A stretch of 63,817 bases of DNA, filler included, from Lenisia limosa (lineage: Eukaryota > Protista > Breviatea): the NCBI GenBank assembly GCA_001655205.1. It is 10 parts of 10 records of this genome, joined end to end, with 100 filler letters (N's around TTAATTAATTAA, not from the genome) between each part and the next. Parts side by side here need not be neighbours in the genome. Positions count along the whole stretch, not along the records: positions 26,449 to 37,092 come from LPNZ01007796.1; 9 more parts are not named here. One strand, given 5' to 3'. The position numbers were made by a program, and so were the translations under genes. The notes under the pieces are model-generated. The model saw only the letters and a list, made by a program, of their open reading frames with translations, made no database searches and had not been told where the DNA came from. This document shows positions 1 through 63,817 of the stretch, one piece after another (position 1 is the stretch's first letter; each line of letters starts with the position of its first letter).

Positions 1-3000
1 AGCTTCCTTTTCAAGTCGGGCTGAGTCCTCTGAGCAACATGGGCCTTTGCTTTCACCTCCACATCAGACTTGCGCTGAAGCTCCTGGACAAGCTTTATGA
101 GCGTCTAAAGAGTCAGATCTATCAGGGATATCCTATGGTTAATAGCATGTTTCCAACTGTAATTCCCCAAAACTAACATCAAGGGTCTTTTGTAAGTTAG
201 TTGCAACGCTGAGTTGCATCTCATTCCTATGGGCTAGCTGGTCGAATCCGTCAACCTGGGGGGGGGGGGGTAAATGNNNNNNNNNNNNNNNNNNNNNNNN
301 NNNNNNNNNNNNNNNNNNNNNNNNNNNNNNNNNNNNNNNNNNNNNNNNNNNNNNNNNNNNNNNNNNNNNNNNNNNNNNNNNNNNNNNNNNNNNNNNNNNN
401 NNNNNNNNNNNNNNNNNNNNNNNNNNNNNNNNNNNNNNNNNNNNNNNNNNNNNNNNNNNNNNNNNNNNNNNNNNNNNNNNNNNNNNNNNNNNNNNTTGCA
501 TGATGCCATAACCGATCGTCAGTATCTGATGGTGTCAGGTTGGAGATAAGATTGTTCCTCAAATATTTCATACTATGTTTTCCAAAGCCGCAAATATAAT
601 GATACGGGAATGCGGTTGACAGCCTACTTGCGGGGGTGGCTCTCTTCAAAGCTTCAGTGGGGTTTTCGTTGTAAAACATGTGCTGTGGAAGTGTAACACA
701 AGGTTTAGTATGTTTAAATAGTGTTTGCATTTCCCCTGAAAAATGCCCCATTTTAGAGCCAGTCATTCCCTACAAACCTTAAACCTAGAAGAAGGACCCA
801 CAAAGGCAGATTCAATAGAAGCGATGGCAGAGTGAGGGAAAGCTTAATTAGTGAAAATGAGTGAATCGACACCTACAGTGACCGGGAAAAGTCCTGACAG
901 ATTTGCAATCTGATTTCCCAAGGAAAATCGGTCAAGACTTCTCCCGGTCTCTGTATATACAGCAGTGAGCCGTTTATCCATGAGTAGCATTTTATCTATC
1001 ATGGTTAAATTATTGTGGATTAGATATTGTCTCACACTAGCCATCCCTTCGAGCCTATCCTCTCACCCATTCTCTTGCCGCTGGTGGATACGGCCGTTGC
1101 GGTTTGTTGCGGCTGTGTGGCACCAAAGACATTTGCTCCGGCAGCAGGGGTACTAGCTCCAAAAAGACCACCTGTGGAGGAATGGAAGTTAGACTTTGTA
1201 CAAGTGTGTATCTGGTCAAAGTGGGGAAATATAAAAAGCACTTTCAGCCCAGAATGCCACAAACGAAAATATAACAGATATTTTCGGATCAAGGTACTTA
1301 AGGTAGGGTGTAAAGATATTACATTACATGAAGAGTGTAAGTCTGATATGTAGATAAAAGAGTAGAGCTGCCCATGTGACTATGATTAGTAAGTAAGCAA
1401 ACCAGTAGCGGGAGCAGCAGCAGTGGTAGCTCCGAAGAGTCCTGAGAGAGTAAAAATGATTTTTTTTTTTCCCATCCCTCCTCAAAAANNNNNNNNNNNN
1501 NNNNNNNNNNNNNNNNNNNNNNNNNNNNNNNNNNNNNNNNNNNNNNNNNNNNNNNNNNNNNNNNNNNNNNNNNNNNNNNNNNNNNNNNNNNNNNNNNNNN
1601 NNNNNNNNNNNNNNNNNNNNNNNNNNNNNNNNNNNNNNNNNNNNNNNNNNCAAAAAGACCACCTGTTTGGAATAAAACTGTGTTCACCGAAGGGATACTC
1701 TGGTTAAGAGAAAAAAAATAACAGAGATGATCAATCAGGGTTATAATATGGTGAGGGTGAAACAAGAGTACTGTGAGTAGACTCTCACCAGTGGCAGGGG
1801 CCGCTGCTGTTGATGTCCCAAAGAGGCCTCCTAAGGGGTGAGAAAAACAAAACAAACAAAAAAAACCAACAAAACAAAAAAAACATATTTTGTAAATAAT
1901 AGAAAAGAAACCCAAACAAAAAAAAAGAAGAAGAAATGGAGTGTTTTCAGTATAAACAATGGAAGAACATACCTGTTGCGGGAGCGGGAGTTGGTGCAGT
2001 AGTTGTTGATGCACCAAAGAGACCGCCTACAGATATATTTTAACACAATAATAAACAGGTATTAGGTCCCCATCATTATCTGTTACATTTACTTTGAAAA
2101 AAAAGGTTAAGACGATCTCAAATAAATCCATCACGAACCAGTTACGGGGGCTGCTGCTGTGGATGCTCCAAAGAGTCCTCCTAAATCGTCAAATCAAGAG
2201 AGGATAACGAGATGCCTAACAATGCAAAAAAAAAGCTGGAGATGGGCTGTGGATAGATATTTACGATGTGTTTAACTATAAACGAAGGGAACTAAAAAAT
2301 AATGGGGAAACCCACCAGTTGCAGGAGCGGCAGCAGGGGTTGTTGATGCGCCAAACAGGCCACCTGCATATTTAGACAAAGAAAAGCAAGGTAACTTGGT
2401 TAGAGAAAAAATATCAAGAGATGGGGGAATAAAGAAAATTTGGGAGACTCACCAGTTGCAGGTGCGGCAGTTGCACCAAAGAGTCCGCCTAAACAGTGTC
2501 AGAAACTGCCCTATAACAGTGTATTTCTGCTAGTCCATCGTACAAAACGTCTTCACAATCAAAATAAATGTAACATGCTTCAATTAGGTCTCGGATGTCG
2601 AAATCTTTCGAAAAAAAAAACCATAAAAATATAGAATCTTATCTGCTTGAACCACGCGCAACTGCTTGAACCACGCGCAAACCACGTGGCGCTCACTCAA
2701 CAACAGCATGAGCAAGAAGTGAATCCCAACCAACCAGCTGCAGGTGCAGCAGTTGTGGAGGCGCCAAAGAGTCCTCCTAAAAAGTGTCAAGATGCTGATT
2801 TCACAAAAAAAAAGTCAAGATGTATATAAAGACGGAACAGAATTGTGAAATTCAATGATGAATGGAAAGCAACCACATACCAGTTGCTGGTGCAGCGGCA
2901 GGGGCGGCAGTACCAAAGAGTCCACCTGAACAGTGAAGGAATATTTCAGCTTCAAATTTCATGGAGGGAACGTCTAAGAAAGTATGGTCATATTGCTAAC

Positions 3001-3288
3001 CAGTAGTAGCAGTTGTTGTGGGGGCAGCACCGAACATTGGAGCTGTGGTCTGGGAAGATAAGAAGCAGTGTAACTGCGGTGAAAGAAGAAAAACAACGTC
3101 GACAGACAACCTACTATCAAGTCCAACAATACTCAATTTGAACAAATTATACCAACCGTTGATGTACCAAAGAGCCCGCCAGTTGCAGGCGCGGCTGGAG
3201 CTGTCGATGCGCCAAAGAGGCTTGTTCCAGGAGCGGCTGGGGTTGTGGTGGAGGCTCCAAAGAGACCTCCTGCTCCGAAAGTAGCCAT
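1..3288 (-). CDS. NUP54: FG-nucleoporin Nup54/Nup57 (multi-exon, 3' end runs off window)
   Basis: ATG at 3288 (MATFGAGGLFGAS) followed by about 13 GLFG/FG repeats on small exons. C-terminal exons read AIASIESAFVGPSS, QHMFYNENP, TPSDTDDRLWHHA, VDGFDQLAHRNEMQ and TLIKLVQELQRKS, which match the Nup54/57 core pattern (YFYN...KP..D...W..A...GF.DL..R...Q). Confidence 0.85.
876..953. mobile_element. 78-bp Tc1/mariner-type MITE (family B), copy in Nup54 intron
   Basis: Palindromic CAGTGACCGGGA(T/A)AAGTC..GAC...GTCAAGACTT.TCCCGGTC(A)CTG flanked by TA on both sides. Same length as the copies at 35994 and 39823. Confidence 0.8.
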
Positions 3289-3610
3289 TATTAACTAATT
3301 AATTCACCTTATCCGCCTAATCTGCTCTTAGAGAGTTGCTAAGATGGATTCTCAAAAACACTTTACACCAACACCGCTTCTTGACTAACTTCCACCTAGA
3401 TTTTTACAGGCTAAGCGTCATAAAGGGCTTAAAATTTGAAGATTGAAGCATTATAAGTGAAAATCGAGAAATAATCGATAATTATCGATATTTATTTGGG
3501 TTCAGAAGAGCATGTTTATGTTTTATGAGGGGTTGTTGAAGTATTGAGGACTAGAGAAAAGAAGAAGAGTTCGATAGCAGACTGTTTTTGTTTTACTTCT
3601 CAAATTTACC

Positions 3611-4764
3611 ATGGTATGCGTCTCTGTTTCCTTCTCAACTGCTGCTGTCTTTATATTTCAAAATAAAATGACTTAACTGAGTAGGGAACTCGTGTTGCAG
3701 CACAGATCATTGTGAGCATTGGCCAGATTATCAGCAAAGCAGTTGTTGAAGGCTACAAAGGAGCCCTTGCCAGTTTGCAGGGATTTGCACCTAACTCAAT
3801 GTCGGATGCAATATGGCATATTTTCCATTGTTTGGTGTTCCCTCATCTCATCTCCAGATGCCCAGACTGGTCTCAGAGCAGCTGGTCCTCGTATCAAGAT
3901 CTCTGTGAGCTTGGCAATATTTGGATTTTATGGAACCATATAATTGTTGTTCATTTGAACCTATATTTCCTGATATATTTTTCTAGGTTTTCTCAATGTC
4001 TTATCATTTTTAGGAAGCTGAAAAGATCTTGGGTGTTCGAGTTGCTGACTCTTTGAAAGACATTGAAGCGGTTGGCGGAGGACACAGTATGATATAAAAA
4101 AACAATGAGTCAGTGTTTAAGTCTGGGAGAGCATTTCTCGGGAACCCGTCATTGAGTTATATTAGAATGACAAAACTTGTATACTCTTTCTGCTTTAACA
4201 ATACTGACCATGCCTGTAGAAAGCTGTGTGTATTCTCTTTTAAATTGGTGCTGCAACCTTCCACTACTTTTGTTAAATTACATATCATAAACATATACTA
4301 TATCTATATATATGCACATTCATACAATTATAGTGTACTGTAACATTAATTACCCGCAGAAATACCTAAGAATGATGGACAACAATTCAGAAGAAAAAGG
4401 AGGGTCATTTTACTTACAGTCAAAAGTAAGAGGGTTGCGTGGACGCACACAAACAACCGAAATACGTTCAACCTTCCAGTTCCTCGCTGATTTTGCAGGA
4501 TTTATCTTCTATACTTGTGATTATTTTCTCTGCATGATGAAAACATACATTTTCTCATTGAATTTTCTGGTTTATGTGATATGTACTTAGTTTCTTGCAC
4601 CAGTACCAGTTGTTTCTATTCTTGCTTTCTACATATATATATTCTTGTCTCATTCAATGGGAAGACTGATATTCTAGATGTTCCGGGCATACGAAGTTTT
4701 TGAGCAAGAGCATGGCCAGAGTGGGCCTGTTGATGACTCTGAAGACCCGAAGCCCCAGGATTAA
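3611..4764 (+). CDS. PAM16: Mitochondrial import motor subunit Pam16/Tim16 (multi-exon)
   Basis: Spliced exons read M|GTRVAAQIIVSIGQIISKAVVEGY...EAEKILGV...KYLRMMDNNSEEKGGSFYLQSK|MFRAYEVF, including the diagnostic GGSFYLQSK motif. TAA at 4762-4764. Confidence 0.93.
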
Positions 4765-5005
4765 GAATGTCTTTTTTTTTTTTTTCTTCTTCTGAGGCCA
4801 AAGGACTCTTCACTACTTTATTGTCTTTAGGATGTATATTTAATCAAGTTGGTATATTGGACTACCAAGAGTTTTGAAGAGTAGGTGCACATTTTTTGAG
4901 TAAAACAAGATGTTTACATTAAAAACCTAAAAAGAGTACATGTTACCTTTTTTCTTCAAACAAAAATGTTGACATGCAATGTGAAAGCACCAGCCAGAGT
5001 ATACA

Positions 5006-8000
5006 CTATTGCTCCGCAATGCTCATGGCAGGGTCCTTGGAGTCAGCTTCATTTATAATCTCGCCTGCTGCTGCGTCTGAAAAATTGATAAGGATACAAA
5101 TTACTGTAGGGTATTGCCTCAAGCATACCTTTCTCTGATTCTTCAAGTGTGCTACTGTTGTCCGAATTGGGCAGATCATCAAGATCGCGCATTAACGCCT
5201 CCCTTACGTTTGCTAATGAGTTAAAATGACATGTAAAAATTAATAAATTTCCAAAGAAAGCCAAGATAGTAATACATATCACATTGAACCGCTGTGCCTA
5301 GACACAAACAGGTAGAGATATTCAAGAGAAATTTCTGGATTGGCACCCTGCTTTACAGATATCTATACTTAACAATGTAGCAATATGTATAATATTATTA
5401 CTTGACGGAGTTATTAATTTCAATCTTCAAGACCTACCCGCTTCTTTGAGCTTGATCAGGTCGATTTTCCCATCATCCCCAGTGGGGATCATTTGGATAA
5501 TCTCACTGATCTAAACTGTCAGTTTAGGGCAGTTTCAATAGAGAAATGAGAAATGAAAGGAGTTTTTGGCCAAAGCAGTTGGCACCAGACACAAACAGCT
5601 TTTCCTGTGCCTCCCCATAGTGTGATTTCAGAGCATAGTCCGCATCCTACTTGTCCTTTTGATCTTTCCTCCTTCAACATTCGAATTGCTGTTCCAAGTT
5701 CCTCTGGAAGGGAAATAGGTAATAATGCGTTACTTGAGATTTCAACATTTTTGACCGAAAGGCCTAATAGGTACCGTTGCCTCTCTCACCAACAGTAACC
5801 TTTCCGTCCTGGTTGACATTGATCAGGTTAAGCCCTCGACTGATACTGCTGTCTATTTCTGTCATTTCTTCCCCGAGGCGCGTAAGTAGGAACTCAAGTC
5901 GTCTTGATAGCCTGGAATATAATAAAAAAAAAACTGTTTTTTTATGGGAAACGGAAAATATCAATACCGATGATGTGAATATTAGCGTTCAGATTGTGAT
6001 TATGGGGGNNNNNNNNNNNNNNNNNNNNNNNNNNNNNNNNNNNNNNNNNNNNNNNNNNNNNNNNNNNNNNNNNNNNNNNNNNNNNNNNNNNNNNNNNNNN
6101 NNNNNNNNNNNNNNNNNNNNNNNNNNNNNNNNNNNNNNNNNNNNNNNNNNNNNNNNNNNNNNNNNNNNNNNNNNNNNNNNNNNAAGAGAAAAACTACCCT
6201 CGCTGTGCAGTATTTTAACATATTTTAGCTGGAAAACAAAACTAAGATGACTCTCACCATGCTGCTTGGTGTCCTGGCTACTGTTGGGGGATACATCAGA
6301 AAAGTGTATTTCTTCCACTTCGATGGGCTGAAGATAAAGATAAACCACATAGGTCAGAAGAAGAATAGGGGGGGGGGGGGATCCTTGGCCGGAAATACCG
6401 ANNNNNNNNNNNNNNNNNNNNNNNNNNNNNNNNNNNNNNNNNNNNNNNNNNNNNNNNNNNNNNNNNNNNNNNNNNNNNNNNNTTAAATTTAAAGTACGAT
6501 ATGTACTGTAATATTGATTATAAAATAAATCTTACCAAGGAAACCTCTTCCACAGAAGGCGCAATGATAGAATCAACAGTTCCTGGTAGGGCTGGATCGT
6601 GAGTAACATTGAGATTCAAGGGAAAACATATGACAAAAGCCTCCCCATCATGGTTGGCTTCATGAAATATCGCTGTTCCAGCCGAGCTCTTCTTTGACAA
6701 TTTGAACAGACCTCCATATACATGTTAATCCCCATATGGTCCCTCCACCCATACATGGACTCGATTTTGTCTGTTTCTTGAGTCGCTCAGTTGAGTCCTT
6801 CACAATTTCATTGGCCCTCTCGTACTCCAAACGAAGGTTCGCCAAATCTGCGCGTTCCTAGAGGGGATGAATCCAAGCATCAACAATTATATTGAATACT
6901 CATTAAAGATTCGACAACTAATTAAGAAGAACACATACCCTCTCCCATTCATACCTCATCCACAGCGCTTTCTGATGCCAGGATCAAGACTGCCTCCTCT
7001 GCCTCAGCCAGGTCTTTTGCCTTGATCCGCTCAGATTCGGAGGGTTTAGGCTGCTCATCAGCTGAGGGTATTTTTACTAGAGAATCAGAACATGCATGTG
7101 GTAATTCGTAAATCCAACTGAATAATCCAATAAGACATTCGGAAAATAATTCAAGTCATTGGCGGTAAGATAGACTTACATTCATTCTCTGTACTTGTAA
7201 TGGAAGGAACAGTGAAGTTAACATATGTGTCCTAAAAGTGTAAAAAGGGAGCCAAACGCATATCGCACATTTGCAAGGTTCAGACCTTGTGTAGATCAGT
7301 GAGGTATTTGTCCTGTGCTTCTTGCTCAATAAGCTGGGTCTGATTGAGTACAGATGTCAGCATTCGCTCCGAAGTTGCTGAATTTCACAATAAGAATAGA
7401 AAATAAGACTGATGCCGAATTTGTCACTGAAATGACAGTAATTGTAACTAAAACAAATACTTAACACGATTGTGTGAATCAACCAGTTATATTTTCCATA
7501 TTATATGATATATTCTAAAAGTAGACTTCAAATAGATGGATTTAGGAGAGAATGCGCAAAGAAAGCACCCCACCAACAAATAGAATTCTTGTAGGTAGTT
7601 TTGACCTGGTTTTTGGCTACTTCAGCCTCAACTTCTTCAATAACTTCACGCGACATTCCACTTAATGTTACACGCAGCGCCTCCTCCTGGTTGTTGGTGT
7701 AGATGCTGGGGGGGAGGGGTAATTTATATGAATACAAATTCTACACCATTTAATTAACAAAAGACAGCGGAAATAAACAATACTATATGATATCATATAA
7801 TATACTACCAATATGGAAAACCATTATTCAAAGAATCTCACACTGTTGTTACCTGCTAAACGTAAAAATTCTGGAGAGCAGTAGTAATGAGATGGAGACA
7901 CCTGCTTGGCTCAGGTCCAACCACTCAAGGAGTTGCCGTCTGAGCACGGCCCGTCCTAGGTTTGAGAAGGTATTTTCACGAGCCGCATATCCCCCAAAAA

Positions 8001-10641
8001 GGTCCCTTCAGCACTAACCTCGTTGTGATTCGAAGTTCATTCCTCTTGCCCTATTAGCAGCTTGAAGCTCACTAAAGGAAACGAGTCAACTCCCTCGAAA
8101 ATTATCATCTAGAGAAGTGTAAAAATGACTCATGATGCAGCTGCAGTAAATAACCAACGCGATCAATTATTATCATACCCCCCATTCCTCCCCAACCCTA
8201 TCATCCGCCTTGATACGTCTGACTTTGTGACGTAGCTGGAACCGCAAAAACGCGTCAGTTCCATAGGNNNNNNNNNNNNNNNNNNNNNNNNNNNNNNNNN
8301 NNNNNNNNNNNNNNNNNNNNNNNNNNNNNNNNNNNNNNNNNNNNNNNNNNNNNNNNNNNNNNNNNNNNNNNNNNNNNNNNNNNNNNNNNNNNNNNNNNNN
8401 NNNGATTTCATCTCTATATATGTAATTGTTTTTAGATCGTGGCAAAAGTCTCACTACAGAGAATTATTAACAACTTTTCACCCAGTCTCAAGACTATATA
8501 TCCTCACCTGAATAATTGTGACAGAGACAAAATTTCATCGGTCGTAACAGCTTCTCCATTTTGAGTCTGTTTCATTAGCAATGGATAAAGAAACTGAAAG
8601 GGCACTATGTACCCCAACAACCTTCACTATTCAAAGAAGCTTTAAGATAAGAACAACCATCTCCTCACATTATATCATATAAAAGTAAATAGATATGAGA
8701 AATAAAACAAGATTTTCTGGCCGAAGCCGTCTACACCATCACATTGTCAGAGATATAGGATTATATTAATAGTATTAATGCACCCAATCATTTGCCTACA
8801 ACTTTGTGCACACAGTTTTCTGTGTGCCTCCATAGCAATGAGAAATAAAAAACCAAAGTTGTATCTAAAGATATAATACATATACATTGTACATAAATAT
8901 ATATGATACATATCATTGCATATAATATGCATATTATACATATCATATAGTATATGATATGTATTGTTATACTTTAGATATATCCGATATGCATATACTA
9001 GTACATAATATAGGCGCACAGAGTTGTTAGGCAAATGATTGGGTGAAATAATATTAACTATAATCCACTATCTCTTATTAAAGTGATGGTGTGTTTCGGC
9101 CAGATACAACCTTGATATATTTATCGATCACATATTATATCATGCTCACCTTACGCATGAGTGCTTTGAATGAGTCTGCATCCGGGACTTTTCTGTTGAC
9201 CAGTTGCGACGCAAGGTCATTGAAAGCGTCCTAAGCTATGAGAGATGCAGTTTGGAGAAACATATGTATATTCTTCACAGACATTAAGAAAGCGTGCCAT
9301 TTCGATTTTGACTCGGAGGGACCTTTTAAGATCTGCTTCTTTCTTGAGTTGGTCCACAAAAACAGATGGTAGCATTTGGGGGAACATCTAAGGGATGAGT
9401 GAATGAGCAAAAACACACAACTAGCAACTGACCTAGTAACATATCAAAGGTGTACAAAGGGGTGTTATGCCGAGTGAAATAATGTACTACTCATTAAAAC
9501 ATTGAAGAGTAATAACGATCCGAGCTAACCTTGAGGGCGAAAGGCAAAGCAAATTCGAGAAAAGGAACCACGACAAACACTGCAACCGGTACAACACGAA
9601 AGATGTCACTGGTCTGGGGTCAGTTAGACGCCGGTGGAAACAGTCTAGGAGACTTCATGTAATTAAGCCCACCCCCATACCACTCGGTGGAGAAGTTTAT
9701 GCTCCCTTCTTGTCAGTGTTTGCCCTAGGAATTTGATATTTTTCGGTTGAAAATCTCATTGTTATTCAACTCTTTAACAAATACTAACCTTTGATCATGC
9801 GACGAAACAGCTTGAAGGCAATTTTCGTATCAGCGCAGAGGAGTTTCATACCTGTCACAGTATGAACCGTGACGTCCTTGATCTTCGAGAGGGTCTACAA
9901 GATAAGTAGGATGGTTTTATCTTCCATCTGAAGGATTTGAATCAAAAAACCGAAAACAAGACTAACCTTTCTGAGAGGCTTGGAATCATTGATTTCTGGG
10001 TTGTTACCAAAATATCATTCAGGCAAGAAATGATTCTGATATTTACAAAAATCAATTGTCATAAAAGGGATATGCCAAACGAAAAACCAACAATTGTGCT
10101 CCCCACTATTCAGCAACGCATCAGTTAAATAAGGCGGAAGGACTTCTACCACTGGTACAGTACTTTCTGTTGCAGCAGCACTTTCTTCAGGCTGGGGGGA
10201 TTCTTTGTCATCCTCAGCATCTTGAAATAATTAAACGGCTGAGAATAATTTGTGTTGAAAATTGCCCTTTGAAGCTAAGAAACATAACAAAACGGCTAGC
10301 TGTGATCCCCTCTCCTCACCAGTTCCAGAAAAGTATGAAAGTCTGAAATGTCTCCCCAGAAGCGAAGCCCGAACTGTTTGCTACAGGTATTGAAATTAAA
10401 TTAATTGTTTTTATCCAATGAATATTTTGGAAACATAACATCAATTTTTCAAACCCATCCCACCGAGGCAACATTTGTTCTCAATGCAGAAAAAGCCAAG
10501 CCTCTAGCAATTTTGGGTGAACTGAAAATATGAATTGAAGACAAAATCAGAATTGCCAATGGACTCCTTTCAAATCAATTCCCTCCAAAACACCCACGAT
10601 TTCAGGAGTCCTTGAGTGGCTGGAAGGAAGAATCTTAGCAT
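5006..10641 (-). CDS. LETM1: LETM1/Mdm38 mitochondrial inner-membrane protein (about 20 exons)
   Basis: Exons read GMKLLCADTKIAFKLFRRM, SDIFRVVPVAVFVVVPFLEFALP, MFPQMLPSVF...SLRVKIEMARFL, YGTDAFLRFQLRHKVRRIKADDR, ELQAANRARGM, LRRQLLEWLDLS...SLLLLSR, plus EF-hand-like NVNQDGKVTV and GDDGKIDL. Probable presequence MLRFFLPATQGLLK; start and stop inferred. Confidence 0.92.
8695..9113. repeat. ~150-bp TA-associated interspersed repeat (family A), here two inverted arms around an AT-rich spacer in a LETM1 intron
   Basis: Arm 8695-8831 (atgagaaataaaa...ggccgaagccgtctacaccatcac...cccaatcatttgcctacaac..tgtgcacacag..gcctcc) is the reverse complement of arm 9013-9113. Related copies near 24884, 35920, 37695, 38133, 39298, 48877, 57683. 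Confidence 0.8.
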
Positions 10642-10884
10642 GATTTGCCAAATATCCTCCAGCAGGTCTTCTGTGTTGCGCAGGTGGGAGGGCAATCTGG
10701 TGGCAATTGATCTGATGGTTTAATGGCAGTTTAATGTACCTGGGCGCGAGTAAGACCTGGACGGCTCAGAGAGAGGGAGACTGGGGGACAATATTGGTTT
10801 TACCCAGATTATACTTTGCAGTGTAACTAAAGTAAAAAATAAACTATTTTCAAAAATATAATCAAGTTAGGAGGAAATGTACTA

Positions 10885-10957
10885 GCCGACTTAGCTCAAT
10901 TGGGAGAGCGTACGACTGAAGATCGTAAGGTCCCCGGATCGATCCCGGGAGTCGGCA
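10885..10957 (+). tRNA. tRNA-Phe (GAA)
   Basis: 73-nt cloverleaf. Acceptor stem GCCGACT/AGTCGGC, anticodon arm TACGA-CTGAAGA-TCGTA, T arm CCCGG-ATCGATC-CCGGG. Followed by a poly-T Pol III terminator. Confidence 0.95.
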
Positions 10958-11078
10958 ATTTTTTTATTTTTTATTTTTATTTTTTTTGTCTTCTCGAAAA
11001 ATTTCGATATTTCATCGATAAATATTCCTTATTTAAAATTTATTTTGTTTTTTTTATTTCTTTTTCAGCCTGATCAAA

Positions 11079-12693
11079 ATGGGAAAGAAATCTATTGCTA
11101 AGTCTGACTCTAAGAGTAAGCTGGGAAGTACACTTGTATTGCTTACCTTGTTTTGCATTTTTGTCATGACTTTGATTGATGTATTGGCGTATATGGCTTA
11201 TAAATTGTTTCCGTTGAGAATTCAGAGCGATTTTTTTTAACTTTTTTTAGAGAAGGCCGTCAAGGCCGCTCCCGTCAAGGAGTCCAAGAAGGCCTCTAAG
11301 AAGTCTTCCAAGAAGTCTAAGAAGGAAAGGTAATTTTGACCAGTTGTCATGCTTTTTTTTTTTCTTTACCGACTTCTGGGCTTATTTCTTTGTCAAGGGT
11401 TTCTGTGATCACAATACCAATGATTTTGAAGAGTTTATTTCCTAATGAATGTCGGCCTTCCTATCCTGGCCTTGGTTGTTCTGTTTACCTTTGAATGGGC
11501 TTTACTTTTTTCAGCAGCTCTGATGACGAGTCTTCCTCGAGCGACGAGTCTTCTTCTGATGATTCTTCCAGCGACTCTGACTCCTCTTCTGAGGAGGAGA
11601 AGAAGGCTGACTCTTCCAGCTCTGATTCTGATTCTTCTGATGACGACAAGAAGAAGTCTGACTCTTCATCCGATTCTGACTCTGATGATGAGGAGGAGAA
11701 GAAGAAGTCCGATTCCTCCAGCTCTGATTCTGACTCCGACTCTGACAAGGAGGAGGAGAAGAAGAAGTCCGATTCTTCCAGCTCTGATTCTTCCGACTCT
11801 GATGACGACAAGAAGAAGTCTGACAGCGACTCTTCATCCGATTCTGACTCTGATGATGATAAGGAGGAGAAGAAGGAGGTATGTTTTTGTTGATGATTTT
11901 TTTAAGTAGCTTCAGGCTCTTCCTCTCCCTTCTTGCTCTATTTTCCTTAACAACCCAGGAGACTCCCGCTAAGCGCCCCCGCGAGGAGGAGGCCGTCGTT
12001 GAGGAGGCCGCCCCCGTCGAGAAGAAGCCCCGTTACTCCGCTGATGGCGAGAAGTCCGCTCCTTCCTCTACCCTTTTCCTTGGAAACCTTTCCTTCAAGG
12101 TTAGCAAAAGTTTCGTCTCCTTCAAATTTCTGAGATCATTTCACACCTTAGGTTGACGAAGACATTCTCCGCTCCTCTTTCGCTGAGGCCGGCAAGGTTG
12201 TCTCTGTGCGTCTCCCCTGCTTCGAGGACGGTCGTAAGAAGGGCTTTGGATACGTCGAGTTCGAGGACGTTGAGGCTGCCAAGTCTGCCATGAAGTGGGA
12301 CCAGACTGACTTCTACGGACGCCCCATCCGCATGGATTTTGCTGCTGCTCGCCGTAAGAAGGGTTCGACGTTTTTGGTAGCTGAACTCATATCTTTTCTT
12401 TTTTTTTATATATTTACGGAACCCTTTCCTGTTGAGCTGCATTCACCCTCGCAGCCGATCGTGGAGGCTTTGGCGGTGGACGCGGTGGCGGACGTGGTCG
12501 TGGTGGCGGATTCGGTGACCGTGGCGGCCGTGGAGGCGGATTCCGTGGAGGCCGTGGCCGTGGCGGCGGATTCGGCGATCGTGGAGGCCGTGGCCGTGGC
12601 GGCGGATTCGGAGATCGTGGAGGCCGTGGAGGTGGATTCCGTGGCGGCCGTGGCGGCATGCAGCCTTCCGGCTCTTCTTTCTCCTTCGACTAA
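11079..12693 (+). CDS. Nucleolin/Nsr1/Gar2-like nucleolar protein (acidic Ser-rich N-terminus, RRM, RGG tail)
   Basis: MGKKSIAK start, long S/D/E tracts with KKK, RRM with RNP2 TLFLGNLSF and RNP1 KGFGYVEF, then GGFGGGRGG repeats ending FSFD*. Confidence 0.9.
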
Positions 12694-13139
12694 GCGTTAG
12701 GCTTGTCGGCAGCGATGCTTTCCGCTCCTGTCTATGGTGTTTTTGTTTCTTTCTTGAGCCTTGCCGGCTCTTCCAGGCTGATAAATAGAGAACTGTGTTC
12801 ATAATCGAGGCTATTATTGTGTCTGCGGTGGATTGGGTTGTTTTTTATATATATTTACTTCTCATGATATGGACGACTAAAAGACACCTAAAAGCATGGG
12901 GGGGGTTCCTCACTGAGTTATGTGAGATAGAAACCCTCCATACGCACTTATCAGAGAAGTCACCCGATCATTTGACTTAAAACAAATCCATGTTCTCGCA
13001 CACGCTCCTTGGCACAACATGCACAAAAAATACATTAACATAAAGACAAAAAAAAAAAGCACAATTACAACCTAACCGTAGATACACAATATAAAACTAT
13101 CCTGAATAGTATACTGGAGGCGACATTGGACGGGGTACA

Positions 13140-16100
13140 CCCTCACGTGGCTTTGGCAGTCCGTTTGGAAGGTACCTGTTAATTATTAAAATACNNNNNN
13201 NNNNNNNNNNNNNNNNNNNNNNNNNNNNNNNNNNNNNNNNNNNNNNNNNNNNNNNNNNNNNNNNNNNNNNNNNNNNNNNNNNNNNNNNNNNNNNNNNNNN
13301 NNNNNNNNNNNNNNNNNNNNNNNNNNNNNNNNNNNNNNNNNNNNNNNNNNNNNNNNNNNNNNNNNNNNNNNNNNATACCTGAAGAGAGGGGTCACAATGG
13401 GGTAAACAGTACAGAATATTGTATTTGTTGTGTTAGTATCACTGAGAAATGGCGTACTTGGTCCTTCCCATGCCCCTTCTGATGACGATGACTGTGTTGC
13501 TTGGTATGGCGTTTGACTGGATCCATATAGCCTGACTGTAGGGGAAAAAGGGGTAAATAATATGAAAATTTCAACTAAATATGATTGGGGTTTCCAAACG
13601 ACTGGGGTAAAATGGCAATAAAAGTTGAAAGTTCGGTTGTAGAAAACAGTTGAAAGTTAAATTATCAATGGCATTCCAACCTTTTCAGAAGCTTCAGGGT
13701 CAGCTCTAACCATTTGGTCAGCAAGGCCCAGAGCCATGCGAATTCGAGCATCCACATCCGAAGACGATGTCTGAAGAAGAGGATTAACTCACATGAGAAT
13801 AATATGAATGAACAAGAACAATGAAATATAAAGCAGTTGGAGGATCGAATAGGTCATCCCTGTACCTTTGTCTTTGGAGTTGCTTTGCTTTGTCCGTCAT
13901 GGGACATGGTGGTGTAAGATACTTGGTGATCCGGAGAGGGCCTCGGTCGAGCCTACAGTATATCAAATTGGTTATTCTAAAAATGAGAAAAGATATCGGA
14001 TTTTGATTAATCAAAAAGGGTCCTAAATCCAGAACTGAAAGTGAGATGAATGACCACAAAAAATGTTCATGTTGTCACCTCTAAGTTTCTCGGAGTGTTG
14101 TAGGCAGAACCAGGCCGACTATGTGGTGGTGACTGGCTTGTTTTACCAGGGCCTAAAGCAATGAAGTGAAGTTGACTATTATTACTAACCAAAACGGAAG
14201 GGAAGATGAGCATATAAACAAACAAAAATAAAGCTTACGCTCGCCAATTGGGGGGTTCAATAGAGCGTCAGCATAAGGAGGCCGTAGCATTGGGGGGCTG
14301 ACTGAGCGTTTTGGGGAACCTGGTGGGGGTGACTATCCAATATCAAATATATATGTGATATTATCATTTTTCCAACCCCCAACACTATTGTTTTCGCTTA
14401 TTTTCTTTGACATTGTCAATTTGCTGCTTCTGTATTTCTCTACTGTCCCCAAAAATTGAAAACATCAATAAACTACATTACATAGATAGAAATGAGAAAT
14501 AAAATTAGGTTGTATCTGTCCAGCAAAGGATTATTTTACTGATTAAAGTAAGAAATACCTACACTTGAAAATCATGACATATATCCTGCTCCAGACCCCA
14601 TGATCCAATACCCCTCATGGCATGTATCTTATTGTTCGGTAGCTGGTGGAAAAATCTTCAAAAAATAGAAATTTTAACTGTCTTTTTTCTTTTGAAATGA
14701 ATAGGAAAAAACCCACCACTTCGTGACGTTGTCTTTTTGATGTTCATTGGCCTGGAGTAGACCTAAGGGAATATAAACGCTTGATAAATGAAACAGTAGT
14801 TTAATATGGGGTAAGTAAAATAGTATTTGTGACGACTATAACAAATAACAATGTGAATGTGCACCCACCTTTTGCGGAAAGTTATGGACGGGGTGATGTC
14901 TACAGATTTGTGAAGGCGAAAGGAGAGAAGAAAATAAATATAAAAGCCACAATAAAAACAGGTTGCGCCAGGTAATACCTTGGACCAGGAAGGGGCATTT
15001 CATCATCCAGGGCAGCAGCAACCAGCTCAGCTGTTGTGAGTTGGGAAAGGTCTCGATGTGGTACTGATTGCTCCGGTGGAGACTGTGACAGTGAGAACTA
15101 CTAATTCTCTGGACTACACAAAGAGCATTTATCAGAAGATGATGTTGCTGTAAGACCCCCCTCATTATGACTAACACTTAGCTAAAATCCAGCCTACATC
15201 GTATCTCTGAGTTGGAAGAGGCGGCCTCGCGGATTTTGTTTCCTGGGACTGGGTTATCAGTTGCAGGGTAGTTTATATGCTTTGTAAGCTTCAATACGTG
15301 AGAAACGAAAATTGTTAGGTATTGGCAATTTCAAAACTATAAACGCTCGCCTCCGCCCTTGCCATTATTTTTAGGATTGTTAGAACTTGAGCCACATTTT
15401 GAAATTTCGCCCTACAATCTGACTAATTTCGCGGGTTGCTGCTTCAGCAACCACCAAGTTCTCTTTGACACTCTACAAAATAAGTTGATCATTTTGTCCA
15501 ATATTATTTTGGGTACAGGAAAGAGCTGCAATTTCACTTCTTGAGCCAAGAATGTGAATAACCGAAACATCAACTCACAAGCATTATTGCCCCCCCCCCN
15601 NNNNNNNNNNNNNNNNNNNNNNNNNNNNNNNNNNNNNNNNNNNNNNNNNNNNNNNNNNNNNNNNNNNNNNNNNNAATGCAAGGCGTAATCGGTAGGATTC
15701 TTCCAAACTTGCGGGATCGCGCGGGAGTGGCTGTGATAGGAAATCAACACAATCCGAACTCAGTGTTCCGTGAATCAAGTGATGAATCGAGAAGAGTAGT
15801 GAGTGTAAAAACAATAGAAAAAGCCCCCCCTCCCCCCAAATACCCTGGGTTCCTGTGGAAGAGTTGGGGTTTGCGTATAGCGGTAAGGCTCAGGCGGTTT
15901 CACGACAGGCTCGGGACTGGTGGCGGTTTGGGTTGAGTTGGTTTGTGGGATGGGGTCAGTTCCTGGGGGGTGGAGGTGAGAAAAAATTGGGATGTGTACA
16001 AGTGAAGATATTGACCCTCCTCACCTCGAGACTTCATGATTTTTTCCGGAGGGGATGGCACTTCAATATCGTAGGAAATCGTAGTGCGAGGTGGGGGTGT

Positions 16101-19100
16101 GGTAGGACCTGTATCCGTAAAAGGAGGAAGTTATCTTTGTCAAAATGCAAGAGAGACGTGCTATCAATAACGACCAGGGTATTCTTTTATCCCAAAACTC
16201 ACCAGTGCCTTGAGATACTTGGATCAGAGGAGTCACTAAAAGGTTAAATGGTTATGGTCATATATTATACATTTATACAAATTAGAAATACGCAAAGGGG
16301 GTATCAAGCCATCGTGAAGACTACGCAATTTACAAACCTGGTTTGTGGAGAGGGGAGGTGGGTGGAGTGACAGGGTCACATCCTTGGAGGTCATTGTGTA
16401 TGTATTTGTGTGACCATGATAAATCAAGATGCGGAACTGATTGGAATAGAGGAGCAAAATGACAAGAAAAAACGTTCCTTTACCTACCAATAGACTTCGT
16501 AGTTTTCTTTGGTGCCTCTTTACTGGGAATCGATTCAGGTTCTATATATATGATTAAAAGGCTAGAAAGGGGGTCAACGTAGAGAGATACATCAAGGGTA
16601 ACCGTTGATGATTGAAATAGTAAATAATAGAACAGTAGTACAGTCAGGTCCCGGTTACCTTTTTGAGGGGTCTTTACAGGGATATGGTAGAGAGGGAAGT
16701 TTTCAGGAGCGCTGAAATATCAGAAAACAGACATTATAACGTATAATACAAAATTGTTCCCAGACTGAATAAAATGAGTGAGACTGTAAGTGATTTAGTT
16801 TATTTCACCCATTACACATCATTATTTGATTTTACATGATGAAGCACTCACCTTTTTGAGCCACCGGGGTAGTTGAGATAGAGGAATGGAAGATGTCTTT
16901 TGGGCTGGTCGGACTGCATGGGGTGGAGGCAGGGGATTGGCGCTTGGGAGTTATCAAAAGATGAAGAGACAAGAACTTCGTCATGAGAGGAACAAAATCG
17001 CATTGAATTTAAATACAGTTAATGACAAATTATTGGATTCTATCCAATTCTTCAATAGTCCAAGGATTTAAATATTCTGTGAAACCAGCAAATCGGTTGA
17101 CCAATTGTGCAACTTCTGGGATGTGATCCTACTTGAGTATATCGCATCAATCCTATTCCCCTTCCCGCACCCGAAATACTATCTGCAGCGTTCATGTTCA
17201 GGAAGCTGGGGCCTGTTCGATACGGCATTTTGGACACCGGAGCGTGAGGTTGAAGCATGGTCATTTCAGGGGCTTTCTGGAGACAGGGTGCCGGAGCTGT
17301 GGGCTTGGACTTGGAGGGGGGGGGTTAAATGAGAATATTTGGAATGAACTCTAATAGCTAAATACTTAGGGCACATGAGTACGGGAGAATATTGGAAATA
17401 ATCTATTTTCCAGAAAAACGGATTCGAAAACCACAAAAATAGCTATCTAACCCCACCTTTTCTTTAGTCTTCTTCCTATCAGCCTTCTTAGCAGCCATAA
17501 CATCTATGAGTTTCTCCAAAAGCCGGCAAACGTCACTTTGCCCCAGACCAGTGTCAACGTTCAGACTCTAGAGAAAGTGATGGAATGTTACTCAGGAATA
17601 TCAGGGATTGCTTTCGAAGAGAAAATTTCATGTGTGTTTGAAAAATGTTCCTTGCCTCAAACGGTAGAATAGTTGACAGGTAGGGCTGGAGCGACTGGTT
17701 GAGGAGGCTGTGGGGGTGATATTAATGTGAAATCCATCATCACGGATGTATCAGTCTTTTGAACCGATTTAAGCCCTCATACAATAATTGGGAAAGACGT
17801 CTGAACCCCATCGGAATGCTGTGATGGTGATAAGGCGAGTCCCTAAAGGGTTAGCATGTGGACAGTTTCATTCGTGTTCAAATCCCATTAACTCCACTTA
17901 ATGTGATGAAATAAATTGAGCAGGTATCCTATTTTCCTCGATTTCCTACTTCAATTGGGGGTGGAGAACGTGGGCTTTCCTCTAGTGGAACTTCCATTTT
18001 GGGTAAAGATGCTTGAGAGACGATTAGGGCCGTACTTCTCATGGACGGGGAAGGTGAAAATGGTGACATTGGGACCTGAACAGGATCCGGGACCTATGGA
18101 GTAACCAAGGTTTCTGGGTTGGCGTTGAGGGTGAAGGGGCTTTCAAAAAGAAAAGGGTGATGTTTGCAAAGAAAAGCAGTCGAACTTTTGAAGACGCATA
18201 GACCGGCCTAGGCCTACCGTGAGGTTGTGTTTCTCTTCAACTAGGGTTCGGTCTAGAGGCTCTAAATTGCATAAAATTATTTTAATCACTTTGAATCCTC
18301 AAAGAAAACCACATCCTTTATTTCAGCAAAAATAAACAATATAAAATGATATATATCGATATTAATGGAAGGTTTATGTTGGCTACTGCGGCAACGTAAA
18401 TCTGAAAACCTAGGAATAACACCCACCCAGTCCGTCATCATCGTCACTGCCGTCAACTTCAGCATCACCTTCGGAGGCAATGGAGGCTTCTGGAAGGGAC
18501 TCCCCAAGCGATGTTGCCTGTAGTGGTGAGAACACTCGCGATATTCAAAATATCCAACTGTAAAAGTATAAGTATTCATCCTTGAAAAAGATACTGTATA
18601 TGACACAGCTACATATGATATATGATTAGACATAGTAATGTAGTAGTATATATTATATGATATTCATGTATGATATGTACATATACTAGTATTATATGAT
18701 GTATATATGTACATACATTGTAGAAATACGTAGCACTACTTCTAATGTATCTGTATTCTGCAATAAAAAGAACAAACCATTCCTCAACCACCCCTCACAT
18801 CATCGGTTCGAGCAATTGAGGAAAGGGATGGCGAAGACAGTAATGATGAGTCTTCAAGAGGATCCGGACTCACTGCCTCGTTAATTAGATGACGATTATG
18901 AGGATCTTTCATTATCTCAATTCAAACCAAATGAACAATTTTAACCAGCCAGATGAAGGCATCATTCCTCTGACCACCTCACCCAAGATAATCAAGTAAA
19001 AAAAGAGTATGTTCCATCAGTAGACTTGACCCCCCCCCCCACAGTTGTCAACGGTCCTGGTCATTGGTTTTTTCTTGGTTATTCTAAAGGGTGTAAGTGG

Positions 19101-22100
19101 TGTTTAACAGAAGGTAAGAAGAGAAAAAAAACGCCTGGTGGAACATCAAGAAGAAAGAAAAAAGATATAAGACGACACAATGCTAATGCAACCAAAACAA
19201 GCATAGCGCTTCACAAACCTAAACGAATGTGGATTTGGCATTATATGTGCCAGCCCAGCTTCGTCGACAGAAGAAGAGAGAACAGCCCAAGGCACTCGCA
19301 CTGGGGGGAAGGGTGGTAAAGGAATGGTTCACAAGTGAATAATGGCTTAAAGATAAGTAAGTATCACACAAACCCAACACAAGTAAAAAAAACTCCAAAG
19401 CAAAAAAAAAGATAAAAAATGATTCAGCGCCCGACACTTGGTGGAAGAGGAATGGGCATGATGGTAGTATGATAGAAGTGGGAAAATGAATAGTAGCTCC
19501 AAAGACCTTTTCTTTTGATCCACTTGGAAGCAACAGATGGTCCAATAAAGGCGACAGGCGGATATACATCAATATCACTAAACTGTCAATAGACCTTATC
19601 TCGTTTGCTTTGTCCAGTCCAACCATTCTGCTACTCCTTCGCTCACCATTTAGTGTGATACGCAGCACCGACAGATTTGAACCGTTTGTAAAGGGCAGTG
19701 GCTGCAGGGTCCTTGCGTCCATCTGACGGTTAGCAAGCCTTACTTCGGATTATCCTTAACTCTATATACATAGATACCAGGACTTCTTTTCATTTCTATT
19801 ACGAAGAACAAACAGGGGAGGAGTTAAACAGCAAAGGTACCGTGTTCACCATCACCATCAATTCTTACACCCACCTTTCTGCTGTGCAGACATGGCTTTT
19901 GCATCTCGCCCGAGTCGAACCATCGTCTCTGCATCGGCTCTAAGAATGGGGTGAATAATGGGTGCATTGATCCCTTAGTTTCACTACGTCAACATAGTTT
20001 TGAGCTTTTTGGAATAGTGTATTGCAGATATAGTATTAAACTATATCGTTTTTATACTATGTATCATACTTGATATATCATTGAGTGTATGATCAAAAAA
20101 GAAATCGCAATCTAAGGATATTGGCATTCCATCTCACTTGAGCAGAGCAAGGGAGAAAAGAGGGTGCCTGCCATCTTCTCCACAAAGATCATAGTTTGCA
20201 GCCGCTGCATCAATTTCACCCCTGGGAGGTAAAGGATATAGTGGTATTTATTTTCAAAAAAACCCAGGAATTTAAAACCCCAAAAAAATGAACAGTCAAA
20301 GCACCCCACCGTAAATACTGATGGTGCGCAGTTTCCAGCAGATTAGTGCTACAATGTTGCCCGCGGGCCGGGCTGGCACGAACGGGGTCAATTGCATTAC
20401 TACCGCACCATGCAAGAAGCGACTTGATTAAGGCGATCTAAACAATCACAAAATGCTATCATTTTCATTGCATATTATCTCTGTCAGATTACTTTCACCA
20501 TAATCAATTCCCACCAACCTGGTCTCTAAACGCAGCATGATCACCAGCAAGGCCATGGCCGCGATCAATCCGAGCCTTTTTCCTCTCTGCACTCCGAGCC
20601 AGTCCGGAGATGATCACACGATAAGCTGGAAACCACCCGGGAGCTGGAAGCAATGGTGTTGCTTCGAGGAAAAATAAAAAATAGTTGGGGAAGGTTATAC
20701 AATCGGTAGCAAAAGCTTTACCCACAAATAGAGCTAAAATAAGTCTTATCGATGAATATGGAAAGTGGAATATCATATCAAAAATTACATGTACTGTATA
20801 ATATAATAGTAGGTGCATACCCAATTTATTGATACTTGGTGAAGGATCATTGTCATTGTCATCTTCATCTTCTTCTTCCAGACTTGGAATCTTCGGACCG
20901 TCTTTACTTCTAAAAAAAATGTCACAGGAATTGCAGGTTTTGATCTGAGAAAAACAAATATTAATAAATAATAAGGCAAAACGGTACTCTGGAATCTAGA
21001 CAAAACGTACTTGCAGTTTTCCATATTTTTAGTAATGCAGAATTGTGCATGTCTGAGTACCTGAACCGCTTGAAGGAAACTATGACTGTCAAAAAAAGAC
21101 CCAAATCCCAGATCTGGGAAAGATATACTATATGTGTAATAATTATACATGTAAATAAGTTATAATACAATATAAGATGTTGTGCTGCATATTGTGCGCA
21201 TACGTTGACAAATGTAACAACAAGAAGACAAACCTTCCCTTCCTTGCCAGGACTGTAACTGCGATGGTGAGGAGGTCTACTGTGTAGTGGAGAGCCTGCA
21301 GAAAATAAGTATTTTGGAGTCCAGAGGGTGGGGGTGTCAATATGGCTGTATATCCCACCCAGCTGTCTAACAGGTCACAAAATGAGAAAATGGTGAACAC
21401 CAGACAATTAGAACACTCCGATCCTACCTGGCATTTAAAGTCGAAGCCTGCTGCCCAACTAGATTGTGAGCTTCAGTAAAGTTAACATTAGCGGTCATGG
21501 TAAAGAGAATGTACCGCAATATCATATATTGCAATGATGAGAAATAAAAAACAACTATAAAAAATAGCAGGAATAATACATGATGCAGTAACATCTCTTA
21601 CGCGGCTCTTCTTGCACGACTGGCCAACTCGCTGACATCAAATTCGCCATCTTCTCCACTTGACTAAACAAGTAATTGACCAGTATTTGCATTTCATATG
21701 GATTGCAAAAGACAAAATACTTGCGATACATATTGCAGTGAAGGACAAGAAGCAAAGACCCCTTCTTCACCTTCATGATCGCCTCAGCAAGATTTTTGGA
21801 AGCCAAGGCGTAGAGGGAAGGACGTTCAGGATCAACAAACGGCGAAGGCCTTGGGGGGGGGGGTGAGTAGATACAAATGGAATAGCATTTGAAACAGTAT
21901 CATGTCTTGATATGGGATACACATATGAGTGTGAAACACATAAACCCACAAAGACAGCGCAACTTCCCAGGCGGCTGAAGCATCTTCAATCGGTGAACGT
22001 TCAACTACACATTATTAGGCGGTTCGGGGAGGTTTATAATTCGAGTATGCTTCTTGTGTTCGACTTGGTAACAAAAAAAGTTTTAAATGCAGAAGTGTGT

Positions 22101-22540
22101 TTATCAACGGTTTTATTTCAGAAATAACAGACAAAGGTTGCGTAGAAACAAAATAATAAGAAATAAGGTTTACCCTTATTTCGAAAATCAATTCACGGAC
22201 ATCTAAGTCGCCCTAATTAGATTTATACTTCTACATTCACTTTTAGTGCCTCTATCGTCAAATGGAGCACCTCCCTCCACATTCCCTAACTGGTTTTTAA
22301 CTTGTTATGCGATATAAATAGACAATAGGGCTCCATGGTGAGCTGGTGTTTTGGTCTTTAGACCTTCAACACGGGAAGTCCAACATGGTTGTCCTCCCGA
22401 AACTGCAAATTGTGGCTTAATACAACATCAATCTTTGAGTATACAACTTTGAATAAAGCAAAAAATAGAATAAATACAAGGTTGATTGATAATCCATCTC
22501 TTACAACAAACTGACGACAACAGTCACAAGCCACCCAGAT
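13140..22540 (-). CDS. Hypothetical multi-exon gene(s), Pro/Ser-rich, not identified
   Basis: More than 30 short GC-richer segments bounded by AG/GT on the minus strand (e.g. DVDARIRMALGLADQM, SVKENLVVAEAATREISQI, GWFPAYRVIISGLARSAER). No family motif recognised; may be more than one gene. Confidence 0.45.
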
Positions 22541-22966
22541 AGTCAGAGGTATAATAGGGAATACAATTCAACAAAGAATCTGTATATATATATATGATTA
22601 TATATGTTATATATATATATATACATGTATGTGGGTCCTCAAAGCTCCGGACATCATTCAAAATTCCCGGACACATCAAAACTCCCGGACAGCTTGAAGT
22701 TGACACCTTGTATAGGCCATTGCTAGTGTTTTTTGAAAAATGCTTCGACAGATACATAGAGAAATGGACCTCCTAATGTTCCCTAACTTTTTTTTTCAAT
22801 TTTGAGCAAAAATCCGTGAATTTGGTCTCCGGGGGTCCCCCTTTTGCCTTTTCACAGGATTTTTTTNNNNNNNNNNNNNNNNNNNNNNNNNNNNNNNNNN
22901 NNNNNNNNNNTTAATTAATTAANNNNNNNNNNNNNNNNNNNNNNNNNNNNNNNNNNNNNNNNNNNN

Positions 22967-23714
22967 ATGACCCCCGTTGAACCCCCTGCCAGATCCGCTC
23001 TCTACTCTTGCCAATTGAATACTCAAAAGTTAATTAATATGATTCAAGCAGCCAACAAGGAGAATATTTCAAGTGAGAAAACTGCTGAGGCTTGGGCAGT
23101 GATTGCTGACCAAATTACCGAAAAGGAAATTAAGTTCTTTGAAGAAAATCCAGGTGTTTTACCATGGAATGACCTAAAATTTTTTGAAGACTCAACTTCA
23201 TCCTTTTGAAGCTGGAAAGAAGAAGAGAAAAAGAGCATTGCTACACATTCTGCAAATCATTGGACTGAAGTATTGTTGGAAAATCGGAAGAAAGAAATGG
23301 CAAGAATCAAGAAAGCTAATGTCGAAGAAAAGAAGAGAAACATGCAGAAGCAAGAAAAGGTTTTTAAATATTGTGCAAAATTGGAATGACTTTTCCAGGA
23401 AAGGGGAAGGCCAAGACTACGAAAAAGCGCCCTGTGAAGAAAAATAGGAAATAGAAGTTTATCATTTAGTTTTATGTCTTACTTTTAGAAGAAAATCTCA
23501 TTCTGAGTGTCTACATTTTTCGATTGCTTTTATGAGCTTTGATGTTTGTAATATTAGAACCTTTCTGAAAAAATACAGCTTGTGATGTTTTATACACTGA
23601 GAGTTACTGCTTTCCCCTTCGCAATATTTTTTCTTGAATTAGTGTTTTTTTGAAGAAAATAAAAAAAAAGTGGACACGGTCATGTCCCTGGACACGGTCA
23701 TGTCCCCCCACCTA
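22967..23714 (+). mobile_element. Probable 3' part of a pogo/Tc1-mariner-like DNA transposon
   Basis: Intron-free, frameshifted ORF ending in a K/E-rich tail, AT-rich trailer, then two tandem 18-bp tggacacggtcatgtccc units and a terminus ...cccccacc|TA. No DDE core is visible (contig starts at a linker). Confidence 0.4.
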
Positions 23715-23915
23715 TATTATATGTCAGGAAATTTGTCTTAATACTAAAGGTGGTGCAACTATCAGCTAATGATATGTCATAGAATAACGATAAATGGCAA
23801 GACTTGCCAACCCTTTGCTACTAATCTCGTCGGCAGTATAGCTGTAGGTTTTGCCGCTGATAACATCCTCGAACATAACTCGGCCTACAAAGTGAAAATG
23901 TTTTATATTCACTAT

Positions 23916-26062
23916 CTAGTTGGGAACTATATAGTTGGGAAAAGGAAGCACTATGTTGAAGTAAAGGCAACCCCCCTCACCGTCCTTGTCTCCCTTGCAC
24001 TCCTTGATGATTGCCCTACCGCCAACATCCTCATCGAGGATATTGCAGGCGAATAGAACATTCTTGCCGTCAACTGTGAAGCAATGAGAGATGTTGTGCA
24101 AATTTGAACAGTAAGGAGTACTTTTTGCTGTCAGCTGCATAATGAATTATTAATTCATAATAGTAGGAGGATTCACAGATACCTCAGTGAGATTCCCATC
24201 GATTGTTGCCCTAGTGGCCCCACTCCCCACGGTTCCAGTTGTAGGTCATAAGACGCCAGTCCCCATTTATGTCGATTCTTTCCCATTCGCCATTGCGGGT
24301 CACTGGGGGGGTAAATTCTAAAATTGAAAATGAAAGAATATAATCTAGCGAGATTGATGGGGGTGGGTGAGGTTCAACACGATGACGCCTTATAACTTAG
24401 GCTTCACTTTGGTTCGAAAAAGACCAGGTAAAATATTGATAGTTTTCGAGGATTTATCAAAAAAACAGTCCTTTTTGAACCAACCCAACAACCAACCTCC
24501 TTCGCCGAAGGGAAACACCTTAGTAAAGACTGACTCGTAAGCCATCTTCAGTCCAACGTTGGTTTCAGGCTTGTAGATGCGGCGAAGATGGACGTCAAGA
24601 CGAGAGGTCTGTCCCTCCAGCTGCCCATGATTGATGAATCTGGGAGGGAAGTTATGGGGTTGAAGATAATTGATGATTCCAGCGGTTGTTTCAATTTGAG
24701 GCAAGAAAATATTGTATATTTGTGCCACACTTCAGTACGAAAATAGTCAAATGGGTTGACAAAGGGTGTGAGGCCGAAAAATTGCCAATCACCATCTCTT
24801 GTAGCCCTCACCTGATTCCGGGGAGGCCATACACCAGAACGGCCGCAGCAAATGACTGTTCAGCGGAGCCAAACTAAAGCATAACCGCACCATCACGCTT
24901 ATAAGAGATATTGGATTATAGTATAATACTAACTCATCCATCATTTGCCTTACAACTCTGTGCACACAGTGATATACATGTATATTGGATAATATGGCTG
25001 ACCTTTTCTCCTTAATTAGACATGAAAACTTGCATAAAAGGTGTCAATCAGAAAAAAAGGGACGATTTGTATTTTAGGTAATTATTACGAGTTTCATCAT
25101 GCCTTCGGAAAAAGACTGAATTTCTCAATTAATCCTCGAAAACTGTCGATATTTTACCGGCCTTTTTCGAACCGAAGTGAAGCTCAATGCCAAACCNNNN
25201 NNNNNNNNNNNNNNNNNNNNNNNNNNNNNNNNNNNNNNNNNNNNNNNNNNNNNNNNNNNNNNNNNNNNNNNNNNNNNNNNNNNNNNNNNNNNNNNNNNNN
25301 NNNNNNNNNNNNNNNNNNNNNNNNNNNNNGCGGTGTTACCCAGGTAGCCCTTGTTCCAATTGTCTGTCCACCCTGAGATACCACCAATATCCTGGGCGGC
25401 TAAAGAGTCAACAAAATATATTATATTGATGCTTCAACCCAAAAATAAACCAATATGATAAAGCATAGTCACAGACCCCCCCACCAATTTTGTCATAAAT
25501 GTCCTTGTCATACGTGTAGTCAAATCCGAGAGAGTGAAGCTTAGCCTGATATATTATAACCGCTTCGCTACAATGTATAACTATGCCCGAAATACGATCA
25601 ATCTTGTAAGAAGATGGAAACAATAACATTTTCCATCTAAAGACAAACCATACGTTTGTATTCCAGTAGCACTCAGCCATGAAGAACATATCGGGGAACT
25701 GCGAGCGCACTGTTGTGAGCGCAGTAGTCCAGAACTCTGGGGAGGGAGGTAAATGCCCAGTGGATTATACGTTGCACCGAAGAGCGAATCCTTTCTTATG
25801 TGATAATAAAAAATAGTCTCACCTGTTTGGGGTCTGTTGTAACCACGAGTTTTGACAATGTCACCCCAGGTGCTTTCGAAAATGTCGTTCAACAAGAGCA
25901 TTGACTGAAAGCATAAACCATACTCGTGTTCTCTATTTCGAAGGTTACGATATCATATGAAAGTTGACCGTGTTTGTATTGCTTTAGAGGGGGGGGGGGA
26001 TGTGTACATTGTTACCACCATACCATATCGCAGCGAATGCCGTCAGCAGCAGCCGCAACCTA
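23916..26062 (-). CDS. GH13 alpha-amylase-like protein (AmyAc_1-like; 5' part lost at scaffold linker)
   Basis: Exons read ADGIRCDM|.MLLLNDIFESTWG (nucleophile Asp), EFWTTALTTVRSQFPDMFFMAECYW (acid/base Glu), LGFDYTYDKDIYDKI, AAAVLVYGLPGIR|FINHGQLEGQTSRLDVHL. Confidence 0.85.
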
Positions 26063-26448
26063 CAAAGTAAAATAGGTACAATCTTCATGGAATATTCAAG
26101 GGGGAAATCACTGTAAACAGTGTCTAAATTGAAGAGCACTGTCGAATCAAAAGACTATATTGAATAAAAAGCAACCCTATCCGTAAAATGATGGTGTTTC
26201 AATGTATTCAACATTTGTTGATTTCATCTCAAAAAAACATGCATAATTATAAACTGACACAGCCAGCACTACACTGCAGCTCATGATTTGTTTATGGTAT
26301 ATTATATGTACAGATATGTATTTATGTGTTGTGTTTCCCTAGATTTCTNNNNNNNNNNNNNNNNNNNNNNNNNNNNNNNNNNNNNNNNNNNNTTAATTAA
26401 TTAANNNNNNNNNNNNNNNNNNNNNNNNNNNNNNNNNNNNNNNNNNNN

Positions 26449-29395
26449 CCTACCGAGAGTGGAGTTCTGGATGTGAACCATGTCGAACTTGCCGAACATG
26501 CGGGAGAATGCAAAGCCGGTAATGACACTGAATGGTTAATTCAAAAGATGACAGACACCAAGATCAAAAAATCAGTCGGCTTGGAATCCTAATGTACAGA
26601 GTTGATTTTGGACTTGCGTTTTGTATTTTATACCCCCCCCCCCCNNNNNNNNNNNNNNNNNNNNNNNNNNNNNNNNNNNNNNNNNNNNNNNNNNNNNNNN
26701 NNNNNNNNNNNNNNNNNNNNNNNNNNNNNNNNNNNNNNNNNNNNNNNNNNNNNNNNNNNTACCTGGGGAGGGGGGTGAGGAAAATACTATTTTTATTTTA
26801 CGTAGGGCTTCACTTCGGTTCGAAAAAAGAATGAATAAATCCTCAAAAACTATCGATATTTTCTGGTATTTTCCGAACCAAAATGCACTATTTATACAAC
26901 ACCTTGAAAGATACTACATAGAAAACCATGACCCNNNNNNNNNNNNNNNNNNNNNNNNNNNNNNNNNNNNNNNNNNNNNNNNNNNNNNNNNNNNNNNNNN
27001 NNNNNNNNNNNNNNNNNNNNNNNNNNNNNNNNNNNNNNNNNNNNNNNNNNNNNNNNTTCTTGCTTTTAAAAAGTCCCCACCGATCATTGCGAAGAGGTCG
27101 GAAACGTAGTTGGAGCCGTTGAGGTCACCGTAAGCTGAAAGATGTTAAAGCGGTTATTTACATATTAGTCCAGAAAAATGTCAGCAAACTGCGTGGGGTA
27201 AGCAAAGGTGATATTTAGGGTTCCTACGGTCCCAAAAAGACTGAATCTCTTGATGATAGACATGGATATTTTAAGGGTTTTTTCGGGCCGTAGGGAAGCC
27301 CCGTTTAAATGGCTTCAGCCAGGTACAACCTTTTTATGTTCTTCTTCTATTATATATACTACATATATACACTGAACGGGATAAGTCTTGACCGAATTGC
27401 TTTTTGATTTTCCACCCCGTCACTATGGGGTTGGGGGTTGGTAAGAATGAAAAAATTTAATAGACAGTATAGAGGTGGGGGGGGGGGGANNNNNNNNNNN
27501 NNNNNNNNNNNNNNNNNNNNNNNNNNNNNNNNNNNNNNNNNNNNNNNNNNNNNNNNNNNNNNNNNNNNNNNNNNNNNNNNNNNNNNNNNNNNNNNNNNNN
27601 NNNNNNNNNNNNNNNNNNNNNNNNNNNNNNNNNNNNNNNNNNNNNNCGCAGTTTGCTTACCCCTCCTCAAGCAGTTTGTTTACCCCTCCCCCCACGCAGT
27701 TTGCCGTCCTTCTTGCGGTGAGCCAGAATGACGGAGGCAGCCAGGCCGAAGTATGCACCGAATGTGTGGACCGCAAGGGAGCCACCAACATCAACCATCT
27801 GATCGGTCACTCACGACAGAACAATAAGGACAGAACAATAAGGACAGAAAATTAAAATATTTAAATGATCATTCATGACAGAGAAATATAACCTGTGGAA
27901 CGGTAATCCAAGAATAATACTAGGCTAAGTGACACTCTGGTATATTGACGATATGAATCCAGCAAACCTCGAGTTCGTAGGTGGTAATGTAGAAGTTGAA
28001 AGCGTAGCAAGGCATTTCAAGGACGCCAAGAATGAGGAGCTGAGGGGCGTAAAACGAAGAAAATTTATGAAACAAAAAAAGCCCTGTTGGTATCGCTATA
28101 TTTTTGGTTTCCTTGATATATTGAATTTGGATTATTCTTGTTCGCAAAAACACTATCCATTGCCCTTACGAACCTGAGAAAGAGAGACCTTGCCAAGGAG
28201 AGCACCGAAGGTGACTGCAATATGAGATAAATCAGAATGTCTCTCCCCATAATAAATAAAAGGACTTCGTGTAATCATAATGTTGAAACTAAGTGACAAA
28301 AATTTGAACCATGATAATAGGTCTCACTTCACATTTTGCAGTTATTTGTTCACAAAACACGGAGCCTTGAATAATAGAGTATCAAAGCCATCCATTCCCC
28401 NNNNNNNNNNNNNNNNNNNNNNNNNNNNNNNNNNNNNNNNNNNNNNNNNNNNNNNNNNNNNNNNNNNNNNNNNNNNNNNNNNNNNNNNNNNNNNNNNNNN
28501 NNNNNNNNNNNNNCGGTCCGAAAAATAAATTTTAAATATCGATTCTATCGAGGATTTTTCGAAAAATTCATTCTTTTGTAGTGCTCTAATTATACCCCCC
28601 CTTACTCATGCCAACGGCGGCGGCGAAAAGACCCTCAATTAGGTAGACAATGGAGAGGGGAATCTTGACCCAGTGGTCGTTGTGGTAGTTGTGTACGGCT
28701 CCCATGCAGAGCATTCCGACCTGAAACGTTATTCGCATGGTCAAAGCGTGAAAGAAAAAAAGACCCATAACATAATGAAGATTTAAAGCTACCCCCCCCC
28801 CCTACAAGGATAAAGATGACGGNNNNNNNNNNNNNNNNNNNNNNNNNNNNNNNNNNNNNNNNNNNNNNNNNNNNNNNNNNNNNNNNNNNNNNNNNNNNNN
28901 NNNNNNNNNNNNNNNNNNNNNNNNAGGTAGCCGAAACTACCCAGGTGGTGAGTCACACTCAGGAAAAATATCCGATTGTGATCAGATGTGAAATTGTGAA
29001 AACTTCAGCTCCGATCCAAAAGAAAGAAAAGTCAACAAGCCTCCACCAACCCAATGAAAATCATGACCGCGACGTCAGAGAAGAGACTGTAACGAGTGTT
29101 TTGGGTACCGACGGTGGCTGTAAAGTCATTACGGTCCCGATACTCCTCTAACCAACCATCAGTCACAGATTCATAGTCAGTGAAGAGCTGGAAGGCAACA
29201 ACAAGAGCGACGTAGAACGCCATGAAAAGAGGCATGAAGATATCCTGTCAAATGAGAATTTAGAGCACTAAGCATCGATAAAGTCCGAGTTAATGTCTGT
29301 AAACTCGATATATAAATTGAGGAACAAACCATGGTCTTCTTGGCGGTGGAAGGCTTGACCTCCTTCGTAAGCTCAACAGTTGCAGAGTCAGACAT
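26449..29395 (-). CDS. Rh-family ammonium transporter (3' end lost at linker)
   Basis: Exons read YSLFSDVAVMIFIG..GSFGYL, TFGALLGK, PQLLILG, DVGGSLAVHTFGAYFGLAAS, SDLFAMIG, GKFDMVHIQNST. These are hallmark Rh motifs, including both conserved His residues. Confidence 0.93.
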
Positions 29396-29689
29396 TGTTA
29401 AAAAGGGATCGTTCTTGAAAAATCTTTTCGTAAAAAAGGAATAAAGAATATTCTAGAAAAACCCGGGTACTGACGCACCTGCTCCCGGGTTTCCAGTGTT
29501 TTTGGTAGCCCATCTACCTGACCCAGCCTGACCAAGCAAAGGCCTTGCATCTTCAAATCTAACGTGTAATGTGATATAATGATTACTCTGTCAACCACCA
29601 TCAATGTTTTCACAGCGATTTTCCACTTCTGACCCATTATTTCTGCGACATAGGATTCAAATCTGGTGAATCTGTCATATTCTGACAAA

Positions 29690-31950
29690 CTATGCACATA
29701 GGGAGCTCGTTGGCAGCCATAGTTGCCAGCGCAGTGAACAATGAAAATGAAGTTCAGATCAGGTTTGATGTCGTGATTGTTGTTTTGTTTCATTCTCAAG
29801 ATGTTTGGCTCAAAACGCGGCAAGATGGTTCTATCAAGTCAGCTTGTCAAGGTTTTTATCCGAGGCTGATGATATGCTCGGAGCGATCCTTGACTCCAAC
29901 ATTGCAGCCTTTGTCAAAGAGCAAACGTATTAGGGCTCAAGCCTGATGTATTAGTGCGAACAGTATTTATCTCGACGCGCACTGGATGGCAGAGAACGGC
30001 GTCACAGCGATCTCCCAATTCAACTTCTTTTTCTCTGGTATCTTGATGACCTCATGCTTTAGATTGAAATGGGACACGCCTGAGAAAGGCTGGGTGGACC
30101 TCCTATCGCACATCACGAGGCTTGACATTATGACTTGCCAATGGTTTGTTCGATGCATAGTTGGAAGACAAATGATGGTTGCATTAATATTCTACTTTTA
30201 TTGAATAATATGTCTGATTAGCAAGATGGTGTGAATGGCTTCGGCCAGATAAAACATTGTTTTATTCTCATTCTCTAAATAATTAACCGCGAGTGTTTTC
30301 TGTTGTGACCGCGATAGGGCTGACATTGTGTCATTGGGAGAGGAGTATCGCATGAGCGGCTTTGCATTGTTCAATGACGAAACTGCTGGGGTAGGAACGG
30401 AACTGTCGAGTGGTGCTGCAGAAGCGACTGGCCTGGGCTTCGTTTGTTTTGTTTTGATCAACCCTTGTGTGTTTTCAGCCAAGAGTTGATTTTGGGCTTT
30501 ATTTTTTGTTGCATAAATTTTCCATTCCCCCCTCCCCCACAGCCAAGCGGTTCTTATTTGCAGCAAATCCAATATATTGGTGTATTGGAGGATAGCTGGG
30601 GTATGAACGGTTCTCATTTCAATTATTTGACCATTTTCACACTATTTCCACGCAGTAATGGCTTGGTGTTTCTCAATTTATTTTCCACCTAACAAAGATA
30701 CATTCTCGCATAGAAAATATCTTTAATTGCTACTTTAACAGTTCCTTTTAATTTGCATTTTCAAAACTTTATTGTCTTTTTTCATTCACTANNNNNNNNN
30801 NNNNNNNNNNNNNNNNNNNNNNNNNNNNNNNNNNNNNNNNNNNNNNNNNNNNNNNNNNNNNNNNNNNNNNNNNNNNNNNNNNNNNNNNNNNNNNNNNNNN
30901 NNNNNNNNNNNNNNNNNNNNNNNTTCACATTCTCGCAAACCCTCACCAAACTCCTGACAAGAGCCCTCGTGATGCTCATTCGTTATCGACCGTCTCCCCT
31001 CATTGAAGAGTGTGCTTGTTACAGGAAGTACATTCTATAAATGCAAAACAATACATAGAGATTAGGGCTTCACTTCGGTTAGGAAAATACCGACAAAATA
31101 TTGATAGTTTTCCAGGATTTATCGGGAAATTCCGTCTTTTTTCGAACCGAAGTGAAGTCCTAATAGGGATGTCATAAAACAAAATCTCACTATACGCATG
31201 CGTCACTCATTGCACTTAATACACAATGGCTTACAATTAACTATAATCTGTTTGCGTGAATACGTCATAGAAAATCCTTGGATGCAAACGGTTTCAAAAG
31301 CCGTGTGTAATACCGATATTTATCAAGTCAGTCTGTTTTGGAAAGCTTACCACTGACTCGACAGGTGTGTGAATAAGATCTACCGAATAAAGCAGTACAA
31401 CGCTAAATGGACCAAAGACCCAACTGAGATCTACCAGGTAGGAAAGGAAGGGGATTGGGTAGGAAAGGAAGGGGATTGTTTTTGAACTTTCTGCAATTTT
31501 GTTTTGTTTTTGGAATTAATTGCTTTTTTTTTGGAAAAAAAGTGTCTAAAATTTTTCTGAACAATGGAACCCCCTTGAAATTTTAAAATTAATCTCAAAA
31601 TTAATTACGCGGAGTCCTGGATAATTCGATGAATAATAATTCAATCTTTTCGATTTTTATTCATGGACAGAATTTTTGATCATTTTATTCCACTGGTTAT
31701 TAATTTTCTGCAACTGATTACTTGTTGTTCAAAACATTGATTATGTTGAAAACTTGTGATCATCTCTCACTATTTAGGTAAGCGGAGTGTTGAAGTGTAA
31801 GAGATGGATTGTTTTTTTCTCCTATTGAAAATATCACTTCCTTTCTTATTCGACTATGATAGTGTAAGGATATTGAGGTCAGTATTTTGAAAGCCAGGAT
31901 TGCAGTGTCAGGAGGACAACCATGTTGGACGATTGTGAATAGGGTTAGAA
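29690..31950 (+). CDS. Hypothetical multi-exon gene
   Basis: Several AG/GT-bounded exons (SIYLDAHWMAENGVTAISQF, KWDTPEKGWVDLLSHI, IYRIKQYNAKWTKDPTEIYQ). No family recognised. Confidence 0.4.
31063..31162. mobile_element. 100-bp hAT-type MITE (family C)
   Basis: Terminal inverted repeats TAGGGCTTCACTTCGGTT.../...AACCGAAGTGAAGTCCTA flanked by an 8-bp near-duplication atagagat/atagggat. Confidence 0.85.
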
Positions 31951-31989
31951 CCCATAACACCTACCCAAAAAATCCACACAAAATCAAGG

Positions 31990-34296
31990 AAAGCACATAG
32001 TATATCTATTTGATAAATGATCAGACTTCCTAAGCATCCTAATGGACTTCCATCCTCAACGTTTCATCTTCTCCTCCTCTGTACAAGTCATATTGGTCGT
32101 GATGGTGTGGCGGAAAGAATGGACGGTGAAAAGGAGGGCTTTTTCCTCAGACAGACCAGTTTTGACCAAGTCAGACCGGAGAATGTCATACATTGCTCGA
32201 ACTCTCAGCAGGCTACAGGATGGCCAAACGAACAAGGCACGATCCACGTTCTTGTCGTTGTTGCGTGACTGTTCGTTGAGGGCTAATTGCGGCCACTGGG
32301 CAAATGGTCTTTGAGGCCGTTGGTCGGTACATCAAAGAGGCTCATCTTGGCTTGTGACCCGGCGGGGAGGGTCCAGGGTGACTATCCCAGTTCATTGAGG
32401 GTTCCTCAGGAGGTCAGCCCACGAATCTAGGGCGGTTCTAGCGTGATGGGACACGTTTTGAAGTGCAGGGGAGTGTGGGAAAAGGCTAATCTCATTGTGA
32501 AGTGCCTTTGTCAAACGACGGCCAACTGGGGTATCCCGACCAGCCTAGGCCAATTTGTTCGAAAGGGACTGGAGGGACTTGATAGACTGGGGAGCATGGG
32601 TGGCAATGTTAATGTGATGGAGATATGCGGCAATCTTGTCCTTGGGGAGACGAGCGGTCATAGTCGGGTGTCAATTTCTCCCCCAGAACCGTCATATTAT
32701 GAGTTGAAAAGGACACCTTGTCCTCTCCGTAGGGGATGCCGACAAGGGTCCAGAAAATGAGAACTGACGCGAGGATGTAGCGACCAAAAGATGCAGTTTC
32801 GGCTGTGCCAAAAACGTCGTCAAAGTAAATTGAAATATACCATTTCTCTTCTGAAATCATAGAATCCAGGTTCTTATTGAGATAGTGAATTTGACCATGG
32901 AGGAGTTTATCAGGGATGGGTATTGACGAATTACACCCTCTTTGACCCCCTCTTGTTGATTTCAAGAGTGGCGCGGGATATAGCGTCAAAGAGGACAGGG
33001 CAGTTTTGGAACCCAAATGGGAGGTAATTGTACCGATAATGCTTCTCATCTGGCAAATTACAGCAGAGCCAATCTTGACTTGTTGGGCGGACAGGAAGTA
33101 GGTTGAAGGCACTCATCATATCAGCAGAAAATAAGAAATGATCGGGCCGTAAGAAATCTTTAAGGCCAGTGACTCGATCCAGCAAAAAGGGGCGCTTGAG
33201 AGTGTCGTTAGTGAAACGAGAGCCGTCAAGGATTTGGTCTTGTTCAAATGAGGGATTTCTTTGACGACAACTCCAACGGGATTGTAGTTGGCGTACGTTG
33301 GGGGAATCAATAACTCAGTAACAGTACCCGCAACAACAAGTTCTTTGTATGTGTCAGAGAGAACCTTAGAATTCTCTTGTGCCTTTGGCCAGTTTCGGAC
33401 GTGGAATTTGGTAGATGCGGAATCTTTCATACCAATGTCGGCACCTTTCCATAAAATAGCCGACACGATCCTCAAACCCAACCTTTCTCATCTCCTCGTC
33501 CATATAACAGGGTTGATCTTGTGGTGAGGAGAGGGGCAGGATTCAGCTGGCGGCTCCAAGTAATGCAGCCTCCTCGGGGTCGGCAGGGTTGGTGCGGAAG
33601 TGGTGGTATGTATCGTAGTCCGCCATAGAGACGTAGAGGGAACGGTCCTTTGTCGCACGAGACCCTATATAGGGTTGGATCCTTTATTCACTTAGTTTCT
33701 ATAATATACTCTGTATCAGTCTTCAGTTGATCATAATTTAGCATCTCGCATAGTCATTAAAAAACAGATTGTTAATCACTTGATAACTCAGAATCAATGC
33801 ATTTATCCAGACTTAGGGTGGATTACACCCTGTCCAAGGTTCTTCTTGGAACAAGCTTTTACCGAATGCCCAGGCTTTTTACAATGAAAACAGACTGCCT
33901 CTGCCGTTTGGCCTGGGGCAGCCACCGTCTGCGTTATACGTCGCACAAATGGGACTGTATGAGTTAGAGATGAAAATCGCACGGGACAAACGTAGCAATG
34001 ACATGAAGGCATAAAAACACATCGAATCAAAACAAGTTCTTACCGGAGTGGCGAGGGATCTTCTGGAACCTTCNNNNNNNNNNGGCCTGAGGAAGAGCCT
34101 CATCGTCAGAGTCGGCGAGTTCTGAAACGGAGTCTTCTTCTTGAGATACTTCTTCTTCTTGAGCGACCTCGTTGACCTCCTTGGTACGCTTAGCGACCTT
34201 CTTCTTGGCCTTGGGAGTCTTATTCTTGGCCTTTTCTTCTTGAGGATGAGGGGGGGAGGGGGGTGCAGCACGCATATTTCTTCCCCATTTGTGCAC
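31990..34296 (-). mobile_element. Decayed DIRS/Ngaro-like tyrosine-recombinase retrotransposon (gag-RT-truncated YR)
   Basis: Gag with CCHC knuckle CFHCKKPGHSVKAC; RT motifs NPVGVVVK, FSADMMSAF, YNYLPFGFQNCP, YFDD, LGEIDT..MTARLP; YR C-terminus ICPVAA, LFVWP, HSFRH..GWKS. Contains in-frame stops and frameshifts. Confidence 0.9.
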
Positions 34297-34499
34297 AAGT
34301 AGCTCAAAAAAATTTCAAAAGAGAAATTGTTATTCAATTTTTTTGTTAAATCTCAGATGAACTGAAACAGTCTCTTAACTTTTTATGAGATTAAAATTGA
34401 TTATGTAATATGTTGCTGCTAGCATTGTTTACACCTCTTTACCTGAAATAAAACTATCATTAAACACACTGCTGCATTTAAGATTATTTTAGGCTCAAA

Positions 34500-37092
34500 C
34501 TTTTATCTACGAAGCCCTTGCTGCGAACAGCGAGTCCCCCTCCCGCGAACACTTTGACTGGAGAAACAAACAGGCGGTAGGCAGGAGACGGTTGTGAATT
34601 GTTATGCTATTATATCTTCGTTTAATACATTTTCCATTTTTACTCCCTTCACCCTTTTGTTGTTCTCAACCTTTGTGTGTTGTCAGCCAACATAATTGAT
34701 TTTGGGTTTTTTCTGTTTCATACAGTTTCCCTTTTTAATAATCGATACGAATGATTCATATTATATGCATATCATGTACTACTTTGATATTATGCATATT
34801 TTATACTATATATGGGATCTTTGGATTTTAATTGACCACCCAGGTCGGGTCGAACCGAGCCGTGCCGCCGCCGATGCGATCACACTCCTTCCAACACCCG
34901 GCACGCACCTCTTCTGGCCGACGGCGTTCTCTGCCCAGTGGCGAGTCCTTGAATAGCAGCGGTAGGGAGGGGGAAAGAAGAAGGGATGTCAATCAACCCT
35001 TATCCACTAGTGATATGATCAAATGACCGACTTTCGAGGCAAAATAATGAACGAAGATAACACGAGGGTTCATCCCGAGTGTATCAGAGTATCATTGAGA
35101 CTTGTCGGTCAATTATATCATACGAGTGGATATGAGGTACCATATCACTGCGTGGAAAATGATAGTTCACAAGCGTGAAAATGATCCAAAAGGTGATATG
35201 ATTATTCATTTGTAGGGGCAAGTCCTTGCTCCCACAACTAGGGCTTCACTTCGGTTCTAAAAAGACTGGCAAAAAAATCGATAGTTTTCGAGGATTTGTC
35301 GATAAATTCAGTCTTTTTCAAAACCTAAGTGAAGCCCTAGGTACAACCCATAAAACTATACCTCTGTTCAATTCTCCTGACCCCTCTCCCCACACACCAC
35401 CACCACAATTTGACCCCCCAGACTATCAATTTGGGTTATTTTTGTTTCATAAATTTTCCAATTTAACCCCCCTCCCCCAGACTATCCCGAAAACCACCTT
35501 GTTGCCTCTATACGACCCTCGGCTCTCACTGCTCTCCCCGGCCTTGGTGGACATTATCTCGAGCTGTCGTACCCGCGTTATTGCAAATGGAATGCTGTAG
35601 GCGGCGTGGTATATGGCTTCCCGACGTTCCCAAAACAAGACTGATTTTTCCGAATTTTTTTATATCTAATACATTTAAAATATATGTAAATATGTACATG
35701 GGGATACCATAGTATTGTTATTATCTCCATGTTATCGCAAATGAAATGCTGTAGGTCAGGGTGTCATTGGCTTCACTTCGGTCCAAAAAAGACCGGTAAA
35801 ATATCGATAGATTTCAAGAGATTCAGACTTTTTTTGAACCGAAGTGTAACTCTTGTCATTCATGTCAAATATTGGAAGGGCATACTTATTAATACTGGGG
35901 TTATCCTTGGTATGTATCAGGCCGAAGCCGCCCACACCATCACGCTTATAAGAGATATTGGATTTTTTGCCTGATTAATAATTATATTACATACCGTGAC
36001 CAGGATAAGTCATGACCTATATTCCTTGGGAATTCAGATAGGAAATCGGTCAAGACTTCTCCCAGTCACTGTACACACATCACATGTGTTTATAACCCAA
36101 TAGCCCGGTCAACATCTTCAGCTATTGTCAGTCACAAACTGCCTCATCGAATAATTGATTATTACATAATTATTATACTTAGGGCTTCATTTCGGTTTGA
36201 AAAAACGCATGAAAATATCGATATTTTTCGATGATTTATTATCGAGAAATTCAGTCTTTTTTGGGACAGTAGGGAAACCCTTTTAATAATACATGTATTT
36301 ATAACCCTTTTAAAGCCCTATCATCCTTTCGATTATTTTACATTCATAAGATATATGATGTATACAGTGTATACAATATACTGTATATTTTAGTAACGTT
36401 GTAGTCTGGGCTACATCTTCAGATGTCCGTCACAAACTGGAGCCTCATTCACCTTGATGCTGTGTATGTTGGGCCCTGATGCTGTGTATGGGGTGTTAGT
36501 GGGGATCTGGAGGTAGCAATCTAGTCGTTTATAATATTTTCGAAATCGAGTCACATGACTTGGATTTTTAATACACTAACACCAGTCGTTTCTTTCTTAT
36601 TGTACTCTACTTTTTTTATGTTTTAGCAATGGAGTCAGTAACTGCGCCTGGTCACACGACTTCAATCATTTTTACATTATTTGGGTATGTTGTGATTTAA
36701 TCATTTTTACATTCTTTGGATATGTTGTTCTGATCCCTTACAACACAACTATAATTCCATTTTTGCTCAACCATTTTTGCTGAACTCACACAATCCCTCA
36801 TGGTATTATTCCAAAACGTAACCACATTCCATAACCTATTAGTACTAGAGCTTCACTTTCGGTTCAGAAACAGCTGTAAAATATCGATATTTTTCGAGGA
36901 TTTATCGAGAATTCAGTCTTTTTTTGAACCGAAAGTGCAGCTCTAATCAGTACACCCCTCCACATTCCATAACCCAAGCAGTACTCCATAGCAAAGCAAT
37001 CTGTCCGAGTCCTCTCTCGCGATGACGTGGCGCTCAAATGCCCTTCCATCGGCGCGCATTCAGTCGTGTCGGAGCTGATGAATGAAGTGCGC
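34500..37092 (-). CDS. Hypothetical multi-exon gene with MITE-laden introns
   Basis: GC-rich AG/GT-bounded segments near 36960-37090, 35490-35640, 34830-34960, 34510-34560. No motif recognised. Confidence 0.3.
35239..35339. mobile_element. hAT-type MITE family C copy
   Basis: TAGGGCTTCACTTCGGTT...GTGAAGCCCTA; flanks cccacaac/ggtacaac (5/8 match). Confidence 0.8.
35994..36071. mobile_element. 78-bp Tc1/mariner-type MITE family B copy
   Basis: TA|CCGTGACCAGGATAAGTC...GACTTCTCCCAGTCACTG|TA. Confidence 0.8.
36846..36945. mobile_element. hAT-type MITE family C copy
   Basis: TAGAGCTTCACTTTCGGTT...AACCGAAAGTGCAGCTCTA with 8-bp flanks attagtac/atcagtac. Confidence 0.85.
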
Positions 37093-37299
37093 NNNNNNNN
37101 NNNNNNNNNNNNNNNNNNNNNNNNNNNNNNNNNNNNTTAATTAATTAANNNNNNNNNNNNNNNNNNNNNNNNNNNNNNNNNNNNNNNNNNNNATTAGGAA
37201 TGGGCGGGCGGGGGGTTATGGGTAAGTTTTGAGGGTTGGGTGTGCAGTTGATTCTAGGTGGTCCATTTATTTTTCTACATTACCTTTTAAGGCAAGTGT

Positions 37300-38787
37300 C
37301 GTATTTCTACCGTCGTTCCTCCGACAAGGTCATCATCGAGCTTCTTCGAGGCACCACCCTCAACTAACACTGTATTATGTATTCACATCCATCATTTTCT
37401 CAATTTCTTGCGTTAATTGTTCAGAAAAATTATCCACAAAACGTCAAAAAATTATAATAAGGGGGCAAACACACCCTCCTCGAAACACACAAGAATGTAT
37501 ATTGACACCAAGAATCCCATGCAATATTCTGATAATCTCACAACGTTTTATTGTTTTTGAATATGTTTTGCGGTGAAAACCTGTGCCGGATCGATATTTC
37601 CAAATGGTGAGAATCCCAAGTCAATGCTCTGCATATTATTTTCAAATCTAATGATTCTCACTGATTGTGTGCTCTTTTGGAGCCAAGAAGTGATATTAAC
37701 CCCCAATCATTTGTCTTACCAGCTTTCCTTACCTCCCAAAATTGTAGGTATATTTTGAAAGAAGAAAAAAACACATTAAATACAATAAATACTACTCCCA
37801 CAAAAAAACGAAACATTAATACCATGGAGTCCCCTCCGATTTCCTGACCCCTAAAGAGGTAAGCAAAAGATATATTGCTGGGTACTGAATGTGGAGAATA
37901 TTTGTAACGATAGAAGTTGCAAAAAGTTTAGTAAAAAATAATGCAACTTAATAAAAACCTATTAAAAAATGAATCAGATAAAGGAATACCGAACCTCCAA
38001 GGGGGTTTTTGAGGCTCTGAACATTGGCCTTATTGGTGACAATGTCGTTGATGAGAGCATCCTTAGAAGTTAGTTCAATAGTTCCAGAGAATTAAGGGTA
38101 TGTAAGTAGAGATGACGAATAGAAGAGCTGACAAAAGCCGTCCACACCCGCTGCCTAGCTTTCTGCGCTACCCAGTATATTAATTCACCCAATCATTTGC
38201 CTTTCTATAACCAGCTTTCTGCGTACCTCCATCTGAGAATTCAGGATATCACAGTGAATGATATTGTCTCTAGTACCACATAATATGTCATGTTTCTCTC
38301 TTACCATCTTCAGTTTGTCTAATATCCCCCACCCCCACCTTGTAATTCCGCCATCTCGTCTTGCTGAGCTGCTTATGATACATCCGCGACAATGTGGCCA
38401 TTGGACGCTCACCCTTCCACTCTGTAGCCACCATTTCGGCTGTTGTTGCTCGATCCACATCTGAGTAATTAGTTAACAATATATCGATATAGTACCCATA
38501 TTACCAAATATTACTCAACCTGGAAGACCCCCCCCCCCCCNNNNNNNNNNNNNNNNNNNNNNNNNNNNNNNNNNNNNNNNNNNNNNNNNNNNNNNNNNNN
38601 NNNNNNNNNNNNNNNNNNNNNNNNNNNNNNNNNNNNNNNNNNNNNNNNNNNNNNNNNNNNNNNNNNNNNNNNNNNNNNNNNNNCTTGTTACCTAGATGAT
38701 GCAAATAAGACGAAGTAGAATTACAAAAATGAGCGTAGAACTTGGTAAGTTGAGATCGACAAAGTAAACATTGGTCAAGACTTACCA
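37300..38787 (-). CDS. Hypothetical multi-exon gene (possible MGNK N-myristoylation start)
   Basis: ATG|gtaagt intron then GTAACAAG (M-G-N-K if spliced); further exons DVDRATTAEMVATEWK and DALINDIVTNKANVQSL. Not all frames could be reconciled. Confidence 0.35.
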
Positions 38788-39617
38788 TTGTTTGTGTGTT
38801 TGTCTGAGTATGAGTGTTACCCCACTCCATTTTGCCCCATTTCTTAATATTCTTAACAAATAAAAACATTTTCAACACCACCAATTTGGATTAATATTTC
38901 TACCCCCCTCTCCCCCAAATACTACAATTATCAAATTGGTTACATATAAAAATTGATAACTTAGATCATTTCCACCCACTGCTCAATTCTGCGGCTCCCA
39001 TGAACTGGTGCAACCTCACGTCACAGACTCTCATGTTCCTTGTGTACGACGGGTCATCAAGCTGTAAGGAGTTAATTATGCCAACAAAACCAAAAGATAT
39101 TATAATTTCATCAAGCTGCAAGAAGTTAACATGCCTTAGAGGAGGATTACATCAGGTCCAAAGGTCCAACATGTTCACCCCCCCCCCACATCAGGCAAAA
39201 CTTGTTTGTACAGGGAACACGCCCCTTTTCGGAGAACGTAAATCATTTGGCAGGCCTCCCCCTCTTTGTACACCGCTAGAGGTAATTAGAGAAATCAAAC
39301 TAGGCTGTATCTGGCCAAAGCCGTCCACACCAACATGCTTATAATACGAGATATTGGATAATAATAATATTAAAATGCCCAATCATTTGCCTTACAACTC
39401 TGTGCACACAGCTTCCCAATCATTTGCCTTACAACTCAGTCCACACAGCTTATAAACCACTTTTGGTAAATCTTACATTATTTATCCCCATCCCACTTTG
39501 CCCTTTTTCGAATTTTTNNNNNNNNNNNNNNNNNNNNNNNNNNNNNNNNNNNNNNNNNNNNTTAATTAATTAANNNNNNNNNNNNNNNNNNNNNNNNNNN
39601 NNNNNNNNNNNNNNNNN

Positions 39618-41330
39618 CGCCAGTCTTCGCGGCCCTTGCCAACATTCTTCACAAGAGCAAAACTCTCAAACCCTCTAACTCCTATTCCCAGTGAGGGTCG
39701 TTTCACCCTTACCTTTTTCGGACAAGAGAAGTGATATACATAAGAAATCTAGGGAAACAAATACATAGGGATACCATAAACAAATTACCATGCTTCCGCG
39801 CCCAACCATACCCCTATATATCCAGTGACCAGGATAAGTCTTGACCGAATATCCTTGGGAAACCAAATAGCAGATCAGTCAAGACTTATCCCGGTCACTG
39901 TGCATAATACACACAAGTACAATTAATTACACCCCCCCCCCCCNNNNNNNNNNNNNNNNNNNNNNNNNNNNNNNNNNNNNNNNNNNNNNNNNNNNNNNNN
40001 NNNNNNNNNNNNNNNNNNNNNNNNNNNNNNNNNNNNNNNNNNNNNNNNNNNNNNNNNNNNNNNNNNNNNNNNNNNNNNNNNNNNNNNNNNNNNNNNNNNN
40101 NNNNNNNNNNNNNNNNNNNNNNTCGCCAGGTTGGATATGCGGATATAACGGGGAACAGCACTTCCAACAATATGATGTTGCTCTGTTTTGGGCAGATACG
40201 ACCTTGTTGTATTGTTTTTATCATTTCTACATATGATGATTAAAAAACGGCCTACCTAATCCCTGGCAGCCAATCGAAGTGGAATTCAGAGTCTCAATGC
40301 AAGTCTCATCATTTCCCCTGTTGGCATCTACGGTCAACTTCGATGTGAGGGGGGGAGGGGAGGGGGTAAACCTATATCATAGTATATTATATAGCTATGA
40401 TGTATATCTATCATATAGTATATGTATGTTTATGTGTGCTTTTGCAGGTACATCTGCTCGACTTCTCTGTGTTGTGAACAAGTACATTCTATAATTCAGA
40501 GATTCAAAAATAATGCATAGGGATACCAGAAACAATTTCATACTTCAATGTTCTTTCAGCGGTGTTGAATGCCACCAACTTTAACCTCATTGTGTTTTGT
40601 GCTGTGTCCATAAACTCCAATGACATAAACCATGAACCGGGGTTGTCAACTCGCAGGCGGAAAAGTGAAATATCAGTGGGATCCTAGCGATCCTGATCTC
40701 TTTGAAGAAAGTCACCGTCTAGCGGAATTCCCCCTGGGAAGCAGTATACTTCTGACTTCTCTTGTCGTCAACCCGCACTCTCTTGCCATTCTATGTCTGG
40801 ATGAACACGAATTAGGTGAGGGGAATTGACTTTCCGAAGATCTTTTTCACTACAGTACCAGGTTTTATACTATACTCCCCAAAGTCCGTTCTTAAATTAC
40901 TGCGTTAACCCATGGGATTTTCTGAAAAGATCCTTTAGTCACATCGAGGCTCCACTGGCCTGGGCTTTGTTTGTTTTCTTGTTTTAACCCTTGTGTGTTT
41001 CCCAAATGCATACCGACAGGGTTGTTCATTTCCTTAATTTTCCCCCTTCCTCCCATAGGTCCGAAATCCGGACTTCTCCTTGAAGCCCTAGTGAGAAACA
41101 CTCAAACCATCGAAATTCTGAGTCTGAAGCATAATCAACTTGGGTCCGCCCTACTGGTATGCTGTGGGTGAAGAAAGCCAGGGGTGGGAGGGGAGTCATT
41201 TTAGTATTATGGGAATGCTTGGAGGTGGGGAACTTAATCTATTGCCTCCTTACCATTCCAAAACAATTTGCAGTAAAGTCTCTATTGAAACTAGGATCAC
41301 AGAGATCCAAAGGTTGACTGGCACTTAACC
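39618..41330 (+). CDS. RNI-like leucine-rich-repeat protein (internal fragment)
   Basis: Exons read ALANILHKSKTL, SGIQSLNAS, PHSLAILCLDEHELG, LLEALVRNTQTIEILSLKHNQLG, fitting the LxxLxLxxNxLG pattern. Confidence 0.6.
39823..39900. mobile_element. 78-bp Tc1/mariner-type MITE family B copy
   Basis: CAGTGACCAGGATAAGTCTTGACCGA...GTCAAGACTTATCCCGGTCACTG. Confidence 0.85.
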
Positions 41331-41659
41331 ACATAAAACGGCTTTCCCCTCTCAAACTTAATCCAAAACCTGCTTTTCTCTCACACACTTACTCTATTTC
41401 CTTGACATTGTGCTGCAGAAGCGACTGACCTNNNNNNNNNNNNNNNNNNNNNNNNNNNNNNNNNNNNNNNNNNNNTTAATTAATTAANNNNNNNNNNNNN
41501 NNNNNNNNNNNNNNNNNNNNNNNNNNNNNNNAGGGGGGATGAAAGATACAAACAAAAACCCCAAACTATTATACCAAAATTTTAAAAAAGGTGGTGACAT
41601 GACAGAAAAAAACAAATCAGCAAAATATTGACGCTCATTGGGGAATATAAACCGTCATA

Positions 41660-44600
41660 GTAACCCTTTTACATACCTGGAGATCCTTGATTGTAATCTC
41701 TTGGAACTGACTGTTGAGGGCCGAGCCAGTCTATGGGGTATGAGAAGCATCTTATTGCAAAAAAACGAAATTATCCAAGCAATGCAATATATCAAGAGGG
41801 CTGAATTGAAGCTCCCTTGTAAACAACTTGGGCTCCATACGTCAAAAGACCAGTAAATATCGATATTAATCGAGAAACGAGATCTTTTTTCGGTGAAGTT
41901 ATCGAGGCAAATGACCCACAGAGGAAGGAAGGGTCTTGGCATTTTGGCTGTTTGAAAGTACTCGCTGCCCTGGGGACATGGGTGACTTTACCTAAAAAGG
42001 GTCAAATATGAAATAAAGCAAAGCCCAATGACAAAATAAACGAATAAACCAAAACCCACGTTGTGTTTGGGGGGCGAGATCATAGTCTGGTTGGGGAGCG
42101 GGTTGCCAGGGGAGGGAGGGATGAAGCGATTGGACTACATGATAAGGGAGAGAGAGAGAGAGAGGGAGAAACAGAGAGGGAGAAACAGAAGCTGCTCAAG
42201 ATCAACCTATCCTGGTTTATCATAATATATTTCTCGACAGCCAAGGTTCACCTTCTGGGGAGAGTGCTCAATGGAGTACACACTCGAGGATTCGCTCTGA
42301 ATAGGTCACCCCTGCAGAGAAGAAATACGATGGGGTTTTGAAAGCCAATTGGATAGAGGGGGGGGGGTTGATTCAATACTCTGATATGAAATATCAATGG
42401 TACAATGATGGGGTTGCAAAGGACGTGATCAAGATGATGCTCGGAGACAGGCAGTAACCAATTCAATGCCACGTTAAAAACCCTCTTCATTTTGCCCCCA
42501 CGGTAGAAGTGACAGTTCTCGAGGGCATGGACTGGGTGAGTTTGAGAGACTCGGGCTGCGAGGCTGAGATGTTGGCCTTTTCCAAGACATTTCGGAAGTA
42601 GAGCTCGTCAAAAAGAATCAACTAGAAAGGTTATTGATATTAGTCCTTTAGTACTTCACAATCATATACCTTCAGTCCATGCTCAAGGCACTGCTGTTTT
42701 GTGATCTTTATGGGAGAGTATACTATCTACCTACAAGACACTTGGTGTCACGGACCCCTTCCCACCTCCACGGCTTCCGCAACTGACTCGATAGTGAGGG
42801 GCTCTCCAGAATCCTCAAGGCGTTGTACGGCTTGACGGACCTGGGGAGGTTGAAGTAAGAATAAAGAAATAAAGCAGAGGCTCACAAGCAAGTGTCTCAA
42901 ATCCTTAATGACCCCAACGAATATGACCTAGAGAAGCCCAGAACGCACCTCTTTGGCGACTGTATCGTCCGACATATCAGCAACAGAGGAGGCCACGAGA
43001 CCAGGGATACCAGGGCCCCAGCGCTGCTTCGTCAATATTTACAGAAATTATATAAATGTTGAAATCATATCGTATGCATGAGATTTGTAGATGATTTGAA
43101 TCGATATTGAGTATTCTGTACAGTGTGTTTTGGACTTCATTGGTGTAAGTAAAGAGGCGATTTCTTCCAGAAAGAAGTATCATTTTTAGGGTCAGAGTGA
43201 AGACTATGTCGTATTGTTTTAACATATTACAAAGCAGCATGTACAAAAAAAAGAAAGAACCGAAGAAACTCTCGCACCAAGTCATGCTTGGGTCTTGGCA
43301 GGCACTGGCCGCTGTCGTTGAGGAAGGCGCATAGGCCGTCTTCGTCCACTGCGTTTTCGGGGAGAACTCCGCGTAACTGCCCACTCAGACGCGACACAAT
43401 GCGCTAGGGGGGGGGGGGGNNNNNNNNNNNNNNNNNNNNNNNNNNNNNNNNNNNNNNNNNNNNNNNNNNNNNNNNNNNNNNNNNNNNNNNNNNNNNNNNN
43501 NNNNNNNNNNNNNNNNNNNNNNNNNNNNNNNNNNNNNNNNNNNNNNAATGTTATTTTTTTTAAAAAAATATTTTAACTTTGCTCCTCGCCCAACCCCCCT
43601 CCTCCAACGTTTATATCAGAAGCCGGAAACTTGGCTGGCGACTGTTTTCCCTCAGCTGAGCCGCTGGAGCTTGTGGATGAGGTGGCCTGAAGGGTCAAGG
43701 GGAAGGGGACGAAAGAAGATTATCTCAATACAGTGCGCAATGTCACCATACCTCTTCGATGATAGGCCGGGCGCTGTCCGATTCACTGTCCACTACGAGT
43801 TCGGCCTCGTCGGCAACGTCGGAACATCCGGCTTCCGAACCGTAGTCGTCCCCGGGCCTCAGGCCAAGCCGGCTTGTGGGGTGGGCTGGGGGGGGGGGGT
43901 NNNNNNNNNNNNNNNNNNNNNNNNNNNNNNNNNNNNNNNNNNNNNNNNNNNNNNNNNNNNNNNNNNNNNNNNNNNNNNNNNNNNNNNNNNNNNNNNNNNN
44001 NNNNNNNNNNNNNNNNNNNNNNNNNNNNNNNNNNNNNNNNNNNNNNNNNNNNNNNNNNNNNNNNNNNNNNNNNNNNNNNNNNNNNNNATGTATGTATGAA
44101 AGAGATAGCCATAGTAATTTACATCCTTCGTCTGACAAATACAATAGAGCTTAAACAGGAAATCATAGTGATGAAAGCCTTTAGCAAATAGGAAAGATTT
44201 GGTAGTTTCATGGACAGCATCCCACTTTCTCGTTCGCTCGTTGTGGTGGTGGAGCTACTGGTCTCACTCGGGGTCTTGGAGCGCACCCTGCTTCTGAATT
44301 CATAAGCGAGGACAAAAAGCCAACTGTGTCTGAAAAAAATTTAATGGATTNNNNNNNNNNNNNNNNNNNNNNNNNNNNNNNNNNNNNNNNNNNNNNNNNN
44401 NNNNNNNNNNNNNNNNNNNNNNNNNNNNNNNNNNNNNNNNNNNNNNNNNNNNNNNNNNNNNNNNNNNNNNNNNNNNNNNNNNNNNNNNNNNNNNNNNNNN
44501 NNNNNNNNNNNNNNNNNNNNNNNNNNNNNNNNNNNNNNNNNNNNNNNNNNNNNNNNNNNNNNCAAGAATTGATAAATGCAGTCTGCTTTTGAAGTAACCG

Positions 44601-45990
44601 AAGCTATGTCTATTGTTAACATAATGTTGCTCACAGTTACTATTTGTATGCAGGGGTACAGAGATTACAATACGACCAGTTTTTTTTTTGATCGAAATTA
44701 GCTTACCTATTGGCAATATCAGACATGGGGGACCCGCGGCTGGGAGGGGAGTTGTCGGCCTTGGCGTCTTCTAACATCTGATCAAGTTGCCTGAAGGGTG
44801 AATGTGTAAAAAAAACGAAATGGTTTAAAAGTGTCACTTATCATTTGTCATTTATGTGTTCTCGGTACTAGTTTTAATAGAGACATTACTGCAAAAAGGG
44901 TACTTCTGTTGACAATGACCTCAATAATAGTGTGTTTTTAAATGAAGTAAGACATGTGTTAATGTAGCATTGTTGCTAACCTCTCCAGGAAATCCGCACT
45001 TTCCAGACAAGGGTCTTCCGAACTCTCCTGGTCTGGGGTAATTGGCTTCCGAACCTTCCGACGACGTCTCCTTGTTGGCCTAAGGATTAATCATTTGGCC
45101 TTAGTGGGGGTGGGGGCAATTTGGCCTTGTGAAATGATGAAGGAAGACCAAATGCATCGAGGATAAGCGTACTGTGGTTGTGGCTGCTTGCCAAACATCG
45201 GGATGGCTCCAATGGAGGACTTCTTTTTGTTTTCCTCCTGAAGGATTAGAGTGCAATTGTATGGGTCATGGATGTTTCAGACAGTCATAATTATGGCAAG
45301 TACTTGGATATGTTGAAACCGAGTGAGATAGAATAATATGAAATAATAATTTTAAAATACCCCCTCCCTCTCCCTCTCACGAGTTGAGCCTGTTCTGCAG
45401 CGACAACAAGGCCGGAAGGGGAGGGTTGGGCTTGATGTCTCGGGCTAAAGGCCTGAGCTGAGGACGGACGCGGCCGTTTAGTGACCACTACTGGGTTAAC
45501 TGCAACAATGTGGCATCTGTTATCATGTAGTTTTCTCGTATTTAACAACAACAGATGATGCGGAGGGAGCCGCGTAATACCCAACTTACAGTCTTCGCTG
45601 CGCGCGCTTTGGGGAACTGGAGGGGGTTCAGGGAAAGATCCAGTACCAGCACAACACGCTCTAAAGGTGTTGGAGGAGAAGTACATGTACATGTACATAT
45701 ATAATATATATATGTCATACATGATGTAAACAGATCATATACTATGTTGTATTATGTTTATACTAATTCATATATGTATATCGATAGTAAAACGAAGGAT
45801 ATTTCGATGAAGAATATTGGCGAATAGGTGGGAGGGGGGGAGGGGGGAGCAACCAAAGTATTGGATGCTATCAAGGTAACAGGGGGAAACAACAGTTCTA
45901 ACACACTTCAAAGAAAGCAACCCAAAAATCCGCAATATGGTGATTGTTTTTACCGGAATTGGTGTTTCTGCTGCGGCCAGTTGAATTAGT
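41660..45990 (-). CDS. Hypothetical multi-exon gene, Ser/Pro-rich
   Basis: About 18 AG/GT-bounded exons with open frames (e.g. FDELYFRNVLEKANIS, VRQAVQRLEDSGEPLTIESVAEAVE, RIVSRLSGQLRGVLPENAV). No family recognised. Confidence 0.5.
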
Positions 45991-46074
45991 TTTTTTACTA
46001 TAACTGTGTATGGAAAAAATAGGAGTTTTATTCATTTCAAAATAATTTTTTTAAAAAAAAAGAAGAAAAAAAAA

Positions 46075-46156
46075 CGACAACGACGAGATTCGAACTCGCG
46101 CGGGCAAAGCCCATTAGATTAGCAATCTAACGTGTTAACCACTCCACCACATTGCC
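46075..46156 (-). tRNA. tRNA-Ser (GCT)
   Basis: 82 nt. Acceptor stem GGCAATG/CGTTGTC, anticodon arm TTAGA-TTGCTAA-TCTAA, long variable arm GGGCTTTGCCC, T loop GTTCGAATC, downstream poly-T. Confidence 0.95.
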
Positions 46157-46269
46157 CTGTACATTTTTAAAGTCCACAGATTCATTCTGGATAGTGTTCC
46201 AAAAACGGATTTTTTTTTAGAATGTTTTGTCCTTTCACAATTTCAAATGCCCATCTTTCAATATATTTT

Positions 46270-47850
46270 TGCCTTTTCAAAACAAATGCCCTCCTCGACC
46301 ACTCACTCCGAGTCTGGCAAATCCGCTGTGACCTCTTGGAGGAGGGGGCCCAACAGACAGGTTGCGGTCCCTGAAAGCCCGTCCGTCACCATGGACTCCA
46401 TCGTCACCTTGGTCCTTGGGCCCTCGCCAACACCTGTCCAACCATTGTCGTACTCCCTATCACCTTCATTGTCACCTTCGCCACCTCCAATTCCTAGACC
46501 TCTACCGCACCGCCTCCGACCCCGGACACCCACGGACTTCGACTTTGACATAGCCAGGGGGGTCATCACGAGCAACCTCACCACCCACCCGATCATGACC
46601 TTCCATCGCCCCACATGTCCGTCGTTCCGGGAGTACCTACGCCTCCCACCACCTCACTAACCTCACCTTTGTCTTCCAACCTCACCCCTAACCACCCTAA
46701 CCACCCCTTCTTTCCCTCATACCTCCACCTATTCGATTTACAACAATTGAATATCATCCCTATTACATTATTATGTGATAGGTGAAACCCGTAAAACAGT
46801 TTGCACTCCAAGTGCCCAGATCACTCGCCGCGCCACCACAGAAGAGATCACCACCCCGCCGCCTCGCTCTAGTCTGTTCACACGCTGCCCAGGTCCTTTC
46901 AATTTTGTTTGGAATCTCTTCGCCACCTTTTGTCCTCATGTCGACACCCAGTCATGATTGACTTACGACGGAAAATTGCTTCCGATATTAAGGACACCCT
47001 CCTCACAGCCCGTCTTTTTTTACGACCAGGTCCCCTCGACTGAAATCGCAAGGATCGCTGCCTCCACCATCTGACCGCACACTGCCCCGAACTGTCGTCG
47101 CTGGAACATCCCTGTTCTGCGATGTGAGCCGTTTAGCTGCCGGCATCTGCCCTCAGATCACCGAGTCCCTCACCCCCATCTTCGATAAGAAGTTGCTCGT
47201 ACGCAAGGCAGTCACTCCCTCGCCGTCTGGAACGCCCGTTGTGATCTTCTGTCTGAGGGCCCCGGTCCTCCTGAACCCTTGCGCCTCTCCCCTACTGCCC
47301 TACCACTACCTACGCCATTCCCGGATGTTGTCGCTTTCATCCCCAGATCTCCCCCGCCGGTGACCCAGCCTGATTCTAATTCTCTATCACCTTCGATTTC
47401 ATCTTCTCACATTCGTTGAAAGAGGCCCAAGTCCCCGACAGCTTTCGACTACAGAATAGCCCGAGGTGTCGCAGGAAACCACCTCACTAAGTCCCCTACT
47501 ATGACCTTCCACGGTCCGGTCTGCCCCTCTATGCGGGACTATCTCAATTATCTTACCGAGAATAGCCTCACCATCTACACTTTCGTCTTCCTACACCCCT
47601 CCTCTTAATCTCCACTCGCAAGGCAGTTTGCACGGCAGTATTTTTCTCCCCCCCCCCCCCNNNNNNNNNNNNNNNNNNNNNNNNNNNNNNNNNNNNNNNN
47701 NNNNNNNNNNNNNNNNNNNNNNTTCGCTTCGTGATAGGTGAAACCTGTAAAAAGGTTGCCCCCGGACCTTTAATAACATTCTTTCTTGAACTACCTCCTC
47801 GGGGCTTTTCACCGCTGCCGACACCAACGACGCCCTGCTTTCCAATTTTC
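46270..47850 (+). other. C-rich region with duplicated, partly disrupted ORF modules; possible decayed element
   Basis: DFDIARGVITSNLTTHPIMTFHRPTCPSFREYL (~46535-46640) is paralogous to FDYRIARGVAGNHLTKSPTMTFHGPVCPSMRDYL (~47440-47545). gataggtgaaacc.gtaaaa occurs at ~46777 and ~47732. Confidence 0.4.
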
Positions 47851-48335
47851 TTGTCTTAACTGTACTAAATGTTTTTTAGAATACATTTCGTGTTCTTTCA
47901 AAAAAAAAATTTTTCACCAGGTAAAGTTATATCTCGTTATTTGAGGGGGCTACTTTCAAAAAAAAGTAGATACCGCAGTGATAATAGTTTTCAAAGCTTG
48001 TTACTCTAATTTTATCAATTTTTTTTTTAAAAAGGGCAAAATGGTGTTATATTGAACGGGTTTTTTTAATCATTAATCGAAGAAAGGAATTTCAATACTT
48101 CTTCTATCAAACAAGTACTTTCAATAGCCCTCATATAATGTGAATCAGACGACATAGGTAGTGGGAAGATGTTCAGGCTTTGAACTGACACATGTTAAAA
48201 AGGGTGGAACAAAAATTGAAGTGAATTATTTATTTTGTACTAAAAACGGTTTTTTCTGAGAGCTATCCACTTTTGACTGGGTGTGTTCAAGGAGCTGTTA
48301 GCCTGGTTCTCTTTTGAAATAGGAGAATTAAAGGA

Positions 48336-48410
48336 AGAAAAAGAAAAGAAGAAAAGAAGAAAAGAAGAAAAGAAGAAAAGAAGAAAAGAAGAAAAGAAGA
48401 AAAGAAGAAG
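48336..48410 (+). repeat. 12-bp purine tandem repeat (aagaagaaaaga)n
   Basis: About six units visible directly. Confidence 0.9.
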
Positions 48411-49134
48411 AGAAAAAAAAAAAAAACAAAGCAGAAGCCCAGGAATAATAAAAAAAAGAATGAGCAGGGGAGTCATGCATGTGTAGTATATTTATGAGTG
48501 CCCTGATACCTGAAAGTGGCAATGAGTCGTGCAGCATCAGCAAAGTCCTCGGGGCCACTCAGAGCCGCCAAGTCTGAGTGAGGGGGGGGGGGAAGAAGGA
48601 TATTCAGATAATATGCTAGTTCTCTTCAGTAAATTTTATCAGTTTTACAACGATAAAATACCTACCATTGAATGATTGTTAAAAAATAACTTTTGAGTAA
48701 AAAAGGAAGTCAAATTATCCCCCCAAAATATATATGATATAATGATAGATAGTATATCATTGAAAATGATATCTATACATATATTATATGTATGTGTGTA
48801 TACTATATACTATGTATGTTTATTATATATATAGTATAGTATACTATACTACTATAATTATATATCGATATATATAGCAATGAGAAATAAAAAATAAGCC
48901 ACACCATCACGCTTATAAGAGATATTGGATGATAGTATAATATTAATTAACCCAATCATTTGTCTTACAACTCTGTGCACACAGCTTTCTGCGTGCCTCC
49001 CATATATGCTATANNNNNNNNNNNNNNNNNNNNNNNNNNNNNNNNNNNNNNNNNNNNTTAATTAATTAANNNNNNNNNNNNNNNNNNNNNNNNNNNNNNN
49101 NNNNNNNNNNNNNTATCCCTCCACCCCTCTCCAC

Positions 49135-49789
49135 TCAAGTGAAAATGAAGATGGTGAAGAAGACCCCCCATACAGGAACAAGTCCGCCAAGCCAGCTCCT
49201 GGAGATCCGAGCCTCAAAGCCGACAATTATGCGGTACAGCCAAAGGCAGACGAGCGTCATTGGAATTCCGACGACGATAATGCAGAGCGCGAGAGAGACT
49301 GCGGATGTGAAAAAGGGGAATTTAGATGAGAATTAAAGAAAAACAGGATCCCGCGGCCAATTTAATGATTATTCGGTTCGTGATTAGTCTCTTCATTAAG
49401 ATTTTTTTTACCCCCACCAGCAAAAGTCACAATGCCGAAGATAAAGAGTACAATGCCCCAGACGAAGCACGCGAGGACATAGGCAAGGTCAAGCCTGGAA
49501 CGTCAATACAACTGTCGATACTGAAGAGCGGAGGAGAATTATCGCGCGTCAGGAGAAATACCAATATCCCCTTGAGCAATCAACATCCCTCCCAAGGCAA
49601 AGAGAAAAAAGAAAAACCGGAAAAGAGGCATGCGGGAGGAATGACAGGAATGAGGTTGTGAGTTGTCGGGGGTTAACCACGAAGAGCCCACCATCTTCTT
49701 CCCTCTGTAACGATCTTGAAGTAGTTCTGAATGCCGTCAAGGCCGGGCTTACGCTCGTCATCGGCGTTGCTGAAAGGGCTGAATAACAT
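49135..49789 (-). CDS. Membrane protein with 'Putative sensor' (PF13796-like) domain, fragment
   Basis: Spliced exons read NYFKIVTEGRRW|LDLAYVLACFVWGIVLFIFGIV..SLALCIIVVGIPMTLVCLWLYRIIVGFEARISRSWLG, resembling the W..L.YLL..FP.GIV.F......L....VGIP.L.......L..ER pattern. Confidence 0.6.
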
Positions 49790-51603
49790 TGTCTTGTCAG
49801 GGTTATTGCTTGGTGATTGATGATAGAGCTGATCAAAGAATGAGGTTCGAGGTTCAGGTTTTATGCCAAAATGCCAAATTATTCAATTTAAATAGCAGCT
49901 GAATCCAACTTGGAAACTCCAAAAGGTGGAAACTTGGGAATCCAAATAACTTGAGCGGACCTACATCCCTTGATGCGTTACCCCACTAATATATATCATA
50001 AATACCTCCAATCAACCAACGCCTTTGCGCCTTTCCCCCTCTTTTTCCAGCCCTTTAATATTAATAGTAGCTAAAGAAGATAAAGTATTAGTAGGTATTG
50101 GCCGGAAAGACTTCGTGCGTGTGTCATTTTTTTTCGAAGATCAAGTAGGTTCATGGAAACATACATACGAATAAAAGAAACACGCAACTAGTGGAAATGG
50201 ATGTAATAATGCTTATGTAAAATGAAATACCAATAATACGTCTGCAGCAATCCATTCCATTATTGCAACATTTTGTTTCCTTATCCTTATGCTTAATCTC
50301 TCTCTCCCTCTCTCTTTTAAAAAATATGTATTGAATCAAGACAAGGCAAACGACACACATTTAGGACTATATTTCAAGCGAGGCGTGGACCAATATTATA
50401 ATCGGGATAAGTCTGGACCGATTTTCCATGGGAAATCATGGAACAAATCGGTCAAGACTTATCTTGACCACTTTACATGTATCAAATCAGATATCTTATT
50501 ACCGTGATGATGTAGACGGATTTGATTAGATCTTGTCTTTACTTCTCATTTCCACCCATTATGTGTTGACCAAAAGATGTGCCAACAGAGTTGATTTGTT
50601 TTGTTTCAGAAAATGTCCATATTTACTTCTCAGGACCTGTGCTATCGAGACAAGGCGGTTATCAAAGACGTTTGGGGTAATAAACCCCCAAGCCGGTTGA
50701 TGTGATGGATGCTGCGGACCCCAAGTTTCAGTGTATAAAATACTCAGTGGGGGGGTATAAATATTGCGTATAATTGTTTGATGAGGGGGGGTAATACTCT
50801 GTAACTTGGTTGATACTGCTGAAGCAGCTGGCCTGGGCTTTGNNNNNNNNNNNNNNNNNNNNNNNNNNNNNNNNNNNNNNNNNNNNTTAATTAATTAANN
50901 NNNNNNNNNNNNNNNNNNNNNNNNNNNNNNNNNNNNNNNNNNAAAATTTTTTCAAAAGTCATTTTTCCTGGTTTACCCCCACCATGCGTTGAAAACCTGG
51001 CAAGGTTACCTCAGGAAAAAAATTGGGCCAGGTCGAGCTAGCCTGTAGCTAGTAGAAAAATGACACCCTGCGTCCTAGGGACGAAACTTCCAAAATTCAT
51101 GCTTTTCCTCACAAGGTCGTTCTTGGCCCCCCCTTCCGGTCGAAAAAAATGGGAACACCCTCTTGAAACTCATACTAGACCTCTCTAGCTCCAGTAACTT
51201 CGGTACTGCGACCTTTTGTTTTCAGTCCTAGGCAGGGAAAACCTAGGACCTTTCTAGGGGCCCTATTTGAGGGGCAAAATACTTAGCCTTTCATATAACA
51301 ATTTTGTATGACTCAACCATTACTGACGTATCCAGTTCTCCGTGCTAGTTTGTTTGTGTGGTTGCATCTTTGCCAACAATGGTTTGTACCTTTGCTGGGT
51401 TGCTCACCCTACTATAGAACGTCAATCTCAAGAGAGGTGGACATTACCCTCGTGCCCTTACTGAGAAGGTATGCAGCGGAATTGGGACACTCTGGTTAAG
51501 CCTCTAGCATTTGCGTGTACTTCGCCTTACCGTTTAGACCTCATCCTACTTCCACGTTTACCTTCGCCAGTTTAGCGAAGGTGTTAGGGTACCCTATGCC
51601 TTT

Positions 51604-52197
51604 TTGGGCGAAGACGGATGGAGCCTTCAATCCTCGGCTACCACCACATACTGGGTTCGTAGGGGGCAAAGAGTACTGCCGTTGCCACGTTTCAAGGAGT
51701 TTGGCGTCTTCGCCTCCAACGTTGCCGTTCCATACCTGACACCAAGGACCAGCACAGAAGGTCTGGAGGAGGCCACCCTGAGAAGCATTTTGGCGTCTCA
51801 AGACCGGGTGTACACTGTGGAAGAGCCTCGGCTATACGCGAAACTACATCCAGTCCGAGGCGTTTGCCTCTTTGCTGCCGAGCGGATACCCAAGAAAACA
51901 AAGATTGCCAAGTACTTCGGCGTCCTTGTGGACAGATCAGAACTACCCGAGGAACGCACTGACGACCAGGACATCAGGCTCTTCAAGAAATACAAAAGCC
52001 TCACCCTCCACGTCACTCGCAGGTTTTCGGCAGCCAGCCTTGCCAATCAGCGTTGTGTTGGGTTCAACGCAACAATGCACGAGTCGAAGGATTGTGTTTC
52101 GTTAGTGTCTTTGGTGGACATTAAAGCCAACCAAGAAATCACCACCCATTACAGCCTAGACTATGACCCCTGTCTCTGTGCGCATTGTGTCCCTTAG
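51604..52197 (+). CDS. Intronless SET-domain protein with post-SET-like cysteines
   Basis: RGVCLFAAERIPKKTKIAKYFG (motif I), ASLANQRCVGFNA (NHxCxPN-like), DIKANQEITTHY (ELxFDY-like), terminal CLCAHC. True start uncertain. Confidence 0.8.
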   Translation: MGEDGWSLQSSATTTYWVRRGQRVLPLPRFKEFGVFASNVAVPYLTPRTSTEGLEEATLRSILASQDRVYTVEEPRLYAKLHPVRGVCLFAAERIPKKTKIAKYFGVLVDRSELPEERTDDQDIRLFKKYKSLTLHVTRRFSAASLANQRCVGFNATMHESKDCVSLVSLVDIKANQEITTHYSLDYDPCLCAHCVP

Positions 52198-52464
52198 CTT
52201 GTTTTGTTCTAGGTAATTTGTTTCTTGGTATACATCCATGTTTTCTCCTTTTCGCTGCTTGTGTCTAGGTTTACTAATTATTATCCCTACACTTATCACC
52301 GGTAGCACTCCAATATTACCAGCAACACTCCCTTATAACTAGCAACCAACCTTGATATAGCGTTCTACAGACTTTGAGGTAAAAACCAGTATGAGAAAAT
52401 AAGAATTAAATACTTCTAAAAAAAAAACCCGCAACCTAAGGGACAAAAAAAAAACACCACCTTC

Positions 52465-52815
52465 CTACTTCTTCACCTTCTTTACTTTCTTCTTTTCCTT
52501 CTTGTCCTTCTTCTTTTCCTTCTTCTTTTCCTCCTTTCTTCTGTGCTTCTTTTCTTCCTTCGACTCCTGAGGTTTCTTCTCATCGTCCTTCGTTTCTTCC
52601 TTTTTCTTCGACCTGCCGTTGATGGCCTTTGCCAGGCGAACACTGGCCATGGACTCTGGAATTTTTTTAAAGTAATCGTTTGCACCTTCATTGCAAGCTT
52701 TGGTTGCAATTTCCATCGCTGTTGCAAGTGCCGCCTGCTCATCTTCATTGGCCACCTCTTCGAGATACCGTTCTAACAAAGAGCCGCAGTACGGCACACG
52801 CCGTGTTAAACCTGT
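52465..52815 (-). CDS. Small Lys/Glu-rich protein convergent on the SET ORF
   Basis: Open frame with helical N-part and a KKKEKKKDKKEKKK tail. An AG acceptor at ~52815 suggests an upstream exon. Confidence 0.45.
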   Translation of the reverse strand, partial: TGLTRRVPYCGSLLERYLEEVANEDEQAALATAMEIATKACNEGANDYFKKIPESMASVRLAKAINGRSKKKEETKDDEKKPQESKEEKKHRRKEEKKKEKKKDKKEKKKVKKVKK

Positions 52816-53187
52816 AACGTAAACGCGTTTTAAACAACTGCAATAACTAACCGAGAACCATGTGTTGCAGAGACGTTTGGGCCTCTGCCCCTGAGGTCAA
52901 CACAAACGGTATTAACGCTACCAACATCCAAATAACTTTCCCAAACTCGTTAGTGAAGTCTCTCATTTTACTCAAGTAACTTTTTGGGGTTTATAAAAGG
53001 AAAAATAGAATTCCGTTTTTTTTTTAAATACCACCCACCGGAAAAAACTCTATGCCTAACTATTATTTTAATATTTTCCCTCAGCCTTGGGTCGCACCGT
53101 GTTACCTGGCGTTTAACTGAGCAACCCAAGGCCCATTCCCTTTTCATTCCGCTGTTTTACGGCAAAACAACTAAAACGAGCACCAAG

Positions 53188-53400
53188 GTTGGCTATTTTT
53201 CAACTGCATCTGTTCCTCGTGGTTGCGCTTAGTCTCACTATTTAGACTTTAACTGGATAATTTATCATTTCTCAACCTATTACCACGAGAAACCCTCTTA
53301 AACTAACAAAGGTTGGCCTTTCTACAACTGCATCTGCTCTTCGTGGTTGCTTACCTTCTAAAATTCGCTCAGTGTCACCTTTTAGACTTGAACTGGATGT
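53188..53400 (+). repeat. Imperfect direct repeat pair in non-coding element-like DNA
   Basis: ggttggc...caactgcatctg.t..tcgtggttgc...tttagactt.aactggat occurs at ~53188-53260 and ~53311-53399. Confidence 0.75.
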
Positions 53401-54219
53401 TATAAATCGTGAAAACAACCGCTATGAGACGGTTTGCTGTTTTACTTTTTCTCCCCCGTTTTTTCCCTCCCTTTATCCATAGGTAGTGTAGTTATAGGTG
53501 CTTTTTTTTTAATTGGAGGTTGGATTTTTGTTTAACGGACGTTTTTTACTCTTCTACAACCTATCTAAACTACTTTGACGACGATGAAACAGAAGTTACC
53601 TTGCTTTTCACGGGGCACTGTTAGAGTTTACTCAAAAATTGCACTTTTTTTCCGCCTTTTTGGCGGTGTGAAGTCGATAGGACCTTCGTTTTACGACTAT
53701 TTCTGACAAGAGTTACGCTATAAAAAAATTTTGTCTCGCTGAACATTTCGCAATTTTTGTCAACTACCAGGGGTTATTTTTTTTTAATTACAAAAAACAG
53801 AAAACTCGACTACAGTACTTGAATTTGATAGTACCTCTTAGTTGTAGAAAAAATACTTGGCCAAATTTCGCCCGATTTTCCTTGAGTCGTTCGCTTCTGA
53901 CTTTCAGGTTCGACAAGTTTCTTTCCGCCCAAGTCGTGTAAATCACCTAAATATTCCCAGGAATTCCTTAGGAACCTTCCCTCCACTAGACTACCCGTTG
54001 ACCCTGGATACGCTATGACTCCGCCCCCANNNNNNNNNNNNNNNNNNNNNNNNNNNNNNNNNNNNNNNNNNNNTTAATTAATTAANNNNNNNNNNNNNNN
54101 NNNNNNNNNNNNNNNNNNNNNNNNNNNNNTCCATTTCTGTCGTGGTTGTAGTTATGTGTGGTTGTTATCATATTTTCTTTGGGGGGATTCTGCCCGTTGC
54201 CTTTTGGGATTTGGTCTTA

Positions 54220-55597
54220 TATTGTACAGAGCACTGCAAGTGAAGATGACTGCCAAAACTTTCTGTTTCAATGTTTTTGAATTTAATCTATTAGGATCAT
54301 TCTGTGAGAGTCATGACACCACCCTGGTTAAGAACTTGATGGGTGAAATGACGTTTGACATCAGCGATCTCTCCGCCATGGACCCCGCTGGCCTTCACAT
54401 TAAAGTACGTCGCGAGCTATGCTCTTATATTTGGTGTTTCCAAGATGTGGCTCTCGTCCTCTGACCGATTAGACCCGTAGCAATGACGTTATTACACATT
54501 GGGATGTTTTTCCCCTGACCGCACAACATCTGATTGATGGAGTTGTAACCATTCCCGTCATGGGAGCGCGCAGCACTCTTTATAAGGTATGTCGTCAATG
54601 AATTGGATCTGATGATCAGGTTTGTAAAGGAGTCACCTGTTGCCAACCTATGACAACCCCGTGGAAGACTTTCAAAGCCAAAGTTATGGAGTCGACTGGT
54701 AGTGGATCTTTTGGAGTTTACCCAATCAAAATACCTGTTCAGGCTACTTACGAGGTATGTCAATGGTGACCCAGAGCTTTTTTCGCGTATTTCTATCATA
54801 ATTTTCATTCTCTATTACTTATTAGGTGTGGATGCAAAAAGGTATCGATGATCGAACCGGTATCATTGGTAGTGGAAGAGAGTTAGCTCACTTCCCTTTG
54901 GTTGCATGCATGGTGGGTGGTAATTCAGCGTTTGTCCGTTCTAATTCCTTAGAACAGCGCAACCTCTGTTCGCGTGTATGACCACACAAATGCATTACAT
55001 CAATACATACCCACTGGAGGTACTGTACTCTATTTTTCTCACCTATTATATAGAATTCCACTCTAGAAGCAAATTCAACCAGTTTGTTTTTGTTCAATCC
55101 AGTGCTGGTTTGATTCACTATCTTAATGGAGTTCGGCAATACGTTAGCGGAGGTGCAACTTTCAGTGGAAACGATATTGGAGTAAGTGGAATAGCAAAGA
55201 GTTTTGAAATGTTTTGCTCACCCTGTAGACCTTTTTTGCTCCTGGTGGCAGGGCAAATGGTTTGTGGCCGTCGTCCACGTCGTCTTACTATACCGCATCT
55301 GAGAGAACTCAGCACCTCCTTGTAAGCACCCACACCCCGTCTCTTTTTTTATTCTTCTTATTTGCTTGGTAGGCCCGAATGTACAATACCACCAAGACAG
55401 ACGCCGAAGTGATGCAGAGTTTTATTGAAGGTCCTGGGACTGATGGTTTGTTGGTACATTGATAATCAGTTTAGACTCGTCCTACATTGAGTGTTTGTTC
55501 TTCAATGGATTGGACTGCCACATTAAACCTGAAGGCTCAGCTGTTGGGTATTCAAACGTTATTCTTAAGGAAGTGCCTATCAATCTCATGGACTAGC
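54220..55597 (+). CDS. Hypothetical multi-exon gene (fragment) including micro-exons
   Basis: AG/GT-bounded exons GCTACTTACGAG (12 nt), GTGTGGATGCAAAAAG, AGLIHYLNGVRQYVSGGATFSGNDIG, TFFAPGGRANGLWP, ending EVPINLMD*. Confidence 0.45.
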
Positions 55598-56769
55598 AGC
55601 TCAACTATGTATTATATTGTATATCATATCATATATTAATTATATATATTTATTATTATTCCATTCGGATGATGTCAGTGGTTTCCGACTTGTGGAGCCC
55701 ATGTACCCATGTAAAAAAATATGTACCATGCTGTGTACACCTGTACCGAACGCTTGTACCAAAGTACCAGGCCGTACCCTCCTTAGCAGTTGAATAAAAT
55801 CATGTGGCAGTTAGTAGACAGGCGGCCAACATTTGCTGTAGATAAGTTATATAATTTCTACCCAAAGGATCTTCTCTTCCTAACACACCGCCATAAAGGC
55901 TGCCGTCTTGCGCTGCCGCAACCGCAATCGCGTTTTTTTTACAATTTTTTTTCAAAACAATCATGAAAAAATGAGAAGAAATAACTAGAGGTACACTACA
56001 CCCACCATTCACCACACACACACTCTCCTCAAGTGTATTATAGTGTTTTGAAAGTGATTCTTGAGTTGTTCTTGAAAAATTGATAGATCTCACACCCAAT
56101 ATGGTCGGACCGTCACTCTTCTTCAGATTTACAAACACTGCTTTCTCTCTTCTTTCTGCGAGCGTCTCAGCTAAGGTTGGTGGGGGGATGGGGTTTTGGT
56201 CGTTATTGCTCTGTACGAATCTCAACACTCGAAGGTAAGGGTATTAGGGACCACATACAAATATACATATATCATATATGATATACATATGATATAAATA
56301 TGTACATTTAGTAAAAGATTTTTTTTCTGATATGATATGTCTCACTTATTCTGATTCTCAGTTCCGATTTGGTGTTATTGACTTCCGAACACGCATTGAA
56401 GAAAACGGCCATGGTCGACAGTGGCCTTCTTATGACTGTGACCCCATCCAAGAGGTTGGAGGCTTGCCAGAATGTTCAACTTCTTACATCTCCCAAGCTA
56501 GAGATAGAGCAAGGAGGAGGTATTTACATCTCCCAAGCTAGAGATAGAGCAAAGAGGAGGGATATTTAACGTGTTGTATTGGGCGACTTTATCATCAAGC
56601 TTGATCAATACCTGGGACGACTTGATGGACACTTTCCAACAACAGTTGTGAGGCGGCCGCAACCAAAATGGTATGGGAGAGATAGTGCCATAACAGTGTC
56701 GGAATAAAGTGTTTCATATTTAATTTTATCCCCAAGCATGTTTTTCGGAACCACCTGTCCTCGAGTGAT

Positions 56770-59356
56770 TCTTAAATTCCTATCGTCACAAAGGCACAAC
56801 AATGTACTCGTCAAAATCGATAGCTACCTCATTGGAGGTGATTCAACCAATGTTCACTCTTGGGATTCATTGCAGAGTCTTGCAACTGAAAAGGTAATAT
56901 TTAAATGACAGTATTTGACGCTCCAAAGATTCACACCAATTCTGCCAAGGAGATTCGTTCACTTTGTATCACTAACGGTAAGGTTATTTCTTTCACCAAC
57001 TTTCTGTAGGTGGTATTTTCATAAAAGCTGGTCAACATGTTGCATCATTGAATCATATTCTTCCTCCAACTTATTCAACGATTCTAAGTGACCTCCAAGA
57101 CGCTGTATGTTGGGACTTTTCACACAATAACCTTTCAAATATCAGGTTCCACCCCATCCTCTTCGTGTTATTCGGAAAATGGTCAAAGCGGAGCTCGGAT
57201 TAAAATTTAACCGGTATTTTAATCCTCCTGTAACCTCCCAGGATTATTCGATTTGACCCTCGACCTCTGGGAGCTGCTTCAATAGCTCAAGTAATGTCCA
57301 CTTCTTCGTTCTTATAATATAGGTTCACCAGGCCCAATTAGATGATAATCAAATTGTTGCCATTAAAGTGGGCAAGACCTTTGGTTCCTTTCGAGTCATT
57401 TTTTCACCGTTTATGTTAAACCACTCAGGTTCAATACCCTGAAGTTGCCAAAAACCTACCCAAAGATATTTCAACAATTCAAATCGCATTAAATACCCTT
57501 GGGCTGGTAGGAATATTTTTCTTTTCTTTTCTGGTTTTGTTTTTTTAAAAAAACCTCAATGTTGTTCACGGTTTAGTTTTTCCCTGCGCTCAACCTTTCA
57601 TGGGTTTTGGAAGAGTTCAAAGGAAACCTCATGAAAGAGCTCGATTTTGAAGTTGAAGTATGATATAACCTTATGCTGGGGGAAGCTGTTCACAAATGAT
57701 TGGGTGAATTAGTATTAGTATACTATAATACAATATCTCTTCAACTTGATGGTGTGGACGGCTTTGGCCAGACACAACCTTTTTATTTCTCATTGCTATA
57801 TACTGTGATATAACCTTGTTTTATTTCTCGTCTCGACACAGATATGATTCTTGTTATTTTGAAAGATGAAACACTTACGCATTAAGGCATACAATTCACG
57901 ACAATGCGAAGTAGCCTTCAAAGATAATCCGAATGTTATTGTTCCCAAAGTTATTAGCGTTTGAGGTTACTCCGTGTACAGATCGCTATTTTCTTTTTGA
58001 GTGGCCTTTTGGGACCAGATTGAATACAAACCTTCCTAGGAAATGTGACTGTTTACGTTGACAGGAATTGTCCACAAAAAAAGTTCTGACGATGGAGTAT
58101 ATTGACGGAATCAAAGTTTGAAGGGATTGTATTTTTTTTGTAACTTCTTACCTCTATTACCAACCAACCTCTTCTTCCAGATTGACGACACTGCCAAATT
58201 AGAGGAAGAGGGATTCGATAAAAATAAGGTATTTGAGTTATTTTCTGTGTTTTCTACTTATAATTCATTTATAAATATTTGCGAGAGTAAATTTTTTTGA
58301 TAACATCTTTTTTTTGGGTAGTATTTTTGAGTAGAAGTGTAACACTGATGTCTTCCCATAACTCAGTAGGTAGCCGCCTTATTTTGTGGAGCATTTGCTG
58401 AAATGGTGTTTAGCCACCCCTTCATCCATTGTGATCCACATCCGGTAGGCTGGACTTTTCTTTGTTGTTAATCTATTAGGGTAATGTTCTCTGCGTTCGC
58501 CATTCACCTTCTGAAGACCCTTCTATTGCTATTTTGGATCATGGTCTGTACCAGAAGATATCTCCAAAGTCACAAAAGCTGCTCAGAGATCTATGGATCG
58601 GTTTGAGTATGATTACTCATCACGACAATGTAGCTACAGTTCAAGCAGACGTGACAACCCTCCGTTCCATTTCTCACGATTTGGGAGTAACTGGCTCGGA
58701 AGCTCTTTTGTCAATGGCTGTACTCATGACACCGAATCTCGACTCGTAGGACATGACACAGCCAGATTTTACAGCTTTTTAGTTCATTTTTATCTTCGAG
58801 TTCTCCTGTCCTCACAAAAGAAGATTACCTTGACGTCACTGCCAAAATCCCTTTCAACATATTGGCCAACCATGTGCATGCTCTCTTACAGCGCCTACCG
58901 CGGGATGTTATCCTTGTTTTCAGGACAAAGTGTGTTCTGCCCACAGTATAACACTTTATAGTAACCTGGTGCGTTCTTGTCTTCAGAATATCAAGGCAAA
59001 TATCAATCGGTGAGATGATATCCGTAGCGAAGACTTATTATTATTTGAAATTACTCTGAAAAAAAATGTCTTTTCAATGTCTAGGTTCTCAATTTATGCA
59101 ACTACGGCCCAAAAACATAACAACCCAAGTGAGAGAGTATTATTGTTAACTTTACAATGTAGCGTTGTGGTCACGATTTGTTTTCCCAGTTCAATTGTCA
59201 ATTTGGCAATACTTTATTAATCTCGTGAACTTCAACTGGTGCGTGAGAAGTCAATCTTACAACCTTTTAGGATATGACTTTGTAACCACGTATTATGACA
59301 AAGACATGATTATTTATGTTATTTCTACCCTCATCAAATTTTTAGTTTTGTTTTAA
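56770..59356 (+). CDS. ABC1/aarF atypical kinase, ADCK1-like
   Basis: Exons read NGGIFIKAGQHVASLNHILP, PLGAASIAQVHQA, VAIKV, ELDFEVE, VLTMEYIDG, FIHCDPHPGNV, ILDHGLY. Start uncertain. Confidence 0.92.
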
Positions 59357-59837
59357 TATGTAATTCTTCTTTCTGTTACAATTTACAATTCAATTTTCAA
59401 TTGTACTAATCTGAATGGTATGATGTTATGTTTTGATGTTTTGCTCAAGGTTTGCAGTGGGTTTGCAAGTCTGTAGGTCTGAAGTGTAGTAAGTCTGTGG
59501 CTCTGATAGTGTCTGGGTGGTTGCTGGGTGGTGGTATAGCTTGGGTGTACTCTGTTGCTAGACTTCTGGTCATAGGCGTTACCCCAGAACTGTTTTATTC
59601 ATATTTTTTTTCTCCTTTGCTTTTTTCCCTGGACGCCGGCGGGTATATTCTCGGAAAATTAGTCCCTATCTTATTTCATGAGACCCGGGGTGCCCCGGGA
59701 ATTGCTTTTGCACTTTTGCATGCTTTTGTTTGGCTTTTGTGTTGTTGAGGAGTGGGTTGGAAGCTATTAATAAATAATAAGAAGTCAAGAAGAGATTTAA
59801 GGAGAAACAAAAGAGTTTTTTTTGTGTGAACGGCTCT

Positions 59838-60203
59838 ATGCCTCCTCCACCACCACCACCGCCCCCTGGAGGTATGTATTTGATTTTCAAAGTGCTTTTG
59901 GTTATTTTAGAACAGGTTAATTCTTTTAGGACCTCCTCCTCCCCCTGGAGGTAAGCTATTACTCCGCGTGGCTTATACAGAGAGGAAGTTTTAAGATTAA
60001 ACTCAAAATTAGTACCAGTTCTTCTTAACCAGATTTCTCTTTTTTTATTGTCTTTAGGTGCCCCTCCCCCCCCTCCTCCCCCTGGCGGTATGTGGAAATG
60101 ATGCATTAATACAATACTGCTGGCTTTTTCTTGAGGGTTTCGATTCCTGCTTTTTCTCTGACAAGATCTAACTTTTTAGGAGCCCCACCCCCACCTCCCG
60201 GCG
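59838..60203 (+). CDS. Polyproline repeat exons (formin FH1- or WASP-like), fragment
   Basis: Four short exons MPPPPPPPPG|GPPPPPG|GAPPPPPPPG|GAPPPPPG joined by phase-1 GT-AG introns; contig ends at a linker. Confidence 0.65.
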
Positions 60204-60439
60204 GTAAGTTGAGCCTGTCCTCTTTGCTAATTTTGCTTGATTGTTGGGTATGAAAAGAATCTGATCAGGTTTAGNNNNNNNNNNNNNNNNNNNNNNNNNN
60301 NNNNNNNNNNNNNNNNNNTTAATTAATTAANNNNNNNNNNNNNNNNNNNNNNNNNNNNNNNNNNNNNNNNNNNNTCCAGCCAGGAGTAGCTGAAACGTCA
60401 GCCACAGATAATGTAGTTGAAACTCAGAATATTTCCACT

Positions 60440-62260
60440 TTTAGTCCTCCCCCCCCCCTAACTCAAACTCCTGGCCCGGGGAAGTGGTGTCGATAGTGGC
60501 TGTCACACNNNNNNNNNNNNNNNNNNNNNNNNNNNNNNNNNNNNNNNNNNNNNNNNNNNNNNNNNNNNNNNNNNNNNNNNNNNNNNNNNNNNNNNNNNNN
60601 NNNNNNNNNNNNNNNNNNNNNNNTAGGTTTTTTAGTTTCATTTATGATGCTGAGAGGAATTAAGGTTTATTCTTATCTCGGGTGTTTTTGATAGAGTGAA
60701 CGTGGTCGGTCCATCAATTAAATATCGAGTACTTTTTGATACACCTATCACCTGAAATGGGGTTGAGCAACGGTTTATAAGTTAATACTCTATTTATCAT
60801 AATCAACCGCAATACACTTGACTGCTACTGATATTTCCGTACACCTTAGGAACCTTGGTGATACTGAGGTCGACATCAAGCTCCTAACGAGTGCGATCCA
60901 GATCACTTGATCGTCTCTTTTCCAAGCTCAAGGCATGGCGAAGTGTGCTGACTTCTTCCTCCATTTCCTGGGGGGGTATATTGAGCAGAGAATTACAAAA
61001 GCTAACAAAATGTTGATGATACTGTTTCCAGGGATATCCTGTCATTTTTGAATTTCAGAGAAATAAGCTTGAAATTGTTTTTGTTGTTGTTTATTTTGTT
61101 GTTAACAGTAGATAATAAGTAATTTAGCAAATTAACCCGTAAGGCTCAATAAAAGAATGTCTCAATGTACTTAAATTAACGTCTCTTTTTCTTTTGGGTT
61201 TCTTTTTCTCCTTTTGGTTGTCTACAAGCTTGGTAATGATGTTGGTGGTAGGAACAAGGATACCTCCTTGGTTGCCGCTACGGGGTCTCTTGCGGTCAGC
61301 CTTGAGCTTCTCAGCATTGGTAATAATCTTGGAAATGAAATAGCTAAGCACAACGTACCTGTCCAGGGTGTAAAACAGCAACTTCTTCACCCTTTTCCAA
61401 AACAAAACCTCACAGGCTTGAGAACCAAATCGGAAGCAGGGCCCATAGCTGAAGTATTTGACAGCAAAGCGTCAGTAACACATCAGAAACTCTTCTTATA
61501 AGGCTCTAAAGTTAACTAGCCAAGAAGATACCGGGATATCAAAGGTATCTTACTATTAATGTTGGTTCACCCAGTTGAACCATTGCAAGTCCGGCGGCAG
61601 GTAAAATGAGGTGGCTTCATCAACATTGTCAACACACAACCATTGGATGGCACCATTAATTTCGCCTGGCTTCCAATTGCTTGGTCAGGTGCAAGATCAT
61701 TGCAAGATTCCAAAAACAGACCTTCCAAATTCAACAGATTCAGACATTTATGGTTTATCTGGGTTTTCCAGGAACAGGTAAGTATAAATTTGGAGCTGCA
61801 ACAGGAGCATTGATACTTGAGAAGCTGTACAAATTTTGCACACTCCAACCATCTTTCAAAAGAGGGTGCTTTAGATTGTAAAACTATTATGAATTGACTT
61901 GCACCACATCTAAGAAAATCAGACACAAAAAAATACTAACAATTAAATGAACAAAATAAAAATAAAAAAACACGGTGATACTACATATTTTGTTTCCAAA
62001 TAACCTATTATTCATCCGAAATATGACATTTTCCTTTTTCGGCTAAATTATTCTGTCAAAACCTGCAAAAATGAGACAGTTGAATTAAAAAATCTGAGTC
62101 TATTGTTATTCATAACATATAATTAGACAGAGTACAATTGGAAACAAACAGATTGAGACCTTATAGAACAAATATGTTGAAGAGAACCGTTAATGTTCCA
62201 AACAGCCACTTCATATACCCTCAAACTTTTACTTATCGCGTTTCAGCGGACCAAATATGC
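60440..62260 (-). pseudogene. Decayed multi-exon sequence with in-frame stops
   Basis: Exon-like segments each interrupted by a stop (SSDLDRTR*ELDVDL, KYSIFN*WTDHV, AYKKSF*CVTDAL). Identity unknown. Confidence 0.3.
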
Positions 62261-62524
62261 CAACTTTGTAACATATATTCGAGGGCCTAGATGTCATTTG
62301 TTATTCAAAAAAAGGTGGCAAACAATTAGTTTGGATGCCTTCTTCTTGATTCTGTTAAAAAAATGTAATAAAATAATCAACTTTGGGTAACTTAAAAAGA
62401 GGGGTCAAAAAAACGACCCAAACTTTGTCAAGACTAACGCTGCTGAATACGTGTCACTTTTGTAAAACTAGCATCCCCAAATGTAATAACCGTCCAAAAT
62501 ATCATAAGTCACATATTAATACAT

Positions 62525-63150
62525 ACTACCCGTAATACCTATCAGAGTTGGTGGAATTGCTTCACGAAAATGTGCAGAAGAGCAGGCACTACAAAATGGC
62601 CAATTAATCAGGAGGAAGCTAAACTGTTTGTCGCCTATATGGTTAAAAAGAAGCTTGCTAGCGGGACTATTAAAAGCTACCTGTCCTGAGTTGCAAGGAT
62701 TAGGTAAGGATTATACTCAGTTTCACAATTCAGCATTATCCACGACGGTACACATCCTTTTGAAAACGACACTCAAATCAAGCTCATCATGGACGGCGCA
62801 TGTAGAAAACAAAAGCCAGCATCACAAACAAGAGCAAAACCGCTCAAGCTCAAAACAATCAAGGCTCTAATCAAAACTGTCCCTATCGCTAATCAAGCAC
62901 TGGAAAGAGAAGACCAGGAAGCTGACCGTACCACGCTCCAAGTCTTCAGATACACCTTTCAAGATTGCAATCAAAAACAAAAGCACAATCAAAGACTTAT
63001 CAACTTTGAAAGGAAGAAATAAGAAGGGCTCACTTCTATTTGTTTGGCCAAACGAGCGTCCAGTGACAACCGCCAATTTTGAACGTCAGCTCCAAACTGA
63101 CATTTCCAGGTTAGAAGAAGCGGAAGATGACACATGGCTCTCATTCCGCC
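62525..63150 (+). mobile_element. Decayed DIRS-type tyrosine recombinase relic
   Basis: TTRNTYQSWWNCFTKMC...LFVAYMVKKKLASGTIKSYLS*VA...HPFENDTQIKLIMDG..RAKP (YR N-terminal binding domain), then LLFVWP..SFR matching the 32.2-kb copy. Confidence 0.75.
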
Positions 63151-63817
63151 TCAAGTAGGTTATTGGCTTGTTTTTTTTAGTATAAAAAAGAAGCGAATGA
63201 TGATAAAATTGTATAAAACTAAAGGCAGTTTGAGTGTCGGACCTATTATAGTGCAGGGAGAACAGCGAGGTCAGGCTAGAAAAGTTGAGGTTTGTTGTAG
63301 AATAAGACTTCCTTGGGCTGCCAGACACCTGTATCAAACGTTGAAGGAGCCTGCAACTGGATAGACTCGCCGAAGTAAACGGTTTCGCAGCTATTTACCG
63401 CCTCTTGCGTCAGGATTTTCAGATTAGATTGCCAATCGTTACCTCTGTCACAAGAAATTTGAGAATCTGTAACGAAAGCCTTGATGCTGTTGGTGGCAAA
63501 ACATTCAACCAAATAACGACACTCATCAGCAAGACAAACCCAGGCACCTTCAAAGAGTCCAACTGACATCTAATAGTGTAATTGCAAAAAAATTAAAAAT
63601 TACATTAAAAACACTAAAGTTTAACTTGACGCCATAGGGATATGTACCTACACTGTCACCATAAACATGTGTGCATTATCGTTGACATCATATTATGATA
63701 AACCACTTTTATATCTGTATTACACATACTATACAGTAGGACATGGTATCAAAATAGATCAATACAATGCTGCATGTGAAGATAATGTCATTCAAAAATC
63801 CACCCCCAGCATTCAGT

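Follow-up and report, generated by a model that had tools for sequence, protein, structure and literature searches.

Splicing governs the output of gag and pol in Ogre, copia, BARE1 and EVADE (PMC3735527, PMC12786077). In Ogre, a Ty3/gypsy element of legumes, an intron lies between the gag-pro and the RT/RH/INT ORFs and is spliced from some transcripts, as the same two papers cite (PMC3735527, PMC12786077). In the DIRS1-like elements, which are retroelements with a tyrosine recombinase (YR), the order is gag, YR and RT-RH-methyltransferase; their ORFs overlap over long stretches, and the elements have inverted terminal repeats as well as internal complementary regions (PMC3266345). Ngaro and VIPER elements are ordered gag, RT-RNase H (RH) and YR, without methyltransferase, and no native introns are described for them in the literature cited here (PMC8547959, PMC3266345). 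Spliceosomal introns are carried in the genomic copies of intron-retaining Penelope-like elements (PMC3846280). How Pol is expressed relative to Gag in YR retroelements is poorly understood.

The window, by which we mean the whole stretch of 63,817 nucleotides from Lenisia limosa that was analysed, contains on its minus strand a decayed gag-RT-RH-YR retroelement interrupted by many frameshifts and stops and shortened by private deletions. Two independent decayed copies were found at other loci, one with 72-77% nucleotide identity (L001) and one with about 41% amino-acid identity (L002), and the family comparison reported here covers these three copies, all of them decayed. One sister contig of the same genome runs directly from 33681 into 34035 and so has a different structure at the AT-rich insert described below. 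When the RT core was compared by HMMER with 1.84 billion representative proteins, 50 matches reached E<=1e-3, two of them being members of the family (P0001 and P0029); the RT is very divergent, and the next-best matches were gypsy-type RTs with 27-30% identity. Word-index searches in which P0001 and the RT N-terminus served as queries yielded a single addition, P0051 (L003), a 245-nt fragment that begins downstream of the junction and is uninformative on the splice. No intact copy was found among the 1.84 billion proteins or in JGI metagenomes, where neither a protein-alignment scan nor a degenerate FGFQNCPVLFD pattern returned anything. The homologue search with the gag knuckle ORF gave no match, and the sole result of Rfam over the region was a sub-threshold MIR319-like match lying on an interspersed repeat.

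Judged from its coding content, the element is a YR retroelement of the DIRS order, arranged gag-RT-RH-YR. RVT_1 was matched with E=0.0017 in the window and 0.0032 in L001, both below the Pfam cut-off, and the YFDD and LPFGFQNCP motifs are visible. Like that of DIRS1-like elements, the RT is related to Ty3/gypsy, it is accompanied by a gag-like ORF and a YR, and a protein atlas places the element in RT clusters. Phage_integrase matches (E=7.6e-4 in L001, 0.049 in the window) also fell below the cut-off; in L001 HSFRH and a downstream Tyr can be seen at 7750-8148, and the atlas neighbours of the YR are eukaryotic Phage_integrase clusters. L001 and L002 also show RNase H motifs, and no integrase or protease ORF was seen in the element. 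The DIRS-type label given by the initial annotation, taken in the sense of DIRS1-like, fits less well than a Ngaro-type one. The ORF map of L001 and tblastx against L002 give gag, RT-RH and YR as in Ngaro and VIPER (PMC8547959, PMC3266345), and in L001 the interval from the end of the RNase H near 7137 to the start of the YR near 7232 has no space for a methyltransferase. None of the order, overlap or repeat features of DIRS1-like elements was seen here, the search for inverted terminal repeats and internal complementary regions having returned only weak inverted pairs of 27-28 nt and low complementarity in L001 and L002. Of the split direct repeats (A1 ... B1 A2 B2) by which Ngaro termini are defined, a repeat search of L001 and L002 found none; the sole direct repeat flanking L001 (3602-3655 and 8947-9000) belongs to an interspersed repeat of very high copy number, further copies of which are dispersed through the window.

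Similarity of the window relic to L001 begins at 34490 and is followed, on the minus strand, by a leader motif, CTTAAATGCAGnAGTGTGTTTAATGATAG (34454-34482), near-identical in all three copies of the alignment. The relic of gag exon 1 (34044-34296, minus strand, frame 1) is basic and then acidic and ends in RFQKIPRHS plus G; it aligns to 3911-4130 of L001 and 1830-2085 of L002, its start codon region is damaged and it contains a 10-N assembly gap at 34074-34083. A candidate intron or spacer, here called intron A (33955-34043, minus strand, GTAAGA...ATACAG), comes next. It measures 89 nt in the window, against about 1,165 nt in L001 and some 800 nt in L002, with a conserved donor (G/GTAAGA in the window and L001, GTGAGT in L002) and interiors among which no similarity was found in the copies compared. 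Its donor is in phase 1, yet the constrained frame of exon 2 requires phase 2, a mismatch for which a lost exon or additional indels are possible explanations. Gag exon 2 (33829-33954, minus strand) contains a CCHC zinc knuckle, CX2CX4HX4C at 33892-33851 (Pfam zf-CCHC E=0.0017, below the cut-off), for which L001 also gives a weak match, and ends with the whole codon CAG (Q) and the G of a split codon. Its 5' part (PIC..YN.D.G) and the knuckle are in different frames in the window and L001 and in the same frame in L002.

Past the insert that follows exon 2, exon 3 and the junction ORF occupy 33465-33664 (minus strand) and read (G)SRATKDRSLYVSMADYDTY in frame 2, WSRQLNPAPLLT in frame 1, YKINPV in frame 0 and MDEEMRKVGFEDR in frame 2. 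These frame changes are due to three private deletions of the window copy, of 1 nt at 33558/9, 4 nt at 33522/3 and 1 nt near 33505. The RT relic (32395-33469, minus strand) retains IVSAILWKGADIG, LPFGFQNCPVLFD and YFDD; it has several stops and shifts from frame 0 to 2 near 33240, from 2 to 0 near 32900 and from 0 to 1 near 32670. A C-terminal fragment of the YR with the HSFRH motif lies at 32059-32331 (minus strand). Relative to L001 6689-7877, the window copy lacks about 1.1 kb comprising the RNase H and the YR N-terminus.

The AT-rich insert separates the Gag zinc knuckle from the frame leading to Pol and probably represents what is left of a real intron. In the window this putative intron B spans 33665-33828 on the minus strand (G/GTGTAA...TATATAG/GG, phase 1, 164 nt), with a GC content of 0.32 against 0.52 and 0.56-0.58 in its flanks and five to eight stops in each frame. 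Across copies its interior has a GC content of 0.30-0.41, against 0.45-0.56 in the flanks, and is again closed in all frames. The donor position is conserved, always in phase 1, as CAGG/GT in the window and L001 and as CAGG/GC in L002, and the acceptor is conserved as YAYAG/GG in the window and L002, while in L001 a deletion of about 159 nt has removed both the acceptor and exon 3. Although the 5' part of the insert (..TGG(A)TAAA.TGCAT..) is common to the three copies, the interior of L002 cannot be aligned to the other two except near its ends. The lengths of 164 nt (window) and 116 nt (L002) are both 2 mod 3, so that with either one the knuckle frame connects to the frame downstream, and in both cases that frame reads into the conserved peptide DRS[LF]YVSMADYD. 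Conserved GT/GC..AG ends, position and phase, frame restoration and an unconstrained interior are what would be expected of a spliceosomal intron, and the insert appears to bear all of these hallmarks.

Coding constraint sets in at the acceptor, before any ATG is reached. Over the 19 codons that follow it, 14 residues are identical, and the differences are 11 synonymous and 8 non-synonymous; pN/pS is 0.21 in the frame of DRS[LF]YVSMADYD, compared with 0.91 and 2.61 in the other two. Further on, over LT.YKINP..MD..M.K..F, L001 and L002 give 0.30 in the path frame and 1.42 and 1.08 in the others. Once private deletions are allowed for, the exon 3 frame is free of stops as far as the Pol N-terminus, which it enters in frame in L002 and at +1 in the window and L001. 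L002 reads MEKSNFEERDIASAILWKG in one frame, and its path to RT requires that one or two private 1-nt indels (one near 3258) and two private stops be allowed for; the window path requires three private indels. A form shorter by 8 nt between FE.R and SAILWKG is shared by the window and L001. It puts RT in +1, so that in their subfamily a fusion of Gag to Pol would take more than splicing. The overlap between the open frames of exon 3 and RT is then about 118 nt in the window and about 50 nt in L001, and inspection of the gag/pol overlap by eye revealed no canonical slippery heptamer.

Two further roles for TGA codons were considered and rejected. The stop at 33545-33543 could have been the Gag stop of the family, with a classic gag/pol overlap; it follows the 1-nt deletion of the window copy, which is absent from same-genome sister contigs and from L002. 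P0001 had been called with TGA read as Trp; the TGA of L001 in FQV-TGA-NWP corresponds to CGA in the window copy and to CAA in L002 and is thus ordinary decay, and a second TGA is out of frame.

The initial annotation had described a Gag knuckle ORF running into the AT-rich insert, and this ORF is present on the minus strand (34030-33803, ending in NLGQGVIHPKSG and a TAA at 33805-33803). It had also proposed a switch between Gag and Gag-Pol through a 162-nt intron, with frame 0 leading straight to RT. The sites are where it placed them, the GT of GGT/GTAATC at 33826-33825 and TATATAG/ ending at 33665, and the predicted readings are reproduced: removal of 162 nt gives GLVRQRT...INPVIWTRR, the TGA at 33490-33488 and then ERLGLRIVSAILWKGADIG, which is the RT frame, with frame 0 open from 33664 to 33491, while the donor 2 nt upstream (G/GTGTAA, 33828) gives GSRATKDRSLYVSMADYD...GAAS and a TGA at 33545-33543. 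This exact model is nonetheless already contradicted by the other copies, and we regard it as hardly tenable. Its donor reads GGT/TT in L001, the conserved donor of the family being the phase-1 site at 33828; only 15 GT/AG pairings are available from the knuckle to the coding block further downstream, the 162-nt version being one of them, and the 164-nt pairing has comparative support where the 162-nt pairing has none. Past the acceptor, frame 0 appears unconstrained (7 of 20 residues identical, with the pN/pS of 0.91 given above), whereas the low value of 0.21 belongs to the frame that had been taken for a short alternative tail. The TGA at 33488-33490, presumed to be a decayed sense codon, recurs identically in L001 at 5616-5618 and results from reading GAG-ATG-AG(A), the conserved codons E-M-(R/S) of another frame, out of frame. 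Finally, the continuity of frame 0 into RT is a product of the deletions private to the window copy (33558, 33522/3 and near 33505), the deleted nucleotides being present in sister contigs and in L001 and L002; the 4 nt at 33522/3 in particular are retained in a sister contig, L001 and L002. Of the conservation expected at the ends of the insert, donor 33828 keeps its GT in L001 and is GC in L002, acceptor 33665 is kept in L002, and donor 33826 is lost in L001. What survives of the splice-controlled switch is a conserved, family-level, intron-like interruption whose removal would open a frame towards Pol, and what is lost is the specific splice, the role of the TGA and a function in this copy. 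That the insert arose later by decay, for instance through a small insertion or a rearrangement that struck a long-dead lineage and never mattered to an active element, also seems quite improbable. All copies are indeed dead and rich in indels, and the sister contig joining 33681 to 34035 is structurally different; against this, the interruption falls at the same codon and in the same phase in copies down to 41% amino-acid identity, and its 5' part is common to all three, which implies that the insert predates the split of subfamilies that kept transposing.

Without any splicing, the insert could be a non-coding spacer, its GT..AG ends fortuitous, between a short gag ORF and a second ORF translated independently by internal initiation or reinitiation. 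This would agree with the single polyA run, in which no contig lay on the element, with the GC at the donor position of L002 and with the chance GT and AG dinucleotides of an AT-rich spacer, which combine here in 15 ways. We consider it unlikely, given that twelve conserved codons with five synonymous changes precede the first ATG of the downstream frame and start exactly at the AG, that in-frame stops lie a few codons 5' of the AG in both copies, and that two spacers of unlike length both restore the frame at homologous points. A real intron might instead serve only to lengthen Gag, its splicing choosing between two Gag isoforms, with Pol made separately by +1 frameshifting or by initiation at the conserved ATG of MD..M, which lies 5' of RT. 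The 8-nt shorter form of the window and L001, which sets RT at +1 to exon 3 with an overlap of about 50-118 nt, is compatible with this, and separate ORFs are normal in Ngaro and VIPER elements (PMC3266345). Yet constraint is unbroken 5' of the MD..M ATG (LT.YKINP), the segment is in frame with RT in L002, and frameshifting, too, would need the intron removed for ribosomes translating gag to reach the overlap; we consider this explanation rather unlikely.

The comparison thus brings out an intron-like anatomy whose position and phase are conserved and which lies between constrained coding sequences, together with a frame path, from which we infer that splicing would take place and would be partial and regulatory. 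The reading that we prefer, and to which we assign about even chances, is that a phase-1 spliceosomal-type intron (33828-33665) would be ancestral to this rare gag-RT-RH-YR family and that its removal would be the way from gag to pol, as suggested by the stop-free frame beyond it. Since all genomic copies carry intron B, the genomic, transposition-competent RNA of working elements would have to keep it. On such unspliced RNA, ribosomes would meet a TAA after 8-10 intron codons and halt there (in the window, the in-frame TAA at 33805-33803 closes Gag 8 codons in), and the product would be a short Gag ending just past the CCHC knuckle. The splice would join ..NLGQ-G to (S/P)R.T.DRS(L/F)YVSMADYD, and the frame would then run without stops through LW(S/G)RQL..AP.LT.YKINP..MD..M.K..FE.R to the RT N-terminus (SAILWKG..), with RT continuing in frame in elements of the L002 type and offset by +1 in those of the window and L001 type. 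At the level of the family, as represented by three dead copies, it is plausible that retention of the intron yields Gag alone and its removal Gag-Pol. The fraction of RNA spliced would set the ratio of Gag to Gag-Pol in a manner analogous to the plant Ogre elements.

As Ogre is described in PMC3735527 and PMC12786077, the likeness lies in an intron carried by the genomic copies, in a splice linking structural and polymerase ORFs and in an unspliced RNA that yields the upstream product only; the differences are that the intron lies here within gag, immediately past the zinc knuckle, and is known from sequence, while the splicing of Ogre was demonstrated experimentally. Ogre is moreover an LTR element with an integrase, and the family described here has a tyrosine recombinase. 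As in the Ty1/copia elements copia, BARE1 and EVADE (PMC3735527, PMC12786077), splicing rather than ribosomal frameshifting would set Gag:Pol; unlike in those elements, in which the spliced subgenomic RNA makes Gag only, it is here the unspliced RNA that would give Gag. Intron-retaining Penelope-like elements resemble the family in carrying spliceosomal introns in genomic copies, but have an unrelated class of RT and no gag/pol switch. That a Ngaro-like YR family sets its Gag:Gag-Pol ratio by retaining or removing an intron after the zinc knuckle, as a convergent counterpart of Ogre, is a proposal that we make tentatively, at slightly under even chances.

The window copy itself is a dead, non-functional relic lying backwards within an intron of an expressed host gene. 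The intron (31438-34492, plus strand, GTAGGA...TTTTAG, 3,055 nt) contains the entire relic in antisense, and the host exon at 34493-34576 (plus strand) adjoins the 5' end of the relic. Further plus-strand exons, with splice sites read from the sequence, lie at ..31009, 31365-31437, 34844-34961 and 35481.., and a single reading frame is open through all five. A polyA RNA contig joins 31365-31435, 34491-34575 and 34843-34961 with no mismatches, so the plus-strand host gene is spliced; in the one polyA RNA run examined, no contig lay on the retroelement. Being dead and antisense in a host intron, this copy is incapable of any splice switch. No function is expected from it at the host locus, where its present role may be that of intron filler alone.

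For annotation, the lesson is that a neat, frame-restoring splice in a lone dead copy can stem from the deletions of that copy; the true frame of the family emerged only through comparison with other copies. For YR retroelements, a native gag/pol intron of conserved position would supply a splice-based answer to how Pol is expressed relative to Gag, a solution so far demonstrated for no more than a handful of LTR elements, namely Ogre, copia, BARE1 and EVADE. If this is true, the family would represent another group of retroelements obliged to package unspliced RNA.

The decayed retroelement runs on the minus strand from ~34490 to 31897 of the window. Its gag knuckle ORF (34030-33803, minus strand) has a CX2CX4HX4C knuckle at 33892-33851, to which Pfam zf-CCHC gave E=0.0017, under the Pfam cut-off, and ends at TAA 33805-33803 with the residues ..KKNLGQGVIHPKSG. 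Downstream of an AT-rich insert, on the same strand, come an RT relic with IVSAILWKG.., LPFGFQNCPVLFD and YFDD (RVT_1 E=0.0017), broken by three frame changes and several stops, and a tyrosine-recombinase (YR) C-terminal fragment with HSFRH (Phage_integrase E=0.049). The window copy is a non-functional relic, lacking ~1.1 kb (L001 6689-7877) relative to L001, the contig with a second decayed copy. L001 has the fuller structure, with gag, RT, RNase H motifs and YR with HSFRH and the downstream Tyr, and leaves no space for a methyltransferase. In its architecture the element resembles Ngaro and VIPER rather than DIRS1-like elements (PMC3266345, PMC8547959). A repeat search gave no definable terminal repeats. 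The piece with the element is a gapped short-read scaffold with seven N runs: six of 102-157 nt in 26645-30923, and a 10-nt one at 34074-34083 that conceals part of gag exon 1.

Scanned in full with HMMER, a set of 1.84 billion representative proteins gave the RT core no more than 50 hits at E<=1e-3. P0001 (69% identity) and P0029 among them are family members, and the best matches after these two were gypsy-type RTs at 27-30% identity. The contigs of both, L001 and L002, come from one ENA metagenome assembly; they have short interspersed repeats in common with the window but not its flanks, so they are insertions at other loci, in the same organism or a close one. L001 and the window are 72-77% identical in nucleotides. 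Our comparison set comprised these three copies, all dead, and an uninformative fragment, L003. At low copy number, the DNA-like run X1 contains this locus along with several sister copies that have diverged. The leader has a 29-nt motif, CTTAAATGCAGnAGTGTGTTTAATGATAG (window 34454-34482, minus strand; L001 ~3713-3741; L002 ~1610-1640), near-invariant across the three copies, which are otherwise 41-77% alike. As a candidate cis element, it may serve the family in promoter function, packaging or priming.

The initial annotation had proposed that a 162-nt splice controls the choice between Gag and Gag-Pol. Re-reading the sequence, we found its statements on the ORF, knuckle, donor, acceptor, lengths and frames all correct. 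The donor GGT|GTAATC (GT at 33826) and the acceptor TATATAG| ending at 33665 are present, 162 nt apart; the insert has stops in every frame and a GC content of 0.32, against 0.52 and 0.56-0.58 in the flanks; and its removal leaves frame 0 open (GLVRQRT...WTRR) up to TGA 33490-33488, with the RT frame next. Alignment of the three copies across the insert, checked against the raw sequence, nevertheless led us to reject this splice. L001 has GGT|TTAATC at the donor position, that is, no donor, and frame 0 after the acceptor is identical at only 7/20 positions between window and L002 (pN/pS 0.91).

A phase-1 donor lies 2 bases upstream, reading G|GT in the window and L001 and CAGG|GC in L002. The window acceptor TATATAG|GG aligns with ACACAG|GG of L002; in L001 the acceptor and the following ~127 nt are gone (deletion corresponding to window 33696-33538). 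Right after the acceptor, window and L002 have (S/P)R.T.DRS(L/F)YVSMADYD.Y in common in the phase-1 frame, which is window frame 2, previously taken for a short alternative tail. Fourteen of the first 19 codons are identical there, and 8 non-synonymous differences stand against 11 synonymous ones (pN/pS 0.21); the third frame gives pN/pS 2.61. The conserved codons begin at the AG, upstream of the first ATG, and in-frame stops stand a few codons ahead of the AG in both copies. The intervals are unequal, 164 nt in the window and 116 nt in L002, both 2 mod 3, and either removal joins the knuckle frame to the conserved downstream frame. Taken together, these four alignment results (donor, acceptor, constraint and lengths) fit a real intron at 33828-33665 better than either a plain spacer or the 162-nt version. 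That the family conserves an intron behind its knuckle is likely.

The TGA at 33490-33488, formerly presumed to be a decayed sense codon, has a homologue in L001 (5616-5618). In both copies it falls inside GAG-ATG-AG, that is, E-M-(R/S), whose frame is conserved in the three copies as MD..M.K..F. The TGA is therefore a by-product of another frame and no decayed sense codon. The public gene call for P0001 (L001 5607-6551) reads two TGA codons as Trp, hiding L001's TGA; this looks like the metagenome gene-caller's choice of genetic code rather than a sign of a variant nuclear code.

Beyond the acceptor, frame 2 of exon 3 ends in the window at TGA 33545-33543. This is not the gag stop of the family, since the window copy lacks bases that the other copies have. 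Relative to that copy, there is an extra base behind 33558 in two X1 sister contigs (depth 163 of 180) and L002, four extra bases at 33522/3 in one sister contig, L001 and L002, and one more base near 33505 in L001 and L002. The three private deletions sum to 6 nt, and hence the acceptor block and the MDEEMRKVGFEDR block are both in frame 2, with frames 1 and 0 between them. The frame path, which relies on several posited indels, reads ..EEAALL / WSRQLNPAPLLT / YKINPV / MDEEMRKVGFEDR in the window, without a family-level stop; APILTTYKINPVMMDDEMSKIKF is a segment of it in L001; and L002 has ..EELWGRQLAP, a private 1-nt loss, LLTYYKINPMIMDQ, a private TAA and MEKSNFEERDIASAILWKGVDLG in one frame. 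When L001 is compared with L002, pN/pS is 0.30 along the path frame, and the two other frames give 1.42 and 1.08. L002 keeps the path in frame with the RT N-terminus, whereas the window and L001 are 8 nt shorter from FE.R to SAILWKG, which places RT in +1, with frames overlapping by ~50-118 nt.

Upstream of the knuckle exon is a second intron-like interval (34043-33955, minus strand). Its donor is conserved (GTAAGA / GTGAGT), its interior, of 89 nt in the window, ~1,165 nt in L001 and ~800 nt in L002, shows no similarity, and its donor and acceptor phases have no simple fit. In one X1 contig of a sister copy, with a depth ~3-4 times that of a single copy, 33681 is linked to 34035; the knuckle exon, with the larger part of the two intron-like intervals, is missing or replaced.

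The relic is surrounded by a plus-strand host gene that is expressed and spliced. A 1,810-nt polyA RNA contig matches 31365-31435, 34491-34575 and 34843-34961 with zero mismatches, and its loose ends fall on 30980-31009 and 35481-35510. Once ambiguous 1-2 bases are shifted, each junction reads GT..AG along the plus strand, giving five exons (..31009, 31365-31437, 34493-34576, 34844-34961 and 35481-~35640) with one frame open throughout. From these junctions, a host intron of 3,055 nt (31438-34492) holds the whole relic in antisense orientation. The element was covered by no RNA contig in one small polyA run, where absence is weak evidence. The 3' splice site of this intron (34484-34511, TTATTTTAG|G) corresponds to the relic's A-rich 5' end in reverse complement; L001 homology ends 2 nt short of the host exon, and weak similarity (~12/19 bases) may reach ~20 nt inside. 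The relic may have supplied the host acceptor or part of the host exon.

Two repeats were met in passing. One, of ~100 bp (window 26803-26885, 31063-31164, 35237-35339, 35770-35853, 36161-36281 and 36826-36947; L001 1519-1612), is present six or more times in 10.6 kb, with a summed X1 contig depth of ~26,000-28,000, and probably belongs to the MITE- or SINE-like elements; one copy matched a MIR319-like hairpin in Rfam below threshold (26 bits, gathering score 54). The other (window 34655-34737, 30412-30538 and 35429-35478; L001 749-829, 3602-3655, 8864-9000 and 13318-13366) reaches an X1 depth of ~64,600. Same-orientation copies of it stand on both sides of the retroelement in the window and L001, probably by coincidence and not as element termini, since host exons separate repeat and element in the window.

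Splice-controlled expression of Gag and Gag-Pol is plausible for the family, although with another donor, another frame and another meaning of the TGA than initially annotated. Native introns in YR retroelements were not described in the searchable literature, though they may be noted beyond it, and an overview of DIRS1-like elements leaves introns unmentioned (PMC3266345). The closest precedent is Ogre, with splicing between its ORFs; copia, BARE1 and EVADE also use splicing, with a polarity opposite to that proposed here (PMC3735527, PMC12786077). In the proposed mechanism, because genomic copies retain the intron, the reverse-transcribed RNA is the unspliced one. Its translation would yield a Gag that terminates 8-10 codons past the start of the intron; all three copies carry an in-frame TAA in the homologous sequence ..TGG(A)TAAA... 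On spliced RNA, ribosomes would pass the knuckle and exon 3 and go on to Pol. In copies of the L002 type, splicing would open a direct route from gag into Pol, and those of the window/L001 type would require a further +1 event, unless their lineage was already defective and mobilised in trans. The intron may thus act as a gate from gag to pol, a role that we consider about evenly balanced on the sequences compared.

Follow-up and report, generated by a model that had tools for sequence, protein, structure and literature searches.

A coding-region intron survives in a retroelement only if the spliced mRNA is kept separate from the unspliced template RNA, and such a separation is documented for retroviruses and for a few LTR elements, namely Ogre, BARE1, and copia. 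In Ogre, a Ty3/gypsy element of legumes, a short intron in the coding region is kept in the copies and spliced in part of the transcripts, and this partial splicing lets the downstream coding sequence be translated (PMC6317226). Ogre belongs to the LTR elements and encodes an integrase; the intron is located between gag-pro and RT-RH-INT, and experiments have demonstrated its splicing. BARE1 and copia likewise use unspliced RNA as template, with the spliced RNA altering gag/pol translation (PMC3735527): Splicing removes or frameshifts pol, so that Gag only is made. Penelope-like elements also keep introns after retrotransposition (PMC8557442); they carry a GIY-YIG endonuclease, use target-primed reverse transcription, and have a conserved intron in the 5′ UTR/pLTR, with ORFs that are mostly uninterrupted. 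For retroelements with a tyrosine recombinase (YR), whose Ngaro and DIRS-order layouts have been defined (PMC4157794, PMC13465315), we found no description of such intron retention in the full-text literature.

Here, we describe a YR retroelement from Lenisia limosa within a window of 63,817 nucleotides (the whole stretch of DNA that was analysed, filler included). The copy found there is dead and truncated, belongs to a rare and divergent kind of tyrosine-recombinase retroelement, and lies antisense in an intron of a host gene. On comparison with related copies, we consider it likely, with a probability of roughly 0.6, that the gag-like gene consists of three coding blocks and two intron-like noncoding spacers that would be kept via an unspliced template. 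The features are as follows, where a slash marks a border between coding block and spacer, here and below:

31438 to 34492, plus strand: host-gene intron (GT..AG) holding the element, from a polyA RNA contig and its splice sites
31897 to 34490, minus strand: degraded, internally deleted YR retroelement copy with gag-like gene, RT, RT thumb, and YR C terminus
34044 to 34296, minus strand: 5′ ORF (candidate exon 1), K/E-rich and then acidic, ending in ..RFQKIPRHS
33955 to 34043, minus strand: 89-nt "intron 1" (spacer 1), with a conserved donor G/GTAAGA, the rest being the remnant of a ~1.1-kb deletion
33829 to 33954, minus strand: candidate exon 2, which includes the CCHC knuckle (33892-33851) and has an internal +1 frameshift relative to the related copy L002, common to the copy L001
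33665 to 33828, minus strand: intron 2 candidate (spacer 2), 164 nt, phase 1, GC 0.32, with stops in all three frames
33497 to 33664, minus strand: candidate exon 3, the gag C terminus (GSRATKDRSLYVSMADYDTY..), with 70% amino-acid identity to L002
32612 to 33512, minus strand: pol start (..MDEEMRK..SAILWKGADIG..) and RT in at least three frames, from Pfam and phmmer
32395 to 32670, minus strand: RT thumb/connection pieces (..SIKSLQSLSNKLA, a stop, AGRDTPVGRRLTKALHNEI..), homologous to L001 6433-6689
32324 to 32356, minus strand: deletion junction, where ~1.1 kb of L001 6763-7876 (RNase H and the N-terminal half of YR) is missing
32000 to 32331, minus strand: YR C-terminal fragment with HSFRH (32121-32107), an in-frame stop, and GWKS..

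The window copy was compared with four related copies from three subfamilies, all from one ENA assembly: L001, L002, and two in L003, denoted L003(+) and L003(−). L002 and L003(+), which share 73 to 82% nucleotide identity, represent a second subfamily, with an RT at 41% amino-acid identity to P0001, a protein that itself matches the element at E = 1e-65 (tblastn); L003(−) represents a third. The window copy is collinear with L001 from 34490 to 31897 at 69 to 77% identity (blastn), and the 5′ homology among copies begins at ..AAATGCAGNAGTGTGTTTAA, at ~34485. Two stretches are absent from it: ~1.1 kb of gag-internal sequence, and another ~1.1 kb comprising RNase H and the YR N terminus, where the blastn pieces pair 32356-32324 with L001 6730-6762 and 32329-31897 with L001 7877-8283. 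Frameshifts and stops show the window copy to be dead; stops or frameshifts occur in all five copies, and ORF integrity is therefore no proof of splicing. No known RNA family was found by Rfam in the window piece or in L001 to L004. The translation of P0001 hinted that TGA might encode Trp, which we rejected: Of its three TGA codons, one is matched by CGA in the window copy, and two sit where P0001 leaves the conserved RT frame.

The surrounding host gene is expressed. A polyA RNA contig (X2 record 8) connects 31365-31435 to 34491-34575 and on to 34843-34961, the host ORF staying open across these joins, and the element lies antisense within the intron. The host exon at 34493-34576 was considered as a part of the element and rejected, given that copy homology begins at ~34485 and that this exon extends the open host ORF.

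The classification as a YR retrotransposon given in the preliminary description was borne out by a YFDD box in the RT pieces (32827-32816), by the HSFRH..GWKS residues of the C-terminal fragment, and by the YR homologue of a sister copy (L003:1020-505), which scored above the Phage_integrase cut-off (PF00589, 33.8 bits; cut-off, 27.1). The homologue at L001:7750-8148 matched the same family at E = 7.6e-4, and the window's own C-terminal fragment gave no Pfam match. An RT domain and a tyrosine recombinase are thus found in the same element, as in YR retrotransposons (DIRS order, broad sense). The RVT_1 matches were below the curated cut-off, both for the window piece (E = 8e-4) and for P0001 (E = 6e-3). 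The RT piece shares 69% identity with P0001 (E = 3e-35, phmmer), the phmmer matches were RTs, and the Atlas feature and structure neighbours were RVT_1 clusters, the structure neighbours including some of the Dam+RVT_1+RNaseH (DIRS-type) kind. This RT is very divergent, only four relatives, from a single ENA sample, being recovered among billions of proteins: A word-based protein search found nothing for the window's 84-aa RT piece, only P0001 and P0032 for P0001, and two further fragments for P0001:10-130, and no relative turned up when metagenome, viral, and prokaryote-genome contigs were scanned with the RT alignment. In the putative RNase H region (L001 6674-7137 and L002 4363-4827), TDAS..G.G, INVLE/D, and AD.ASR are visible by eye, and Pfam gave no match. 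The RNase H pieces of L001 end at ~7137, and the YR N-terminal piece begins at ~7292, with ~150 nt between them.

The five copies have a layout in common, in which a gag-like ORF with one CCHC knuckle is followed by RT, a candidate RNase H, and YR, without a methyltransferase domain. With Ngaro-like elements, the element shares this order on one strand and the overlapping ORFs (in L001, L002, and L003, a single ATGA holds both the stop of gag and the start of pol); Pfam gave no Dam-like match in L001, so that, as in Ngaro, no methyltransferase lies between RT/RNase H and YR. It differs from them in its very divergent RT, its CCHC gag, and its intron-like spacers, and split direct repeats were not demonstrable. 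Searches around L001 found no Ngaro-type B repeats or split direct repeats (A1..B1A2B2), L001 being flanked only by a 54-135-nt direct repeat (3519-3655 and 8857-9000) that is part of a very abundant dispersed repeat. [quoted passage not shown] Pat1-like DIRS elements are likewise YR retroelements with a zinc-finger motif in Gag (PMC4157794); unlike the present element, which has no Dam-like match, PAT and DIRS encode a methyltransferase after RT/RNase H.

Within the gag-like gene, the coding blocks can be followed between copies. The homologues of exon 1, namely the 5′ ORFs of L001, L002, and L003(−), end in ..IPR.S or ..IPKK; within the window's 5′ ORF, 10 Ns (34074-34083) mark an assembly gap, at a place where one related contig is 6 letters shorter with the frame kept. 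The knuckle in exon 2 has the exact C-x2-C-x4-H-x4-C spacing (Pfam zf-CCHC, E = 1.6e-3, below the curated cut-off). The tblastx blocks SYSPICATYNADGGCPR and VCFHCKKPGHSVKACSKKNLGQ occupy two different reading frames in the window but a single one in L002, which marks the +1 frameshift common to the window and L001. Exon 3 differs from L002 by synonymous swaps such as Ser TCC/AGT and Arg CGT/AGG, and its frame in the window is shifted by a private 1-nt difference at 33558, after which an extra base is present in other same-genome copies. There is also a multi-copy form in which 34035 is joined to 33681.

A second AT-rich GT..AG insert after the knuckle, as the preliminary description had noted, was confirmed at 33828-33665 (164 nt), with a position and phase that are conserved across subfamilies. 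Its borders are CAGG/GTGTAA (donor, 33828) and TATATAG/GG (acceptor, 33665), and its GC content of 0.32 in the window contrasts with that of the coding blocks on either side (0.52 and 0.59); values of 0.32 and 0.405 were obtained for spacers versus 0.50 to 0.59 for exons. Homologous spacers occur at L002 3018-3133 (116 nt) and L003 6530-6642 (113 nt), and cutting 164, 116, or 113 nt brings the conserved frames together in the window, L002, and L003, respectively. Spacer 2 sits at the same position in two diverged subfamilies, yet is unconserved and AT-rich, the cross-family identity being 55% in exon 2, lower (40%) in spacer 2, and 70% (amino acid) in exon 3. The exon-3 homology begins at AG/GG in both subfamilies, without an upstream ATG, and because ~13 conserved codons precede the only ATG of exon 3, with a stop just before, this block is not translatable alone. 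The donor is GTGTAA in the window and GTTTAA in L001; in L002 and L003(+), the corresponding place reads GC in a poor context, and no GT donor fits both. Five GT..AG pairs could connect the knuckle with the block that follows, and since fitting pairs are not rare, the GT..AG signal alone is weak and the weight comes from the comparison with other copies. Apart from the GC donor in the second subfamily, spacer 2 combines GT..AG borders, a conserved position and phase, and a join of frames, and it most likely represents a genuine phase-1 spliceosomal intron.

For spacer 1, re-reading the minus strand confirmed the GTAAGA...CTAAC...CAG segment of 89 nt at 34043-33955 (..CGC CAC TCC G/GTAAGAAC...CATCTCTAACTCATACAG/TC CCA TTT..), and translation confirmed that its removal joins ..KIPRHS in frame to VPFVRRI..CFHCKKPGH (RFQKIPRHS-VPFVRRITQTVAAPGQTAEAVCFHCKKPGHSVKAC..). 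Four GT..AG pairs of 40 to 400 nt link the 5′ ORF to the CCHC frame stop-free, all from the donor at 34043 and with the 89-nt pair first. As the intron of the element, however, the 89-nt unit did not hold up: It is private to the window copy, the same landmarks enclosing 1179 nt in L001 and ~850 nt in L002, and no 89-nt unit joining the conserved frames was found in either. The VPFVRRI.. frame that the 89-nt join enters also differs from the frame conserved between subfamilies (..SPICATYNADGG..), in which the donor phase and the acceptor phase of the unit disagree. Directly after ..IPR.S of exon 1, the window and L001 read GTAAGA, L002 reads GTGAGT, and L003(−) reads TATAGT. Eleven GT..AG pairs fit in spacer 1 of L002, where an in-frame stop-free join from donor TGA/GTGAGT (2036) to acceptor GGATAG/G (2822) is the only solution with a strong donor. 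Because this acceptor lies ~21 codons further upstream, the CTAAC and CAG of the 89-nt unit are probably former exon, its 3′ part deriving from exon-2 sequence, and the neat GT..CTAAC..CAG arrangement would be a by-product of the ~1.1-kb deletion that shrank the spacer and took away the first part of exon 2. For the fuller copies, it is plausible, and perhaps probable, that the spacer of ~0.85 to 1.2 kb is an intron. The claim that introns split gag is thus supported in part, for the candidate intron-like gaps kept in independent copies, and not for the 89-nt unit private to the window copy.

Could the long spacer 1 instead be decayed coding sequence? That the element has no introns at all, and that its gag region is made up of unconnected short ORFs and decayed coding sequence with GT..AG borders arising by chance in dead copies, we regard as unlikely; a lost capsid-like domain would then lie in spacer 1, and an intergenic gap would follow the knuckle. 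The abundance of fitting GT..AG pairs agrees with this account, as do the GC at the intron-2 donor place of the second subfamily and the polyA RNA contigs, among which (one data set) none lies on the element's sense strand and no spliced RNA was seen. In both subfamilies, moreover, a stop comes shortly behind the knuckle (PKSG-stop in the window, and in L001), as if gag ended after the nucleocapsid. Past the spacer-1 donor, three subfamilies have a short T-rich motif in frame with exon 1, and a possible in-frame similarity extends over ~13 codons, so that coding could run on; spacer 1 of L001 also has a coding-like GC (0.45) and a weak, marginal ORF excess (coverage of 0.91 versus 0.65 in shuffles, P = 0.04). 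Against it, spacer 1 of L002 shows no ORF signal even though pol of the same copy is nearly intact (ORFs of at least 50 codons cover 0.21 of the spacer versus 0.99 of pol). The spacers are dissimilar while the flanking gag blocks align: No coding similarity beyond the knuckle exon emerged when L001 and L002 were compared over their long spacers by tblastx, even at sensitive settings; a search for a hidden capsid exon gave a best ORF pair at P = 0.11 (Smith-Waterman shuffle) and no Pfam match; and the spacer ORFs of both copies had no protein-like features in Atlas. The protein-level conservation of exon 3 upstream of its only ATG and the joining of frames at homologous borders in three copies likewise favour the three-block gene with two spacers.

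That both inserts are post-insertion accidents of the window's dead copy is improbable, and more clearly so. The 89-nt form of spacer 1, seen only in the window (~1.18 kb in L001, ~0.85 kb in L002), is what such accidents would produce, and the window also carries two further differences on the ~1.1-kb scale, the private 1-nt difference at 33558, and a CCHC exon that in the genomic run has single-copy depth only. Spacer 2, by contrast, occupies the equivalent position in L001, L002, and L003(+), and the spacer-1 donor motif recurs in L001 and L002; the interruptions are therefore older than the window copy. A post-insertion event, which the preliminary description had named as the outcome that would overturn its reading, is thus refuted for spacer 2 by the other copies, and on this comparison, it is only the shortening of spacer 1 to 89 nt that is private to the window copy. 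It is highly improbable, finally, that the element was never retrotransposed and represents a DNA-duplicated gene family or a Crypton-like YR DNA element carrying an RT, in which the absence of an RNA intermediate would let introns persist. YR DNA transposons with predicted introns are known (PMC13465315), neither DIRS-type inverted nor Ngaro-type split direct repeats were demonstrable, and every copy seen had the spacers, with no processed (spacer-less) copy found; with five copies only, that absence says little. The RT-RNase H-YR order, the gag-like ORF, and the ATGA overlap, on the other hand, form a retroelement layout, and the copies lie in unrelated contexts with a transposon-like decay.

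Under the favoured reading of three coding blocks and two spacers, we propose that the spacers are kept in the copies because the RNA being reverse-transcribed is the unspliced one. Splicing of spacer 2 would extend Gag by ~55 residues past the knuckle, up to the ATGA in which its stop overlaps the start of pol, whereas on unspliced RNA, Gag would terminate a few codons beyond the knuckle; the spliced share of the transcripts would serve translation, and the reverse-transcribed RNA would stay unspliced. The earlier conclusion that the element must replicate unusually does not follow, as copying of unspliced genomic RNA is enough (PMC6317226, PMC3735527). The logic proposed for intron 2 is that of partial splicing in Ogre; unlike Ogre, the window element is of the YR type and has a candidate intron, of predicted splicing, inside gag. 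It would differ from BARE1 and copia in that splicing extends Gag onto the pol ATG, and it is unrelated to Penelope-like elements in both its RT and its integration enzyme. More tentatively, and with somewhat less than even confidence, we suggest that active members of the lineage may need two gag introns, retained across subfamilies, and couple pol translation to splicing, as an independent Ogre-like strategy.

The copy in the window is a dead fragment, whose tidy 89-nt "intron" was produced by deletion. If a conserved gag intron in a YR element is true, it would mean that the same solution arose in another retroelement order, and the ratio of spliced to unspliced RNA would provide a simple handle on how RNA is divided between translation and replication.

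The minus strand of the window carries a degraded copy of a YR retroelement, whose 5′ ORF (exon 1) is separated from the CCHC knuckle block (exon 2) by spacer 1, and the knuckle block from the next coding block by spacer 2.

Coding pieces of the element copy in the window
~34485 down to 31897, minus strand: element copy, as ordered coding pieces read from the sequence
First coding block, minus strand: 5′ ORF, K/E-rich and then acidic
Second coding block, minus strand: CCHC knuckle block, with the knuckle CFHCKKPGHSVKAC at 33892-33851
Next after the knuckle block and spacer 2, minus strand: block reading GSRATKDRSLYVSMADYDTY..
After the GSRATKDRSLYVSMADYDTY block, minus strand: pol start, ..MDEEMRK..SAILWKGADIG..
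After the pol start, minus strand: RT, broken into pieces in three or more frames; YFDD box present
After the RT pieces, minus strand: RT-thumb pieces
Directly after the RT-thumb pieces, minus strand: tyrosine-recombinase C-terminus, HSFRH..MKR*GWKS

Pfam matches in the window were weak for RVT_1 (E 8e-4) and zf-CCHC (E 1.6e-3), and the YR piece had none. A 10-N gap (34074-34083) lies inside the 5′ ORF, where one related contig is shorter by six letters, which keeps the frame. The copy is a dead, deleted fragment, and stops or frameshifts are present in every copy of the element.

We searched exhaustively with phmmer, using 107 aa of the RT as query, and obtained a single close relative, P0001 (69% identity, E 3e-35), a more distant match, P0032, and otherwise generic RTs at 23-39% identity; word-based protein searches added the fragments P0061 and P0062. 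All four proteins are encoded on contigs of one ENA assembly (L001-L004), which stem from the window's organism or one very near to it, since the MITE and dispersed repeats of the window are common to them. No relatives turned up in contig collections from metagenomes, viruses, and prokaryotes, and the lineage is rare in public data. L001 holds a fuller copy of the window's subfamily (69-77% nucleotide identity): It has 1164 nt between window positions 34011 and 33935, as well as a segment at 6763-7876 (1114 nt; RNase H motifs and the YR N-terminal half), that are absent from the window, and it lacks the 159 nt at window 33696-33538. L002 and the plus-strand copy on L003, L003(+), form a second subfamily (73-82% nucleotide identity to each other; RT 41% identical in amino acids to P0001). 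The minus-strand copy, L003(-), represents a third, with a 171-aa YR ORF that matches Pfam Phage_integrase at 33.8 bits, above the cut-off of 27.1. The L003 copies occupy 500-3170 (minus strand; no knuckle block) and 5411-9480 (plus strand; with an inverted piece at 7453-7645 and deletions of its own), and L004 2168-2412 is a 245-nt fragment 89% identical to the RT start of the window copy. P0001 (L001 5607-6551) was called with TGA as Trp, and the standard code gives three in-frame TGA codons; one of these, at which the window copy reads CGA, is a C-to-T change of the CpG type.

The RNase H and YR pieces of L001 lie just ~150 nt apart, with no methyltransferase match between them, which makes the layout Ngaro-like. 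The ESM Atlas structure neighbours of P0001 include clusters with Dam, RVT_1, and RNase H, i.e., a DIRS-type pol. We looked for split direct repeats and inverted terminal repeats, and neither was demonstrable.

Comparison of five decayed copies makes it probable that spacer 2 is a real gag intron, conserved in this rare Ngaro-like lineage. The AT-rich GT..AG insert that the preliminary description placed after the knuckle is indeed there, running on the minus strand from CAGG/GTGTAA (33828; slashes mark splice borders) to TATATAG/GG (33665) over 164 nt, with a GC content of 0.32 (0.52 and 0.59 in the adjoining coding blocks) and stops in all three frames. Between subfamilies, nucleotide identity was 55% in the knuckle block and 40%, the background level, in spacer 2. 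The block that follows is 70% identical in amino acids between the two subfamilies and is protein-coding, as Ser TCC is exchanged for AGT and Arg CGT for AGG. Its homology begins exactly after AG/GG (TATATAG/GG in the window; ACACAG/GG in L002 and L003(+)), and the block lacks an ATG ahead of the conserved YVSMADYD, its frame being closed by a stop immediately before it, so that it could not be translated on its own. The knuckle frame and the next frame come into register once 164 nt (window), 116 nt (L002), or 113 nt (L003(+)) are removed, and the donor GT is found in both the window (GTGTAA) and L001 (GTTTAA). The Gag joined in this manner ends at a TGA overlapping the pol ATG (ATGA) at L001 5600, L002 3291, and L003 6807; this overlap in three copies suggests that pol may be coupled to gag by termination-reinitiation. 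Against an intron speaks the GC, in poor context, at the donor place of both second-subfamily copies, L002 and L003(+), for which we found no GT donor that works in both. The borders alone are also weak proof, because the window offers five GT..AG pairs able to link these blocks.

Spacer 1 gave a different picture. The 5′ ORF ends (minus strand) in ..TTC CAG AAG ATC CCT CGC CAC TCC G, followed by GTAAGAAC...CATCTCTAACTCATACAG (34043-33955, 89 nt) and TC CCA TTT GTG..., which bears out the GT..CAG segment described preliminarily as a first intron joining exon 1 in frame to the CCHC exon. Among all GT..AG pairs of 40-400 nt, four join the two frames stop-free, all from the single donor at 34043, and removal of the 89 nt yields ..RFQKIPRHS VPFVRRITQTVAAPGQTAEAVCFHC... 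The frame entered by this join, VPFVRRITQTVAAPGQ, is not the conserved one. L002 reads its knuckle block in one frame (..TPICKEFNSDAGSSRAACNHRQVCLNCKR*GHPVKTC), whose first half is matched by the window and L001 in another frame (SPICATYNADGGCPR; ICSAFNADSGCSKA); these two copies have in common a +1 shift ahead of the knuckle. The proposed acceptor has phase 2 in the conserved frame, and the donor phase 1. A strong donor in L002, TGA/GTGAGT (2036, phase 1), pairs in frame with GGATAG/G (2822), which would give exon 2 ~21 more codons, upstream of the proposed acceptor; L001 and L002 are weakly similar there, consistent with such an extension (VLLFYELYLSHP vs IILKSEMLSLHP). The distance from donor to knuckle block is 1179 nt in L001, ~850 nt in L002, and 89 nt in the window, where the first ~33 nt alone align well with L001 and the last ~46 nt are 54% identical to it. 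Frame, phase, and these comparisons indicate that the CTAAC and CAG read as branch point and acceptor within the 89 nt are probably former exon sequence, which a ~1.1-kb deletion would have brought next to the donor. As judged from the related copies, the 89-nt "intron" is a by-product of deletion; of the two introns proposed to split gag, spacer 2 is the one that is probably genuine.

The donor region of spacer 1 is nevertheless conserved: Exon-1 homology stops at ..IPR.S or ..IPKK in three subfamilies, where the donor place reads GTAAGA (window and L001), GTGAGT (L002), or TATAGT (L003(-)). The long spacer 1 could be decayed coding sequence, as its GC content in L001 (0.45) resembles that of the coding parts of L001, its ORF coverage there exceeds that of shuffles (0.91 vs 0.65, P 0.04), and a T-rich motif recurs ~25 nt past the donor, in the exon-1 frame, in three subfamilies. 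Yet the ORFs within the L001 spacer lack both Pfam matches and protein-like features, the L001 and L002 spacers share no detectable similarity despite aligning gag flanks, and the share of the L002 spacer covered by ORFs of 50 or more codons is 0.21, below shuffles (0.33) and compared with 0.99 for pol in the same copy. On balance, we consider an intron more likely than not for the long spacer 1.

The element lies within an expressed gene, as revealed by a plus-strand polyA RNA contig that connects 31365-31437, 34493-34576, and 34844-34961.

Host exons, from the spliced polyA RNA contig
30980-31009, plus strand: exon
31365-31437, plus strand: exon
34493-34576, plus strand: exon
34844-34961, plus strand: exon
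35481 onward, plus strand: exon

All four introns of this gene are GT..AG, and its ORF is open across the joins, whose strand places the element antisense within host intron 31438-34492, with its 5′ end (~34485) ~8 nt away from the 3′ splice site of the host gene (34492). No polyA RNA contigs lie on the element. A perfect 21-nt tandem duplication at 31437-31478 (two copies of GGTAGGAAAGGAAGGGGATTG) duplicates the host donor site and thereby creates a second in-frame donor 21 nt downstream of that in the RNA contig.

Two repeat families accompany the element.

Repeats in the window and related contigs
26796-26885, 31061-31164, 35238-35340, 35766-35856, 36171-36264, 36846-36945: palindromic MITE family, ~100 nt, TAGGGCTTCACTTCGGTT...AACCGAAGTGAAGCCCTA
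Window 34655-34745, 30390-30545: dispersed repeat, ~140 nt, starting with a poly-G run
L001 745-825, 3519-3655, 8857-9000, 13314-13385: same ~140-nt repeat
L003 5362-5404, 9622-9723, 11314-11473: same ~140-nt repeat

The MITE family, also present in L001, reaches a summed genomic-run depth of ~30,000 (30-55 for unique sequence), and the ~140-nt repeat ~67,000. The latter lies beside several copies of the element, for which it could be a favored target, or it could be connected with the element termini; L003(+) seems to have inserted inside one unit. A genomic contig at ~3-4 times single-copy depth connects 34035 to 33681, skipping 353 nt that comprise the CCHC exon and the larger part of each spacer; the borders of this 34035/33681 joint are not splice sites. 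In the genomic run, the depth of the CCHC exon (33846-33979) is that of a single copy, and there seems to be a multi-copy form that lacks the knuckle block.

If the spacers, found in every copy, are introns, reverse transcription would use unspliced RNA as its template, and splicing, for translation, would be confined to a fraction of the transcripts. Unspliced RNA would then yield a Gag that stops a few codons past the knuckle (7-10 in the copies read), and spliced RNA a Gag lengthened to the pol ATG. In the searchable literature, outside which the classic reviews lie, we came across no account of introns in DIRS, Ngaro, or PAT elements. Ogre carries an intron between ORFs that some of its transcripts lose by splicing (PMC6317226), BARE1 and copia use the same documented solution of an unspliced template with partial splicing (PMC3735527), and Penelope-like elements likewise retain introns (PMC8557442). 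The division between unspliced template and spliced mRNA proposed here matches that of Ogre, BARE1, and copia. Of the two options in the earlier suggestion, introns retained in the replicated RNA or unusual replication, the second would not be required by intron retention in this lineage.
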